Part shown: piece after piece, positions 1-64,000 of the stretch
How the letters are laid out: each line of letters opens with the position of its first letter
Numbering within the stretch: position 1 is the stretch's first letter
Origin: an uncultured Actinomycetes bacterium
GTDB taxonomy: Bacteria > Actinomycetota > UBA4738 > HRBIN12
Assembly (NCBI GenBank): GCA_963746995.1
Contig: CAVVDF010000002.1
Span: 9,366 to 73,365, forward strand
Direction: 5' to 3'
DNA: 64,000 nt
The notes under the pieces: generated by a model
The model's input: the letters and a program-made list of their open reading frames with translations, nothing else
Database searches by the model: none
Told to the model about the DNA's origin: nothing
Position numbers and translations under genes: made by a program

Positions 1-483
1 TCGCCTTCACAATCCAGGCAGCCGACGTCGCCGTCCGTTGCACGCCACCGTCGCGTTGACGGTCGCGGTGATGGCGATCACGACCTTCTGTTGGGCCTTC
101 ACCGGCGAGATGCTGCACACGCTCGACCGTGGGCCGGTTGTCATTACACAGTTCGTGCTGCCCGCGCCGTTGTAGGCAACCGTGCCAGCGGTGCCGTTGG
201 TACTGGAGGGTCGACGACCGCCGACTGAAGGGTGAATTGGGCGCGGGACGACGATCGAGACAGAGCTGATGTTCGACGACGATTGCTTTGGTGACGTGTT
301 CGTGATCGTGACCTTGAACACTGGCGTCGTGCCGGTCTCGACCGAGGTGGGCGCCACCGAGTACCTGAAGTACTTGGTACCGGTCGGTGCCGCCAAACTG
401 GGTACCGCCAAGAACGCCACTAGTGCGATGATCGCGAGCCCGGCGATCCACGGTGCGAGCTTCGCGTGGTTCTGCTTCGACAT
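1..483 (-). CDS. Secreted/surface protein, N-terminal part (runs towards the window edge)
   Basis: ATG at 483 gives MSKQNHAKLAPWIAGLAIIALVAFLAVPSLAA, a signal peptide, followed by Thr/Ser/Val-rich beta-strand-like sequence. The 3' end is unclear because of indels and the window edge. Confidence 0.6.
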
Positions 484-629
484 CAGTCCCCTCCCAGGGT
501 CCATAAGACGCTTTGCGTCACACACCACTCGTAGGCCGAATGGTCGAACTAAGGTAGGCCGTTGGGGGGTTGCGCGTCAAGCCGACCAGAAGGCCTCATC
601 ACAAGTTACTCACAACGGATCACGCAGGC

Positions 630-1966
630 CTACAGGACGGGCAGGTATCGCTCCAGCTCGTACGGGCTGACGTAGGCCTTGAACGCATCCCACTCCTCGC
701 GCTTGTTGCGGATCAGGTACTCGTGGACGTGGTCGCCCAGCGCCTCCCGCAGCACCTCCGAGCCCTCCGCGAGGGCGATCGCCTCGTGCAGGTCCTCGGG
801 CAGGGAAGCGATGCCGGCGGCGCCCCGCTCGGCCTCGGTCATCTCGTAGATGTTGTTCGTGGCCTCGGGCGGCAGCTCGTAGCTCCTCCTCGATGCCCGT
901 CGAGCCCGGCCGCGAGCATCGCCGCGAAGGCCAGGTACGGGTTGCACGCCGGGTCGGGCGAGCGGTACTCGATCCGGGTGGCCTCCTCCTTGCCCGGCTT
1001 GTACATGCGGCACCCGGACCAGGGCGCTGCGGTTCCGCCGCGCCCAGCACACGTACACCGGCGCCTCGTACCCCGGGACCAGCCGCTTGTAGGAGTTCAC
1101 CCACTGGTTGGTGACCAGCGTGATCTCCGGCGCGTGGCGGAGCAGCCCGGCGATGTAGCTCTTGGCGGTCTTCGACAGGTGGTACTCGTCGGTGGCGTCG
1201 AAGAACGCGTTGCGGTCGCCCTGCGAACAGCGACTGGTGCGTGTGCATGCCGCTGCCGTTCACGCCCGGCGACCGGCTTGGGCATGAACGTCGCGTAGAT
1301 GCCGAACTCCTGCGCCACCTCCTTCACCGTCAGCCGGTAGGCCATGACGTTGTCGGCCATCGTGAGCGCGTCGGTGTAGCGCAGGTCGATCTCGTGCTGG
1401 CTCGGCGCGACCTCGTGGTGGACGTACTCCACCGGGATGCCCATCGCCTCCAGGTACTGCGACGGTGCGCTTGCGGTAGTCGGTGGCGACGTCGAGCGGC
1501 GTCTCGTCGAAGTAGCCGCCGCGGTCGAGGAACGTGCGGATCCTTCGAGGCCTTGAAGTAGAAGTACTCGAGCTCGGGTCCGACGTAGAACGTGTAGCCG
1601 AGGTCGGCCGCGCGCTGCAGCTGGCGCTTGAGCACGCCGCGCGGGTCGCCGTCGAACGGCGTCCCGTCCGGGCTGCACATGTCGCAGAACATCCGCGCGC
1701 GCCGGCTGCTCCGTCTTCCAGGGGATGAGCTGGAAGGTGGAGGGGTCGGGGATCGCGACCATGTCGGATTCCTGGATGCGGCTGAAGCCCTCGATCGAGG
1801 AGCCGTCGAAGCCCATCCCCTCGCGCGAACGCGCCCTCGAGCTCCTGCGAGGTGATCGTGAAGGACTTCAGGAACCCGAGCACGTCGGTGAACCACAGCC
1901 GGATGAACCGGATGCCGCGTTCCTCGACGGTGCGCAGCACGTAGTCGGCTTCGGCGGAAAGAGCAT
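630..1966 (-). CDS. glnA2: Glutamine synthetase family protein (GlnA2/GSI-alpha-like), frameshifted in assembly
   Basis: Fragments across frames: [82 protein letters not shown], ending [10 protein letters not shown]. Confidence 0.9.
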
Positions 1967-2001
1967 GTGGGCAGGCTAGCGACGGCGCGGACCGCTGCAC
2001 G

Positions 2002-2017
2002 GTTACGGCGGTGTGAA
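2002..2017 (-). promoter_or_regulatory. Putative GlnR box in the glnA2/glnE divergent region
   Basis: Minus strand reads TTCAC-N6-GTAAC, matching the 11-bp-spaced GlnR pentamer pattern. It lies upstream of the -10 TAGCCT (1978-1973) of glnA2. Confidence 0.55.
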
Positions 2018-2041
2018 CTCTCCTCGTAGGCTCGGGTGGCC

Positions 2042-4723
2042 ATGCAGACGTCGAGCGCGCGCTCGGCAGCCGCGCCCGATCCCGCGCTGGCCCGCGTCGC
2101 GTGGGAGCGCGTGACGACCGACGCCGGCGCGCGCGAGATCCTCGACCGTCCGGCGGTCGCGCCGGTCGCGATCCAGGTGCTCGGGTTCTCGACCGCCGCG
2201 GCCGATTTCCTGGTGCGATACCCGGATGAGGTGGCCGTGTTCGCGACGTCGCGCCGCGCTCGCGCGCGAACCTCGACCTCGAGCTTGCGCGCCGACCTGG
2301 AGCGGCTCGGCCCCGCCGCCGGGCTCCGCCGGTTCCGTCGCCGGGCGATGCTCCGGATCGCCGCGCGCGATCTGGGCGGCGCCTCGCTCGACGAGGTCGT
2401 CGCACGAGATCACCGACGTCGCCGACGCCTGCTGGGCGGCCGCTGCGCGCTCGCCGACGGCGCCGAGGCGGCTCGCCGTGATCGCGCCTCGGGAAGCTGG
2501 GGCGGCCGCGAGCTCAACTACTCCTCGCGACGTGGACCTGCTGTTCGTGCACGAGCGCGTCGGGGCCCGACGAGCAACGAGGCGGCCGAGCGCGCCGCCG
2601 GCCGCGCTGCTGCAGCTTCTCGCCGATCCGACCGCCGACGGCGTGGCGCTCCGCGTGGACACCGCGCTGCGGCCCGGCGGCCGCGCCGGCGCGCTCTCGC
2701 GTTCGCTCGACGCGACCCTCGCCTACTACGAGCGCGGGTCGGCCACCTGGGAACGCCAGGCGATGATCAAGGCGCGCGCGGCTGCGGGCGACACGCTGCC
2801 TCGGCTGCGGCTTCGTCGCCGGGGTCGCGCCGTTCGTCTACCCGGAGCACTCGAGCCCGCGGCGATCGACGACGTGCGCCGCACGAAGGTCCGCCTGGAG
2901 GAGTACATCCGCCAGCGCGGCAAGGAGTTGACCGAGGTCAAGCGCGGCCGCGGCGGCATCCGCGACGTCGAGTTCGCGGTGCAGCTGCTGCAGATCGTCC
3001 ACGGCCGCCGCGACGCGCGCGCTGCGGAGCCCGAACACGCTGCGCCGCGCTCAGGCGCTCGCCGACGAGGGGTACGTCGCCGACGCCGACGCCGACGCCC
3101 TGGCCGAGGCCTATCGGTTCCTGCGACGGCTCGAGCACCGGCTGCAGATCGTGCGCGACCTGCAGACCCACGACCTGCCGGCCGATCGCCGACGCGCGCA
3201 CGACGATGGCGCGCTCCCTGGGCCTCGCCGACGCCGACGCGTCTGCAGGAGGAGTACGACCGCACCACCGGGCTCGTCCGGTCGATCCACGAGCGGCTGT
3301 TCTACCGGCCGTTGCTGGAGGCCTTCGCCGGCCCGGCGCAGCCACGCCCCGGCGCCGACCGCACCGCGACGCAGGAGCTGCTCGACGGGCTCGGGTTCGC
3401 CAGCCCGTGCGCAGCTACGAGGTGCTGGCGCGCCTGGTCGACCCGGCGCACCCGGCTGGGGAAGGTGCTTGCGCACGTGTTCCCGGTGATGACGCCGGCG
3501 ATCGCGCTCGCGCGCCGATCCCGACGCGCGCGCTCGTGCGGCTCGAACGGGTCGCCGAGGCGGTCGGGCGAACGGCGCGGCCCCGCCGACGCTGCTGGCG
3601 ACCGACCCGAAGGCCGCCTGGCGCCTGGCGCACCTCGTCGGGGCGAGCTCGATTCGCCACGGACCTGCTGGTCGCCGACCCCGAGCGGATCCGCGCGCTG
3701 GCCGACGGCGGTGATCCACGCCGACGACGCGAGCGGCCGACATGGTGCGCGTCGTGGCGCGCTACGCCGCGCGCGAGCTGTTCGCCGCGCGGCGACCGGC
3801 GCCGCGATCGCCGCCGTGGGCGAGCGCGTGCTGCGCGAGGCGGTCGACGCCGCCGCGTCCGACCGCTGCCGCTCGCCGTGATCGGGATGGGCAAGCTCGG
3901 CGCGCGCGAGCCATCGTTCGCGAGCGACCTCGACGTGGTCTTCGTCTACGAGGGCGAGGGCGCCGGACGAACAGCGCGCGGCGATCGAGGCCGCCGAGCG
4001 CGATCATGCGCGCGCGTGCGGCGAGGCCGGGCTGGGAGATCGATGCCGACCTGCGGCCGGAGGGGCGCAACGGCCCGCTCGCGCGGTCGATCGCCGGGTT
4101 CCTGGAGTACTGGGAGCGCTACGCCGAGCCGTGGGAGTTCCAGGCGTTGCTGCGGGCGCGCGCCGTCGCGGGTGACCCGGCGCTCGGCCGGCGGTTCGAG
4201 CTCGACGGCCGGCGGACCTCGCGTATCTCGCCCGACGGCATCACGATCGACCGGGTCGTCGAGATCCGCCGCATGCGCGAGCGGATCGAGCGCGAGCGCG
4301 TGACGCCCGCCCGAGGCGGCCAAGTTCCACTTCAAGCTGGGGTACGGGTCGCTCGCCGACGTCCAGTTCGCGGTGGAGATGCTGCTGCTGCGTCACGGCG
4401 GGCCCGAACCCGGAGGTCCGCACGCACCAGCACGCTCGAGGCGATCGAGCGGCTGGCCGAGCGACGGCTGCGTCGAGCAGTCGGTGGCTCGCGACCTCGG
4501 CGAGGCGTTCGTGTTCCTGAACGACGTGAAGTGCGCGATGGAGGTCGATCGTCGCGTGCATGCCGAGGCGCGTGCCCGCCCGGCGCCGAGGAGCAGACCG
4601 CGCTGGCCCGGCGGCTCGGCTACGAGGAGTACCCGCGGCAAGCGCTTCATCGACGACTACCTGCGGATCACCCGGCGATGCCGCCGCGCGATGGAGCGGG
4701 CGTTCGCCGAGGCCCTCGACTAG
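2042..4723 (+). CDS. glnE: Bifunctional glutamine synthetase adenylyltransferase/deadenylase (frameshifted)
   Basis: Two nucleotidyltransferase modules: GKLGGRELNYSSDVDL / RVDTALRPGGRAGAL / WERQAMIKAR / KRGRGGIRDVEF, and GMGKLGAREPSFASDLD / DADLRPEGRNGPL / WEFQALLRAR. Sits between two glnA genes. Confidence 0.92.
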
Positions 4724-4745
4724 CGCATCTGCCATCCTGTCCGGC

Positions 4746-5535
4746 ATGGGCGAAGCGACCGATCGCGTTGATCACCGGGGCGTCCGGCGGGCTCGGCGTA
4801 CGAGTTCGCGCGGCTGCTCGCCGAGCGCGGGCACGACCTGGTGCTGTTGACGGCGCGCAGCGGCGCGCCGATGGAGGAGCTCGCGCAGTGGGCCGAGGCG
4901 CGGCACGGCGTCGAGGTGCACCGTGTTGCCGAAGGATCTGTCGCATCCCGGGGCCGCCGCCGAACTCGCCGAGGAGATCGAGGAGTGGCATCTGCACCCC
5001 GACGTGCTGATCAACAACGCGGGGTTCACGCAGCTAGCGCCGTTCGCCGAGAGTGACGAGCACGTGATGCTCTCGCTCCTTCGGGTGAACATCGAGGCGC
5101 TGACGCATCTCGCGCCGGATCGCACCCGGGATGGTGGCTCGCGGGAGTGGCCGCATCGTGAACATGGCGTCGAACGCGGCGTTCCAGCCGGGGCCGTACA
5201 TGGCCTGCTACTACGCGTCGAAGGCCTACGTCCTCAGCTTCTCGATCGCGCTCGCGGAGGAACTCCGCGGCAGCGGCGTCACCGTTACCGCGCTCGCGCC
5301 CGGACCCGTTGCGACCGGATTCCAGGCTCGCGCCGATATGCAGGACGCGCGCGTTGTGAAGGGGCGTCGGCTGCCCGGCGCGGCCGAGGTCGCGGAATGG
5401 GGCTGGGCCCAGGCCGTTCGTGGGAAGCCGCTTGCCGTGTATACGCCCCGGTGGAAGATCGCCGCGTTCGGGACGAGGTTCCTTCCCAGACCGCTCGCGG
5501 CGAGGATGGCCGGGAAGACGAACGAGAAGGTCTAG
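4746..5535 (+). CDS. Short-chain dehydrogenase/reductase
   Basis: [22 protein letters not shown] catalytic motif, APGPVATGF. Confidence 0.88.
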
Positions 5536-5537
5536 CT

Positions 5538-6752
5538 TTACCCGGTCACCGACCAGAACCGACCGCCCCGGAACTGGTACTGGGTGCCGACCCAACCGGT
5601 CGGGAGCGCCCCCCGCCCGTTCTTGCCGATGCCGGCCGACATCGTCCGCTGGACGCTGGCTCCGAGCCTGCGGTCACCGAGGAACGAGCCGGTGGGCGAG
5701 TATCGCCGGACGAACAGGTCCGTCCCGCGGTCTCGGGCATTCCGCCTCGTGCCGACCAGCCAGATCCGGCCGCCCCGCACGAACGTGATGCCGGTCGTCG
5801 CGGTCCCGAGTCGCTCACCGCCGCCGAAGGTGCGGTGCCAGCCCATCGTGCCGTTGACCCCGAACCTGCCGATCCAGCCGGCCGACGGCGATGAACTCCA
5901 AGCCACGCCCGCGCCGCCGATACCCGCGGTCACCACGAGGAACCGCGAAGCGGCGATCGTGACGGGCAGGTATATCGTCGGCATCCGGACGGGAGCCAAC
6001 CTGCTCCACACTTGGTGACCCCGGTCGTTGAGCTTCACGACGAGCGGTCGTCCCGGGGTCGGCGTGCTCTCGGTGATGTGGCCACGTGTCGCCGCCCATC
6101 CCGAGGCGTAGACCGCGCCACCCGACCCGATCGCCACGCCCGTCGCCGTGTCGTACCAACCGGCCGGCGTCGGTGCCGGCGGCTCCACGTCCGCTCGCCA
6201 GCCGAGCCGCAGGTGCCCTCCGAACGACTGCACCCACCCGTCGTGATACTGATCGCCGCAGCAGCCGAACGAGGAGCCCGACACCACGACCAGGCCGTCC
6301 CGCACGGCGATATCGGTCGCCGCCTGGGCGATATCGCAGGTCCACCCAGGCGTGAGGTATCGCCAACGGAGGTTGCCGTCCGGACTGTACGCACGGACGA
6401 ACCATCCCTCGCCCTCGCACTGGCCGCGGATGATCCCGACCGTGTAGATCACGCCGTTGTCACCGATCGCCACGCCAACGGCGTGGGTGCTGGACTCGGG
6501 GTTCGGCAACCACGAACGCGACCACACCAAGGTGCCGTCGGACGCGTACTTCTGCAGGGTTGCGGCAACGGAGATCGATTGGCGTTTGGTCACGACGGCA
6601 TAGATCGAACCGTCGGCCGCGGTTGCGGCGTCCATGACCTGCTTGCCGGCCTGCGCGCCCCACGCGACCGTGATCGGAGCAGCCTGCGCAGCAGGCACTG
6701 CCGTCACGACGAGCCCCATGACGAGCAGGACCCCGAGCAACCAGCGACGCAT
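5538..6752 (-). CDS. Secreted beta-propeller-like protein
   Basis: Intact 404-aa ORF with a signal peptide (AQA cleavage site) and repeated 'A.GVAI...G.IY..G' and 'KY..DG...W' blade-like motifs. Confidence 0.7.
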   Translation of the reverse strand: MRRWLLGVLLVMGLVVTAVPAAQAAPITVAWGAQAGKQVMDAATAADGSIYAVVTKRQSISVAATLQKYASDGTLVWSRSWLPNPESSTHAVGVAIGDNGVIYTVGIIRGQCEGEGWFVRAYSPDGNLRWRYLTPGWTCDIAQAATDIAVRDGLVVVSGSSFGCCGDQYHDGWVQSFGGHLRLGWRADVEPPAPTPAGWYDTATGVAIGSGGAVYASGWAATRGHITESTPTPGRPLVVKLNDRGHQVWSRLAPVRMPTIYLPVTIAASRFLVVTAGIGGAGVAWSSSPSAGWIGRFGVNGTMGWHRTFGGGERLGTATTGITFVRGGRIWLVGTRRNARDRGTDLFVRRYSPTGSFLGDRRLGASVQRTMSAGIGKNGRGALPTGWVGTQYQFRGGRFWSVTG

Positions 6753-6809
6753 CGTGAACCTCCTGTGGCCGATTGCGACAGCCTACCTTCCGCACCGACC
6801 CGGAAACGC

Positions 6810-6838
6810 TGACTGGGCGCCCGAAGGGCGCCCAGTCA
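6810..6838 (-). terminator. Hairpin (terminator or 3' stabiliser) after glnA1
   Basis: Perfect 13-bp inverted repeat TGACTGGGCGCCC/GGGCGCCCAGTCA; reads as a C(UUCG)G loop on the minus strand, 20 nt past the glnA1 stop. No U-tract. Confidence 0.7.
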
Positions 6839-6857
6839 CACAGGAGATGGAGGACGG

Positions 6858-8289
6858 CTAGACGTCGTAGTACAGCGCGAACTCGTGCGGGTGCGGCCGC
6901 AGCCGCACGGCGTCGCGCTCTTCCATCCGCTTGTACTCGATCCAGGTGTCGATCACGTCCTGCGTGAACACTCCGCCTTCCAGCAGCCACTGGTGATCGG
7001 CCTCGAGCGCGTTCAGCACCTCGTCCAGATCGCCGGGCACCTGCTTCACGTTCGCCTTCTCCTCGGGCGGCAGGTCGTAGAGGTCTTTGTCGATCGGCTC
7101 CGGCGGCTCGATCTTGTTCTTGATCCCGTCGAGGCCCGCCATCAGCATCGCGCTGAACGCGAGGTACGGGTTGCACGACGGGTCCGGCGTGCGGAACTCG
7201 ATCCGCTTCGCCTTCGGGCTCGAGCCACCCACCGGGATCCGCACGCATGCGCTGCGGTTCCGCTGGGAGTAGACGAGCATGATCGGCGCCTCATAGCCCG
7301 GCACCAGCCGACGGAACGAGTTCGTCGTCGGGTTGGTGAACGCGAGCAGCGCCGGCGCATGCTGGATCAGCCCGCCGATATACCAGCGCGCGAGGTCGCT
7401 GATCCCGCCGTAGTTGACCTCGTCCCAGAACAGCGGCTCGCCCGCGGTCCAGAGGCTCTGATGCGTGTGCATGCCCGATCCGTTGTCCATGAACAGCGGC
7501 TTCGGCATGAACGTGACCGTCTTGCCCGCCTGGTAGGCCGTGTTCTTGACCACGTACTTGTACTTCATGACGTTGTCCGCGGTCGTGAGCAGCGTGTCGT
7601 ACCGCATGTCGATCTCGGCCTGGCCGGCGGTGCCGACCTCGTGGTGGTGCACCTCGATCGTCAGGCCGGCCTTCTCCAGGTTCAGCACCATGTCGGTGCG
7701 CAGGTCCTGGTACTTGTCCATCGGCGGCAGCGCGAAGTACCCACCCTTGTAGCGCGGCTTGTACCCGAGGTTGCCGCCCTCCTCGTGCCGTCCGACTGTC
7801 CAGGCGCCTGCGACGGAGTCGATGTGGTAGAAGCCCTCGAACTCGCTCTGGTCGTAACGGATCGAGTCGAAGATGTAGAACTCCGCCTCGGGCCCGAAGT
7901 AGGCCGTGTCGGCGATCCCGGTCTGCTGCAGGTAGAGCTCGGCTTTCTTCGCGATCTGTCGGGGGTCGCGCGAGTAGTCCTCTCCCGGTGATCGGGTCCT
8001 TCACGAAGCACGTGATGTTCAGGGTCGGATGCTTCGTGAACGGGTCCATGTAGGCCGTCGAGCAGTCGAGATCCAGCAGCATGTCGGACTCCTGGATCTC
8101 CTGGAACCCGCGCACCGAGGAGCCGTCGAACGGCTGGCCGTCGGCGAACTTCTCCTCGGTCAGCTCGTGGATCGGCAATGACAGGTGTTGCACCTGCCCG
8201 GGCAGGTCGGTGAAGCGCAGATCGACGATCAACGCTCCGGCCTCCTTGGCCATAGCGATGACGTCCTTGGGCGTCTTCGGGCTCGCCAC
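6858..8289 (-). CDS. glnA: Type I glutamine synthetase (GSI-beta), one indel near 7985
   Basis: [39 protein letters not shown], adenylylation loop [14 protein letters not shown]-terminal [13 protein letters not shown]; purine-rich Shine-Dalgarno before the GTG. Confidence 0.96.
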
Positions 8290-8355
8290 GATGTCTCCCT
8301 TCCCCTGGTCCGACGGCGACCTAGCAAGGGTAGGACCTGCTCGACACGACGTTCC

Positions 8356-8382
8356 GTTACTCGAGCGTTAACTCTCGGTTAC
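8356..8382 (-). promoter_or_regulatory. GlnR-binding direct repeats upstream of glnA1
   Basis: Minus strand GTAAC-N6-TTAAC-N6-GTAAC, three pentamers with an 11-bp period. This is the known actinobacterial GlnR box pattern, and glnR is adjacent. Confidence 0.75.
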
Positions 8383-8387
8383 AGCGG

Positions 8388-8416
8388 CAGGGCCGGCGCC
8401 GAAGGCGCCGGCCCTG
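8388..8416 (-). terminator. GC-rich hairpin between glnR and the glnA1 promoter
   Basis: Perfect 13-bp inverted repeat CAGGGCCGGCGCC/GGCGCCGGCCCTG with a C(UUCG)G loop on the minus strand. Confidence 0.65.
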
Positions 8417-8444
8417 TGTGCAGGGGGATGGGCGAAACCTGTCT

Positions 8445-8606
8445 CTCAGCGGCGGCGCCGGCGCCGGTTGCGGCGGTCCTCTCGGTTCCGCCGCGACCAG
8501 GATCCTCACCGGGTCTCGCTGCATGAACGAGGCCGAGACCGCTGCGCCGAGGGGGATAAGTCCCAGCGAGGGGAAGAGCTTCGCGGTGATGAGCCGATCC
8601 GTTCAT
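8445..8606 (-). CDS. Candidate small ORF/leader peptide with RGPP motif (needs one indel corrected; end uncertain)
   Basis: After ATG at 8606 a GC3-rich frame reads DRLITAKLFPSLGLIPLGAAVSASFMQRDPVRILVAAEPRGPPQ; RGPP codons at 8482-8471. Confidence 0.4.
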
Positions 8607-8721
8607 GGCGCAAGGCATCGACCGTGGCGCTATGGGTGCGCAGAGCCCGTCGGTGTCATTTCCGCCTGGTCGCGCCGTGCTAGGTCCGAGGTCGGTCCGG
8701 CCGGAGGGTAGGTCGAAGGGC

Positions 8722-9386
8722 TCAGTCCTCGGCGAGTCGCCCGGTAGCCGACCGAACGCACCGTCTCGATCAGGTGCTCGCGCTCGGCGCCGAGCTTGGC
8801 GCGGAGCCGCCGCACGTGCACGTCCACGGTCCGTGTACCCCCGTAGAAGTCGTAGCCCCACACCTCGCGCAGGAACGCCGGTCGGGTGTAAACGCGCCCG
8901 GCGGTGGGTCGCGAGGAACCGCAGCAGCTCGAACTCCTTGAAGGTGAGGTCGAGCGGGCGGCCGGCCGCGGCGACCTTGTAGGTGTCGACGTCGATCCGC
9001 AGGTCGCCGAGGCGAACGATCGAGCCGTCGCCGTCGCCGACCCGACGCCGAAGCATGGCCAGGCGCACGCGCAGCTCCGCCTCGGGGGCGCCCGGGTAGA
9101 CGAACTCGTCCGCGATCTCGTGCCAGGGGAATCGATCGAGATCGGCTGCGTTCCACGATCACCGCCACGGTCGCCCCAGGTTCGTCGCGCCGCAAGGTCG
9201 TCAACACGGACCAGGCTTGGCCGGGGTTCTCCGCGGCGTCCACCAGCCACAGGCTCGGGGTCAGCTCGCGCGCATGCGGCAGGGCGTCAAGGGCCAGCGG
9301 CTCGTGCTTCAGGTCCGGACGGAGCGCGTCGAGCGCGGGCAGCGCCTGCGCGGGCGAGCGATCGGAGAGCAGCAGCACACAGCCAT
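8722..9386 (-). CDS. glnR: OmpR-family nitrogen regulator GlnR (atypical receiver plus winged HTH)
   Basis: [15 protein letters not shown] and [40 protein letters not shown]; adjacent to glnA and moaD. Several indels. Confidence 0.85.
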
Positions 9387-9441
9387 AGCGACGGTCCTCA
9401 CCGTACCCGGTCGGCAGCGCCGCCGGTACCCTTGACCTGCG

Positions 9442-9679
9442 ATGACGATCCACGTGCGCCTGTTCGCCGTCCTGCGGGAGCTCGCGGGCGCGGGCGCCCT
9501 GGAGGCATCCGGGCGCACGTCGGCGACATCGCGATGCGCTGGGGGCCACGTACGGTGAGCGCTTCGCGAACGTCGCGGCCGTCTCGACGTTCGTGGTGAA
9601 CGGCGAGCGGGCGAGCCGCTCGACCGTCGTCGCGGACGGCGACGAGGTGGCGATCCTGCCCCCGGTGAGCGGCGGCTGA
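9442..9679 (+). CDS. moaD: MoaD/ThiS-family sulfur carrier
   Basis: MTIHVRLFAVLRELAG ... VNGE ... DGDEVAILPPVSGG* with C-terminal GG. Internal indels. Confidence 0.85.
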
Positions 9680-9728
9680 CCGTCGCGATCTGCACGGGTC
9701 TCGTCCGGCACCCTGGGATACTCCGCGG

Positions 9729-10645
9729 ATGCGGTTCCACCGGGTTCTCCTCGTGGTCAACCCTGTGGCGAGGACCGTCTCCAAACCCACCTTGGCCGTG
9801 ATCGAAAAGGCGCTATCCGCCGACTTCGCCCTCGAGGTCGCGGAGACCAAGGAGCAGGGCCACGCCAACGAGCTCGCAACGCAGGCCGTACACGACGGCA
9901 TCGATCTCGTGGTCGTCTTCAGCGGCGACGGCACGATCAACGAGGCGGTGAACGCCCTCGCTGGCACCGAGACCGCGCTCGCGGTGATCCCCGGCGGCGC
10001 GACCAACGTGCTCGTGCGCGGCGCTCGAGTCTGCCGACCGACCCCGTCGAGTGCACGGGCGTGCTGATCCCCAAGGCGCTCGACGACGAGGCGTTCCCGC
10101 TGCACCTCGGGCGCGCCGACGGCCGCTACTTCGCGGTCAACTGCGGCGCGGGGATCGACGCGGCTGCCATGCGCCGGCTGGAGCGGAAGTTCCCCGAGAC
10201 GAAGACGAAGTTCGACCGGGCGGCGTTCCGCGCGGTGTCGTGGGAGCTGCTCGTCGGTTACGCGGGCAAACAGCCGGACCTGTCGGTAGCGATCGACGGC
10301 GAGGACCCGATCCAAGCGCTGTCGGTGATGGTCGGGCGGACCGACCCGTACACCTTCTACAAGGAGCGCGGGCTGCGGATGACGCCGGACGCGTCGCTCG
10401 ACAAGGGCCTCGACGTCCTTTCGATCCGGAAGCTGAGCGACGGCACGTCCCGCGCATCGCCTGGCAGGTCTTCGGCTCCGCACGACACGTGCAGGGCCGG
10501 CGACATCGAGTACACGCACGACGCGTCGCACGTGGTGGTGACGGCGGCGAAGCCGTTCCCGGTGCAGGTCGACGGCGACATGCACGGGGACCACCAGCGT
10601 CTCGAGGTGGAACTCGCTCGCGAGGCGCTCTGGGTCGTCGCCTGA
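9729..10645 (+). CDS. Diacylglycerol/lipid kinase family protein
   Basis: VVNPVA, SGDGTINEAVNAL, IPGGATNV, GAGIDA, QVDGD. Confidence 0.88.
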
Positions 10646-10703
10646 CGCCGCCGCCGGGCGTCCCGTATCCTGGGCCGACCCGAACCGAAAGGCTCTGCCA
10701 GCC

Positions 10704-11874
10704 ATGTCCGATACGTATCCGATCGCGCCCCACGGCGGCACCCTCGTGAACCTGCTCGCGAGCGGCGACGCCGCCGCCGACCTGGCCGCCGAGGCCGCGA
10801 ACCTGCCCAAGGTCGTCGATCAACGAGCGCGAGCTCTCCGACCTCGAGATGCTCGCGGTCGGCGCGCTCAGCCCGCTCACCGGCTTCCAGGGCGAGGACG
10901 ACTACCACGCGGTGCTCGAGACATGCACCTCGAGAACGGGCTGCCTGGGCGATCCCGGTCGTGCTGTCCGTCGGCGACGACGACCTCCACCGCGTCGGCG
11001 GCGCCGAGTCGATCGCGCTGTGCACCGCCGAGGGCGGCGGACGCCGCTCGCGGTGCTCCGCGTCAGCGGCCGGTTCAAGCGCGACAAGCAGAAGGAGGCG
11101 CTCGCGGTCTACCGCACCGACGACCTGGAGCACCCCGGCGTGAAGGCGATGTACGACGGCGGCGACACCTGCGTCGCCGGCGAGCCTCGAGGTGATCGCG
11201 CTGCCGGCGCACGACGACTTCGCTCAACTACCGGCTGACGCCCGCCGAGACGCGCGAGGCGTTCCGCGAGCGCGGGTGGCGGACGGTCGTCGGGTTCCAG
11301 ACGCGCAACCCGATCCACCGCGCGCACGAGTACATCCAGAAGTGCGCGCTCGAGATCGTCGACGGGCTGCTCGTGCACCCGCTGATGGGCGCGACGAAGG
11401 CCGACGACGTGCCGCCGACGGTGCGGATGCAGTGCTACGAGGCCCTGTTCGGCGGCTACTACCCGCACGACCGCGCGATGATCAGCGTGTTCCCCGCGGC
11501 GATGCGCTACGCCGGGCCGCGCGAGGCGATCTGGCACGCGATCGCCCGCAAGAACTACGGCTGCACGCACTTCATCGTCGGCCGCGACCACGCGGGCGTC
11601 GGCACGTACTACGGCACGTACGACGCGCAGAAGATCTTCGAGGAGTTCGAGCCGGACGAGCTCGGCATCACGCCGCTGATGTTCGAGCACTCGTTCTGGT
11701 GCACGAAGTGCGAGGGGATGGGGTCGCCGAAGACCTGCCCGCACGAGGCCGACGACCGCGTGTCGCTGTCGGGCACGAAGGTGCGCGAGATGCTCGCCGC
11801 CGGGCGAGCGCCCGCCGCAGGAGTTCAGCCGCCCCGAGGTGGCCGACATCCTGATCGCGGCGATGAAGGCCTGA
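10704..11874 (+). CDS. sat: Sulfate adenylyltransferase (Sat-type ATP sulfurylase)
   Basis: [57 protein letters not shown], Zn site C..C...[13 protein letters not shown]. Confidence 0.93.
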
Positions 11875-11910
11875 GCGCGGTCGGTCCGGCGACGGTGTAG
11901 CATCGCGCCC

Positions 11911-12523
11911 GTGAGCGAGCAGCCCGCAAACCGACGGATCGACAAGATCCGCGACCCGGCGTTCGTCGTCGGGCTCGCCGACCTTGTCGCTCGAGGACGT
12001 CCGCGCGCGGCGCGACGACTGCCTCGCCGAGCGCGAGTACCTCTCACTGCTGCGGCGGCGTGCTCCAGGGCCGAGCCGAGATCCTGAAGGCGGAGGTCGA
12101 GCGGCGCGCGGGCGGGGACGCCGGGCCGCTCGTCGACCGGCTGTCCGAGATCCTGGCCGACGACGATCACCGCGGTCACCTCACGCGGCGAGGCGGTGCG
12201 GGTCGCGCGTGCCCGAGGAGGAGATGCTGCTCGCGCGGCGCGAGATCGAGCGGCTCGCAGCCGACGCCGCCCTGTCCGACCCAGCGGCGCTTGACGACGA
12301 GGAGCTCGGCGCCGCGATCGACGCCCTGGCCGCCGAGGAGGAGGGTGTCTCCGAGGCGCGGCGCGAGGTGTTCGATCGTCGCTCGACCTCGTCCAGGACG
12401 AGCTCAAGCGGCGCTACAAGGACGACCCGACTCGCTCGCGCTGCTGCTGCAGGAACTTCTTCGGACCTGGTATCCGCGGGCCACGGCGCGGTGTCGGGTG
12501 TACCGTCATCGCGGCCCGAATGA
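11911..12523 (+). CDS. rsiG: RsiG/AmfC-like anti-sigma factor (end approximate)
   Basis: RRIDKIRDPAF..GL..LSLEDVRARRDDC; YLSLLRRVLQGRAEILKAE; second helix EEEGVSEARREVF..D..QDELKRRYK; asparaginase gene nearby as in other Actinobacteria. Confidence 0.75.
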
Positions 12524-13302
12524 GACGCGTCCGCAATCGCCCTTCCCCAAGGGAGCCCGGGTCCCTCGGAACGGCCGAGCTCCCTGCGCTCAAGCGCAGA
12601 TCGCCGTGTTCGCGCGCGAGGTCGGCGCGCTCTACTCGGCCGAGCGCGCACGTACCCACGAGCTCCACGATGGCGCTCGAGGAGCTGCGGCGAGACCTAC
12701 GTCGCGACGATGACCTCCTTCGCCCAGGTGGTCGAGGCGAAGGACCGGACGACCGCGGGCCACCTCGACCGGACCGCAGCGCCTCGGGTTGCGAGCTCGC
12801 CGAGGCGTCGACCCCGAGCTGGCGGCCCGGCCCGAGACGCGCTACGGCTTCTTCCTGCACGACATCGGCAAGGTCGGCATTCCGGAGCGGATCCTGTGCA
12901 AGCCGGGCGCGCTCGACCGCGACGGAGTGGGCGGTGATGCGGGAGCACCCGACGATCGGCGCCGACATCGTGCAGCCGATCCGGTTCCTGTCCGGCGCGG
13001 TGGACATCGTGCGATCCCACCACGAGCGGTGGGACGGCACGGGGTACCCGACGGGGCTGCGCCATGAGGAGATCCCGCTCGCGGCGCGGGTCTTCGCGAT
13101 CGCCGACTCGTTCGACGCGATGACGAACGACCGTCCCTACCGCGCGGCGATGCCGGTCGAGCACGCGATCGACGAGATCGTGCTCGGCGCGTGCACGCAG
13201 TTCGACCCCGACGTCGTGCAGGTCTTCCTCGATCTGGTCGACGCGGAGCCGACGGTCGTCGGGCTCGAGCCCGCCGCTCGTGTGAGCCGACCGTCGGGCT
13301 AG
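12520..13302 (+). CDS. HD-GYP phosphodiesterase (cyclic dinucleotide)
   Basis: EAKD..TAGH..R, LHDIGKVGIP, HPTIG, HHERWDGTGYPTGL, ADSFDAMTNDRPYR. Confidence 0.9.
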   Translation: MRRVRNRPSPREPGSLGTAELPALKRRSPCSRARSARSTRPSAHVPTSSTMALEELRRDLRRDDDLLRPGGRGEGPDDRGPPRPDRSASGCELAEASTPSWRPGPRRATASSCTTSARSAFRSGSCASRARSTATEWAVMREHPTIGADIVQPIRFLSGAVDIVRSHHERWDGTGYPTGLRHEEIPLAARVFAIADSFDAMTNDRPYRAAMPVEHAIDEIVLGACTQFDPDVVQVFLDLVDAEPTVVGLEPAARVSRPSG

Positions 13303-13312
13303 GCTGGGCGCC

Positions 13313-14289
13313 ATGCCGCGTGCCGATCGTGCAGGTCGTCCGCTCCGGGCTCGTCGAGTCCGTGCATCTCGGCGACATCGCCGTGTGCGACGCGCGCGGA
13401 GGGCTGGTCGCCTCGCCGGGGATCCCGAGCGCGTCGTGTTCGCGCGGTCGTGCATGAAGCCGGTGCAGGCGGCCGTGTCGCTCGGCGCGATCGACGTCGG
13501 GGTGCCGGAGCGCGAGGTCGCAGTGATGTGCTCCTCGCATAACGGGGAGCCGGTGCACGTGCGCGCCGTGCGCGGGCTGTTGCGCCGGGGCGGGGGTGCC
13601 GGCGTCCGCGTTGCGGACACCGGCGTCGCGGCCGATGGACCCCGAGGCCGGCGCGCGCGTGCGCGCGCCGGCGCCGATCTACCACGACTGCAGCGGCAAC
13701 CACGCCGGGATGCTCGTGGCGAGCGCCCGCGCCGGGTGGCCGCTCGACTCGTACCGATCGCGCTCCCATCCCCACCACCGCCGGACGCTGCCGTTGGTTC
13801 GCCGGCTCGCCGGGGAGGAGCCGGTGGTGGGCGTCGACGGGTGCGGCATCCCGGTGCACGGGCTCACGCTGCGCGGCGCCGCGACGATGTACGCGAGGCT
13901 GTCGGATCCGAAGGCCCAGACCGAAGCCGCGGCGATCGCGCGCGCAACGGCGGCGATGCGTGCGCAGCCGTATCTCGTCGGCGGGCGCGAGCGCGACGAC
14001 ACCGCCGATCATGGCCGCGGCGCCGGACCTGCTGGTCAAGGAGGGCGCCGAGGCGCTGGACTGCGCCGTCTCGCTCGAGGCGGGCCTCGGCGTGGCGGTC
14101 AAGGTCGGCGACGGCGGGCTACCGGGCGGCCGGGCCGGCGCTCGATCTCGGTGCTCGACCAGCTCGGGCTCCTCCCACCGGGCGCCCGCCGCCGGTTGCG
14201 GCCGTTGCTCCGGCCCGTGGTGCGCTGGCGGCGGGCGCCCGGTGGGCCACCTCGAGCCCGTCGTCACCCTTTCCGCCGCGCGCGCGTAG
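13313..14289 (+). CDS. L-asparaginase II family protein
   Basis: RSGLVESVHLG, FARSCMKPVQA, CSSHNGE, CSGNHAGML, GVDGCGIP, KEGAE. Confidence 0.85.
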
Positions 14290-14299
14290 CATCGAAGGG

Positions 14300-15639
14300 A
14301 TGCGGCCCGAACGCGGTCGCGCCGAGGAGATCTGGTGGGACGCGACACGGGCGAGCGCGCGCCGCGCGCGGCCGTGCTCTCGGTGCACACCTCGCCGGTG
14401 GACCAGCCGGGTACGGGCGACTCCGGGGGGATGAACGTCTACATCCGCGCGGTCGCCACCCGTCTGCAGGACCGCGGGATGGACGTCGATCTGTTCACGC
14501 GCTGCCGCGGCGGCGCGGACCACGAGACCAAGCACCTGACCTCGCACGCGCACGTCGTCGCGATCAAGGCGGGGCCCTGCGCAGCCCATCCCGAAGTCCG
14601 AGCTGCCGCGCTACCTGCCGGAGTTCCTCGGCGGCGTGATCCGCCACGCGAAGATGAACGGTCACCACTACGACGTGGTGCACAGCCATTACTGGCTGTC
14701 GGGCTGGGTCGGGGAGGCGCGTGCGCGAGCTCTGGGACGTGCCGCTCGTGTCGTCGTTCCACACGCTCGGCAAGGTGAAGAACTACTCGCTCGCGCCTCG
14801 GCGAGACGCCGGAGCCGGCGGCCGCGGATCGACGGCGAGACGCGGGTGATCGGGGCCTCGGACCGCATCCTCGCCGCCGACGCCCGCCGAGGCCGAGCCA
14901 GCTCGTCGGCCTGTACCGCGCCAACGCCCGAGCACATCCGGCTCGTGCCGCCGGGCGTCGACCACATGATGTTCACGGCCGCGCGACCGGTACGAGGCGC
15001 GCGCAGCGGCTGTACCTGACCGGGCTCCGGCTCGCGCTGTTCGTCGGGCGGCTGCAGGCGCACAAGGGTCCCGACGTCGCGATCCGCACGATCGCCGAGG
15101 CGATCGCGAGCGATCCGGACTCGACGCGCGACCTGCAGCTCGCGATCGTCGGCGGTCCGAGCGGCACCGACGTCGGCGAGGTCGCCCGGCTGATGGAGCT
15201 CGCGACGGCGCTCGGCGTCGCCGACCGCGTGATGCTCTTTCCGCCGCAGCCGCAGGAGCGGCTCGCCGACTTCTATGCCGCGGCCGACGTCGTGCTCGTG
15301 CCGTCGCGCTCGGAATCGTTCGGGCTCGTCGCGCTCGAGGCGCAGGCGTGCGGCACGCCGGTCGTCGCGGCGCGCGTCGGCGGTCTGCCGTTCGTCGTCG
15401 AGGACGGTCGCACCGGGTTCCTCGTCGACGGGCACGATCCGGGCGAACACGCGCGCCGCGTGCTTGGCGTTGCTCGGCGACCCGTCGCTGCAGGCGACGC
15501 TTGGCGCCGAGGCCGCGACGCGCGCGCTGCGGTTCACGTGGGACGTGACCGCCGACGAGGTCGCCGACGTGTACCGCGAGCTGATCTCGTCGCTGACCGC
15601 GCGACGTCCTGCGCATCGATGCAGGTCGGCGGCGGGTGA
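14300..15639 (+). CDS. mshA: D-inositol-3-phosphate glycosyltransferase (GT4, mycothiol biosynthesis)
   Basis: [57 protein letters not shown]. Confidence 0.88.
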
Positions 15640-15706
15640 TCTTGTCACTCTTTCTCCCAAACGCGTGACCTGCAGATTTGGCACTCTGACCTGCGGAAAC
15701 GTTGGC

Positions 15707-15735
15707 TTGACCACCCTTGGGGCCGCCGATACATT
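15707..15735 (+). promoter_or_regulatory. Near-consensus housekeeping-sigma promoter
   Basis: TTGACC-17 bp-TACATT with no start codon behind it; preceded by two TGACCTGC repeats at 15666 and 15687. Confidence 0.75.
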
Positions 15736-15742
15736 GCGCTTC

Positions 15743-16210
15743 GCTCCGAGCGGCTGGAAGGCCGGGAGGAGAGACCGGACGAGGCGCCGGGCACGCGACA
15801 GGTGGCGACATCGGACGCGGGGAACGGTGCCGACGGGGAGCCGGAAGGCAAAGAGGCCGCAAGGTCACTCAGCCGGGAAGGATCCCCGCACCGGGACGAG
15901 CCGCAAGGCTCGAACCGGTCACCCGGCGCGGACGGTCGCGAGGCCGACGCCGCCGGGGGTCCGCCGCCCGAGGGCGCGGGCCGGCCGCGAGGCCGGCACG
16001 CGAACCACGGAGCCGCCGGACGGCCGCGAGGCCGGACGGAGGAGCCGCAGGGGTGGTGAAGGTGACGCGGGCGCCGCGAGGCGCACCGATCACCGGCCGT
16101 CCGGATCCTCTCCGCCAAGGGCGGCTGGTCGCCCGGGGCACTAGAGCCCGAGGGGCATACGGAGATCGAACGCTTCGGCGGGAGGTCACCGGAGGTCTCT
16201 CGGGCTCTAC
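15743..16210 (+). ncRNA. Candidate large structured ncRNA (~470 nt), family unassigned
   Basis: Strong promoter, seven GNRA-capped hairpins, a cUUCGg hairpin, 5'/3' long-range complementarity and a terminal 11-bp stem (16142-16152/16199-16209). No credible ORF. Confidence 0.75.
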
Positions 16211-16223
16211 TATGTGCCGCCCT

Positions 16224-16887
16224 ATGAGCGGCGATCCGATCGAGCGGCGCGCGGACCAAGCGCGCGGTCGACGTCGAGCAGCGGCGCGAGCGCATCGTCG
16301 AGGTCGCGATGCAGCACTTCGCCGAGCACGGCTTCCGCGGCGCCCACGTCGACGACATCGCCCATGAGGTCGGCGTCGCAAAGGGGACGGTCTTCCTCGA
16401 CTTCGGTTCCAAGGAAGGGCTGTTCCTCGCGTCCTACCAGCGGGCGATGCGGATGCTGCCGGCGTGGCTCGATGCGCCGAGCGAGGTCGTCGACGAGGGG
16501 TTCTGGGCCACCCTCGACTGGTGGCTGGAGCGCACCGAGGAGATGGCGATGTCGGACCCGGTGCCGAACCGCATCGCGCAGATCGGCCGGTACGACACCG
16601 GTCTGGGCCTGCGCCAGCCGATCGACCGGTTCATGCGGAGCGAGGACCCGTACGGCACGCTCGAGTTCGTCGAGTTCGGCGTGCGCCGGGGCGAGGTGCG
16701 CGACGACGTGGACGCCGAGATGCTCGCCTCGATGCTCGACTGGCTCGCGGAGAAGTTCCAGGACGCCCTCGTGTCCGAGGACCTCGACCCCGGGCTGATC
16801 CACCGCCGGCCCGAGCGCCGGGGCATGCGGATCAAGGAGTTCGTCGAGATCCTGCGCGACGGCATCCTCGCGCGCGACGAGGCCTGA
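16224..16887 (+). CDS. TetR/AcrR family transcriptional regulator
   Basis: FAEHGFRGAHVDDIAHEVGVAKGTVFLDFGSKEGLF HTH; one indel near the N-terminus. Confidence 0.9.
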
Positions 16888-16921
16888 TGACGCGGCACAC
16901 GCGCGCCTAGACTCCGCGCCG

Positions 16922-17859
16922 ATGGGGTTCTCGACGGCGATCCTGCGGCCCGCGATCCTGCGGGTCGCACACCATCCGTGGTTCCGGCGCCTCGCGACCG
17001 GCACCGTGCCGGGGCGGGCGGTCGCCACGCGGTTCGTCGCCGGCGAGACCCTCGCCGAGGCGCTCGACGTGGCCCGCTCGCTCGCCGACGACGGCCTCCA
17101 CGTCATGCTCAACCACCTGGGGGAGCACGTCGCCACGCCGCGGGAGGCGCTCGCCGCGCGCGAGGCGTATCTCTCCGAGGTCGCCGCCGTGGTCGGGCGG
17201 CCCGGGCTCGATCTGGTCGTGTCGGTCAAGCTCACGCAGCTCGGTCTTCGCGAGTCGGTCGACGCCTGCTGGGCGAACCTCGCGCCGATCGTGGACGCCG
17301 CGGCCGAGGCGGATCTCGACCTGATGATCGACATGGAGGAGCACGACTACGTCGATCCCACCCTGGAGGTGTTCGGGCGGGCGCACGAGCGCTTCCCCGC
17401 GATGCGGGGTTGCGATCCAGGCGTACCTGCGCCGTTCGCACGACGACCTGTTCGCGACTGCCGGCCGACTGCCGGCTGCGGCTCGTCAAGGGCGCATACC
17501 TCGAGCCCAAGGACGTCGTCGTCCAGGGCAAGCGCGAGGTCGACCGCTCGTTCCGGCGCCTGTTCACGACGGCGATCGAGCGGGGCCACCGCGTCGACGT
17601 CGCCACGCACGACCCGGCGCTCCTCGAGGGCGTGCGCGAGCGCGTGGACGCCCTCGAAAACGGCTGGTCGCGGGTGGAGTTCGAGATGCTGTACGGTGTG
17701 CGCCGGGACCTGCAGGCGCAGCTGGCCGGCCAGGGATATCCCGTCCGCGTGTACATCCCGTACGGCACCGAGTGGTACCCGTACCTCACGCGACGCCTGG
17801 CGGAGCGGCCCGCGAACCTGTGGTTCTTCGCCTCGAACCTCGTAAGGACCGCGCGATGA
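16922..17859 (+). CDS. Monofunctional proline dehydrogenase
   Basis: RFVAGET, SVKLTQLG, IDMEE, RLVKGAY, VATHD, EFEMLYG, RVYIPYGTEWYPYLTRRLAERP. Confidence 0.93.
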
Positions 17860-18685
17860 CGAACCGAACGGTCGCCCTGCTGGGCGGCGGCAAGATGGCG
17901 GAGGCCTTGCTCGGCGGGCTGATCCGCTCGGGCGGGCGCACGCCCGACGAGATCATGGTGACCTGCCGGCGGGACGAGCGCGCGCGCGAGCTGGCCGGCA
18001 AGTACGGGATCACGGCGACCCTGGACAACCCGGAGGCCGCTCGGTGGGCGGGCACGCTGGTGCTCATGGCCAAGCCGCAGGATCTCGACGTGCTGCTGTC
18101 GCAGATCCGCGCCGACGTCACGCCGGAGGACCTCGTGATCAGCTTCGCCGCGGGCATCCGCACGTCGTTCGTCGAGAAGCGCCTGCCCGACGGCGTGCCG
18201 GTCGTCCGCGTCATGTCGAACGTGCCGGTGATGGTCGACGAGGCGATGTCGGTGGTCGCGGCGGGGAGCCTGGCGACCGACGAGCACCTCGGGCACGGCC
18301 GAGGAGCTGCTCGGCTACGTCGGCAAGGTGCTGCGGCTGAAGGAATCGCATCTGGACGCCGTCACGGCGACGAGCGGCAGCGGGCCCGGCGTACTTCTTC
18401 CTGCTCGCCGAGGCGATGATCGAGGCATGCATCCTGCTCGGCCTGTCGCGCGACGTGGCGACCGAGCTGATCATCCAGACGATGCTGGGCTCGGCAAAGA
18501 TGCTGCGCGACACCGGGAAGCACCCGGTCGAGCTCCGCGAGATGGTCACCTCGCCCGGGGGCACGACGATCGAGGCGATCCGCCACCTGGAGGAGGCCGG
18601 CGTGCGCGCGGCGTTCCTGAACGCAATCGACGCCGCCAACCGGCGAAGCGAGCAGCTTGCGCAGGGCGGCGACGAGGACGACTGA
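17856..18685 (+). CDS. proC: Pyrroline-5-carboxylate reductase
   Basis: LGGGKMAEA, AKPQD, VRVMSNVP, TATSGSGP, VTSPGGTT. Confidence 0.93.
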
Positions 18686-18698
18686 AAGCGAGATCACG

Positions 18699-18826
18699 AT
18701 GGGCCGTGGGGATTTGAAGAAGGTGCGCAGCGCGCGGGACCGCCAGCGCAAGGTCAAGGCGCGCGAAGCGCCGCGTCGCCGCCGACAAGGGCGCGGCGCG
18801 CAAGGCCGCGAAGAAGAAGCAGCTAG
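18699..18826 (+). CDS. Small Lys/Arg-rich hypothetical protein (~41 aa, one indel)
   Basis: MGRGDLKKVRSARDRQRKVKAREA...ADKGAARKAAKKK; fills the gap between proC and the convergent gene. Confidence 0.55.
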
Positions 18827-19596
18827 GCAGGCGCGAGCCGGTTCCGGAGCGTGCCGATTCCCTCGGCCGCCAGCACGACCTCGGCGCCGGGCCAGAGTTC
18901 CGCGGGTTCCGCGCGAGAAGGGATTGAGCGCGAGCGCGTCGCCGCGGCCGAGCGGCGCCTGGCGCGACGCCGCGGCGATCGCGGCGAACAGGCTCGTGGC
19001 CGTCCCGTTGAGGTTCCCCTTCGCGATCTCGCGGTCGTCGACGCGCACCTGCAAGAACAGCACCTGGGGGTCGACCTCGTCGGCGGTGATCACGCACGGC
19101 CCGATCGCGATCGGCAGGCCGCCGGCGTCGCAGCACGGGGGCGCCGCTCGCGTCGCGCGCCTGCCAGTCGCTCACGAGCGTGTAGCCGAATAGGTGCCGC
19201 GACGGGTCGAACGGGTCGGCGGGGGAGGTTTCGAGCGCGAGGACGGCCGCGATCTTCGGCTCGTACTCGAGCCACGCGGCGCCGTCGGGCCACGGCACGT
19301 CGTCCTCGGGCCCGATCACGCGACGCTCGACGTCGAGCGATCCGGGAGATGAGAGCGAAGCCGGGAACAGCGGCGTCGAGCATGCGCGGGCGGCGGACGC
19401 GCCAGTCGAGGACGTCGTCGCGCTCCAGCGCCGCCCGTGCGGCATCCATGACGGTGCCTCGGCTGCTCGAGACGAGACCCTCGAGCGTGGTGGGGAAGGC
19501 CGGGTGCCCAACCGCGTCGGGCAGATCGACCACCTCACTCTCGAAGATCGCCCCCAGTCGCCGCTGCCCCCCGCGGTCGTAGGTGACGAACCTCAT
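18823..19596 (-). CDS. Fumarylacetoacetate-hydrolase-fold protein (degenerate)
   Basis: MRFVTY...RLG, IGPEDDVPWP, LEYEPKI, FGYTLVSDWQARD, IGPCVITADE. Confidence 0.7.
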
Positions 19597-19763
19597 ATGA
19601 AGGGAGCCGAAGCGTACGCCTCGCTGGGCCGCCGAATCACGCAGCGAAACGTCGGGTGTTCGGGCCGACGTCGGGTCAGCGCATGCTCGTGGGCGGTGCT
19701 TCGGCGCACCGGCTAGCATGGCTGCCTGCGTCCAGGTTCCCGCACGAAGAGGGGGCTCTTCCG

Positions 19764-21334
19764 ATGACCGAGAAGTTCCGTATCACCTACGCCACGATGT
19801 CCGCGGACAACGAGGAATTGCAGGCCGCCTACGACGCGGCGGCCGAGCGCGCCCGAGCCGAGCTCGGCAAGGAGTACCCCGTGGTCGTCAACGGCGAGGA
19901 GCGCTGGCGCGAGGACGTCTACGCCGAGCCCTCGCCGATCGACAAGGAGATCGTGATCGGCCGCTTCTCGCAGGCCACCCCCGAGGACGTCGAGGACGCC
20001 GTCGCGGCCGCGCAGGGCGTTCCAGCTCGAGTGGGACCGCATGGGCTGGCAGGAGCGCGTGCGGATCCTCCGCACCGTCGCCGACATCATGGAGGAGCGC
20101 GTCTTCGATCTCGGCGCCCTGATGGCCTTCGAGGTCGGCAAGAGCCGGCTCGAGGCGCTCGGCGACGTGCAGGAGACCGCGGAGCTGATCCGCTGGAACT
20201 GCGACGAGATGGAGAAGCACGACGGGTTCCGCACGCCGATGAGCGGGCTCGGCGCGGCCGGCGACTACTACGACGTGATGCGCCCGCACGGGGTCTGGGC
20301 CGTGATCAGCCCGTTCAACTTCCCGATGGCGCTTTCCGGCGGGCCCTCGAGCGGCGCGCTCGTCGCCGGCAACACGCGTCGTGCTCAAGCCGTCCAACCA
20401 GGGCGCGCTGCTCGGCTACAAGCTCTACGAGTGCTACCGCGACGGCGGCGTGCCGCCGGGCGCGTTCCACCTCATGTCCGGTCGCGGTGCGGTCGCCGGC
20501 GACCGCTGTGGCAGCCACCCCGACGTGAACGGCGTCACCTTCACCGGGTCCTACGGGGTCGGGATGGAGATCTTCAAGAACTTCACGAAGGACGTTCCCA
20601 AGCCGGTGATCTGCGAGATGGGCGGCAAGAACCCGACGATCGTCACGAAGAACGCCGACCTCGACAAGGCGACCGACGGCGTGTTGCGTTCGGCGCTTCG
20701 GGTTCGGCGGCCAGAAGTGCTCCGCGTGCTCGCGCGTCTACGTCGAGCGGGAGGTCTACGACGACTTCGTCGCGCAGCTCAAGACGAAGACCGAGAAGAT
20801 CAAGGTCGGCAACCCGATCGAGCGCGACGTCTACCTCGGACCGATCATCAACGAGGCGGCGCTCGACACCTACGAGGAGGCCGCCGAGGAGGCGCGCAAG
20901 AACGGCACGATCGTCACCGGCGGCCAGCGCATCACCGAGGGCGACTTCGGCAGGGGGCTGTTCGTCGAGCCGACCGTCGTCGAGGCGCCCGAGGACAGCT
21001 GGATCTGGAAGAAGGAGCTGTTCGTGCCGTTCGTCGCGGTGGCGCCGTTCGACGAGCTCGACGACGCGATCGACAAGGCGAACGACACCGAGTACGGGCT
21101 GACGGCCGGGCTTCTTCAGCGAGGACGAGGCCGAGATCAACGAGTGGCTCGACCGGATCCACGCCGGCGTGATCTACGTCGAACCGGCGCGCGGGCTCGA
21201 CCACCGGCGCGTGGCCGGGCGTGCAGCCCTTCGGCGGCTGGAAGGCCTCGGGCACCACCGGCAAGGCCGGCGGCGGGCCCTACTACGTGACCCAGTACCT
21301 GCGGGAGCAGTCGCGGACGGTGATCGCCGAGTGA
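19764..21334 (+). CDS. Aldehyde dehydrogenase, RocA/P5C-dehydrogenase-like
   Basis: ISPFNFP, FTGS, EMGGKN, GQKCSACSR, YGLTAG, QPFGGWKASG. Confidence 0.88.
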
Positions 21335-22644
21335 GCGTGACCGACTCGACGCTCACCTACGACGGCCTGGCGGCGCACAGCCGTCCGAAGCTCGATCACC
21401 GACGTCCCCGGGCCCCGAGGCGATGGCCCGGATCGAGCGCGACCGCAGGGTCACCTCGCCCTCGCTGCCGCGCGCCTACCCGTTCGTTCCCAAGCGCGGC
21501 GCCGGGCTCGATCGTCGAGGACGTCGACGGCAACATCTTCCTCGACATCAACGCCGGGATCGCGGTCACGTCGACCGGGCATTGTCATCCGAAGGTGGTC
21601 GAGGCGATCCAGCGCCAGTCCACGGAGCTGCTGCACTACTCGGCCTCGGACTTCTATCTGCCCGTCTACTCCGACGTGTGCGAGCGGCTGGACGCGGTGG
21701 CGCCGTTCGGCGGGCTCCCGCGCGCGGTCGTTCCTGTCGAACTCGGGGACCGAGGCGGTGGAGGCGGCGATCAAGCTTGCGCGCTATGCGACGGGCCGGC
21801 AGTACCTGATCGGCTTCTACCAGTCGTTCCACGGACGCTCGATGGGCTCGGTCACGCTCACCGCCTCAAGGCGAAGTACCGCACGAACTTCGGCCCGATG
21901 CTGCCGAGCGTCTACCACTCGTTCTACGGCGACTTCGACTACCTCGAGGAGGTGTTGTTCAAGCGGATCGTCTCGCCGACCGAGGTCGCGGCGATCGTGG
22001 TCGAGTCCTGGCTCGGCGAGGGTGGCTACGTGCTGCCCCCCGAGGGCTGGTTCCGCTATCTGCGCGAGCTCTGCGACCGCCACGGGATCCTGCTCGTGTG
22101 CGACGAGGTGCAGTCGGGCGTCGGGCGGAGCGGCACGATGTGGGCGATCGAGCAGGAGGGCGTCGCGCCGGACGTCATCACGTCGGGCAAGGGCATCGCG
22201 AGCGGGCTGCCGCTCGGCGCGATGATCGCGCGCGACGACCTGATGATGTGGAAGCTCGGCGCGCACGGCTCGACCTACGGCGGCTCGCCGATCTCGTGCG
22301 CCGCGGCGCTCGCCACGTTCGACGTGATCGAGCACGAAGGGCTGATCGACGAACGCGACGGCGGTCGGCGAGGTGCTGCTCGCGGGGCTCCGCGACATCG
22401 CCGCCGCGGCACCCGATCATCACCGACGTGCGCGGCCGGGCGCTGTGGATCGGGCTGTCGGTCGCGGACCACGACATCGCGGCGGCGATCGAGCAGGCCG
22501 TCGTTCCGGCGGGGGCTGCTGATCCTCGGCTGCGGCGACGCCGACATCCGGATCAGCCCGCCGCTGGTGTTCCGCGAGGACCAGGCGCAGGCCGCGCTCG
22601 AGATCTTCGAGGAGGTCGTCGCCGAGGTCGAAGCGAGGGCGTAG
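21331..22644 (+). CDS. Class III PLP aminotransferase (GABA/ornithine-type)
   Basis: [45 protein letters not shown]. Confidence 0.9.
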
Positions 22645-23045
22645 GTGGGCCTGGCGCCCGACACACTGACGTTCGACTGCGCGGATCCGGTGCGCGTGGC
22701 CACGTTCTGGGCGGCCGCGCTCGGATTCGGAGCTCGACACGCCGACTCGCCGAGCAGGCGCGTACATCGCGGACCCGACCGGAGATCGCCCGCGGCATGT
22801 TCTTCCAGACGGTGCCCGAGCCGAAGGTCGGCCAAGAACCGCATGCACCTCGACGTGCGCCCGACCGGCACGATGGCAGGAGGAGGTGGACCGGCTGTCA
22901 GGGGCTCGGTGCGAGCGTGCGCGGGTTCATCGAGAAACCGGCGAGCATCGTCGAGGCGGTCCACGTTCTGGACCCAGATGCGCGACCCGAGGGCAACGAG
23001 TTCTGCGTGCTGCGCGGGCCGGAGGACGGCTGGACGACCGGATGA
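22645..23045 (+). CDS. VOC/glyoxalase-like protein
   Basis: TFDCADP...FWAAALG, FQTVPEPK..KNRMHLD, DPEGNEFC. Confidence 0.85.
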
Positions 23046-23967
23046 GCTCTAGCAGGTCGCCAGTCGATGCAGGACGCCGTGCGCGAGCTCGTCCGCGACG
23101 GCGACACGGTCGCGATCGAGGGGTTCACGCACCTGATCAACTTCGCGGCGGGCCACGAGATCATCCGGCAGCGCCGGCGCGACCTGACGCTCGCCCGGAT
23201 GACGCCCGACGTGATCTACGACCAGATGATCGGCGCCGGGGTCGCGCGCAAGCTGATCTTCAGCTGGATGGGCAACCCCGGCGTCGGGAACCTCCACGCC
23301 GTGCGACGCCGGATCGAGCACGCCGACCCCGCGCCGCTCGAGATCGAGGAGTACTCGCACTTCGGGATGGTGTCGCGCTACATGGCCGGCGCGGCGAACC
23401 TGCCGTTCTTCCCGATCCGCAGCTACTACGAGTCGGACATCCCGGTGGTGAACCCGAAGATCGTGCCGATGCGCTCGCCGTACGAGGACGACGACCGAGG
23501 TCTACGTGGTGCCGGCGCTGCAGCCCGACGTCGCGATCGTGGCGGCGCAGCGCGCCGACGCCGACGGCGACACGCAGATCTGGGGGCTGCTCGGCTGCCA
23601 GAAGGAGGTCGCGTTCGCGGCGACGCGCGTGATCGTCGTGGTCGAGGAGATCGTGGAGGAATCGGTGATCCGGCGGGACCCGAACCGCACCGTGATCCCC
23701 GGGCGCGATCGTCGACGCCGTCGTCGAGGAACCGTTCGGCTGCCATCCGAGCTTCGCGCAGGGCTACTACGACCGCGACAACCGCTTCTACCTGGAGTGG
23801 GACGCGATCGCGAAGGAGCAGGCCACCTCGAGGCCTGGCTCGACGAGTGGGTGTACGGCACCGCCAACCACGCCGAGTACGTCGAGAAGTTCGGCGACGC
23901 CTACTGGGACGCCCTGCGGCCGCAGCAGGCGCTCTCGGGCGAGGTCGACTACGGGAGGTACGCGTGA
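23042..23967 (+). CDS. CoA-transferase subunit A (glutaconate CoA-transferase-like)
   Basis: DGDTVAIEGFTHLI, RMTPDVIYDQMIGAG, SWMGNPGVG, QRADADG, PSFAQGYYDRD. Confidence 0.88.
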
Positions 23968-24754
23968 GCGCCCGAGATGGCCGCCGAGCTGGGCTACTCG
24001 AAGAGCGAGATCATGATCGCCGCGAGCGCGCGCTTGCTCGGGCGGCGCGCACAACTGCTTCGTCGGCGTCGGGCTGCCGAACATCGTGTGCAACCTCGCC
24101 CAGCGCACGGTCGCGCCCGAGCTGCAGCTCATCTACGAGTCCGGCGTCTACGGTGCCCGTCCCGAGCGGCTGCCGCTGTCGATCGGCGATCCCACGCTCG
24201 CGACGGGCGCCACCGTCGATCGTGTCGATGTACGAGCTGTTCGCGTACTACCTGCAGCGGGGTCACGTCGACGTCGCGTTCCTCGGCGGCGCGCAGATCG
24301 ACCGCTTCGGCAACCTGAACACCACCGTGATCGGCGACTACGCGCACCCGAAGGTCCGGCTGCCCGGCTCGGGCGGCGCATGCGAGATCGCGATCCACGC
24401 GAAGCAGGTGCTCGTGATCATGCGCCAGGCGCAGCGCTCGTTCGTCGAGAAGCTGGACTTCCGCACCTCGCCGGGGCACAGCGGCGACCCTGCGCACGAC
24501 GCCGCGCGTGGCTGGTCGGGCAGCGGCCCGACCAACGTCGTCACCGATCTCGGCACCTACGACGTTCGACGAAGCGACCGGCGAGATGACGCTCGGTCAC
24601 GCTGCACCCTGGCGTCAGACTCGAGGACGTGCGCGCGAACATGGGCTGGGAGGTGCGGGTCGCTGACGAACTCGGCGAGACGCCGGCGCCGACCGCCGCC
24701 GAGCTCGCGCTGATCCGCGACGAGCTCGACCCGGGAGGGATCTACACGAAATGA
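23964..24754 (+). CDS. CoA-transferase subunit B
   Basis: FVGVGLP, LIYESG, FLGGAQIDRFGNLNTT, RLPGSGGA, VVTDLG. Confidence 0.88.
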
Positions 24755-24914
24755 ACGACCGACTCGAGCGACGACGCCGGCGCGCCCACCGAGCCGGAGC
24801 TGCCCGAAGAGGACTGGGCAGCCGAGATCAAGCGACTGCGCGCGGCCCGCGGCGAAACGCTGGCCGGCCCGTCTCGCGGATGAGGCCGAGAAGGAGCCTC
24901 CGGTCGAGCCATGA
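24751..24914 (+). CDS. Small acidic hypothetical protein
   Basis: ATGA overlaps at both ends; one frame reads ..PELPEEDWAAEIKRLRAARGE..; contains indels. Confidence 0.45.
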
Positions 24915-26220
24915 GTCACGTCTTCTCGAGGGTGCAGCGAGCCTTGCCGACGGCGGTCTCGGCCGAGGGCGCGTGGATCACCGATGCCGACGGCAAGCGG
25001 TACCTGGACGGCGCCGGCGGCGCGATCGTGGTCGGGGTCGGCCACGGCGACCGCGTCCTGATCGACGCCGCCACCGCGCAGCTCGCCAAGACCCAATACA
25101 CGCACGGGACGATGTTCACGACCGAGGCGGTCGAGACGTACGCCGACGAACTCGCGCCGCTGCTGCCGATGCCCGATGCGCCGGATCTACCCAGTGAGCG
25201 GTGGGTCCGAGGCGGTCGAGACCGCGATCAAGCTGGCGCGCGCCTACCACCTGGCGGTCGGGCAGGCCGGCCGGCAGACGGTGATCGCGCGACGATCCTC
25301 GTACCACGGCAACACGCTCGGCGCGCTCGACCTCTCGGGGAAGGAGTCGCTGCGCAAGCCGTACACGCCGTGGCTCGGGCGGTTCCTGCACGCGCCGCGC
25401 GCCTACGAGTACCGCTGTGAGAACCCGTCGCATCCGGACGGCTGTGGCGACTGGCACGCCGCCGAGCTCACGCGGATGATCGAATCCTACGGTCCCGACA
25501 CGATCGCGGCGTTCGTCGCCGAGCCGATCGCGGGAGCCACGCTCGCTGCGGCCGTGCCGTGCGAGGACTACTGGCCGAAGATCGTCGAGGTCTGTCGCCG
25601 CTACGGCGTGCTCGTGATCGCCGACGAGGTCATGACCGGCTTCGGTCGCACGGGCCGCTGGTTCGGCGTCGATCACTGGGACGTGCAGCCCGACATCATC
25701 ACCGCAGGGAAAGGAACGACGAGCGGCTACGTGCCGTTCGGGTTCGCGGCGTGCAGCGGCGAGATCTACGAGGTCGTCGCGCCGAAGGGGTTCGTGCACG
25801 GGTTCACGTGGTCGCACAACGCGCTCGGCGCCGCGGTGGCGCTCGCGACGCTTCGTCGGCTGCGCGACGACGGCCTGCTCGACCGTTCGCGCGACCTCGG
25901 CGCGAAGCTGCAGGGCGATCTTGGCGCGGCGCTCGCCGACGTCCCGGCCGTCGGCGACGTCCGTGGCGTCGGCATGATGATCGGCATCGAGCTGGTCGCC
26001 GACCGGGAGACGAGGGAGCCCTTCGCGCGGCAGGCGCAGATGACGGAGTCGGTGGTGACGGCCGCGCGCGAGAACGGGCTCCTGCTGTACTCCTCGACCG
26101 GACACGTCGACGGCACGAACGGCGACCTGCTGATGCTCGGCCCGCCGTTCGTCCTGACCGACGACGACGCTGCGACTGCTCGTGGAACGCACCGCCGATG
26201 CGATCCGCGCGGCGACGTGA
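24911..26220 (+). CDS. Class III PLP aminotransferase
   Basis: DGKRYLDGAGG, SGGSEAVETAIK, SYHGNT, ADEVMTGFGRTG, AGKG. Confidence 0.9.
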
Positions 26221-27353
26221 GCGACCGGGTCGGCCTCGTCCTCGCGCCCGACGCGCGGATCTACGACCACGGTCCCGAGCATCCGCTCCGGCCCGACCGG
26301 GTGTTGCTGACCTGGGATCTGATCGCGGCGACCGGGCTCGATCGTGCCCACGGGCGTCCAGATCCTCGGGGCCGACCCGGCGAGCATGCAGGACCTCGAG
26401 CGCGTGCACACCCGGCCCTTCATCGAGGCAACCACCGCCGCCGGTCACGGCGACATCGGGGACTGGAGCCGGTTCGGCTACGGTCCCGGTGACAACCCGA
26501 TCTTCCACGACATGCACGAGGCAGGCGCGATCGTCGCGGGCGCTTCGATCGCTGCCGCGCGGCTCCGTGTGGACGGGCGAGACGGAGCACGCCTTCAACG
26601 CGGCGGGTGGACTCGCACCACGCGATGCCCGCGCGGGCGAGTGGTTTCTGCGTCTACGACGATCCGGCGGTCGCGATCGCGTGGCTGCTCGCCAACGGCG
26701 CCGAGCGCGTTGCCTACGTCGATGTCGACGTGCACCACGGCGACGGCGTGCAGTCGATCTTCTGGGACGACCCGCGCGTGTTGACGATCTCGATCCACGA
26801 ATACGAGCCGCCCTGGTTCTTCCCCGGGACGGGGGCGACGCACGAGCGAGGTGGTTCGAGCGCCCCGGGCACGGCGATCAACATCCCGCTGCCACCCGGC
26901 ACCGGCGACGAGGCATGGCTCGATGCGTTGACGGCGATCGTCCCTCGGGCGGTCGCCGATTTCGATCCGGACGTGCTCGTGACACAGCTGGGATGCGACA
27001 CCCATCACACCGATCCGCTCGCGCAGCTCCGTTTGACGACCGCCGCGTACCGCGAGGCTGCGACGACGCTGCACCTGCTGGCACACGACGTCGCGAACGG
27101 CCGATGGGTCGCGACCGGCGGCGGGGGCTACCGGTGGGCGCACGTCGTGCCGCGGGCCTGGACCCTGTACTTCGCAGAGATGGCGGGCGTGACGTGTGCG
27201 GACCAGCTCCCCGATGCCTGGGTCACCGAGGCGTCGCGACGGGCCGGCGAGCCGGTCCCGACGACGTTCTCCGAGCCGCCCCTCGACGGTCTGGCTGCCG
27301 ACGACGATGCCGCTCGGGTGACCGCCGCTGTGGCCGACATACTGTGGCGCTGA
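26217..27353 (+). CDS. acuC: AcuC/histone-deacetylase-family amidohydrolase
   Basis: HPLRP.R, HHA, ASGFCVYDD, YVDVDVHHGDG, FFPGTG, QLGCDTH..DPL, GGGGY. Confidence 0.88.
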
Positions 27354-28766
27354 TGGCCCGTACGAAGCTCGTCTGCACGCTCGGCCCAGCGAGCGCGACC
27401 CCGAAGATGGTCCGAGGGCTCGTGCGAGCGGGTGGGTCGGTGTTCCGGTTGAATTTCTCGCACGGCGCGCCGGAGGATCACGAGCGGATGGTCGCGATCG
27501 TGCGAGAGGTCGAAGCCGACGCGGGCGTGCCGCTCGCGGTGCTTGTGGACCTGCCCGGGCCGAAGGTGCGGCTCGGAGGGGTCGACCCCGACCCGTGCAC
27601 GATCCGGCCGGGCCAGCGGTTCGAGTTGCGGCCCGAAGGGGGCGCTGACGCGCGCGGCACGTCCACCACGTATCCGGGGCTCGCGAGAGATCTCGATCGT
27701 CGGTGACCGGGTGCTGCTCGCCGACGGGTCGGTCGAGCTGACCGTCACGGCGATCGAAGGCGATCTCGTCGAGACGCGCTGCGTGGCGGGCGGTGTCGTT
27801 CGCAGCGGGCAGGGCGTGAACGTCCCCGCCGAGCGTCTGGGGCTGCCTGCCGTGACCGATCGGGATCGCGACGGGCTCGCGCGCGCCCTGGCGCTCGAGG
27901 CCGACTTCGTCGCGCAGTCCTTCGTGCGCGAGCCGCAGGACGTGCGCGATCTGCGCGCCGCGATGGGTGATCGATCCGTGCCGATCGTGGCCAAGATCGA
28001 GACACGCCCGGCCGTGCAGAACGTCGATGGCATCCTCGCGGAAGCGGACGCCCTGATGATCGCCCGTGGTGATCTCGGCGTGGAGCTCCCGATGGAGGAG
28101 ATCCCCCTCATCCAGAAGGAGCTCGTTCGCGCGGCGCGAGCTGCCGGCCGGCCGTCGATCGTCGCGACCCAGATGCTCGAGTCGATGATCCACGCTTCGC
28201 GACCGACACGGGCAGAGGCGACGGACGTCGCGAACGCCGTGCTCGACGGTGCCGACGCAGTGATGCTGTCCGGCGAGACGGCCGTCGGCGAATACCCGTT
28301 CGAGGCGGCCGCCGCCGCGACGAGGATCGCACGGCACGTCGAGACGGCGGGGACGGCCTTCCGCGCGCCCGACGTCGCGAGCCGCCACGCGAGCGAGGGC
28401 GCCGCGGTCGCACATGCCGCCGCGATGATCCCGATGGACGACCTCGGCGTCATCGCCATCACGTGCTACACAGAGACTGGGCGCACGGCTCACCTGCTGT
28501 CGGCCGAACGCCCGGCCGTTCCCGTGTACGCGTTCATCCCGACGGCCGACGTCCAGCGGACCACGTGTCTGCTGTGGGGCGTGCAGGCCCTGCCCGCGGC
28601 GCCACCTGCCGACACCGACGGCATGATCGCCTTGATGGACGAAGGGTTGCGGGAGCGCGGGCTCGCACAGGCGGGCGACGTGGTGGTCATGGCCGCCGCC
28701 TCGCCAGCCGGCAAGACCACGACGAACATGGTGAAGATCCACCAGGTGGGGACGCCGATCCGTTAG
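27353..28766 (+). CDS. pyk: Pyruvate kinase
   Basis: RTKLVCTLGP, RLNFSHG, DLPGPK, AKIE, ARGDLGVE, ATQMLESM, DAVMLSGET. Confidence 0.96.
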
Positions 28767-29242
28767 TGGGGGTCGGCGGCGAGCGACAGCATCTCGACCA
28801 GCTCCGTCAGCGCCGTGTACATCACGGCCGCCTGTTCGGTGAGCGGATCGCGGAACAACTCCTCGAAGTCGGTATCTTCCGCGACGTCCAGCCGAGTGCC
28901 GAGGACGAGCCGGATGTCGTTCAAGCAGCGCATCCACGCGAGCGTTTCTTCGGGGTTGAGGTGTGTCGCGTGGGCGGTCGCGCGCACCATGCCCGCGGAC
29001 TCGCGCTTGCCGGCGCGCAGGGCCTCGCCCATCAGTTGCTCGAACCCGAGCGCCTCGAGGGGGTCGTCCACCGACGCAGGCGGGAAGAGCCTCGCGAGCC
29101 CAGGGCTGTCTGCCGACGCAGGGTCGTCGATCAGGTCGGTCAACTGCATCGCGAGCGAGGCGAGCAGATCGCGCAGGGCGGCGTCCAGCTGCAGGTCGAC
29201 ACCCCCGTCGCTCGCCGAGCTGATCCTCGTGCGCATCCTCAC
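28763..29242 (-). CDS. DUF2017-family protein
   Basis: LARLFP.A..DD and [18 protein letters not shown]; directly downstream of clpS, as in Actinobacteria. Confidence 0.8.
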
Positions 29243-29529
29243 CGATCCCGTTGGTACGTTGCCCACAGACCGTAGCTGTGCAGGGCCGCCACGTGAGCCT
29301 CGCACCGCTCACGAGGACCGTTCGCGACGACCGCCTTGCCCTTCGTATGCACGTCCATCATGAGTTTCTCGGCCTTCGCTCGCGGATAGCCGAACAGCTT
29401 CTGGAACACCCACGTCACGTACGACATCAGGTTGATCGGGTCGTTCCAGACGATCACGATCCACGGCACATCGGGCTCGACCTCGTCGCGGACGTCGGGC
29501 TCCTCGAGGATCGACGGGGCGCTGCTCAC
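29239..29529 (-). CDS. clpS: Clp protease adaptor ClpS
   Basis: [25 protein letters not shown]...[12 protein letters not shown]...LHSYGLWAT. Confidence 0.93.
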
Positions 29530-30316
29530 GGCTTGGCCTTCGTGGCGGGGGCCGCCCGACGCACCTGGCGCATGCCCCACCGGTACAGCGACGGCGTCAG
29601 TACGCGGAACGCTTGGAACGGTGCGATCCACCTCGGCACCGAATACTCGGGCGCGATGTCCTCCACAACGACGTGGACGATGGCCTCCGCCACACGCTCG
29701 GGCGCCATCACGAGCTTCCGCGGGATGCCCTTCTGCGGGAACCCCTCCGTCGCGACGAGTCCGGGGTTCACCGCCGTCACATGCACCCCCACAGGGGATG
29801 TGTCGTAGTCGAGTGATTCGCTGAACGCGACCACCGCGTGTTTCGTCGCCGTATAGATGGCCGTGCCCGGCGCCGCGAACCGGCCGGCGAGGGACGCCAC
29901 GTTCACGATGTGCCCCCGCTCCCGCCGGAGCATCCCCGGCAGGAACGCCCGCGTGACGTGGAGCACCGCCCGCATGTTCACGTCGACCACCGCGTCGATC
30001 TGTGCGTGCGAGAGCTCGACGAAGTCGCCGCCGCCCGGAACGCCGGCGTTGTTGACCAAGACGTCTGCGGGCCGGCCGGTCAGTTCCTTGACGATGCCGG
30101 GCAACTTCTTCACCGCGCGGGTGTCGGTCACGTCGCAGGTCCAGGCGAGCGCTCTGCCGCCGCCCGCCCGATCCGGTCGGCGAGGGCCTCGAGCCGGTCG
30201 CCCCGGCGGGCGACGAGGACGACGCGTGCACCCCGCTGTGCGAACGCCACCGCGGTCGCCTCGCCGATGCCTGAGGAGGCACCGGTCACCACGACCACCG
30301 TGTCGCGCAGGTCCAC
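29526..30316 (-). CDS. Short-chain dehydrogenase/reductase
   Basis: [28 protein letters not shown]. Confidence 0.88.
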
Positions 30317-30348
30317 CGCCGTCTCCTCGCTCGTAAGCTGACGCTCGT

Positions 30349-31185
30349 ATGACTTCCGACGTTATCGAAGCGCACGTGCGTCGTCTGCCTCGCCTGGATC
30401 GTCGCTCGTGGCGTCCCCGCGCCGTGCCGGTCGCCGAGCTCGAGCAGGCGCTCCTGGCTGGCCTCGTGGCCGGGTGGGCGACCCACCCCCTGGACAACGT
30501 CCGCGGGAACGCCCAGTCGCTGTTGGATCACGACCCGGACAAGGAGTTCGGACTGACCGGGCTGCAGAAGGACCTGACGCTCGACGAGATCTTGGATCTG
30601 GTCGCCCGCGCCGCCGGTGCGCCCATCGATCGCGAAGCGAGGACCGGTCCGGTCGAGATCCGGGCCGAGGCCATCCTCGAGGCGTGCGGGTCGGCGGGCG
30701 ATCGGCTTCGGCAGGCGTGCGCGCGAGGGCAGCGAGTCGTGGTCGCCACCGGTCACCCGGTCGGGTTGGCGTACCTCTACCACGAGCTGTCGTCCTGGCT
30801 ATCGGCTCGTGGCGCCGACGTGCGGACGCCCGCCAGCGGCGAGCGGTGGCGTGAGGGCAAGCTCAACCACGATTGGCAGGTCGTCTATTGGGGGGGCGTC
30901 GCGATGCTCACCGACACACGCGAGCCCCGACACACGCACTGGCCCGACGCGATGGAGCGTATCCTCGAGGCCGAGCCACCCGACCTCGTGATCGCCGACC
31001 ACGGTTTCGCGGGCGCGGCGATCGAGTGGGGCGTCGAAACCATCTCGGTCGCCGATGTGAACGATCCGGCGCTGCTGGTCGCGAAGGCCCAAGGGCGGAC
31101 CGAGCACGTGCTTTGTTTCGACGACCATGTCGACCCGAACGCCTACTGGCCGGTGTTCCTGGCGCTCACCTTCGGCGCCTCCTGA
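30349..31185 (+). CDS. Actinobacterial 'phosphatase' family protein (uncharacterised)
   Basis: Intact 278 aa; ATGHP, HTH, PDLVIADHGFAGAA, ADVNDPAL, DD motifs. Typical neighbour of the excisionase-like HTH gene. Confidence 0.7.
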   Translation: MTSDVIEAHVRRLPRLDRRSWRPRAVPVAELEQALLAGLVAGWATHPLDNVRGNAQSLLDHDPDKEFGLTGLQKDLTLDEILDLVARAAGAPIDREARTGPVEIRAEAILEACGSAGDRLRQACARGQRVVVATGHPVGLAYLYHELSSWLSARGADVRTPASGERWREGKLNHDWQVVYWGGVAMLTDTREPRHTHWPDAMERILEAEPPDLVIADHGFAGAAIEWGVETISVADVNDPALLVAKAQGRTEHVLCFDDHVDPNAYWPVFLALTFGAS

Positions 31186-31257
31186 TGTCCTGACCTGCGC
31201 GGTTCCTTCTGGGGCTAGACGCCGTCACACAGGAACGCCTACCATCGCGCCACAACT

Positions 31258-31452
31258 ATGAGCACGCGATTCACCCAAGCCCGGCTGTTGACCGTGAACG
31301 AGGTCGCTGACCTCCTGCGCGTATCGAGGATGACCGTTTATCGGCTGATCAAGGAGGGCCAGATCAAGGCCCTGCGGGTCGGCCGCAGCTATCGACTCCG
31401 TGAGGACGACGTCGACGAGTACCTGAGCGCCCGGTACACCGAAGCGATCTAA
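31258..31452 (+). CDS. Excisionase-family/BldC-like HTH DNA-binding protein (Rv0500A-like)
   Basis: LLTVNEVADLLRVSRMTVYRLI...RVGRSYR; candidate promoter TAGACG-18-TACCAT at 31216-31245. Confidence 0.9.
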   Translation: MSTRFTQARLLTVNEVADLLRVSRMTVYRLIKEGQIKALRVGRSYRLREDDVDEYLSARYTEAI

Positions 31453-31490
31453 CTCACCCTTGCGCGCCACGCGATCCGGCGGGGCCTCCG

Positions 31491-32405
31491 GTGAACCTGG
31501 AGGACCTGTCCATGAACGAGCACGAACAGCTCGTCGACCGCGCCGCCCGTCATGCCCATACCGTGTTGTTCCTCGGGGGGATGGACGCCGGTAAGTCCAC
31601 GATCGCACGCGCGACCGCGGCCTTCGCGCTCCGGATCGGCCGCTCGGTCGCCTATATCGACGCCGACGTCGCCCAGAAGACGATCGGCCCGCCGACCACG
31701 GTCGGGATGAAACACATCCGGTCGGCCGACGACCTCACCCATGAAGCCCTGTCGAGCGCCGATGCCCTCGGGTTCGTCGGATCGACCTTCCCGCAGGACG
31801 ACCTGGTGTCGCTGATCGGCGCTCTCCAGCGCCTGCGTGACCGGGCCCGCACCGAGGGCGCCGACCTGCTGATCGTCGACACCGGGGGAGAGATCGCGGG
31901 CATCGGCGGCGAGCTCATCAAGTACTACATGGTCGACGTCCTCGAGCCCGACCTCGTGATCGGGCTGCATCGGGGCCAGGAGCTCGAGCCGATCTTCGGC
32001 ATCGTCGACCGGTTCTTCGGGATCGAGACGATGGGCGCTCCCGTGCACCCCGACGTCGTGCTGACGAGCGTCGAGGAGCGCATGACCGCCCATGAGAAGG
32101 CGATGGCCCGCTACTTCGAGGCGGGGGAGCAGTTGCGCTTCCGGATCAAGCCGACCGTGTTCGTGCCCACGCTACCGCCGCTGTACGACCTTGAGATGCT
32201 CGATCGCATGCTGGTCGGACTGTCCGACGGCAGAGGTGGGTTCATCGGGCTCGGCCTGATCGGGTACGTGCCCGAGGACAAAGGGCTGCGGCTCACTACG
32301 CCGGTGGCAGAGCCGCCCAAAGCCCTTAGACTGGGCTCCGTTCGTCTGGAGGACACCTACCGCACCAAGCGGGTGGATCTCCGGAGCCTCTTCGGAACCG
32401 AATGA
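31491..32405 (+). CDS. Clp1/Grc3-family polynucleotide 5'-hydroxyl kinase-like P-loop protein
   Basis: GGMDAGKST Walker A, YIDADVAQKTIGPPTTVG, FVGSTFP, IVDTGG..G, and a 'RYF' helix. Confidence 0.75.
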   Translation: MNLEDLSMNEHEQLVDRAARHAHTVLFLGGMDAGKSTIARATAAFALRIGRSVAYIDADVAQKTIGPPTTVGMKHIRSADDLTHEALSSADALGFVGSTFPQDDLVSLIGALQRLRDRARTEGADLLIVDTGGEIAGIGGELIKYYMVDVLEPDLVIGLHRGQELEPIFGIVDRFFGIETMGAPVHPDVVLTSVEERMTAHEKAMARYFEAGEQLRFRIKPTVFVPTLPPLYDLEMLDRMLVGLSDGRGGFIGLGLIGYVPEDKGLRLTTPVAEPPKALRLGSVRLEDTYRTKRVDLRSLFGTE

Positions 32406-32418
32406 AAGGCCAAACCGC

Positions 32419-32520
32419 GTGCCATCGTTAGTCAAGAAACGCCGGAAGAAGATGCGCAAGAAGAAGCACAAGAAGCTTCTGAAGCGCACCCGGCACCAGC
32501 GGATGAAGCTCGGTAAGTAG
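32419..32520 (+). CDS. 30S ribosomal protein bS22 (AURKAIP1/COX24 domain)
   Basis: GTG start, then PSLVKKRRKKMRKKKHKKLLKRTRHQRMKLGK* (33 aa; too short for the ORF track). Confidence 0.92.
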   Translation: MPSLVKKRRKKMRKKKHKKLLKRTRHQRMKLGK

Positions 32521-32530
32521 GGGCCCCGTC

Positions 32531-33294
32531 GTGGGCGCCCCTGCCCGAGTCATCCTTCTCCTGATCGCAACGCTGCTGTTGGCGCCAGCGTGCTCCGGCG
32601 CATCGTCGCCGAGCGTCGACGTCGCCGGTTCGACCCCGATCACGTTCACCACCGACGACGGTGTCGAGCTCGCCGGACGTCTCTTCGGACCCGAAGACGC
32701 CCGGGCGGGGGTCGTGCTCGCGCACATGCTTCCGGCCGACCAGCGCTCGTGGTACCCGTTCGCCGAGCGCCTCGCGTTGCAGGGGTACCGGGTCTTGACG
32801 TTCGACTTCCGCGGCTACTGCCCGGGTGGCGACGGCGGGTGCTCGAAGGCGACAAGCAGATCGACGCGGCGGCGGTCGGATCTGCGCGCGGCGGTCGGCC
32901 GCCTGCGTGATGAAGGCGTGCAGCAGGTCGGGATCGCTGGCGCGTCGATGGGCGGCACCGCGGCGCTGATGGTTGCCGCAGACGATCCCGGCATCGGCGC
33001 GATCGCGACGCTCTCCGCACCGACGGCGCTCTCGGGGCTCGCCGCGGGTCCCGACGTCCTGACCCGGATCGCGGGCCCAAGCTGTACATCGCCGGGCTGG
33101 GCGATCCGTCCGGCGCCGCCGGGGCCGCCGACACGCTCGCGTCGCAGAGCCCTCAGCCCGTCCGCGAGGAGATCGTGACGAGCGACGCCCACGGCACCGA
33201 CCTGCTGACGTCGCCCCAAGGTGAGCATGTGCAAGAGCTCATCGAGCGATGGTTCGCGCAGTGGCTGCGCGCGCCCGCGACGGCGGCAGGCTGA
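32531..33294 (+). CDS. Exported alpha/beta-hydrolase lipoprotein
   Basis: Lipobox LAPAC, FDFRG, GASMGG nucleophile elbow, C-terminal HGT. Confidence 0.8.
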
Positions 33295-33312
33295 GCCTTC
33301 GTTCGAGGCCGA

Positions 33313-34965
33313 TCAGCGCCCCGCGATCGACGCAAGTGCGTCCCCGACCTGCGCGATCGTCTCGGCTGTCGCGTCAGGCCCCAGTGCGACGTGCACGACG
33401 AAGGCGCGCCCGCCGATCGACCACCGGAAGACGGATGGGTTGGCACCGCCGAAGCACGGTGACGGATCGGTGGGCGCAGCGGTGACGTCGATGGTCTGCG
33501 GCTTCGGTGTGAACCGCAGGTCTGCCGGTGGATCGCCCCGATACCAATCGACCCACACGAGCGCTCCGTCGGTCGGGAGCTCGCGCAGCGCATTGATCGG
33601 CCCGCAGTAGCCGCCGGGCGTGAAGTTCCACGACCCGGCCGCGAGCGCCGACATGGGTTGCTCGAGTCCGGACACCGGGTTCGTTTGACCGGTCCACCCG
33701 TCCGGCGCTCGCATCTCGACATGGGTGTACGCGTCGCTCAGTGATCGGGCGGCGTCGTCGGCGGCGACCTCCGGAACGTCCTCGCCATCGTAGATCGGAC
33801 CCACCCGCGTCGCACCGGGCGCCGGCGTGTAGGTGGGGTCGGCGAGCGGTTCGATCGTGATGCCCGCCAAGAGCGCGTTCACCTCGTCGAGCTGCGCGGC
33901 AGTCGGCGTCGCGCCGAACTCGACGTACAGGCTGAAGGCGCGACCGCCTGTGGTGAACGTGCGCTGGTACAGCACGTGGCCGAACGCGGGTGCCGACCCG
34001 CCGTCCAGCACCTCGCACCCGTCGCAGCGCTCGTTGTCCCCGATCGATAGGGACCCCTCGAGCGGCGCCCACCCCTGCAGCTCGACCAGGGCATCGCTTT
34101 CATCGAGCACGATGGTGGTGTCGTCGGGACCGAGGGCGGCACGCCGCGTCGAGTCCCAGTACAGCGTGTCGATCGGCATGGTCGCCACCATCAGCGTCGG
34201 ATCGCCCGTGTACAGCAGCGCGTGCCATCCGACCGGCACAGGCATCGCGATGCCGAACTGATCGATCGCGTCGGTCGGCGCCGGCGCCGGCGCCACGCGA
34301 AGCTGATCGAGCGCCTGCTGCGCCTGACGCAGCATTGCGGGATCGGGGTGATCCGTACCGAGGTACACGAGTGCGAGGACGGGTCGGCCGTCAACGAGCA
34401 CGGAGAACCAGATGCGGGTGAGGTCGGTCCGCGCGAGACCCTCGGCCCCCCCCGTCAGTCGGGTGCCATCGCTGAGGTCAAGTGGCAATGTGGCCGGGCG
34501 GTAGTCGGATCCCCGAGGGATGGGGTTCCGGGTGAACAGGAGTTGTTGCGCGACCATCGCGATACCGGTCGGTGGCAGGGCATCGAGGAATGCGTTGTCC
34601 AGCCCCGGCGGATATCCCTCGGAGGTTTCCGGCAGCGGCACGTTCGCCATCGTGGCCGCGGTCGACGCGGGCATCGAGGGCGCGGCGGTCGCGATCGAGG
34701 TTGCGGTGTGCCATCCGTCGAGCGGGGCGAACGTGATGGCGGCAGGTGACGGCTCGTTGCCAGGTATCGGCCCCTTTCCGAGGGATCCCAGTTCGTGCAG
34801 CGGCCACGCGATCGCGCCGATCGCGACGAGCACGGCGACGGCGCCTGCGATCGTCCGCCACGTGCGCAGCACGCGAGCGCGCCGCCGCACGGCGTGGAGG
34901 TCGGGCGGCGACGCCCCTGGCGACGCTGCCGATCGGAGCGCCGATCGAAGATCGAGGTCGTTCAT
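33313..34965 (-). CDS. Single-pass membrane protein, putative anti-sigma/sensor with three repeated extracellular domains
   Basis: Intact 550 aa: N-terminal 'DLRSALR...VRRRAR' helix, one TM segment, three 'GW...GR...G' repeats. Start overlaps the ECF sigma stop. Confidence 0.7.
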   Translation of the reverse strand: MNDLDLRSALRSAASPGASPPDLHAVRRRARVLRTWRTIAGAVAVLVAIGAIAWPLHELGSLGKGPIPGNEPSPAAITFAPLDGWHTATSIATAAPSMPASTAATMANVPLPETSEGYPPGLDNAFLDALPPTGIAMVAQQLLFTRNPIPRGSDYRPATLPLDLSDGTRLTGGAEGLARTDLTRIWFSVLVDGRPVLALVYLGTDHPDPAMLRQAQQALDQLRVAPAPAPTDAIDQFGIAMPVPVGWHALLYTGDPTLMVATMPIDTLYWDSTRRAALGPDDTTIVLDESDALVELQGWAPLEGSLSIGDNERCDGCEVLDGGSAPAFGHVLYQRTFTTGGRAFSLYVEFGATPTAAQLDEVNALLAGITIEPLADPTYTPAPGATRVGPIYDGEDVPEVAADDAARSLSDAYTHVEMRAPDGWTGQTNPVSGLEQPMSALAAGSWNFTPGGYCGPINALRELPTDGALVWVDWYRGDPPADLRFTPKPQTIDVTAAPTDPSPCFGGANPSVFRWSIGGRAFVVHVALGPDATAETIAQVGDALASIAGR

Positions 34966-35471
34966 GGCATGAGCTCCTCATGTGGGTTCGGCTCGGGTTC
35001 TTCTTCGAGCGCTCGATACAGCGCCTCGCGAGCCCGAGCGAGATGTGTCTTCACCGTGCCCGCGTCGACGGCCATCGCTGCAGCGACGTCGGCGATCGGA
35101 AGGTCCAAGAGATAGAAGAGCGCGACGGCCTCCTGCTGACGCGCGGGGAGCGAGCGGATGGCGGATCGGAGCGCGAGCGCCCCCGCCGCGTCGGGATCCG
35201 CGATCGGGTGCTCGATCGATATCGACGGTGCCTTCCGCAGCTGACGCCGAGCGACGTTCATCGCCGTCGTCGTGATCCACCCGCCGGGCACGGGGTGCGC
35301 GCGGAGCCGGCGCCATCTCGCGAGCGCTCGGGCGAACGCTTCCTGCGTCGCGTCCTCGGCGAGCTGTGCGTTCCCGCAGAGCAGGAACACGGCTCGGCGA
35401 ACCGGTTCGAACTCGACCAGGTACAGCTCGTCGAAGTCAGGATGCGCGCTCACGTCCGCCTTCCCATACAT
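34962..35471 (-). CDS. ECF sigma factor
   Basis: AEDATQEAF (region 2); LPARQQEAVALFY...GTVKTHLARAR (region 4). Confidence 0.9.
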   Translation of the reverse strand: MYGKADVSAHPDFDELYLVEFEPVRRAVFLLCGNAQLAEDATQEAFARALARWRRLRAHPVPGGWITTTAMNVARRQLRKAPSISIEHPIADPDAAGALALRSAIRSLPARQQEAVALFYLLDLPIADVAAAMAVDAGTVKTHLARAREALYRALEEEPEPNPHEELMP

Positions 35472-35528
35472 CCTCGAGTCCTGCGGGAGCCCTCAGGTTG
35501 ACACCGAAGCCCAGATCAGCGGAAGGCC

Positions 35529-35675
35529 CTAGGGCGAACCGGTCGCCGGCAGCTGCGCCGAGCCCGACGGCCCCGGAAAGGGCGTCGTCGGCGCGGGCTG
35601 ATTCAGCTGCGCGACCGTGGCGATCAGCAGGATCACGAACAGGATGACCAGGATGATGGCGGTGACGCGACGCAT
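35529..35675 (-). CDS. Small membrane protein (48 aa)
   Basis: MRRVTAIILVILFVILLIATVAQ followed by a Pro-rich tail; starts 4 nt after the upstream stop. Confidence 0.6.
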   Translation of the reverse strand: MRRVTAIILVILFVILLIATVAQLNQPAPTTPFPGPSGSAQLPATGSP

Positions 35676-35679
35676 CGCC

Positions 35680-36477
35680 TCAGGATACGGGCGCGATGCC
35701 GAGTGCGGCTTCGGTGTGCAGGCGCATCTCGACGAGCAACGCCTCGATCGCCTCCGGGTCGTCCAGCCGCTTGCGCAGGTCGACCTCGAGCGACACGCAC
35801 CCTTCGTAGTCGCTCGCAGCGAGGTCCGCAAGGAACCGATCGAGATCCAAAACACCCTCGCCCGGCGGCAAGTGGGAGTCCCAGCCCTTGCCCGCGTTGT
35901 CGGAGAGATGGACATGGCGCAAACGATCGCCGAACGACCGCCGCACCTCCGCGAGGTCGTGGCGCGCCACAGCCGCATGCGACGTGTCGAGCACCAGATG
36001 CGGCAGCCCTGCCAACTGATCGATGTCCTGGTTCGCGTGCAGCATCAGCGGCTTCGACCCGATGTGCAGCGGAAACATGTTCTCGATCGCGACGATCACG
36101 CCCGTTCTGTCCTCCACGCTCTCGAGCGACGTGTGGAGCCACGCTCGGTACGAGCGCTGCCACCGGTAGGGCGGGTGCATCACGACGAGCGGGACACCGG
36201 CGGCACGGGCCACGCGCGTGGCCTGGTCGATCTTGCCGACGGGATCGGTGCCCCAGACCGACCGCGTGAGGAGCAGCGCCGGGGCGTGCAGGGCGCCGAT
36301 GCGCAGGTCGTGCTGCTCGGCGAGACGCGCCATCTCGGCCGGATCCTGGCTGGCCGGGTCCTTCGTCACCATCACCTCGACGTTGCGGTAGCCGCACCGG
36401 GCGGCCAGGGCGAAGGTCTGCGCGAGCGGCCGGGCGAAGAACGCGGCCGTCGAGAGGGCGACGCACGGACGGGTCAT
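35680..36477 (-). CDS. Sugar phosphate isomerase/epimerase (xylose-isomerase-like TIM barrel)
   Basis: HAP, VMHPP, AIENMFP, LDTSH, HVHLSD, HLPPGEG, SLEV. Confidence 0.85.
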   Translation of the reverse strand: MTRPCVALSTAAFFARPLAQTFALAARCGYRNVEVMVTKDPASQDPAEMARLAEQHDLRIGALHAPALLLTRSVWGTDPVGKIDQATRVARAAGVPLVVMHPPYRWQRSYRAWLHTSLESVEDRTGVIVAIENMFPLHIGSKPLMLHANQDIDQLAGLPHLVLDTSHAAVARHDLAEVRRSFGDRLRHVHLSDNAGKGWDSHLPPGEGVLDLDRFLADLAASDYEGCVSLEVDLRKRLDDPEAIEALLVEMRLHTEAALGIAPVS

Positions 36478-36542
36478 CGGCTCCAGGCTAGCCCAGCGCG
36501 AGGCACCGGCGACACGGGCGGACGGGCACTATCCTGTGCGCC

Positions 36543-37253
36543 ATGTGGCTGATCCCTCTCGTCGCGGCCGTCGTCGCGACCGTGTTCGCCGTCATGGTGT
36601 TTCGCCAATACCTCGCCCGTCGCGGGCAGGCGCAACTCATGTGGGCGATCGCGATGGCGATGTTCGCGGTCGCCTCGGCCGCCGCAGCGGTCGGCGTCGC
36701 CTCGGGGTGGTCACGACAGCTGTACGCGGTCTACTGGGCTTTCGGAGCCGTGCTGACGGTGCCGTTCCTCGCCGGTGGCGAGATCGTGCTGTTGTTCAAG
36801 CGCCGGTGGGTGGTGTGGGCGACCTGGCTCGTGCTGATCTTCTCGGTGGCGTTCACGTTCTCGGTGCTGCAGCAGGCGTCGTTCGATGCAGGAGCGCTGG
36901 CCGAACAGTTGCCGTCGGGCAAGGAGGTCTTCGGCGCCGGCACGTCGGCCCACCGACTGCCGCAGGTGTTCTCCTACCCCGCGTACGCGATCTTGGTTGC
37001 CGGCGCTCTGTGGTCCGCATGGAAGATGCGTGGGCGACCCGAGTTGCGGGATCGATTCATCGGCACCCTGCTGATCGCGGTGGGCGCGACGGTGGTGGCG
37101 GCGGGCGCGGGCTTCGCCGCCGCCGGGGTCGTGCCGGGATTCGTGACGACGCTCGTCGTGGGGATCGGCCTGATGTTCTGGGGGTTCCTGCGGGCGTCAC
37201 GTCCCGTGGTCGTCCCGGAGCTTGCGGTTCAGGCGGCCGGCCAGGCCGGCTGA
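36543..37253 (+). CDS. Multi-pass membrane protein
   Basis: Intact 236 aa with about 7 hydrophobic segments. Confidence 0.75.
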   Translation: MWLIPLVAAVVATVFAVMVFRQYLARRGQAQLMWAIAMAMFAVASAAAAVGVASGWSRQLYAVYWAFGAVLTVPFLAGGEIVLLFKRRWVVWATWLVLIFSVAFTFSVLQQASFDAGALAEQLPSGKEVFGAGTSAHRLPQVFSYPAYAILVAGALWSAWKMRGRPELRDRFIGTLLIAVGATVVAAGAGFAAAGVVPGFVTTLVVGIGLMFWGFLRASRPVVVPELAVQAAGQAG

Positions 37254-37925
37254 CCGGGCGTCGCGGGCTCGGAATCGGCGGGCTCCAGCGTCACGAGCAG
37301 CTGCACCGTGGTCTCGTCCAGCGTGAGCTCGAGCGCCACGACGCCATTCACCGGCGCGAAATCGCCGAGGTAGCTCGTGCCCGACGGACCCCACGGCCCA
37401 CAGTCGGTAGATCATGCCGCTGGGCGGCGATGCGACCCCCGTGCCCATCACGTAGGTCGCCTCGCGGTCGGGCGCCGTGACCTCGTCCGCCTCGCCGAGG
37501 TCGGTGGTCTCGGCGCCGGGCAGCGCGGCGATCGAGCGGATCTGGGCCAGGTCCGCCTGCGCGAGCGTCTGGCCCTCGCCGTCGGCCGAGGTGACCGCCA
37601 GTCCCGCGATCCCGACCAGCACCACGACGGCCGCCGCGGCAGCAACGAGCCGCGCGGGGCTCCAGCCGGCGAGACGGCGTGTCCGGCGCGGCTCGAGCTC
37701 GCCCGTCAGCCGTGGCAGGAGCATCTCGGGCGGAGCGAGCGGCGCCACCGAGACCGCCAGGTCGCCGGTCACGGCCTGGAGGTCCGTGAGGGTCGTGCGG
37801 CAGGTGGCGCAGTCCGGGACGTGCTCGGCGAGCAGGCGGTCGGCCTCCTGCGCGTCGGGACCCTCCAGCGCGCGCAGGATGTAGCCGGCGAGCAGCTCGT
37901 CGATGGCGTCGTGGTCGGCGATCAC
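37229..37925 (-). CDS. Anti-sigma factor (zf-HC2 plus RskA-like)
   Basis: HVPDCATC zinc motif, a TM segment, PPSGMIYRLW, VTLEPA. Confidence 0.85.
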
Positions 37926-38485
37926 GCGGGCGCCTCCAGGGCGACGCGCAGCTTGCGCATCGCGGCAAGGGTCCGGGTCTTCACGGTGCCGAGCGGGATC
38001 TGCAACTCCTCGGCGATCTGCACTTGGGTCTTCCCATCGAAATACGCCATCTCGAGTACCTGTCGTTGTGCGTCGGGAAGCTCGGTGAGCGCTTCGCGGA
38101 CCTCTTTGCGTCGGACCGCCAGGTAGCCGGCTTCGGCAACCTCGTCCGCTGGGTCTTCGCCAACCGCGGGCTCGAGGTTCGCCGCCTTCTCGTTGCGGGC
38201 TCGCATCCGTTGCTCCCGCCGCACGAGGTCCACACCCCGGTGGTGCACCATCGACAGGAAGAAGGTCCGGAAGGTGCCGCGGGTGTGGTCGAAGGCTTCG
38301 GGGGCGCGCCAGAGCGCCATGAAGGCGTCGTGGACGACGTCCTGCGCCAGGATCTGCTGGCCGGTGACCCGGTACGCGAGGCCGTACGCCGGGGCCGCAT
38401 ACCGGCGGTAGAGCTCGTCGAAGGCCGACCGATCGCCCGCTGCCAGCCGGCGGTGGAGTTCCAGATCCTCGGTCGGGTCCAGCAT
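37922..38485 (-). CDS. ECF sigma factor (SigK-like)
   Basis: GDRSAFDELYRRY, AQDVVHDAF..LWR, LEMAYFDGKTQ..IAEELQIPLGTVKTR. Confidence 0.9.
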   Translation of the reverse strand: MLDPTEDLELHRRLAAGDRSAFDELYRRYAAPAYGLAYRVTGQQILAQDVVHDAFMALWRAPEAFDHTRGTFRTFFLSMVHHRGVDLVRREQRMRARNEKAANLEPAVGEDPADEVAEAGYLAVRRKEVREALTELPDAQRQVLEMAYFDGKTQVQIAEELQIPLGTVKTRTLAAMRKLRVALEAPA

Positions 38486-38506
38486 CGCCCCCGTATCCTG
38501 CCAGCC

Positions 38507-38743
38507 GTGGCCACCGTCGTCCTGTACTCGCGTCCGGGCTGTCACCTCTGCGACGACGCGCGCGCCGTGATCGAGCGCGTGCGAGCGTCGACGCCCTTCG
38601 CCTTCGACGAGGTCGACATCGAGACCGACGATGCGCTTGTGCGGGACTACGGTGTCCGGATCCCGGTGGTGAGCGTGGACGGCGAGGAGCTGTTCGAGAG
38701 CTCGGTCGACGCCGCCGCCCTGCGATCGGCGGTCCGTGCATGA
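38507..38743 (+). CDS. Glutaredoxin-like protein (DUF836)
   Basis: LYSRPGCHLCDDA ... YGVRIPVV; conserved position upstream of rex. Confidence 0.88.
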   Translation: MATVVLYSRPGCHLCDDARAVIERVRASTPFAFDEVDIETDDALVRDYGVRIPVVSVDGEELFESSVDAAALRSAVRA

Positions 38744-39405
38744 GCAGCCCCCGTCAGATCCCCGACGCGACCGTGGCCCGGCTCCCGGTGTATCTGCGGG
38801 CCCTCGTGGGGCTCGTGGATGGCGACGAGACGACGGTGTCCTCCGAGACGCTCGCGGAAGCAGCCGGTGTGACCTCGGCGATGGTACGCAAGGACCTCTC
38901 CTTCCTGGGCGCGTCCGGCACGCGCGGCGTCGGATACGACGGCTGGTCCCTGATCCACGAGATCCGGGCGGAGCTCGGGCTCTCGCAGCACTGGCAGATC
39001 GTCATCGCCGGCATCGGAAATCTCGGCCAGGCGCTCGCCAACTACCGGGGCTTCACCGAGCGGGGGTTCCGCGTCGCGGCGCTTGTCGACGTCGACCCGG
39101 CGAAGCGCGGGATGCGGATCGAGGGGCTCGAGGTGGAGCCGCTTGACGCGCTGGACCGGTTGGTCCGCGAGCACGGGATCGCGATCGGGGTGATCGCGAC
39201 GCCTGCGGCCTCGGCCCAGGACGTGGCCGGGCGGATGGTGCGCGCAGGGCTTCGCTCGATCCTGAACTTCGCGCCGGCTGTCGTGACGGTGCCCGCGGGC
39301 GTGACGGTGCGCAAGGTGGATCTGGCGGTGGAGCTGCAGATCCTGGCGTACTACGAGCAGCGCAGCGCCGACGAGCGGCCGCGCGACGTCAGCGCGGGAT
39401 CGTGA
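38740..39405 (+). CDS. rex: Redox-sensing repressor Rex
   Basis: IPDATVARLPVY, VRKDLSFLG..GTRGVGY, GIGNLG, ILNFAP. Confidence 0.95.
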   Translation: MSSPRQIPDATVARLPVYLRALVGLVDGDETTVSSETLAEAAGVTSAMVRKDLSFLGASGTRGVGYDGWSLIHEIRAELGLSQHWQIVIAGIGNLGQALANYRGFTERGFRVAALVDVDPAKRGMRIEGLEVEPLDALDRLVREHGIAIGVIATPAASAQDVAGRMVRAGLRSILNFAPAVVTVPAGVTVRKVDLAVELQILAYYEQRSADERPRDVSAGS

Positions 39406-39511
39406 TCCAGATCAAGAAGGCGACGATCAGCAGCATCACCGTGAGCAGGATGAACTGCACGGCCCCTTGATCCAGGAGGGGCACGCCTTCGGCGATCAGG
39501 TGGAGCAGCAT
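39389..39511 (-). CDS. 40-aa single-TM protein, last gene of the Rieske/cytb operon
   Basis: Strong Shine-Dalgarno GAAGGAGGGG; MLLHLIAEGVPLLDQGAVQFILLTVMLLIVAFLIWITIPR*. Confidence 0.7.
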   Translation of the reverse strand: MLLHLIAEGVPLLDQGAVQFILLTVMLLIVAFLIWITIPR

Positions 39512-39526
39512 GGTTCCCCTCCTTCG

Positions 39527-40273
39527 CTATGCGGGTCCGTACCACGGCGGCGCCGTGCCGCCGATCAGGAAGTCCTTGCGAGTGCGTTCGGCTCTGTCGA
39601 GCAGCGGAATGTGCAGGATCAACAGCCCGAGCGAAACCAACAGGAAGATCACCGAGTAGTGCCACACTTGGCCGCTCGCGTAGTGCAGCGTGACGGTGGT
39701 GCTCGGACCACCACCGCTGAAGTGCGCCTGCGCGACCGCGATCTTGTTGCCGTCGGCGTCGGTGGTCAGACGGAGATCGTCCACGACGAACTGCGTCGGC
39801 TGGATCGAATCGAAGGCCAGTGGATCCTGGCCGAGAGCGATGTTCGACTGTTTGGCGAGGTACGTCTGGATCGCTCCCTGGGCTGCCTGGACGTCGGCGG
39901 CTTGGGCCGGGTCTGACGTATCCGGCTCGGGGAGTTCCCCGCTCGGGTAGGAGGCGAACTCGTCGTGGACGGCGCCCGGGTCCAGCCCCGCCGCGTCGAC
40001 CACCCACGCAGGATCCGGCCCGCGCGGGCCGAGGTTGGTCGGTGTGGACGGCCCCTGGGACCAGAACCCGAACAGCCACAGCGACGACTGGATCGTCATC
40101 CATCCGAAGAACGCGACCGCCACGACCAGGTAGCCCATCCAGCGACCGAAGACGGCCGCCAGGATCATGTACACGGTGCCGACGAACAGGATGAACGCGG
40201 CGATCACGACGCCCGCGCCCTTCCACAGGACGCCGCAGTCCACCGCGAACGAGAGACAGGAATGCGTTTCCAT
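39527..40273 (-). CDS. Uncharacterised membrane protein in the Rieske/cytb operon
   Basis: Intact 248 aa: two N-terminal TMs, a soluble domain and a C-terminal TM; abuts the cytochrome c gene. Confidence 0.75.
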   Translation of the reverse strand: METHSCLSFAVDCGVLWKGAGVVIAAFILFVGTVYMILAAVFGRWMGYLVVAVAFFGWMTIQSSLWLFGFWSQGPSTPTNLGPRGPDPAWVVDAAGLDPGAVHDEFASYPSGELPEPDTSDPAQAADVQAAQGAIQTYLAKQSNIALGQDPLAFDSIQPTQFVVDDLRLTTDADGNKIAVAQAHFSGGGPSTTVTLHYASGQVWHYSVIFLLVSLGLLILHIPLLDRAERTRKDFLIGGTAPPWYGPA

Positions 40274-41000
40274 CTACGGGTCCCTCGGGTTGGTGCGTCG
40301 CCGCCGCAAGCGCCGCGTCGGCCGCATCCTTGTTCAGGCACACGTTGTCCTCGAAGGGGACGTTCTCTTCGCTCAGCTGAACCAGATACAACACGATGTC
40401 GTTGATCTGCTGATCATCGAGTGCGCCGGCGTAGCGGATGCTCCACGACGGCATCGCGTTCCTGCCTTCGGAGATCACCTGGAAGATGTCATCCACGCTG
40501 TAGATGGAGGGGTGTCCGTACTTCGCGCCACCGCAGATCGTGGTCAGGTTCGGCGGGTTGGCGACGATCGGGTTGCCGTTCGCGTCGAGCGCGTTGATGG
40601 CGCCGCCCTTCAGCTCGTTGCCGTGGCAGCGCACGCACCCGACCCCCAGCTGGTTCTCCTCGGTGAAGGGATGGACGGCCTTCTCGCCACGAGCGATCGA
40701 CTCGGTCTTGAGCGCCTCTTCTTGACCGAGGTTCCGTCCGGGCTCGAGCAGCCACTGCACCGGGAACCAAAGGACCATGAACGCGACCAGCACGACACCC
40801 CAGCCCTGGAGCTTCAACAACTGCGGGGTCTCGAGCGCTTGATCGGACGGGCCCGGGCTCATCGTCGCGGGCACCTCCGGCTTGCGCCCTTTCGACCGGT
40901 GCCGCAGGGCGAACAGCGCGAGGAACAGGAAGAACAGGATCGCGCCGAAGACGACGAGCGACGCGCCCGCGAGGTTCGTCTCAGCCAGCATGCCGTCCAC
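40274..41000 (-). CDS. Membrane-anchored monoheme cytochrome c
   Basis: Two TMs, one CVRCH motif, distal AMPSW Met; indel near the 3' end. Confidence 0.85.
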
Positions 41001-41711
41001 TCAGCCCGTCGCCACGCAGAAGGGCCCCTCTTGGGGCTGATCGGTCGTGTTGGTACCGCGGGGCGGGCCCAGCTTTATCGTGGAGGTGTCGACGATCACG
41101 TTGCCGTCGACCACCTCGACCGGGAAACGGTCGAGGCCGCGCGGCGCGGGGCCGAGCTTGTACTCGCCGGCCTGGTTGTACTTCGAGCCGTGGCACGGGC
41201 ACTCGAACCATTGCGAGGATTGGCAGAACGGTACCCGGCAGCCGAGGTGCACGCACCGCTGGTACAGCGGCATGATGCCCTCGGTGGTGACGCCCTCCTC
41301 GGGGTAGTTCGCCTGACCGGTCCCGGGGGTGCCGTCCCATGGCACGACGTACAGCCGGCCCTGTCCCACGTACACGTAGGAGTTCTCGTCGATCTGCGCC
41401 TTGATGTCCCCGAGCGGGCCCGCGTTGATCTTCGAGCCGAATCCACCCTTGAGGTTCGGCCACAAGAACCCGATCGTGCCCAGCCCGAACTCGGCGCCGA
41501 ACAGCATGACCGACGACAAGAGCGCTCGGCGCTGGAAGTCGCGGCGGCTGATCGCGCTGGTCGCCTTGGCCGGCGCCTCGCCCGCGGCCGCGCGCTTCGC
41601 GGCGGCGTTCCGGCGCGCATAGCCGGTGATGAAGTAGATGAGGAACACATCCGCGAGGACGACCGCGATGATGATCGCGAGGGTGCCGTTCGTGATCGCC
41701 AGCACGCTCAC
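41001..41711 (-). CDS. Rieske 2Fe-2S subunit
   Basis: Tat-like SRRDF, CVHLGC and CPCHGSKY, GPAPRGLDRF. Confidence 0.93.
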   Translation of the reverse strand: MSVLAITNGTLAIIIAVVLADVFLIYFITGYARRNAAAKRAAAGEAPAKATSAISRRDFQRRALLSSVMLFGAEFGLGTIGFLWPNLKGGFGSKINAGPLGDIKAQIDENSYVYVGQGRLYVVPWDGTPGTGQANYPEEGVTTEGIMPLYQRCVHLGCRVPFCQSSQWFECPCHGSKYNQAGEYKLGPAPRGLDRFPVEVVDGNVIVDTSTIKLGPPRGTNTTDQPQEGPFCVATG

Positions 41712-42547
41712 AGCTCGAAGAACACCCCCTGCGCCCACGGCCACACCCAGTTGTACCCGGGGCCTCGGAAGAACGAGCCGATGATCGTCAGGACCGCACC
41801 GAACATGAACAGCATGGTGAACAGGATGATCGCGACCTTGCGGTCACCCGGCTTGTTGCTCGCGTTGCGGTCCATGTAGGGGATCGCGGCCAGCCCCACC
41901 AAGATGAAGGTCGGGATCGTGATGCCCGCGACCATCGGGTGGAAGTAGCGCAGCAGCTCCTGCAGCCCGAGGAAGTACCAAGGCGCCTTCGACGGGTTCG
42001 GCGTGAGGTTCGGGTTCGCCAACTCCCGCAGCGGCGCGTTGACGAACGCCGAGAACACGAGCATCCCGACGAACAGGATCAGCATCGCGATGAACTCCTC
42101 CAGCAGGAGATGCGGCCACGTGTGCACGCGGTCGCCCTGCTCGCGCTCGACGCGCTGGATCCCCTCGGGCGGCACGAGCGCCAGCAATCGGTGCTTGTCC
42201 GCCGCGCCCTTCTTCGGGGTCGGGAGGTTGCCGGTGGGCAGCGGGGCCTCGCGTCGTGCGGCGGTGATCGGTGCGGCGGCGACGGCGACAGCGGCCCCGC
42301 CACCGGCAGCGGCGGCGGCCGGCGCGGCGTCGGCGACCGGCGCGGCAGCGGGCGCGGCAGTGGTCTCGGCGGTGCGCGCCTGCGCGGCGTGGGCAGCGGC
42401 CTCGTCCGGGTGCGCGGCGCGGTAGGCCCGAACCGCCTTGGAGCGCGCGCGGCCCTCGGCGATCCGAGCATCGGTCCCCGCGCCCTTCTCGGCGTCGAGC
42501 GCCTGCTGGTAGGTGTCGAGGTCCTTGTTGGTTTCTTCCCAGCTCAT
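41708..42547 (-). CDS. Cytochrome b C-terminal subunit (subunit IV/PetD-like) with Ala-rich N-terminal extension
   Basis: TWPHLL, ANPNLTPNPSKAPWYFLGLQELL, AIPYMDRN; three TMs. Confidence 0.85.
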   Translation of the reverse strand: MSWEETNKDLDTYQQALDAEKGAGTDARIAEGRARSKAVRAYRAAHPDEAAAHAAQARTAETTAAPAAAPVADAAPAAAAAGGGAAVAVAAAPITAARREAPLPTGNLPTPKKGAADKHRLLALVPPEGIQRVEREQGDRVHTWPHLLLEEFIAMLILFVGMLVFSAFVNAPLRELANPNLTPNPSKAPWYFLGLQELLRYFHPMVAGITIPTFILVGLAAIPYMDRNASNKPGDRKVAIILFTMLFMFGAVLTIIGSFFRGPGYNWVWPWAQGVFFEL

Positions 42548-42555
42548 ACGCGCTC

Positions 42556-43308
42556 CTACAGCGGCCCCGAGATGCCGCCGTCCTTGCGGATCCGCCAGAA
42601 GTGCACCGCGATGAACAGCACCGCCACGAACGGCAGCGCGATCACGTGCAGCACGTACCACCGCAACAGCGTGCTCGGCGACACGATCGCCCCGCCCAAC
42701 AGCAGGAAGTTCGCTTGCTTCGCGATGAACGGCGAGTATCCGGCCAGCGAGGTTCCGACCGTGACCGCCCAGATCGCGAGCTGGTCCCACGGCAGTAGGT
42801 AGCCGGTGAAGGACAGCCCGAGTGTGAGGAACAACAGCACGACCCCGACCACCCAGTTGAACTCGCGTGGGGGCTTGTACGCACCCGTGTAGAACACGCG
42901 CGCCATGTGCAGTGTCACCGACAGCACCATCAGGTGCGCGCCCCATCGGTGCAAGTTGCGCATCAGGTCGCCGAAGAACACCGACGTGCGGATGATCTGC
43001 ATATCGGTGTAGGCCTGCGCGCCACCGATGTCGGCCATCGGCCGGTAGAAGAACATCAGGAAGATCCCGGTGATGGTCAGCAGGATGAACAGGAAGAATG
43101 AGATCCCACCGAGGCAGAACGTGTAGGTCAGTTTGAGCCCGTGGCGCTTCACCTTGGTGGGGTGCAGGTGCCACAGCACGTTGTTCATCGTGGCGAGCGC
43201 TCGGTCGCGCGAGGTGTCCTTGTAGCCCTTGCGGTAGATCGAGCCCGGCCGGAAGATCGACTTCCAGACCTCCGATTCCCGCAGGTTCGGCGGTTTCACC
43301 TTCGCCAC
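42556..43308 (-). CDS. Cytochrome b6-like N-terminal subunit
   Basis: TFCLGG, TGIFLMFFY, RNLHRWGAH..HMARVF, FTGYLLPWDQ, LHV...HFWRIRK..ISGPL. Confidence 0.93.
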   Translation of the reverse strand: MAKVKPPNLRESEVWKSIFRPGSIYRKGYKDTSRDRALATMNNVLWHLHPTKVKRHGLKLTYTFCLGGISFFLFILLTITGIFLMFFYRPMADIGGAQAYTDMQIIRTSVFFGDLMRNLHRWGAHLMVLSVTLHMARVFYTGAYKPPREFNWVVGVVLLFLTLGLSFTGYLLPWDQLAIWAVTVGTSLAGYSPFIAKQANFLLLGGAIVSPSTLLRWYVLHVIALPFVAVLFIAVHFWRIRKDGGISGPL

Positions 43309-43335
43309 GTTCCGGTCGTCTCCTCGTTCCGGTCG

Positions 43336-43731
43336 CTAGGCCGACTCGGCCTGCGACGCCGGGACCTCTGCCATCGCGCGCTTGCCGCCCGAACCCTCAG
43401 GCAGTCGCGCATAGTACAGCGTGTCGGTCGGGCACCGCTCGACGCACACCGAACAGCGTGTGCACGCCGTGTCGTCCACGACGAACAAGGCGTTCGCACC
43501 GCGAACCTCGGCCGCGACCGCTTCCTCGCCGCTTTCCTCGACGATGTCGGTCGACATCATCCAGATGCAGTTCCACGGGCAGACGTCCTCGCACGCGCGG
43601 CACAGGATGCAGTTGTCCGGGTCGAGCATCAAGTGCTTCGGCGACTTGACGCCTTGGGTGAGCCACGCCGCATCGACCGTCTCGACGACGTAGTCGTCGT
43701 GGATGTCGACCTCGGTCTTCGTGAAGGGCAT
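43336..43731 (-). CDS. 2x[4Fe-4S] ferredoxin
   Basis: CILCRACEDVCP and CTRCSVCVERCP. Confidence 0.9.
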   Translation of the reverse strand: MPFTKTEVDIHDDYVVETVDAAWLTQGVKSPKHLMLDPDNCILCRACEDVCPWNCIWMMSTDIVEESGEEAVAAEVRGANALFVVDDTACTRCSVCVERCPTDTLYYARLPEGSGGKRAMAEVPASQAESA

Positions 43732-43732
43732 G

Positions 43733-44164
43733 CTACCGATACCCACCGCTCGGGCGCGCGCCGGCGTCGCCGCCGCGGAGCTTCTTGCGCCAGTTCTGCA
43801 TCGAGGTTGAGACCACGATGATCAGGATGAACGGGAGCGTCGTGAGCCCCATCGCGATCGCGTCACGCACCATGATGTAGCCGTAGCTCGACAGCGGATC
43901 GGTGAGACTCGTGCCGAACGGCTGTCGCAGGAACGCCTCAACGTCGGTTGGACCAGCCCAGCCGATCTTCTGCTCGGCGAAGTACATCCAGAACGAGGGC
44001 ATGATCGAGGTCGAGATCAGCATGAAGAAGACGAGCGCGAGCGAGAACAGCACGGCGCTCGTCCAGGTCCACTCGAAGGCCTTGAGGAACGCCTCGGTCG
44101 AGCCCTTCAGGCCGGCCGCGCGCTGTTTCGTTCGTGACTTGGTCGCGACGTCGATCTGGCTCAT
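43733..44164 (-). CDS. Two-TM membrane protein, first gene of the Rieske/cytb operon
   Basis: Intact 143 aa; stop 1 nt before the ferredoxin start. Confidence 0.7.
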   Translation of the reverse strand: MSQIDVATKSRTKQRAAGLKGSTEAFLKAFEWTWTSAVLFSLALVFFMLISTSIMPSFWMYFAEQKIGWAGPTDVEAFLRQPFGTSLTDPLSSYGYIMVRDAIAMGLTTLPFILIIVVSTSMQNWRKKLRGGDAGARPSGGYR

Positions 44165-44372
44165 CCGCTCATCCGTTCCTCGGCGGGGCGAATCATAGCA
44201 ATCCGCTTGTCGGCTTCCGCGTACGGACGCGGGGGGATGTGCCGTCCGGCGCGCACACTATGACGGTCGTGGGGGCGGCGAGACAACCCCTGCAGGTGAG
44301 GGCACGTGGGGCTCTCCGCCCGCGCAGCGCAGCTCCCTACACTGGTCGACGCCCGACCCTGCGAGGAGCCCG

Positions 44373-45101
44373 ATGATCGCCGATGCGAGCAGTCAACTGT
44401 CCCAGTGGTGGGGCCCGGCGTTGGCGTTCCTCGCAGGGCTGGTCTCGTTCGCGAGTCCGTGCGTCCTGCCGCTCGTGCCGGGATACCTCTCCTTCGTGCT
44501 CGGAGAGCACGCCGTCGACGAACCCGAACGCCGGACCGACGTGTGGCCGATCCTGTTGTTCATCGCTGGGTTCACCCTCGTGTTCGTCCTGCTCGGGGCG
44601 TTCGCGCACGAGGTCGTCCGTCTGCTGAAAGGGCACGTGGGCCAGTTGATCGCCGGGGGCATCGTGATCGCGCTCGGGGCATTGATGATCGCCTACGGAC
44701 TCGGGCGGGGTTCGATCGCGCTGTACGAGGACCGGCGTCCCTTCCTGCGGAGGGTCAAGCCTGGCGTGGTGGGCGCGTTCCCGCTGGGGATGGCGTTCGC
44801 CGCCGGATGGACGCCGTGCATCGGCCCGGTGCTCGGGGCGATCCTGCTGATCGCCGCGTCGGGATCGGCTGGCCGCGGCGCGTTCCTGATGATGTGCTAC
44901 TCGTTGGGGCTGGGCGTGCCATTCCTCATGATCGGCCTTGGGGCGCAGTGGCTCACGGGCACGGTTGCGTGGCTCCGACGCCACTACGAGGCGATCGCCG
45001 TGGTGTCCGGCGGCGTCCTGGTCGTCGTGGGGTGGCTGATCGCGACCGGCCGATTCACGCGGTTGATCGCGCCGCTCACCCGCTACGCACCGGGCCTGTG
45101 A
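44373..45101 (+). CDS. ccdA: Cytochrome c biogenesis protein CcdA
   Basis: [14 protein letters not shown] and [12 protein letters not shown]. Confidence 0.92.
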
Positions 45102-45140
45102 GCCTGCTCGACTCGGCCCGCCTGTAGCATCGGGTCGCCG

Positions 45141-46780
45141 ATGTCCCCTCCCGACGGCTCTCGCCCTCCGGCGTCCTCGTGGCGGCGCTCGACGGCGCTC
45201 GTGTGGCGCTCGTTGCGGTCGATGCGGACAGCGATCGTGTTGCTCCTGCTGCTCGCCGCGGCCTCGGTCGTCGGGTCGCTGCTGCCGCAGATCCCGAACA
45301 GCCCTCGCCGTGTGCAGGCGTATCAGATCGATCATCCGCTTCTGGGGCGGCGCGTTCCGGGCGATCGGCGCGTTCGACGTTTTCGGCTCGTGGTGGTTCG
45401 CGCTGATCACCGCGTTGCTCGTGATCTCGCTGGTCGCCTGTTTGCTCCCGCGGTCGCGCGCGTTGTGGCGTGCGGCCCGGGCCCGCCCGATCCAGGCGCG
45501 CGAGTTGGACTCGTTCCCCGGGTTCGCCGAGCTGTCGAGTCCAGTCCGAGCCCTCGGAGGCGATCGCGGCTGCCCGACGTACCCTGCGGCGCAAGCGCTT
45601 CCGTGTCGAGCTGGCGCCCGACGGCACGGGCGTGGCCGCCGAGAAGGGGTCGCTGCGCGAACTCGGCAGCCTGGCGTTCCACTGGGCGTTCCTGCTGCTG
45701 CTCGCCGCGGTGATCGTCGGCAAGGGCACCGGGTACGTCGGTCATGCGACCGTCGTGGAAGGCACCACCTGGACCGACGCCCGGCTCAACTACGACGGTG
45801 ATGTGCGGACGGGACGATTCTTCGGTGGGGAGTTCTCGGGGACGTCGATCACGCTGCTCGACTACCAGGACGCGTTCCGGGAAACAGGCGTCCCGATGGA
45901 CTTCCATTCCGACGTGCACCTGTCGACCGCGGACGGCTCGGCGACCGCCGATGCGACGGTGCGCGTGAACCACCCCGTGGTCTTCAACGGGATCCGCATC
46001 TACCAATTCGGGTTCGGGTGGGCGGCGATGGTCAGGATCGAGCAGGGCGGCCGCGTGCTCTTCGACGGGCCGGTCGTGATGGGCCAGGAGACGCCTCCGG
46101 GTGCCAACCCGCTCGCGCAGCCGTGGGCCGGCGTCGTCAAGCTGTCGACGCTGCGGCCGCAGGTGGCGATCGTGCTCGAGCTGTTCCCCAGCCTCGAGGC
46201 ATACGTACGGTCGCTGACGACCGGTGTGCCGCAGCCGATGACCGATGCCAGCGCGCCGTTCCTGAGCTATCAGCTGTGGGAAGGGCGGATCGTCGACAAC
46301 TCGCTCTCGGGCGTGGACGAGCGCTACATGCACCAAACCGCCTCGGGCGGTGTCGGCCAGGGGTGGACGGTCGATGTGCGGCGAGGGTGCGTGGTCGGCG
46401 GGCTCGACGAGAACCTGCCGAAGCAACTCGCGGGCATCGCCTGTCCCGACGGCGGCGGCCCGGGCTCGCTCACTCTCGCGTTCCCAGCCCTTCGCCAATA
46501 CTCCGTCCTGCAGGTGTCCCACGACGCGACCGTCGGCTGGGTGCTTGCGGCGGCTATCCTCATCGTTCTGGGGTTGCTGCCCGCGCTGTACGTCTCGCGG
46601 CGAAAGGTCTGGGTCCGCGCGCGGCCCGGGAGCGCTGGCGGCACCGATCTCCAGGTGGGAGGGTTCGCGTTGCAGCGCCAAGACCGGTTCGACGAAGAGT
46701 TCGCGGCGCTGGTCGACGCGATCGAGCGGGCCGCGGGAGGCGCCCGCGACGACGCCCGCGAGGAGGTGACATCGCCGTGA
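45141..46780 (+). CDS. resB: Cytochrome c biogenesis protein ResB
   Basis: LRSMRTAIVLLLLLA..SVVGSLLPQ, FDVFGSWWF, GSLAFH, VNHP, RRKVWVR. Confidence 0.88.
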
Positions 46781-47745
46781 GCACCGCCGATCTGGCGCGC
46801 CTGTCCTCAGACTGTTCAACGTGGCGCTGTTCGCCTACATCGCGGCGATGGTGGTGTCGTTCGCGTACCTCGCGTTCCGTCGGGACGGGATGCACACCGC
46901 CGCCACCGTGTCGGCGTCGTCGGCCTCGTGGCCAACGCGGTGTCGATCGTGACCGCGGGGACTCGCGGCCAGAGCGAACGCCCTGGGGCAACATGTACGA
47001 GTACTCGTCGCTGCTGACGTTCCTGATGGTGCTCGGGTACCTGTGGATCGTGGAGTGGCGCGCCAAGGTGCGGACCGTCGGCGGGTTCGTCTATGGCCTC
47101 GCCGTGCTCACGATGGCGATGGCGGTGTCCTTCTTCTACGTCGGACCGACGGCACTGATGCCGGCGCTCAACTCGTATTGGCGGCAGATCCACGTGACCT
47201 CGATGATCGTGGCGTCGTCGCTGCTCGGGATCGGGTGCCTGTTCACCGATCGTGTACCTCGTCAAGCAGTGGTCGGAGCGGCGCGGCGCTCGCGTCGCTC
47301 GCGCGCCCAGGAGCCGCCGCCGATCATGGGCGGGTCGGTCGACGCGGATCCATCGGCACCGCCGGACTACGTCGCGGGCGGCCGACGAGCCGGTCGGGGA
47401 ACGCCGAGCCGAGCGGACGCCGGATCGCGTCTGCCGCCCTCGGCCACACTGGACGCGCTCGCGTACCGCTTCATCCGGTTCGGGTTCCCCGTGTGGACCT
47501 TCGGCGTGATCTGCGGCGCGATCTGGGCCCAGCAGACCTGGGGTCGCTACTGGGGGTGGGACCCGAAGGAGACGTGGTCGTTCATCACCTGGGTGATCTT
47601 CGCCGGGTACCTGCACGCGCGCGCGACCGCGGGGTGGAAGGGCACGCGCGCGGCGGTCGTCGCCCTCATCGGATTCGTCTCGCTGCTCATCACGTACTAC
47701 GCCGTGAACCTCTGGATCGCCGGACTGCACACGTACGCGACATGA
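46777..47745 (+). CDS. ccsA: Cytochrome c biogenesis heme-handling protein (CcsA/ResC)
   Basis: PWGNMYE, PALNSYW..IHV, WGRYWGWDPKETW, GLHTYA. Confidence 0.92.
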   Translation: MSTADLARLSSDCSTWRCSPTSRRWWCRSRTSRSVGTGCTPPPPCRRRRPRGQRGVDRDRGDSRPERTPWGNMYEYSSLLTFLMVLGYLWIVEWRAKVRTVGGFVYGLAVLTMAMAVSFFYVGPTALMPALNSYWRQIHVTSMIVASSLLGIGCLFTDRVPRQAVVGAARRSRRSRAQEPPPIMGGSVDADPSAPPDYVAGGRRAGRGTPSRADAGSRLPPSATLDALAYRFIRFGFPVWTFGVICGAIWAQQTWGRYWGWDPKETWSFITWVIFAGYLHARATAGWKGTRAAVVALIGFVSLLITYYAVNLWIAGLHTYAT

Positions 47746-47836
47746 TCCGGGGGAACGTGTCCGGGACGTTTCCGGCACCCTCGTGGACGGTGGTACAGTC
47801 ACGCGCGTTCGCGCCCCGCGGCGCGGCGATCGACCG

Positions 47837-48975
47837 ATGAGGGGCAACGTGCGCAAGAAGATGCTGTGGGTCGGCGGGCTGCTGCTGGCCACGCTCCTGC
47901 TCGCCGCATGCCGTTCGGATCTGCCCCAGAACACCTTCGACCCCGCCGGGCCCGACGGCGCAGTCCGAGAAGGACGTCTTGATGGTGCCGCTCGCCATCG
48001 CGGGGCTGATCTTCCTGTTCGTCGAGGGCGGGATCGTCTACCTCGCCGTCAAGTTCCGGCACCGCAAGGGCAAGGAGCGGATGCCCAAGCAGCTGCACGG
48101 CAACACGCGCCTCGAGATCGGCTGGACGATCGTGCCGGCCGTCTTGCTGGCGATCGTCGATCGTGCCGGCTATTTCGCTGATCTGGAAGCTCGACCGCAT
48201 CCCGCCGGACTCGATGCAGATCAAGGTGCAGGGCTATCAGTGGTGGTGGGGGTTCCAGTACCTGGACGAGGGCATGCAGGTGGACTACGGCGACCGAGGT
48301 CCGATCACCGTCGCCGACGTGCTGGTGATCCCGACGAATACGACGATCAACCTGCAGCTCGCGTCGGAGGGCGGCGGCGCGCACGACGACGAGGGCAACC
48401 CCGATCACATGGTGATCCACTCGTTCTGGGCGCCGCGCTTGTTCGGCAAGCAGGACGTCGTGCCGGGTCTCGAGGCCAGGACAACCACATCGTGTTCTCG
48501 GCCTGGGAGCCGGGCACCTACTTCGGGCAATGCGCGGAGTTCTGCGGCCTGCAGCACGGCCTGATGAAGTTCCGGATCCTCGCGCTCGATCCGACCGACT
48601 GGCAGGCGTGGGTGGCGAGCCACAAGCAGCCGGCGGCGACCCCGACCGACGCCGCTCGCGAAACAGGGGATGGATCTGTTCCTCGGGGACCAACGGCGAG
48701 GGCGGCGGTGCATCGCGTGCCACGCGGTCGGCGGCAACCGACGCCGCGGCGACCGCCGGCGCCGAACCTGACGCAGTTCGCCGACGCCCTCGCACCAGTG
48801 CTTCGCCGGCTGCGACTTCGAGACGTTCAACTCCGACGGAACGCCGAACGTCGACGCGCTGTCTGCGTGGTTACGCGACCCGAACGCCGTGAAGATGGGC
48901 GCGAAGATGCCCAACTACCATCTGACCGACGAGCAGATCGATGCGCTCGTCGCCTACCTGTACACCCTGACGTAG
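47837..48975 (+). CDS. ctaC: Cytochrome c oxidase subunit II with fused cytochrome c (caa3-type)
   Basis: Lipobox LAAC, HGNTRLEIGWT, GYQWWW, VIHSFW, GQCAEFCGLQHGLM (CuA), CIACH and KMPNY. Confidence 0.9.
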
Positions 48976-48991
48976 GAGCGTGAGCGAACCG

Positions 48992-50871
<1,880 letters not shown>

Positions 50872-50873
50872 CG

Positions 50874-51489
50874 ATGGCCGACGCGACCAACGAGCTCGTG
50901 CACGCCGAGCACGAGACGTCGACCGGGCTCCGGTCGACGAAGCTCGCGATGTGGCTGTTCCTCGCGTCGGAGTGCATGCTCTTCGGCGGGCTGATCACGC
51001 GCGTACGTCCTCTACCGGGGCGCGAGCCTCAAGGCGCCGTATCCGCGAAGACGTCTTCGACATCGGCTACACGTCGGTGTCGTCGTTCGTCCTGCTCGCG
51101 AGCTCGCTGACGATGGTGCTCGCCCACAACGCGGCGCTCGACAGCGACTATCCCGCGGATGCGGCTGTGGCTGCTCGGCACCGCGATGCTGGGCCTGACC
51201 TTCGTCGGCGGCCAGGTGTTCGAGTTCACGACCTTCTACCGCGAGGGCCTGTCGCTCACGACGAACCTGTTCGGCACGACGTTCTACGTGCTGACCGGGT
51301 TCCACGGCGTCCACGTCACCGTCGGCATCCTGATGCTGCTGATCCTGGTGGTGATGTCGTGGCGCGGCTCGCTCTCGGACGAACCGGCGTTCCCCGTCGA
51401 GATGGTCGGGCTGTACTGGCACTTCGTCGACATCGTCTGGATCGTGATCTTCACGGTCGTCTACCTGATCCCGACGCCCGCAGAAGTGA
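50874..51489 (+). CDS. ctaE: Cytochrome c oxidase subunit III
   Basis: [33 protein letters not shown]. Confidence 0.92.
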
Positions 51490-51497
51490 GGTGCGGG

Positions 51498-51843
51498 ATG
51501 GCGACCGAGCGAGCACGGACGAGCGCCCGCAGCGCTGCCCGGCCCGTGCACCACGCGAGTACCACCCCTCGAGCGCAGGGAGTACGTCCGGGTCGGGCTG
51601 ATCCTCGTCGCGCTTCACGTGCCTCGAGGTGTGGCTGAGCTACTCGTCGCTCGCGGGCGCGAAGCTGGTCGGCGCGCTGCTTCGTCGTGCACGCTGATCA
51701 AGTTCGTCGATGGTGGTCGGTGCTTCATGCATCTGAAGTTCGACAACGGGCGGTTCTCGCGGATGTTCGCGCTCGGGTGCGATCGGCGCGTTCACGCTGT
51801 ACGTGGTCGTGCTGCTCATCTTCGGGGTCGTGGGGGACGCTGA
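51498..51843 (+). CDS. Cytochrome c oxidase subunit IV family
   Basis: EYVRVGLIL..T.LEV, IKF..V...FMHLKFD; follows subunit III; heavily indel-ridden. Confidence 0.75.
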
Positions 51844-51845
51844 GC

Positions 51846-52683
51846 GTGCCCGCGCTGGCATCCGCACGTCGACGTGCTGGCTGATCCTCGGATCGGTCGT
51901 CGCGGTCTATCTGATCTGGGGCCGCCGGCACGAGCGCGAGACGGGCGAGGCGACGTCGTCGCACCACCGGCGGCTGTTCCTGTCGGGGATGGCGCGTGCT
52001 GTTCGCCGGCCGCGGTCTGGCCGCTGCACGATCTGGCCGAGCGCACCTGGTACACGGCGCACATGGTGCAGCACATGGTCTACACGCTGGTCGCCGCGCC
52101 GCTGCTGGTCGTCGGGCATGCCCGCGTGGATGTGGCGGGCGGTGCTTCGGACCGACTGGGCTGCGCCGCGATGTGGCGGTCGCTCACCCGGCCGGTGGTG
52201 GCGCTGGTGCGTCTCGAACGCCGTGCTGCTGTTCACGCATTGGCCGGCGGTGGTCGAGCCGTCGGTGCGGTCCGAGCCGCTGCACTTCGTCGCTGCATCC
52301 TGCTGCTGGTCGCGTCGGCCCTGATCATGTGGTGGCCGGTGTTCTCGCCGCTGCCGGAGCTGCCCCCGATCGTCGCCGCCCGGCCAGATGCTCTACCTGT
52401 TCGCGCAGTCGCTCGCGCCGACGATCCCGGCGTCGTTCCTGACCTTCGGGCATCAGCCGCTGTACCAGATCTACGAGACGTTCCCGCGGGTGCTCGGGCA
52501 TCTCGGCGCTCACCGACCAGCTGATCGCAGGGCTGCTGATGAAGATCGTCGGCGGGCTGATCCTGTGGGGCTTCATCGCGGTGATCTTCTTCCGGTGGGC
52601 GCGTCGGGAGCAGGAGCGAGGGCTGGGACGCGCTCGCGTTGCGTGACGTCGAGGCGGAGGTGCGCACGGAGGTGCCGCGGTGA
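51846..52683 (+). CDS. ctaG: caa3 assembly factor CtaG family
   Basis: WPLHDLAE, AHMVQHM...APLL, MWWPVFSP, DQLIAGLLMK. Confidence 0.82.
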
Positions 52684-54019
52684 GCGACGAGCACCGTCCA
52701 GACGGGCCGGCGCCGCGAGGAGCCTGTGGCCCCGGTCGCGATCCCGTCGGGTTGCTCGCTCGGGATCGGCCTCGTGCTGTTCACGTTCTCGCGCGTGCTG
52801 CTGCAGCGTGGAGCCTCGCGTGGCGACGGCGACGGCGCTGTTGGTCGCCGCCGCGATCGTGGCGATCGTCTCGTACGCTCGCCTCGCGCAAGCGGGTGAC
52901 GAACGGGTCGGTGTTCACGATGGTCGTCGGGGTCGTCGGGGTCGCGATGTTGCTCTCGGGCGTCGCGCTGCTGGTCGGGCAAGGCGGCGAGGAGACCGGC
53001 CCCACCGCCGTCCCGATCGCGCATCGCCGCGCCCAAGGGCGCGGCCGTCGAGCGGGTTCGACGAGACGCGCTTGAGCGCGCCGGCGGATACCGCCTTCAC
53101 GATCGCCTTCGACAACCAGGACCCGGCCGTGCAGCACAACGTCGTGATCGCGTCGGCCGATCCGGCGAAGGATCCGGCCGCGCAAGACGCTGTTCGACGG
53201 CGACCTGGTCACGGGGCCGCAGCGAGTTCGACTACGCGGTGCACGCCGCTGCCGGAGGGCGACATACTACTTCTACTGCAAGATCCACCCCACCACGATG
53301 AACGGCACGTTGACGGTGGCGCCGGGGGCCGCCGCCGGGCGCGAGGTGGCGGAGCACCGATCCGGCCGTCGAACGTCGCGTTCGACACGGACGTGCTGAC
53401 GTTCCCGCCGAACGCGCCCGACGACCCTGCACTTCCAGAACAACGACGGGGGCGTGAGCGCACAACGTCGCGATCTACACCGACGCGTCGGCGTCGAAGC
53501 CGATGTTCCAGGGCGAGATCATCACCGGCGTCGCGACGGTCGAGTACGAGATCCCCGCGATCCCCGCCGGGCACGTACTTCTTCCGCTGCGACGTCCACC
53601 CGACCATGAACGGCACGGTGAACGTGGGTCCTGGAGGCGGCCAGGGCGGAGGCGCACCGATCGCCGCCGCCGATCGCGGCGGCGGCACGAGCGCCGCACC
53701 GCCGCCACGTCGGCGGCGCCACCGCCCGTGCGGGGGTCGACCCTGGTCGCGCAGGGCCTGGCGTTCGATCCGACCGAGCTGTCGCTGCCGGCGGGCCAGC
53801 CGGGCACGATCACGTTCGACAACGAGGACGCGGGCACGCCGCACGACTTGGCCATCTGTACGGACGACTCGTACATCGAGCGATCCGTTGTTCACCGGCG
53901 ACGTGGTGACGGGGGTCGCGAGCGCGTGACTACGCCGTGCCGGCGCTCGAACCCGGGACCTACGCGTTCCGTTGCGACATCCATCACGACGATGACCGGC
54001 ACCGATCACGGTCGGCTGA
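52680..54019 (+). CDS. Membrane protein with three cupredoxin (blue-copper-type) domains
   Basis: Three TMs, then HNVVI...FYCKIHPTTMNG, HNVAI...FRCDVHPTMNG, and HDLAI...FRCDIH.TMTG. Confidence 0.8.
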
Positions 54020-54058
54020 CGGCGCTCATTCGGTCGCTCGCTCGGTAGCGTGGGTGGG

Positions 54059-54625
54059 ATGCGTCGCTGTCTCCTGCTGTCCCTCTTGCGGTGCTCGCCG
54101 CTCGCGTGCACGCGCGGCCCGAGGCCACGACTCGACCGGGGCGGCGATGCGCCCGGTCGACGAGCAGCTGCCCGCGATGCAGCGGGATGGACCTGGACGG
54201 TACGCCGCATCAGCAGCGACGACTACGGCGGGCACGTGCTGGTCATCAACGCCTGGGCGACCTGGTGCGCCGTCCTGTGCGGAGGAGCAGCCCGACCTCG
54301 TCGCCGTGGCGAAGCGCTACGAGGACCGGGGCGTGCGGTTCCTCGGGATCAACCACATGGACCAGACGGCCGCGGCGACGGAGTGGGTGCGGCACTACGG
54401 CGTGCCCTACCCGAGCATCGCCGATCCGTCGGGCAAGTTCGCGACCGACCTCGACTACTTCGGGCTGCCCGACACGTACGTGGTCGACCCGACGGGCACG
54501 ATCCGGTACGCGATCGGGACCGGGTGCCGGTGACGGCGGCGCAGCTGCTCGCAGGCGATCGACGAGGTGCTCGCGTCTCAGACGAGCGCGTCGAGCGCGA
54601 CGGCCGCGAACAGCCCGCCAAGTAG
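54059..54625 (+). CDS. TlpA/ResA-like thiol-disulfide oxidoreductase (end approximate)
   Basis: [30 protein letters not shown]; the CXXC is obscured by an indel. Confidence 0.85.
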
Positions 54626-56402
54626 AGCATCGAGAACTTGAACACGCGCCAGGAGCGGTCGTCGGCTCGGCGAACGCCACAGCGCAAGCACCGGTAGACG
54701 AACGCGCCCGCCGAGGCCCACCGCCGTCGCGATGTAGATCGGGCCCATCGACGCGACCGGGACGAGCAGCAGCGTCACGCCGAACAAGGACCAGCGAGTA
54801 CAGGAAGATCTGGCGTCGCGTCTCGGCTTCGCCCCGCACGACCGGCATCATCGGGACGCCGGCCGCCGCGTAGTCGTCACGCATCCGCAGCGCCGAGCGC
54901 CCAGAAGTGCGGCGGCGTCCAGACGAAGACCACCGCGAACAGCACGATCGGCCGGCACGCGCGAGCGAGCCGGTGACCGCGGCCCACCCGACCAGCACGG
55001 GCACGGCGCCCGCCGCGCCGCCGATCACGATGTTCTGGTCGGTCGATGCGCTTCAGCCACATCGTGTAGACGAAGACGTAGAACGCGATCGCCGACAGGG
55101 CGAGCGCCGCCGCGAGCACGTTCACCGTGATCGCGAGAAGCGCATACGCGACGGCGGCCAGCGACGAAGCCGAATCGGAGCGCCGCTCGGGCTCGATCCG
55201 CGTGCTTGGGGAGCGGGCGCTGGCGCGTGCGCTTCATCACCTCGTCGATATCGCGATCGAGGTACATGTTCATCGCGTTGGCCGACCCGGCGGCGAGCGT
55301 GCCGCCGACCAGGGTGGCGAGGATCAGCCACGATCGGCGGGACCGTGCCGCGCCGCGAGGAACATCGCCGGCACGGTGATGATCAGCAGCAGCACGATGA
55401 TGCGCGGCTTGGTGAGCGCGACGTAGGCCGGACCGTGTCGCCGAGAGGCCGGTCGGCCACGGCGGCGCGTCGTCGAGCTCGCCGCTCGTCGACTCGGGGC
55501 CGATCGGCGCCGGCTCGCTGATCGCGCGACGACGGCGAGCGCGACGACCGTGGCCCAGATCAGCGCGGAGAGTCCCGACGTGCGCCGCGCGCGCCCAGGT
55601 CGCGAGCTCGCGTGAGGACGTTTGCTCCGCCGACGAGGATCTGCGCCACGAGCAGCACAACGGCGGCCGTGGCGAGCTGCACGAGCCGCGGCGACCGCGG
55701 CCGCATCGTGCGGGCACGCACGAGACACCACGACGAACAGGGCGACCACGACGATCGCGAGCAGCCGGTGCGCGAACATCGCGCGTGCCGCCGGGCAGCG
55801 CGAGAGGTCCGGGACGATCGTGTCGCCCATCAGCGGCCACTCGCGGAAGGCGAGCCCTGCTCCCTCGGCGCGCACGTACGTCCCGACCAGCAGCAGCAGG
55901 TAGGTGGCGGCGGTCGTCCACGCGGTGAGCCGCGCGTATCCCAGCGTTCCCGGGCACGCCGGTCGAGCGGCATCGACGGCGATCGCGACCGCAAGCCCGA
56001 GCACGAGGAAGGCGACGGCGAAGTGGACGTCACGACCCCGGGATCCTCGCTCCGAGGCGATGATCCAGCCGCCGATCGCCGCCTGCGCGAGGAAGAGCGG
56101 CAAGAGCACGACGGAGCCGATCGCCGCGCTCCGGTCGACGTCGCCGTGCCGAAGCAGGGACCACGCGCCGGTGCGCCGAGGGTGAGCGTCGAACACCCGG
56201 CGAGGAGCGCGAGGAACCGGTGCGTGTACTCGATCAGGGTGTGGTAGCTGGCTCGGCGGGATCCACGACCCGAAGCAGGTGCGGCCAGTCCGGGCACCCG
56301 TCGCCGGAACCGGTGGCACGTACGACGCCGCCCCACGGCGATCAGGAGCACGGTGAGGACGACCGTGGTCGTGCGCGAGCGGTGCGGAACGCGTCGGGTC
56401 AT
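54578..56402 (-). CDS. ctaB: Heme A synthase (CtaA/COX15) plus protoheme IX farnesyltransferase (CtaB), apparent fusion
   Basis: N-part GDGCPDW..CFG and IEYTHR; C-part [45 protein letters not shown]. Confidence 0.85.
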
Positions 56403-56465
56403 AGGTGCTCGGCGGCCCATCATAGTGGCCGCGGCTCGCGCCGGACCGCTGCGATACTTGCGCGC

Positions 56466-57351
56466 ATGCGCCCGACGAGCGCCCGCGCGACCGCCGCGAT
56501 CACCGAGGTCGCGGGCGCGTCGAACGCCGTGCTCGAGACCTTCCTCGCCGAGCGCCGTGCGGACGCCGCCGCCGATCGCCGCCGAGGCTGCCGAGCCGAT
56601 CGACGAGATCCTGCGGATCATCGACGCGGGCGGCAAGCGGATCCGGCCCGCCTTCTGCTTCTGGGGGTTCCGCGCGGCGGGCGGCGAGGCCGGAGAGCCG
56701 ATCTGGCGGGCGGCGGCCGCGCTCGAACTTCTGCACACGATGGCGCTTGATCCACGACGACGTGATCGACGCGGGCGAGGACCGGCGCGGGTGTCGCCGC
56801 GGTCCACCGGCACGCCGCCGAGCGCGCCGCGGCGCGCGGTCGCGCGGATGCCCCGCGGGTGGGGGCGTCAGTCGCGATCGTCACCGGGCGACCTCGCGGC
56901 GGCCTTCGCTGAGGAGCTGTTCACCGCGGCCGGGGTTCCCCGCCGACCGGCAGGCCGTCGCCGGGCGCGCGCGCTGCACCGGATGCGTGCGAGCTCGCGG
57001 TCGGGCGCCTACCTCGACCTGGTCGGCGCCGACGTGGACCCTGCGACGGATGCGGCCCGACCTGAAGGGCGGGGCGTACACGGTGGAGTGGCCGCTGCTG
57101 ATCGGCGCGGCCCTCGCCGGTTCGTCGCCCGAGCTCGACGCGGGCCTCGCGCGCGTACGGCCGAGCCGCTCGGGCAGGCGTTCCAGCTGCTGCGACGACC
57201 TCGCCGACGGTGACGCCGCGCCGGCGGACCACCCGGACGAGGCAGCCCTCGCCTGGTGGAGCGGGCGGCGGACGCGGTGGCCGAGCCCGCCGCTCCGTCC
57301 GCCGCCGCCCGAGCCCTCGGCGAGCTCGCCGAGCTGGTGGGAAGCCTGTGA
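56466..57351 (+). CDS. Polyprenyl diphosphate synthase family
   Basis: GGKRIRP, LELLH..ALIHDDVID..RRG, GDL, LKG, GQAFQL.DD. Confidence 0.85.
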
Positions 57352-57851
57352 CCGACGGATGTCGAGATCGTGCGGCGGATGTTCCGCGACGTGCCGACGT
57401 GCCGCATCGCGACGGTTCGCCCCGACGGTGGCCCGCACGTCGCCGCCCCGGTGGTTCGTGTGGCTCGACGACGCGATCTGGGTCGCGACCCGGGTGGGCG
57501 GACGAACCCTGGGAGAACGCGCTGCGCGATCCTCGCGTGAGCGTGGTGATCGACCGAGGCCGGGACTGGCTCGAGCTGTCGGGCGCCCGGATCGACGGGG
57601 TCGCCGAGCTGATGCCGGCCGAGCATCCGGACCTGCGTGCCCCGATGTCGGCCTGGCACGAGAAGTACCGTTCGATGCTCGCCGGCGAGGGTTTCGAGCG
57701 CTTCACGCGGGCGATCCCGACGCTGGGGTTCCTGCGGATCGTTCCCGCGGTCGTGGCCACGTGGGACCACCGCGCCGCTACCAGACGGCCGGGACGTCCG
57801 GCGGCCGCGCCTGCGCCGACGCCCGGACCGCGCGGTACCCTGAGCTTGTGA
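57348..57851 (+). CDS. Pyridoxamine-5'-phosphate-oxidase-like (split-barrel flavin/F420) protein
   Basis: IATVRPDGGPHV.P.WFVW, N.LRDPRVSVVID.G, EKY, TWDH. Confidence 0.8.
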   Translation: MTDGCRDRAADVPRRADVPHRDGSPRRWPARRRPGGSCGSTTRSGSRPGWADEPWENALRDPRVSVVIDRGRDWLELSGARIDGVAELMPAEHPDLRAPMSAWHEKYRSMLAGEGFERFTRAIPTLGFLRIVPAVVATWDHRAATRRPGRPAAAPAPTPGPRGTLSL

Positions 57852-57863
57852 AACATTTCACGA
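57846..57863. promoter_or_regulatory. Rex operator
   Basis: TTGTGAAACATTTCACGA versus consensus TTGTGAA-N4-TTCACAA (one mismatch); about 40 nt upstream of the menJ-nuo genes. Confidence 0.8.
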
Positions 57864-57903
57864 GCCTCCGTCGTCCGCGTGTGCGAGAGCGGAGGGGGGA
57901 GCG

Positions 57904-59163
57904 GTGCAGGCGAACCACCGAGACGGACGTCCTGGTCGTCGGGGCGGGCCCGGGAGGCTCAGCGGCCGCATATCACCTCGCGCGGCACGGGATCGACGTG
58001 ACGCTCGTGGAGAAGGCCGCCGTTCCCACGCGAGAAGGTGTGTGGGGACGGGCTCACGCCGCGCTCGCGTCAAGGCGATCATGGAACATGGGTGTCGACA
58101 TCGACGACCCGCGGTTCGAGCGTGTGATCGGGCTGCGCGTGTACGCGCGCGACACGACGATCCAACTGCCGTGGCCCGACCTCACGTCGTTCCCGCCGTT
58201 CGGCCTCGTGATGCCGCGTGACGGGCTTCGACCATCTGCTCGCCGAGCGCGCGGTCAAGGCGGGGCGCGCGTCTGTACGAGCGGACGGAGGCCGTCGCGC
58301 CGATCGTCGACGACGGGTACGTCTGCGGCGCCACGGTCCGTCCGGCGGCGAGCGCGACGCCGAGCCGACGGCGATCCGGGCGCGGTACGTGATCGCCGCC
58401 GACGGCGCCGCAAGCCGGTTCGGCGAAACCGCGCGGGCGTCCGGCGCGACGAGCGCACAGCCGCTCGGGATCGCCGCGCGGCGCTACTACCGGGTCGATC
58501 GCCACGCCCGGGCCGTGGATCGAGTCGTGGCTCGACCTGTGGGACGGCGATCTGCTGCTGCCCGGCTACGGCTGGCTCTTCCCGATGGCCGGCGGCCGGA
58601 TCAACCTCGGGGCCGGGTTGCTCAACACCTTCGCCAACTTCCAGGACGTCTCGCGCCCAGCGGCTGTTCGACGCGTTCGCGCGGATGCTGCCGCGCCGAG
58701 TGGGGGATCGGCGAGGACACCGCCGAGGGCCGCGTGCTGTCCGGGCCCCTGCCCATGGGGCTCAACCGGATGCCCGCCGCCGTGCCCGGGATGCTGCTGA
58801 TCGGCGACGCTGCCGGCGCGGTCAACCCGTTCAACGGCGAGGGGATCGCCTACGCGATCGAGACCGGGCGAGATCGCCGCCGAGCTCGTGCACGAGGCGC
58901 TGGTGAAGGATCGGCCCGCGCTCGCGATGCAGTACCCGCAGGTGCTTGCACGACACGTACGGCGGCTACTTCGCGATCGGGCGGCAGTTCGCGAAGGTGA
59001 TCGGCAAGCCCGCCATCATGGGTCGCGCGACGCACCACCTGTTGCCCCGCCGCGGATCATGGCGTTCGCCATGCGGGCGATGGCGAACCTGACCGACGGC
59101 CCCGGCGGCGACCTCCAGGACCGGTTGCTGGATCTGGCGGTGCGGGTGGCGAAGGCGGCCTGA
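57904..59163 (+). CDS. Geranylgeranyl-reductase family (menaquinone reductase MenJ-like)
   Basis: [52 protein letters not shown]; directly upstream of nuoA, as in mycobacteria and streptomycetes. Confidence 0.85.
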
Positions 59164-59190
59164 ACGATGCTGACGTAGGATGGGGGCCCG

Positions 59191-59634
59191 ATGCTGAGCG
59201 ACTACCTGCCCATCGTCGTGATGGCGGCGCGCTCGCGGCCGTGTTCGCGATCGGCTCGCTCGCCGGCTTCGTCGATGCTCCGGCCGAACAAGCCGAACCC
59301 GGTCAAGTACTCCGCCGTACGAGTGCGGCAACGATCCGGTCCGGCTGCCGCGCGGCGAGCGGTTCAGCGTCAAGTTCTACATCGTCGCGATGCTGTTCAT
59401 CATCTTCGACATCGAGACCATCTTCCTGTTCCCGTGGGCCGTCTCGTTCCGGCGGCTCGGGGTGTTCGGGCTTGTCGAGATGGCCGTGTTCATCGGCTTG
59501 GTGCTTCGTCGCCTACGCCTACATCTGGCGCAAGGGCGGGTTCGAGTGGGCCGCACCACGAGGTCGCGCCGAGCGAGCAGGAGGACGTGGCTGCGCGCGA
59601 GCGCGAGCTGAACGAGGTCACCCATGCCCGTTGA
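59191..59634 (+). CDS. nuoA: NADH-quinone oxidoreductase subunit A
   Basis: [37 protein letters not shown]. Confidence 0.92.
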
Positions 59635-60148
59635 GCGCTACGAGGGGATCCACCTCGGCGCACACGCCCGAAGAGATCGAGGAGGAGGTCGAACGCGGGG
59701 TCCTGCTGACCACGATCGACCGCGCGATCGGATGGGCGCGTAAGCAGTCGATGTGGCCGGCCACCTTCGGGCTGGCGTGCTGCGCGATCGAGATGATGGC
59801 GACCGGCGCCGGCCAGCTACGACCTGTCGCGCTGGGGCATGGAGCTGTTCCGCGCCTCGCCCGCGCCAGGCCGATCTGATGATCGTCGTCGGGCCGCGTG
59901 TCGCAGAAGATGGCGCCCGGTCCTCCGCCGGATCTACGACCAGATGCCCGAGCCGCAAATGGGTGATCTCGATGGGCGTGTGCGCCTCGGCGGGCGGGAT
60001 GTTCACGAACTACGCGATCGTGCAGGGGGTCGACACGATCGTGCCGGTCGACGTCTACGTGCCGGGCTGCCCGCCGAAGCCCGAGATGCTGATGCACGGC
60101 ATCCTCACGCTGCAGCAGAAGGTGCGGACCGAGGAGCCGTTCCGGTGA
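59624..60148 (+). CDS. nuoB: NADH-quinone oxidoreductase subunit B
   Basis: [36 protein letters not shown]. Confidence 0.94.
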
Positions 60149-60647
60149 GCCCGAGCGAGCTGGCCGCCGCGGTCGGCGAGCGCTACGCCGATGTCGTCGT
60201 CGCGCACGACGAGGTCACGGTCGTCGTCGAGCGCGAGGCGCTGCTCGAGGCGCTCGCGTGGCTGCGTCGACGACCCGGCATCGAGCTCGACTTGCTGTCC
60301 TCGCGTGACGGCGACCCACTGGCCGGAGCGCGCGCCGCGCGTTCTGGGTCGCCTACGAACTTCGCTCGCGCGACCGGCATCACCGCGCTCGGGTAAAAGT
60401 GGGACTCGCCGAGAGCGACGCGGTCGTTCCGTCGGTGACGGATCTGTTCCCGACCGCGAATTGGCACGAGCGCGAGACGTACGACTTCTACGGGATCGTC
60501 TTCGACGGCCATCCGGACCTCGAGCGGATCCTGTTGCCGGCGGACTGGCAGGGCCATCCCCTCCGGAAGGACGAGCCGCTCGGCGGCGTGCCGACATGGT
60601 TCCACGGCGTCACCGTGCCGCCGATCGATCAGCGGGGGATGGCGTGA
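60145..60647 (+). CDS. nuoC: NADH-quinone oxidoreductase subunit C
   Basis: [26 protein letters not shown]...GHPLRKD. Confidence 0.92.
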
Positions 60648-61957
60648 GCCTGGGGCGCCACGACCAGGCGGGGGCCGCGTTCGATGCGGCCGGCGACGTC
60701 GCCGACGCCTTCCGCGATCCGGTCACCGGCGAGTACCGCCAGGAGACCATGATCATCAACATGGGGCCGCAGCACCCCTCGACCCACGGGGTGTTGCGAC
60801 TGCTGCTGGAGCTCGACGGCGAGACCGTGATCCGGTGCAAGCCGGTGATCGGCTACCTCCACACCGGCATCGAGAAGAACACCGAGTACCGCACGTGGGT
60901 ACAGGGCGTGACCTACGTCACCCGCGCCGACTATGTGGCGCAGTTCTCGAACGAGCTCGCCTACTGCTTGGGGATCGAGCGACTCCTGGACGTCGAGGTG
61001 CCCGAGCGAGCGCAGCTGATCCGCGTCCTGGTGTGCGAGCTGAACCGCATCACGTCGCACCTCGTGGGGCTGGCGACCACGGGCCTCGAGATGGGCGCTT
61101 CCTCGGTGATGCTCTACGGCCTGCGCGAGCGCGAGGTGATCATGGAGATCTTCGAGGCGATCACGGGCCTTCGGATGAACAACGCCTACATCCGCCCGGG
61201 CGGCGTCGTCATGGATCTGCACGAGGACAGCCCGCGGGCGCTCCGCGAACTGCTCGACGTGATGCCTGGGCGGATCGACGAGTACGAGACGCTCCTGAAC
61301 GACAACCCGATCTGGCGCGAGCGCAACGAAGGCGTCGCGGTGCTCCCGGCCGAGCGGTGCCTCGAGCTGGGCGTGACGGGGCCCGTCCTCCGGGCGGCGG
61401 GTGTCGCGATGGATCTGCGCAAGGACATGCCGTACGGCGGCTACGAGACCTTCGACTTCGATGTGCCGGTGCGGACCGAGGCCGACGCGTACGCGCGCTA
61501 CCGCGTCCGGATCGACGAGATGCGGGAATCGCTGAAGATCGTGGAGCAGGCGCTCGAGCGGCTGCTGCGCACACCCGGCCCCGTGATGGTGGAAGACCCG
61601 AAGATCGGCTGGCAGGTCAAGCTGTCCGTCGGCCCCGACGGCATCGGCAACGATCCCGTGTATCTGGCTCACATCATGGAGGAGTCGATGGAGGCCCTGA
61701 TCCATCACTTCAAGATGGTGACCCAGGGCATCGCGGTCCCCGCCGGCGAGGTCTACAGCATGGTCGAGGCACCGCGCGGCGAGCTCGGGATCTACCTGGT
61801 GTCCGACGGTGGGCACCGGCCCTACCGCGTGAAGATCCGCGATCCCTCGTTCGTGAATCTGCAGGCGCTGCCCGATGTGATCGAGGGGTACCTCATCGCC
61901 GACATCATCGCCGCGGTCTCCTCGATCGACCCGGTGATGGGCGGGGTGGACCGCTGA
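60644..61957 (+). CDS. nuoD: NADH-quinone oxidoreductase subunit D
   Basis: [41 protein letters not shown]. Confidence 0.97.
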
Positions 61958-62525
61958 TGGCCGTATTCGAAGGACCGGTGCTGGACGACGCCCGCACGAT
62001 CCTCGCTCGCTACCCCGGGCACGAGCGGTCGGCCCTGATGCCCTTGCTGTATCTGGCACAGTCGCTCGACGGCATGATCTCCCGCGATGCCCTTCGCGAG
62101 GTGGCGGCACTCCTCGGCATCACGACCGCGGAGGTCGAGGCCGTCGCCACGTTCTACTCGATGTACCGGCTGCGGCCGACCGGTGAGCACGTCGTGAGCG
62201 TCTGCACGAACCTCGCGTGCAAGCTCCGGGGGGCCGCCGCGGTGTACGAGGCCGCCCACGAGGCGGCGGGCGTCGTCCACGGACAGGAGCGATCCGACGA
62301 CGGCCTGTTCACGGTGCACGAAGAGGAGTGCCTCGGCGTGTGCGACTTCGCGCCGGCGGTCCAAGTGAACGTGTGCAATCACGATCGCGTCACGCCCGAG
62401 CGGATGCGCGAGCTGATCGCCGCGCTGCGCGCCGGCGACGTGCCGGCGTCTGCGCGAGGTCCGGCGTTCCCGAGCTTCAGGGCGGCGTCGCGGGTGCTCG
62501 CGGGGCTCGAGGAGGTGCCGGCGAC

Positions 62526-62529
<4 letters not shown>
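61957..62529 (+). CDS. nuoE: NADH-quinone oxidoreductase subunit E
   Basis: VATFYSMY, VCTNLAC, ECLGVC..AP. Confidence 0.95.
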
Positions 62530-63820
<1,291 letters not shown>

Positions 63821-63824
<4 letters not shown>

Positions 63825-64000
63825 GCGCCGACCAGGTGCAGCTCACGATCGACGGCGTCGAGGTGACGGTGCCGAAAGGCACGCTGATCATCCGTGCCGC
63901 AGAGCTCGTCGGGATCCAGATCCCGCGCTTCTGCGACCACCCGTATCTCGAGCCCGCGGGCGCGTGCCGGCAGTGCTACGTCCAGGTCGAGGGGCAGCCG
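63821..64000 (+). CDS. nuoG: NADH-quinone oxidoreductase subunit G (5' part, truncated by window)
   Basis: [40 protein letters not shown]. Confidence 0.92.

Follow-up and report, generated by a model that had tools for sequence, protein, structure and literature searches.

An abundant GNRA-hairpin-rich noncoding RNA of uncultured Actinomycetota is the expanded form, confined to one genus, of a ~280-nt RNA family absent from Rfam 15

To our knowledge, it is rare for a large and highly conserved bacterial RNA to have no known function, and every such RNA solved so far revealed new biology. 6S RNA is a rod of ~180–185 nt with a large central bubble. Its partner is the sigma-70/sigma-A holoenzyme, and it serves as the template for pRNA. 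CsrB and RsmZ have their own promoter and terminator and carry repeated hairpin modules with GGA loops, which bind CsrA. In Actinomycetes, Ms1 (MTS2823) is described as an RNA that binds the RNA polymerase (RNAP) core (PMC4191392, PMC9130861). It is portrayed as highly abundant, ~300 nt in length and equipped with its own sigma-A-like promoter and terminator; its fold is given as a long hairpin, with short ones close to the ends (PMC4191392). The synteny reported for Ms1 consists of HAD-IB hydrolase and oxidoreductase genes, and Rfam is said to hold an Ms1 model (PMC9130861). The raiA motif, as presented in PMC12968392, is a very abundant RNA from a single locus with a conserved closing stem P1, variable peripheral stems and, in some cases, a further stem-loop on the 3' side of P1; it occurs in Actinomycetota.

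The window, a 64-kb stretch of DNA from an uncultured actinobacterium, almost certainly contains a real, expressed and structured RNA gene at 15743–16209 on the + strand. Direct support exists for the gene, its strand and fold, its conservation and copy number, and its abundance in RNA libraries. The first-pass annotation, made from the sequence, had noticed this RNA, and its observation is confirmed. The locus is flanked by MshA-like GT4 fragments, a TetR-family ORF and a proline dehydrogenase (ProDH), as annotated before. The reading frames of these flanking genes are interrupted and split across frames. The upstream elements and the promoter were read from the sequence:

15642–15654, + strand: conserved upstream element TTGTCACTCTTTC
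15666–15675 and 15687–15696, + strand: two copies of TGACCTGC(A/G)G
15707–15735, + strand: promoter with the -35 box TTGACC (15707–15712), a 17-nt spacer and the -10 box TACATT (15730–15735)
15743–16209, + strand: RNA gene of ~467 nt; both ends are inferred positions, the 5' end from the -10 box and the 3' end from the end of the 3' hairpin

The promoter had been claimed as TTGACC-17-TACATT at exactly this position. It is the sole sigma-70-like site in 15400–16500, with a mean of 0.0 sites in shuffles, and it is kept in all 34 aligned homologues and likewise in the short forms of the RNA. In other families of the class, too, the elements of 15642–15696 precede the -35 box, and related GACCAGG..TTTT elements were found in other lineages. 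These elements are candidate regulator or UP-like sites. A reading of the upstream repeats as GlnR boxes was dropped; the spacing and the second half-site vary among relatives.

The + strand of the RNA folds with -302.3 kcal/mol, compared with -246.3 ± 6.5 kcal/mol for shuffles (z -8.65), whereas the - strand has -249.7 kcal/mol (z -2.55). GNRA hairpins with a stem of at least 3 bp occur nine times on the + strand and once on the - strand. The earlier claim of a large structured RNA, transcribed from the + strand behind this promoter, is supported. In 1000 dinucleotide shuffles, the mean was 1.28 hairpins, and nine were reached in 0/1000. With stems of at least 4 bp, the tile of the RNA has eight hairpins, the top value of the 64-kb window, and the best non-overlapping tile has three. 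All hairpins listed in the first-pass annotation, the UUCG one included, are found at their coordinates. Two further GNRA hairpins had been missed, at 15752–15763 (GGAA) and 15801–15812 (GCGA).

Covariation among homologues, proposed earlier as a check on the RNA, is strong. The consensus of 32 same-genus homologues comprises 101 predicted pairs, 38 with compensatory changes, and 97.5% of cells pair. In the control with slid pairing partners, 31–47% of cells pair, and the observed values were reached in 0/500 shuffles. The consensus elements and the hairpins read from the sequence are:

15743–15751, + strand: 5' strand of P1, paired with 16131–16139 (8 pairs, 100% paired in 32 sequences)
15752–15763, + strand: P1a hairpin, GGAA loop in the window (4 pairs, 2 compensatory; GNRA loop in 12/32)
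15771–15785, + strand: 5' strand of P2, paired with 16096–16110 (helices 3–5, 96.8–100% paired)
15801–15812, + strand: GNRA hairpin, GCGA (4 pairs, 3 compensatory; GNRA in 32/32)
15835–15885, + strand: stem around the most conserved hairpin, 15848–15873 (GCAA at 15859–15862; helices 7–8; GNRA in 32/32)
15840–15849, + strand: GCC-GGAA-GGC
15855–15866, + strand: GGCC-GCAA-GGTC
15890–15919, + strand: two-tier GNRA hairpin (GCAA at 15903–15906; helices 9–10, 5 compensatory pairs; GNRA in 32/32)
15897–15912, + strand: CGAGCC-GCAA-GGCTCG
15921–15960, + strand: stem and GNRA hairpin (GCGA at 15938–15941; helices 11–13; GNRA in 32/32)
15933–15946, + strand: CGGTC-GCGA-GGCCG
15962–16058, + strand: long-range helix of 15962–15969 with 16051–16058 (helices 14–17)
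15975–16002 and 16021–16034, + strand: GNRA hairpins inside the long-range helix (GCGA in both; GNRA in 31/32 each)
15980–15997, + strand: GCCGGCC-GCGA-GGCCGGC
16021–16034, + strand: CGGCC-GCGA-GGCCG
16061–16094, + strand: stem and GNRA hairpin (GCGA at 16076–16079; helices 18–19; GNRA in 32/32)
16071–16084, + strand: GCGCC-GCGA-GGCGC
16096–16139, + strand: 3' strands of P2 (16096–16110) and P1 (16131–16139)
16111–16130, + strand: variable unpaired linker between the 3' strands of P2 and P1
16144–16207, + strand: 3' hairpin with a UUCG tip at 16174–16177 (13 + 3 pairs; UUCG in 32/32)
16171–16180, + strand: UUCG hairpin inside the long 3' stem

Compensatory changes in P1 were seen across families and classes. 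The hairpins at 15975–16002 and 16021–16034 have a 15-nt direct repeat in common, at 15982/16021. The first-pass annotation had described a multibranched core closed by pairing of 15786–15820 with 16094–16137. The core is indeed multi-branched, but the closing pairings backed by covariation are 15743–15751 with 16131–16139 and 15771–15785 with 16096–16110. The 11-bp 3' stem, placed before at 16142–16152/16199–16209, exists with other limits, the consensus pairing 16144–16157 with 16194–16207. The small hairpin at 15840–15849 is present in the sequence but lies outside the consensus structure. The 3' hairpin is kept across the class and beyond. In most relatives it is followed by a U-rich, terminator-like tail, which is absent in the window's clade; the window has CTACTATG there instead.

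GNRA is retained at seven loops in 31–32 of the 32 sequences, while N and R vary. The loops switch among GCAA, GCGA, GAAA, GGAA, GUGA and GAGA, and the stems covary freely. This free variation of loops and stems points to a constraint on the fold and not on a sequence read by a protein. Strict retention of GNRA at seven loops despite sequence drift is a signature of tertiary contacts, as would be expected for an architectural, self-assembling RNA: GNRA loops would dock in helical receptors within or between molecules and create a compact particle or a homo-oligomer, as in ROOL, GOLLD and OLE. The large size, ornate fold, GC-richness and very high abundance of the RNA suit such a particle, and homo-oligomeric natural RNAs are described in PMC12286853 and set a precedent. 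Self-assembly nevertheless appears improbable to us. Neither a receptor motif nor loop–receptor covariation was identified in the window RNA, the array varies between genera, which sets it apart from peripheral contacts in known ornate RNAs, and the models of ROOL, GOLLD, OLE and HEARO gave no match.

GC-rich DNA folds well unaided, and several frames have long ORFs that overlap the region. Both facts could be taken for a non-functional origin of the signal, be it a GC-rich spacer, a MITE/REP repeat or a mis-read coding region. We judge this explanation to be already refuted. The fold is strand-specific, the compensatory changes lie far above the controls, the RNA depth is high and restricted to the element, and the element is near-universal in the class. 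The 2.96-Mb genome has a single match, and not the many dispersed copies that would mark a repeat element; a MITE or REP is ruled out. Among homologues, stops and non-triplet length changes occur in every frame, leaving no conserved reading frame, and four ORFs overlapping the RNA region have no Pfam match. A coding region is thereby ruled out as well, in agreement with the earlier statement that the gap has no credible ORF.

A scan against Rfam, also proposed before, returned no family for the locus. None of the 4227 families of Rfam 15 matched anywhere in the window at gathering. With E up to 10, the only match in 15600–16300 was a chance match of MIR169_7 on the 3' hairpin, and the short form had chance matches only. 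A search of 19 related loci at gathering yielded only a tRNA. RNase P RNA (201.6 bits), tmRNA (126.4 bits), SRP RNA (78.2 bits) and raiA RNA (G000:C5:161599-161830, 147.1 bits) are encoded elsewhere in the genome, which rules out a divergent universal RNA. The claim that the locus is not RNase P, tmRNA or SRP RNA is borne out by the location of all three at other loci above cut-off. 6S was found neither in the window's genome nor in any of the 74 genomes of its family. A convincing 6S-like RNA of up to 36 bits, below the Rfam cut-off, occurs beside the RNA family in families f5–f8. Because of this coexistence, the RNA family is not simply 'the 6S' of the class. The literature search found no description of the RNA; the supplementary tables of Ms1 homologues (PMC9130861, PMC4191392) might list deep-branching Actinomycetota.

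The RNA is present in 33/36 genomes of the genus and in 217/294 genomes of the order, with all eight families represented. In the whole class, an uncultured lineage of soil and groundwater actinobacteria, 230/251 genomes encode it, including 107/109 high-quality ones. Homologues outside the class were detected in the lineages f18 (7/10), f14 (4/10) and f11 (1/1). A match of model R1 in family f43 (L237) was judged false, being AT-rich DNA without other features of the RNA family.

Within an Actinomycetota family of ~280 nt that is absent from Rfam 15, the window RNA represents an expanded form specific to its genus. In all forms, conserved elements precede a strong promoter of the sigma-A/sigma-70 type, P1 pairs the 5' end with the stretch that immediately precedes the 3' hairpin, a small hairpin adjoins P1, and the 3' hairpin is conserved and terminator-like. 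The common short form consists of the closing stem P1, a rod-like core of ~200 nt and the 3' hairpin. Its rod contains only small purine-rich internal loops, for example 3x3, and no large central bubble. A GUAA hairpin of the short form (GCC-GUAA-GGC) was rejected because covariation favours pairing of its GGCC with a distant GGCC. In the window's genus, the rod is replaced by a multi-branched array of GNRA hairpins. Other genera of the family have their own arrays of GCCGCAAGGC-type hairpins, in differing numbers and at lengths of 285–430 nt, and locus L040 of another family has a similar array. The interior of the RNA is replaced wholesale between genera, and the array is not conserved between them. 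It is absent from the short form, the far more widespread and ancestral one.

The arrays may also be viewed as a multivalent scaffold or sponge. GNRA hairpins with purine-rich linkers would bind many copies of one RNA-binding protein and titrate or organise it, as CsrB and RsmZ do with CsrA, and the number of modules would vary by genus. The nine GNRA hairpins of the window, with the 15-nt direct repeat of a hairpin module, and the separate arrays of other genera and of L040 are in line with this function, and the high abundance fits a titrating RNA. We are doubtful, since the widespread ancestral form has no array and a sponge function would have been gained later. The free variation of loops and stems speaks for a fold constraint instead, no candidate protein is known, and among stable caps in GC-rich RNAs GNRA is the most common type.

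The first-pass annotation had suggested metatranscriptome reads as evidence for a discrete transcript. Contigs from four RNA runs of four studies are confined to 15755–16117, with a word depth of up to ~80,000. Word depth over the RNA, which derives from assembled contigs without strand or end information and in part from relatives at 80–99% likeness, was 79,796 in run X2 and 23,317 in run X3. Both flanks had zero depth in X1–X3 and were at or near zero overall in the four runs. The depth over the RNA was more than 1000-fold that of the downstream ORF and was greatest in the stretch 15835–15885. Run X2 holds 18 contigs of at least 99% likeness, indicating the presence of a close relative in that run. 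None of the four RNA runs covered the 3' hairpin (16146–16213) or the first ~12 nt; contigs and end effects can explain this. Word shares were 9–15% in 20 RNA runs and were not taken as habitat evidence. The window RNA is best explained as an independently transcribed, stable and very abundant noncoding RNA.

Within the class, ProDH always follows the RNA immediately and in the same orientation; in the window's genus, the RNA is followed by TetR and ProDH. In the window, an ATG begins at most 3 nt after the 3' hairpin, which leaves no room for a separate promoter. This arrangement would be compatible with a cis-regulatory leader, the 5' part of a tetR–proline dehydrogenase transcript in which read-through of the 3' hairpin is controlled as in a riboswitch or by a protein. 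The window's clade lacks the U-rich tail, and the order of a P1-closed domain and then a hairpin is reminiscent of an aptamer with a terminator. A leader is still very unlikely. Outside the class the neighbours differ, f18 and f14 having an upstream gene of the YbjN family and f11 a malic enzyme, and ProDH was absent among the ten flanking ORFs tested there. The 3' hairpin keeps its sequence to the UUCG tip (32/32), unlike expression platforms, and the only readable anti-terminator has ~5 bp (CUCGG with CCGAG) against 12–13 bp of the terminator stem. A ligand pocket would not tolerate wholesale replacement of the interior, and a leader does not fit an RNA depth more than 1000-fold above the downstream ORF.

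The differences in neighbour genes between lineages favour an action in trans over a cis role. We infer this action, a protein partner and a physiological role, and tentatively suggest that the molecule may be a trans-acting, protein-binding stable RNA, possibly sequestering RNAP like Ms1 or 6S. Its role would be that of a housekeeping RNA which binds protein in cells that do not grow. The most likely target would be RNAP, sequestered in the fashion of Ms1/6S. P1 and the 3' hairpin region would serve as a constant handle and the interior as a variable structured body. Counted for this reading were the Ms1 likeness of the short form, the lack of 6S in the window's genome and family and the housekeeping spread; counted against it were the lack of an Ms1 or 6S model match, the other synteny, the lack of a large bubble and the coexistence with a 6S-like RNA in f5–f8. 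An alternative of low probability is a new class of ultra-abundant RNA particle with a fixed P1/3'-hairpin handle and a swappable body. Its GNRA array would fold or oligomerise by loop–helix docking into a multivalent assembly, RNA-only or RNP, with a role unrelated to 6S and Ms1, for instance as a body that serves storage or organisation in dormant soil cells.

The RNA is near-universal in one uncultured class of soil and groundwater, occurs in further lineages of the phylum and has no counterpart among the 4227 families of Rfam 15. Its representation in environmental RNA libraries far exceeds that of adjoining genes. The family is a natural experiment in RNA architecture: in a sub-clade, the ~200-nt rod was swapped for lineage-specific GNRA arrays, while promoter, P1 and 3' hairpin stayed fixed. 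A polymerase regulator of the Ms1/6S type in actinobacteria other than Actinomycetes would fill a known gap; otherwise, the RNA would be a new class with unknown chemistry. Either reading is directly testable.

As far as Ms1 is described in the sources above, it resembles the RNA family in several respects. Both occur in Actinomycetota, are very abundant and diverge fast in sequence between lineages. The ~300 nt of Ms1 compare with ~280 nt of the short form, a rod with the P1a hairpin and the 3' hairpin. Both are single-gene units with a sigma-A-type promoter and a terminator-like hairpin, here with a U-rich tail in most relatives. Unlike Ms1, the RNA had no match to that family in the all-family Rfam scans, including those with E up to 10. 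The HAD-IB hydrolase and oxidoreductase flanks were not seen; here the neighbours are MshA-like GT4, TetR, ProDH, YbjN or malic enzyme genes, and the terms 'proline dehydrogenase' and 'glycosyltransferase' have 0 occurrences in PMC9130861. The short form lacks a large central bubble like that of the Ms1 fold, and the window form is multi-branched and has the corresponding region closed into a helix. Of the 'expanded Ms1/6S-like' RNA suggested in the first-pass annotation, the expansion stands, at the level of the genus and from a ~280-nt family. A kinship with Ms1/6S gained no support, given the lack of a model match, the synteny unlike that of Ms1 and the multi-branched fold.

6S (RF00013) is likewise an abundant stable RNA with its 5' and 3' parts paired into a closing stem. 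Its model matched neither the locus, at gathering or with E up to 10, nor the short form. The RNA family differs by its length of 280–470 nt versus ~185 nt, by the extra 3' hairpin and by the separate 6S-like RNA in f5–f8. With raiA (RF03072), as far as PMC12968392 describes it, the RNA shares the single locus, the abundance, the closing P1, the variable stems, the 3' stem-loop and the occurrence in Actinomycetota. The raiA model has no match here, core sequence and helices differ, and a canonical raiA RNA is encoded elsewhere in the genome. CsrB/RsmZ are similar in having their own promoter and terminator and hairpin modules that vary in number between lineages, but the loops here are GNRA or UUCG and not GGA, and the ancestral form has no array. 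OLE, ROOL, GOLLD and HEARO are, like this RNA, large and intricately folded bacterial RNAs recognised by covariation. They belong to different taxa, and their models had no match. They are patchy or phage-linked, whereas the RNA described here is chromosomal, single-copy and near-universal in its class.

In the window lies an expanded, lineage-specific member of an RNA family of uncultured Actinomycetota that is near-universal, highly expressed and uncatalogued. The expanded RNA lies between fragments of an MshA-like glycosyltransferase (best match TIGR03449 MshA) and a TetR-family ORF, which is followed by a proline dehydrogenase. Reading frames of the flanking genes are broken (13313-15639 and 16212-16887): asparaginase II is spread over two frames and the MshA-like GT4 over two or more; of the ATGs at 16212 and 16224, neither is in register with the TetR HTH frame (from 16309). 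The splits look more like assembly indel errors than pseudogenes. After the MshA-like gene comes a hairpin (15631-15646) that resembles a weak terminator, has a T-rich tail and overlaps a conserved TTGTCACTCTTT element.

Features of the RNA gene and its upstream region (P1 and P2, closing helices; both from the consensus of the same-genus alignment A1):
15642-15696, 5' of the -35 box: TTGTCACTCTTTC and two TGACCTGC(A/G)G repeats
15707-15735, + strand: promoter TTGACC-17 nt-TACATT
15743-15751 with 16131-16139, + strand: P1
15752-15763, + strand: small GNRA-capped hairpin
15771-15785 with 16096-16110, + strand: P2
15801-15812, 15848-15873, 15890-15919, 15934-15945, 15975-16002, 16021-16034 and 16061-16094, + strand: GNRA hairpins of the multi-branched body
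15962-15969 with 16051-16058, + strand: long-range helix
16144-16207, + strand: separate 3' hairpin

The promoter and every hairpin proposed in the first-pass annotation are present at the positions given there. The promoter is the sole sigma-70-like site in 15400-16500, and none occurred in shuffles. Two GNRA hairpins (15752-15763 and 15801-15812) add to the earlier list. The closing of the RNA by 5'/3' pairing was correct in kind, but P1 and P2 lie at other positions than proposed. The upstream TTGTCACTCTTTC and TGACCTGC(A/G)G elements are kept across the class, related GACCAGG..TTTT elements occur in other lineages, and they could serve as UP-like or regulator sites.

Counting stems of ≥3 bp, the + strand has nine GNRA-capped hairpins and the - strand one. 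Dinucleotide shuffles had a mean of 1.28, and nine were reached in 0/1000; the count is far above that of every other tile of the 64-kb window. The + strand fold has -302.3 kcal/mol (z -8.65) versus -249.7 (z -2.55) for the - strand. A 15-nt direct repeat in two hairpin modules (15982-15996 and 16021-16035) suggests growth of the array by hairpin duplication.

Full-length homologues with 67-92% identity were found in 33 of 36 same-genus genomes. A1 comprises 32 of these homologues; its row L017, whose genome is unpublished, does not affect the outcome. Covariation was strong: 38 of the 101 consensus pairs had compensatory double changes, versus 5-11 when partners were slid by 1-3 columns. Cells forming a pair amounted to 97.5% versus 31-47% for the slid partners, and 0/500 shuffles reached any of five measures. 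The GNRA pattern is retained in 31-32 of the 32 sequences at seven loops, with variation at the N and R positions, and the UUCG tip in all 32. Most homologues have stops in every reading frame, length differences are not multiples of three, and four ORFs overlapping the RNA had no Pfam match. The RNA has one copy in the genome, unlike a dispersed MITE or REP-like element. The RNA gene is conserved, structured and non-coding.

Rfam 15 gave no match for the whole window at gathering level. With E values up to 10 allowed, the RNA region gave only a chance microRNA match; the family's short form (about 280 nt) yielded nothing real and 19 related loci nothing besides a tRNA. The first-pass annotation had noted the absence of RNase P, tmRNA and SRP signatures. 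These three RNAs and the raiA motif RNA were each located elsewhere in the genome, above cut-off; the canonical raiA motif RNA (147.1 bits) is at G000:C5:161599-161830, outside the window. A literature search of main texts found no description of this RNA.

The RNA is abundantly expressed. A word search revealed 20 RNA runs from 13 studies with 9-15% of the region's words. Metatranscriptome contigs of four runs from four studies (X1, X2, X3 and X5; soil, groundwater, soil and freshwater) included 11, 90, 32 and 13 contigs at ≥80% likeness, which carry neither strand nor true ends. They were confined to 15755-16117, except for a depth of 1-3.5 at 16248-16383 in X5. Summed word depth, partly from relatives, reached up to 79,796 (X2) and 23,317 (X3); X1-X3 had no depth in the flank bins 15500-15737 and 16146-16500. 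Carry-over of DNA would be expected to cover the flanks as well. X2 had 18 contigs at ≥99% likeness and therefore a very close relative, whose flanking genes were not seen.

Outside the genus, only the promoter with the 5' end and the 3' hairpin match. Most genomes have a different core between these ends, in an RNA of about 280 nt. The short form matched 217/294 genomes of the order, with all 8 families represented, 230/251 of a class sample and 107/109 of the genomes ≥90% complete and ≤5% contaminated; up to 20 unpublished genomes are counted in these tallies. When 36 published-genome short forms were aligned, 80 pairs resulted, 35 of them compensatory; P1 leads into an irregular rod, whose internal loops are invariant, and then into the 3' hairpin and a U-rich tail. 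The full GNRA-array interior is restricted to the window's genus (33/37 genomes). Arrays of their own, built of GCCGCAAGGC-type hairpins and with lengths of 285-430 nt, occur in other genera of its family and in one other family. One 20-mer of the short-form core was present as an exact match in 108 stretches of a 185,579-species collection; the 80 listed are from MAGs, almost all of which carry the label Actinomycetota or Actinomycetes bacterium. Of 151 genomes sampled across the phylum, 24 were matched by a covariance model of the 3' domain. Matches outside the class included families f18 (7/10), f14 (4/10) and f11 (1/1) and one unpublished genome. On inspection, these loci are full homologues that share the promoter layout, P1 and several of the conserved motifs of the core; one further match, in f43, was judged false. 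The cross-class alignment (16 sequences) has 79 pairs, 40 compensatory.

Within the class, at four loci including one from an unpublished genome, proline dehydrogenase is always 3' of the RNA, with the TetR gene in between in the window's genus. This constant order would suit a riboswitch-type cis leader, as would the missing U-rich tail in the window's clade and an ATG within a few bases of the 3' hairpin; the last two features may allow some read-through into tetR. A cis leader is nevertheless very improbable. Neighbours differ outside the class: in f18 and f14 a YbjN-family gene is directly upstream on the same strand (L229:656-1144, L231:1992-2957, L233:1875-2810), in f11 a malic enzyme gene is convergent, and none of 10 flanking ORFs tested in these families was proline dehydrogenase. 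Sequence conservation of the 3' hairpin, wholesale exchange of the interior between genera and a readable anti-terminator pairing of only about 5 bp also argue against it. The earlier proposal of a large RNA acting in trans thus stands, the trans action being our inference; its Ms1/6S and GNRA-docking parts are unproven.

A structural body is a better reading of the GNRA array than a set of sequence-specific binding sites, because the loops vary freely within GNRA. This variation also speaks against a scaffold or sponge, which is unlikely; self-assembly is less probable still.

6S RNA was not found in the window's genome, where it is the only classical abundant stable RNA not found, nor in 74 genomes of its family. 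A 6S-like RNA (29-36 bits against RF00013, cut-off 46.4; L217:1501-1612, L249:501-613, L248:501-661) is conserved in families f5-f8, where it coexists with the present RNA family; at 31-36 bits it is convincing there though below cut-off. Model search and BLAST did not find it in f1-f4. On the leading reading, the window RNA would sequester RNA polymerase in the manner of Ms1 or 6S. This reading is possible but doubtful, because no model of either matches the window RNA or the short form, the 6S-like RNA coexists, the synteny differs from that of Ms1 in the available parts of its descriptions, no large bubble is seen, and the window form is branched. The most conserved internal regions across classes are short helices around small purine loops, with no single large open bubble. 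Ms1, as described, is an RNAP-core-binding RNA of Actinomycetes, about 300 nt long and highly abundant in stationary phase; it has a sigma-A-like promoter and a terminator of its own and folds into a long, bubble-containing hairpin flanked near its ends by short ones (PMC4191392, PMC9130861). The short form resembles this outline.

Follow-up and report, generated by a model that had tools for sequence, protein, structure and literature searches.

The window, a 64,000-nucleotide stretch of DNA from an uncultured Actinomycetes bacterium, contains eight tightly packed open reading frames on the minus strand between positions 39389 and 44164 (Table 1). They were identified by ORF calling in the window, and their coordinates give gene junctions of 0–27 nt or overlaps. 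ORFs, Pfam matches and hydropathy confirm the cluster and its subunits as described in an earlier account made without database searches (the sequence-only reading). The locus is a real operon for a split-cytochrome-b6 respiratory quinol:cytochrome c complex, and chance clustering is implausible because the gene order is kept across the phylum.

Table 1. Genes of the operon and its neighbors, in coordinates of the window.
Feature	Position	Strand	Basis
g1, 2-TM protein, 143 aa	43733..44164	-	ORF
g2, 2[4Fe-4S] ferredoxin, 131 aa	43336..43731	-	Fer4 families
g3, cytochrome b6, 250 aa	42556..43308	-	PF00033
g4, subunit IV, 279 aa	41708..42547	-	PF00032
g5, Rieske [2Fe-2S] protein, 247 aa	41001..41744	-	PF00355
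g6, monohaem class I cytochrome c, frame broken	40274..40991	-	PF13442 and PF00034
g7, 3-helix membrane protein, 248 aa	39527..40273	-	ORF; profile of relatives
g8, 40-aa single-helix peptide	39389..39511	-	ORF with ribosome-binding site
rex, redox-sensing repressor	38740..39405	+	Pfam Put_DNA-bind_N and CoA_binding
ccdA, cytochrome c maturation	44373..45101	+	Pfam DsbD_TM
resB, cytochrome c maturation	45470..46780	+	Pfam ResB
resC/ccsA, cytochrome c maturation	46816..47745	+	Pfam Cytochrom_C_asm

The genes for g1, the ferredoxin and cytochrome b6 occur in this arrangement in all 19 loci of the same order, and g4–g7 are additionally present in each of the 17 same-order loci of sufficient length. 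The ferredoxin gene is followed by that of cytochrome b6 in 26/26 loci representing over 20 families within the phylum, and in 75/75 named loci with room for both. In a search with a profile built from 16 relatives, g1 immediately precedes the ferredoxin gene in 125/125 loci. By profile, g7 is found in 86 of the 87 loci with enough DNA and in none of ten NAD(P)-type operons, which are described below. With tblastn, the peptide g8 was detected in 10 of the 17 complete same-order loci; it also occurs in many named loci. The sequence-only reading had made its case depend on the co-conservation of the ferredoxin and membrane genes with cytochrome b in relatives, and these genes are indeed conserved together.

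The cytochrome c maturation genes ccdA, resB and resC are transcribed divergently from the operon and are conserved neighbors outside it, adjoining it in most of 80 named loci. Genes of an aa3-type oxidase (Pfam COX2_TM, COX1, COX3) are located after resC/ccsA. The rex gene is convergent with the operon and runs 17 nt into g8 at its 3' end. Rex is encoded downstream of the operon in the same-order loci and in two further loci (L128 and L141); no Rex-operator-like site was found near the operon start.

Subunits of the complex

Cytochrome b is encoded by two adjacent ORFs, a four-helix cytochrome b6 (g3; PF00033, 144 bits) and a separate subunit IV (g4; PF00032, 36 bits) with three helices predicted from hydropathy. 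The best PDB matches of g3 are cytochromes b6 of b6f complexes, with 6rqf at the top (157 bits); the alignment takes in residues 62–250 only, end-to-end with the solved b6. The haem ligands H120, H134, H221 and H236 are invariant in 39 sequences and align with the b6 ligands in 6rqf, and the helix-D histidines are separated by 14 residues, like those of solved cytochrome b6. The haem ci motif TFCLGG contains Cys65, and C65, L66, G67 and G68 are invariant in the same 39 sequences, which makes Cys65 the putative site of covalent haem ci attachment at the level of a motif. The Qo motif of g4 reads APWY; residues A188, P189, W190 and Y191 are invariant in 37 sequences, and the motif is present in 43/43 relatives. 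Motifs and alignments thus bear out the split cytochrome b, the CxGG motif, the histidine spacing and the APWY motif of the sequence-only reading. A profile search found APWY in the same chain in 38 of the 66 long chains analysed among the 150 nearest cluster representatives.

Both proteins have N-terminal extensions. That of subunit IV is cytoplasmic, about 140 residues long, and in part Ala/Pro-rich. The extra extension of cytochrome b6, of about 30 residues, is basic (pI 10.8) and has 16 positions that are invariant in 39 sequences: R20, P21, G22, S23, G28, R34, R36, N42, H47, L48, H49, P50, K52, K54, R55 and H56. His47 is retained in 117/119 diverse representatives of the clade.

The Rieske protein (g5; PF00355, 34 bits) begins with a helix and a Tat-like SRRDF anchor, and its cluster boxes read CVHLGC...CPCHGSKY. 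The second box contains the Ser and Tyr typical of high-potential Rieske proteins. Of 43 relatives, 42 have the pattern C[PG]CHGSxY and 34 have [ST]RRxF. The best PDB matches are 9rk4 (53 bits), with an identical CPCHGSKY box, and 9rk3, followed by b6f Rieske proteins. The two top entries are probably, as judged from their sequences, the anammox Rieske proteins with Ser/Tyr and Ser/Phe signatures for which the available part of the source gives measured potentials of +303 and +335 mV (PMC12954380). Prediction from these two residues only indicates that g5 is probably also of high potential. The cytochrome c (g6; PF13442, 30 bits, with PF00034 also matching) is anchored in the membrane by two N-terminal helices and contains a single CxxCH motif (CVRCH); one or two such motifs occur in 40 relatives.

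The ferredoxin (g2; Fer4, 48.5 bits) is acidic, with a pI of 4.3. The homologues are 131 residues long, which moves its start from the GTG at 43746 to the ATG at 43731. The protein contains two CxxCxxCxxxCP motifs separated by a long, 38-residue spacer. All eight cysteines are invariant in an alignment of 41 sequences, which also reveals a conserved N-terminal DY...VD..WL segment outside the cluster core. Neither a signal nor a Tat motif was found on reading the g2 sequence, and the protein is predicted to be cytoplasmic. Its sequence and fold neighbors in the PDB are the FwdF polyferredoxin, PscB, NdhI and NuoI. There was no true fusion of ferredoxin and cytochrome b among the loci examined; apparent fusions were rejected as frameshift artefacts in error-prone assemblies.

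The remaining products g1, g7 and g8 have two, three and one membrane helices predicted from hydropathy. None of them matches a Pfam family, and g1 and g7 have no NCBIfam family either. The g1 protein is basic (pI 9.9) and ends in a conserved tail, ...RPSGGYR, of which G140, G141 and Y142 are invariant in 16 sequences; its relatives in the Atlas are from Actinomycetota and are annotated only as 'hypothetical protein'. The g7 protein is acidic, and its three helices lie on either side of a soluble domain of about 135 residues. An AF2 model of g7 (pLDDT 87) gave no Foldseek match at E<=0.001, and the best VIA-align score (Z 8.1) reflects helical hairpins only and no known fold; relatives of g7 in the Atlas are annotated as hypothetical. 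The g8 peptide carries an LLDQGxxQF motif, and its gene is preceded by the ribosome-binding site GAAGGAGG.

Proposed electron transfer and alternative explanations

Beyond the features listed in the sequence-only reading, we found the basic extension of cytochrome b6, a broken reading frame for cytochrome c (discussed below), the probable anammox identity of the closest solved Rieske proteins, and, elsewhere in this genome, a paralogous operon with an NAD(P) oxidoreductase. The first gene of this second operon (L034) encodes an NfnB/GltD-like NAD(P) oxidoreductase, identified by Pfam and by PDB matches (NfnA 9n5u, 299 bits; 9bov/9bp5, 286 bits). The C-terminal dicluster domain of the enzyme is 45% identical to g2 over 73 residues (E 3e-18). 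The order of oxidoreductase, cytochrome b, APWY subunit IV, Rieske protein and cytochrome c is repeated in 9/9 further loci, and NAD(P)-type paralogues without CxGG retain the dicluster domain. The ferredoxin g2 may be a stand-alone form of the iron-sulfur 'foot' that bears the NAD(P) oxidoreductase in L034 and in anammox bacteria. At 78% completeness, the genome contains only two cytochrome b genes, neither of the QcrB type, as well as menA-like fragments, and its missing part may encode a further complex III or an alternative complex III.

We propose, with moderate confidence, that the operon encodes the organism's menaquinol:cytochrome c oxidoreductase (complex III), a split-b6 complex of the APWY clade with the ferredoxin as a fixed cytoplasmic subunit. 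As in related families, cytochrome b6, subunit IV and the Rieske protein, the last probably of high potential, would together form the Qo site for quinol oxidation. The Rieske protein would hand the first electron to the membrane-anchored cytochrome c, which would deliver it to the aa3 oxidase of the neighboring genes, and haems bp and bn would carry the second across the membrane to haem ci at the cytoplasmic side. A docking surface between ferredoxin and cytochrome b6 is proposed because the extension of b6 is invariant at 16 positions, its pI is 10.8 versus 4.3 for the ferredoxin, and the ferredoxin has no export signal. The acidic g2 would probably dock on this extension as a fixed subunit, perhaps aided by the always-present g1, and connect the bn/ci end of the complex with low-potential carriers inside the cell. 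Electron flow could have either direction: electrons entering the quinone pool would make the complex a ferredoxin:menaquinone reductase, and the opposite flow would amount to quinol-driven ferredoxin reduction. Docking at the Qi/haem ci face with cyclic or bifurcating electron flow, as suggested in the sequence-only reading, may apply here. The g7 and g8 proteins would be further membrane subunits. The constancy of the ferredoxin and its membrane partners suggests an unstudied side route for electrons on the cytoplasmic face of a central enzyme of respiration.

The ferredoxin might instead be a soluble protein produced together with an otherwise ordinary b6c-type complex III, acting as a diffusible carrier or as a maturation factor of haem ci or Fe-S clusters. 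It is tied to the complex by gene order and conservation only, has a generic dicluster ferredoxin fold, and its co-conservation and translational coupling are also compatible with a co-expressed soluble carrier or assembly factor. We know of no haem ci maturation factors outside phototrophs, which counts for a maturation role. However, in the paralogue the homologous domain forms part of a large oxidoreductase whose gene takes the equivalent place in the operon, which favors a docking module over a free carrier. The persistence of this domain in paralogues without CxGG argues against haem ci maturation, and the conserved DY...VD..WL segment against a soluble protein, so that we consider this explanation unlikely. 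We regard it as quite improbable that the complex normally runs backwards or in a bifurcating or confurcating mode rather than as a respiratory complex III. In the reverse or confurcating form, a high-potential donor and a low-potential cytoplasmic donor would reduce menaquinone; in the bifurcating form, quinol oxidation by a +300 mV Rieske center would lift the second electron to ferredoxin. In the available part of Kao & Hunte 2014, APWY together with a distinct class of Rieske proteins is proposed to indicate reverse operation (PMC4122944), and the Ser/Tyr Rieske signature of the relatives and the NAD(P)-linked paralogue in the same genome point the same way. So do the anammox relatives, with potentials above +300 mV, which are proposed to drive NAD(P)+ reduction in the accessible text of PMC12954380. 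Nevertheless, the operon adjoins genes for cytochrome c maturation and aa3 oxidase, the 78%-complete genome yielded no other bc-type complex to supply that oxidase, and the quinone-reducing site with haem ci is retained at the motif level.

Decay of the locus with loss of the cytochrome c reading frame would explain why the g6 frame lacks a stop and extends through the next genes for 300 codons, as far as 39351, but appears highly improbable. The gene ends close to the next ATG in 15/17 relatives checked; in the four nearest, '...DPRDP*' directly precedes this ATG, and one of the two without such an ending (L019) has a frameshift of its own. One extra base is placed at about 40292–40295, since the relatives' ending is read one frame over in the window. 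The shift is a single base five codons ahead of the normal stop, a TAG at 40274–40276 that is out of frame, and third-position GC switches frame there. Relative to the window, a related metagenome contig is one base short at 40295. The extra base is probably an assembly indel: essential genes (cox1, cox2, menA) are broken in a similar way at many points of the assembly, and other few-contig, low-completeness assemblies of the genus (L019, L021) are also broken. All other genes of the cluster are intact, with high third-position GC.

Comparison with known complexes

The operon shares its phylum and its presumed role of feeding an aa3 oxidase with actinobacterial QcrCAB (bcc), and in both the Rieske protein carries a Tat-like motif and one additional helix at the N-terminus. 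QcrCAB, however, has an unsplit eight-helix QcrB and a dihaem QcrC. The NCBIfam QcrB, QcrA and QcrC models give 109, 32 and 13 bits (cut-offs 500, 275 and 200), in agreement with the earlier assignment to the b6 type and not to canonical QcrCAB. The b6c complexes of Firmicutes (Bacillus/Geobacillus QcrABC, heliobacterial PetABCD) are likewise b6-type menaquinol:cytochrome c reductases with haem ci. They are non-photosynthetic or type-I-linked and have PDWY or PEWY motifs; their cytochrome c is either a dihaem protein or joined to subunit IV in one chain. To our knowledge, they include no ferredoxin gene. The NCBIfam 'cytochrome b6' model PRK03735 gives 200 bits (cut-off 325). Geobacter ExtOPQ (GSU2933/2932/3620; PMC5877670) also has a b6-type cytochrome b, with 289 bits for the ExtP model (cut-off 290) and 59 bits for ExtQ (cut-off 150). 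The ext cluster encodes a porin along with multihaem cytochromes but lacks a ferredoxin (PMC5877670); multihaem and porin partners of this type are absent from the window.

The complex resembles the cyanobacterial and chloroplast cytochrome b6f (PetB/PetD/PetC) in its split cytochrome b, CxGG motif, 14-residue histidine spacing, C-terminal ...GISGPL and b6f-type Rieske box. It differs in having APWY in place of PEWY, a class I cytochrome c in place of cytochrome f, a conserved cytochrome b6 N-terminus that is 30 residues longer, a ferredoxin gene in the operon, and a non-phototrophic host. No PetG/L/M/N matches were found among the operon products with Pfam and NCBIfam. APWY in subunit IV links the complex to the APWY clade (Kao & Hunte 2014), whose split form is reported, in the available part of that paper, from the deep Actinobacteria Rubrobacter, Patulibacter, Conexibacter and Ilumatobacter (PMC4122944). 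This part treats cytochrome b and the Rieske protein only, contains the word 'ferredoxin' once, and does not describe a ferredoxin partner, g1, g7 or the N-terminal His (PMC4122944). Split APWY cytochromes b of deep Actinobacteria are known from surveys only, with 'none ... characterized' (PMC4122944), and the sequence-only reading is supported on this point.

The anammox complexes Kuste4569-4574 and Kustd1480-1485 of Kuenenia stuttgartiensis, the 'subfamily G' of Dibrova et al. 2017 (PMC5600118), share with the window operon a b6-like four-helix cytochrome b with subunit IV and an operon-encoded cytoplasmic iron-sulfur module. Their Rieske proteins, probably 9rk4 and 9rk3, are the solved ones most similar to g5, and 9rk4 has the same Ser/Tyr box. 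L034 matches PDB entries (9bp5, 5t5i) named in the accessible part of PMC12954380, which also proposes the N-terminal His43/His62 of the anammox cytochrome b as ligand of an extra haem at the dimer axis. Unlike the anammox complexes, the window operon encodes only a 131-residue dicluster protein without an FAD/NAD(P) domain, a cytochrome c with a single haem where those complexes have hexa- or octahaem proteins, and a subunit IV with three predicted helices instead of five, and it adds g1, g7 and g8 in an aerobic context.

Composition and conservation of the operon

The window has a G+C content of about 70% and derives from a 12-contig assembly with a completeness of 78%. The operon is filled by eight ORFs on the minus strand, as the sequence-only reading had it. 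Pfam and NCBIfam assign five of the products as a dicluster ferredoxin, cytochrome b (cytochrome b6; PF00033, 144 bits), subunit IV (PF00032), a Rieske protein, and a class I cytochrome c. Neither database has a family for the 143-, 248- and 40-residue products (g1, g7 and g8), which are predicted to contain two, three and one membrane helices, respectively. The stop codon of g1 is separated from the ferredoxin start by one base (TAG-C-ATG), cytochrome b6 and subunit IV are separated by 8 nt, and the subunit IV and Rieske genes share 37 nt. The Rieske/cytochrome c and cytochrome c/g7 junctions read TGA-GTG and TAG-ATG. The homologs of the ferredoxin are 131 residues long, which places its start at the ATG listed in the table. 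The motifs named in the sequence-only reading are all present: cytochrome b6 contains the TFCLGG motif, has 14 residues between the helix-D histidines, and aligns end to end with a solved cytochrome b6 (6rqf, 157 bits), and subunit IV contains APWY.

The g7 fold has no match in the PDB by Foldseek at E<=0.001, and a wide VIA-align search returned helical hairpins only, with a top Z of 8.1. In the Atlas, g7 and g1 fall only in clusters of hypothetical proteins. The C-terminus of g1 is conserved in all families as ...GGY[RK], ...KGY[ML][SP]GK or ...[YF]GRPL.... Where the g1 of a family ends in the last of these, the ferredoxin ends in ...GYxYGxR[WL] (loci L048-L058 of relatives). It is possible that the two C-termini share an aromatic/basic plug motif.

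Coordinates of features in the window and in related loci
Feature	Sequence	Coordinates	Strand
Eight-gene operon	window	39389-44164	-
Ferredoxin start (ATG)	window	43731	-
Conserved g1 C-terminus	window	43733-43760	-
Change of third-position GC frame	window	about 40300	
Extra base in cytochrome c gene	window	about 40292-40295	-
End of open cytochrome c frame	window	39351	-
Sigma/probable anti-sigma pair	window	37197-38545	-
ECF-type sigma factor	window	37922-38545	-
Broken cox1 and cox2	window	47979-51638	
Rex-operator-like palindrome	window	57846-57863	
NuoC/D	window	60149	
NuoF	window	62187	
menA in three pieces	G000:C1 (own genome)	13930-14639	
Paralogous operon L034	G000:C6:72000-86000 (own genome)	about 3700-10350	
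Weak g1-like ORF	L034	about 10064-10288	-
Weak g1-like ORF	L062 (relative)	1154-1423	
Weak g1-like ORF	L066 (relative)	1124-1399	
Oxidoreductase joined to CxGG-type cytochrome b	L069 (relative)	G135:C43:1-2663	

The ferredoxin and membrane genes are co-conserved with cytochrome b, in keeping with the proposal that they belong to one complex. The arrangement g1-ferredoxin-b6 occurs in 19/19 loci from eight families of the host's taxonomic order, and all 17 of these loci that are of sufficient length also carry subunit IV, Rieske, cytochrome c and g7. The g8 peptide is detected by tblastn in 10 of these 17. A ferredoxin match is present in 148/301 genomes drawn from the phylum (E<=1e-8), a tally that takes in flagged unpublished genomes and some unspecific matches near 1e-10. 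In 26/26 loci with a full-length match, drawn from over 20 families, b6 directly follows the ferredoxin, with subunit IV, Rieske and cytochrome c next wherever the DNA is long enough; cytochrome b is absent from L061, the weak-match control. A scan with one genome per species gave 517 relatives. In the best 80, b6 follows the ferredoxin in 75, and the remaining five contigs stop within 152 nt. A profile built from 16 sequences finds g1 directly upstream of the ferredoxin in 125/125 loci, including a few counted twice from the same contig and the 16 profile builders, which match by construction. Where 4.2 kb or more of sequence follows cytochrome b, the g7 profile matches in 86/87 loci.

The named records of relatives are metagenome-assembled genomes throughout. 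The nearer ones are labeled merely Actinomycetota, and the farther ones Euzebya, Egicoccus, Nitriliruptoraceae, Egibacteraceae and Acidimicrobiia. Some other families have a dihaem cytochrome c, with two CxxCH motifs in 21/40 ORFs. A 2010-bp contig binned as "uncultured Methanomassiliicoccales archaeon" (L107, CAYFXO010000169.1) carries ccdA-g1-ferredoxin-b6 with 72% identity to the window; the most likely explanation is mis-binning of actinobacterial DNA.

The frame break in the cytochrome c gene

The cytochrome c ORF of the window lacks a stop codon and stays open through g7 and g8. Of the 17 relatives checked, 15 have their cytochrome c stop near the g7 start codon (ATG), which in the four nearest relatives is directly preceded by "...DPRDP*". 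L019, one of the remaining two relatives, carries its own frameshift in cytochrome c; its apparent cytochrome c-g7 fusion is that frameshift, and we dropped the topology argument that rested on it. In the window, "NPRDP*" is readable one frame over, which indicates one extra base, and a contig from a public run, about 95% alike, has one base fewer at 40295.

The extra base is most likely an assembly indel, because it lies just five codons from the normal stop, and because breaks of the same kind occur in other essential genes of this assembly and in further genomes of the genus that have few contigs and low completeness. The cox1 gene is a 159-residue fragment covering profile positions 229-363, cox2 runs on as out-of-frame text past about 60 residues, and menA is split. 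Single-base frame breaks are numerous in the essential genes of the assembly. An error-prone long-read assembly fits these breaks and would explain a completeness of 78% despite only 12 contigs. All 17 public sequencing runs listed contain at most 0.10 of the words, with no RNA run among them, and contigs from four runs cover positions 39900-41100 in part. Twenty-one longer matches that resembled natural ferredoxin fusions, four of them with a cytochrome b domain, were rejected as frameshift read-throughs of error-prone assemblies.

Cytochrome b6 extension and the paralogous operon

The solved cytochrome b6 can be aligned only from residue 62 of the window protein. The preceding 61 residues have a pI of 10.8 and contain 14 K/R and 3 His, and the ferredoxin is acidic, with a pI of 4.3. 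Sixteen positions of the N-terminal region are invariant in 39 ferredoxin-type sequences, and S17, R34, R36, H47 and P50 stay invariant in a set extended by eight sequences of the NAD(P) type. The conserved basic N-terminus may offer a docking-like surface. A complex prediction of the ferredoxin with two copies of cytochrome b6 and two of subunit IV (residues 112-279), run without controls, gave ipSAE values of 0.00 and 0.01 and a mark of 0.32, which count neither for nor against docking.

A joint profile searched against 1.84 billion cluster representatives gave 1,644 matches at E<=1e-30. Among the best 150, 119 representatives cover the N-terminal region; 117 of these retain His47 and just 28 carry CxGG. 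His49 tracks CxGG, occurring in 27/28 sequences with the motif versus 46/91 without it. APWY is present in the same chain in 38 of the 66 long representatives among these 150, which points to the APWY clade. AlphaFold3 models described in the anammox study (PMC12954380) suggest an extra b haem at the dimer axis, bound by His43 or His62 of both cytochromes b and leading toward the Fe-S chain. In the window protein, a good candidate for their equivalent is His47.

The genome has one further cytochrome b gene, located in L034, a paralogous Rieske/cytochrome b operon on another contig. The first ORF of L034, about 700 residues long, combines dihydropyrimidine-dehydrogenase-type 4Fe-4S, pyridine-nucleotide/FAD and C-terminal dicluster domains. 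It is NfnB/GltD-like, its closest solved structures being NfnA (9n5u, 299 bits), 9bov/9bp5 and GltD. Its dicluster domain is 45% identical to the window ferredoxin over 73 residues (E 3e-18). The ferredoxin is therefore best read as a stand-alone iron-sulfur module, the sister complex's version of which carries an NAD(P) site. The L034 cytochrome b is 49% identical to that of the window and lacks the CxGG cysteine. It is followed by a 169-residue APWY subunit IV, Rieske, a monohaem cytochrome c and tandem sulfocyanin-like cupredoxin domains. The cupredoxin repeats occur 4-5 times in the related loci L062 and L065, so those of L034 are not an assembly artefact.

Nine further loci have the gene order of L034. 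Weak g1-like ORFs lie directly upstream of NAD(P) oxidoreductase genes (profile E 1e-4 to 6e-3), and the 2-TM partner may be common to both complex types. In L069, an NAD(P)-oxidoreductase gene is joined to a CxGG-type cytochrome b ("...FLHLHPVRVKRH...YTFCLG"), an arrangement indicating that both kinds of module recombine with the haem ci motif.

Genomic setting and relation to known complexes

A divergent ccdA-resB-resC cluster lies upstream of the operon, followed by aa3 oxidase and then nuo genes, and rex lies downstream. Both the maturation genes and rex recur beside the operon in related loci. Searches of the 78%-complete genome returned no QcrB-type cytochrome b and no match to the futalosine pathway family PF02621. 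In the simplest reading, the operon encodes a complex III from which the aa3 oxidase receives its electrons and which has, in addition, a cytoplasmic electron port. No Rex operator was found near the operon start by a promoter scan or by a TTGTGAANNNNTTCACAA search allowing up to 3 mismatches, which returned sites only at 1856 and 57846. The latter is a palindrome, TTGTGAAACATTTCACGA, with 1 mismatch (0.15 expected by chance at up to 3 mismatches), upstream of the nuo genes. An ECF-type sigma factor gene, followed by a probable anti-sigma ORF, sits between rex and the gene of a 236-residue membrane protein.

Among solved structures, 9rk4, which has the same box as the window (CPCHGSKY), and 9rk3 (CPCHGSGF) match the Rieske protein best. 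The Ser/Tyr box is kept in 42/43 relatives. The anammox study reports potentials of +303 mV for Kuste4569 (Ser/Tyr) and +335 mV for Kustd1480 (Ser/Phe) (PMC12954380). The two entries, whose PDB titles name no organism, would fit these proteins. With menaquinol as the donor, a Rieske centre of high potential would leave the second electron strongly reducing.

These observations can be joined into a mechanism that we regard as unlikely. The His47 pair would bind a b-type haem at the dimer axis on the cytoplasmic face, as in the AlphaFold3 proposal for the anammox complexes, and the haem would connect the bound ferredoxin with haems bn/ci in each monomer; the Qo site would be a quinone-based bifurcator, and the arrangement a hallmark of the APWY clade. 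Bifurcation at Qo would then be driven by a Rieske centre of about +300 mV together with menaquinol. Aerobic soil Actinomycetota would make reduced ferredoxin straight from the quinone pool, or burn ferredoxin into it, and the paralogue would do likewise with NAD(P)H.

Complex III is one of the best-studied enzymes of bioenergetics, and work on cyclic electron flow has long asked whether b6-type complexes exchange electrons with ferredoxin through haem ci. The operon described here has a ferredoxin gene built in, along with a universal 2-TM partner and a basic, docking-like b6 extension. Its carriers span numerous families of Actinomycetota that are abundant in soil, marine and saline settings, and some of these families include cultured members. 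Record titles and the literature point to Euzebya, Egicoccus, Nitriliruptor, Ilumatobacter, Rubrobacter xylanophilus and Conexibacter woesei as candidate cultured carriers, the last two being named for APWY in PMC4122944. In a search of the openly accessible literature, we found no report of a ferredoxin as a subunit of Rieske/cytochrome b complexes in Actinobacteria, and no description of the ferredoxin-only form, the 2-TM partner, g7/g8 or the clade-wide N-terminal His.

Split APWY cytochromes b of deep Actinobacteria are listed by Kao & Hunte 2014 (PMC4122944), in a passage stating that none is characterised. Dibrova et al. 2017 (PMC5600118) describe short cytochromes b that have an oxidoreductase gene of the anammox kind as a neighbour "in many other cases". 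NAD(P)-linked Rieske/cytochrome b complexes are described from anammox bacteria, in a 2025 paper that gives 9bp5 and 5t5i as structural relatives of one subunit (PMC12954380); both entries are also matched in the present analysis. The L034 paralogue matches the operon architecture described there. The ferredoxin operon and its NAD(P) sister operon in one genome form a natural pair in aerobes, and permit tests of ideas hitherto proposed only for hard-to-grow anammox bacteria.
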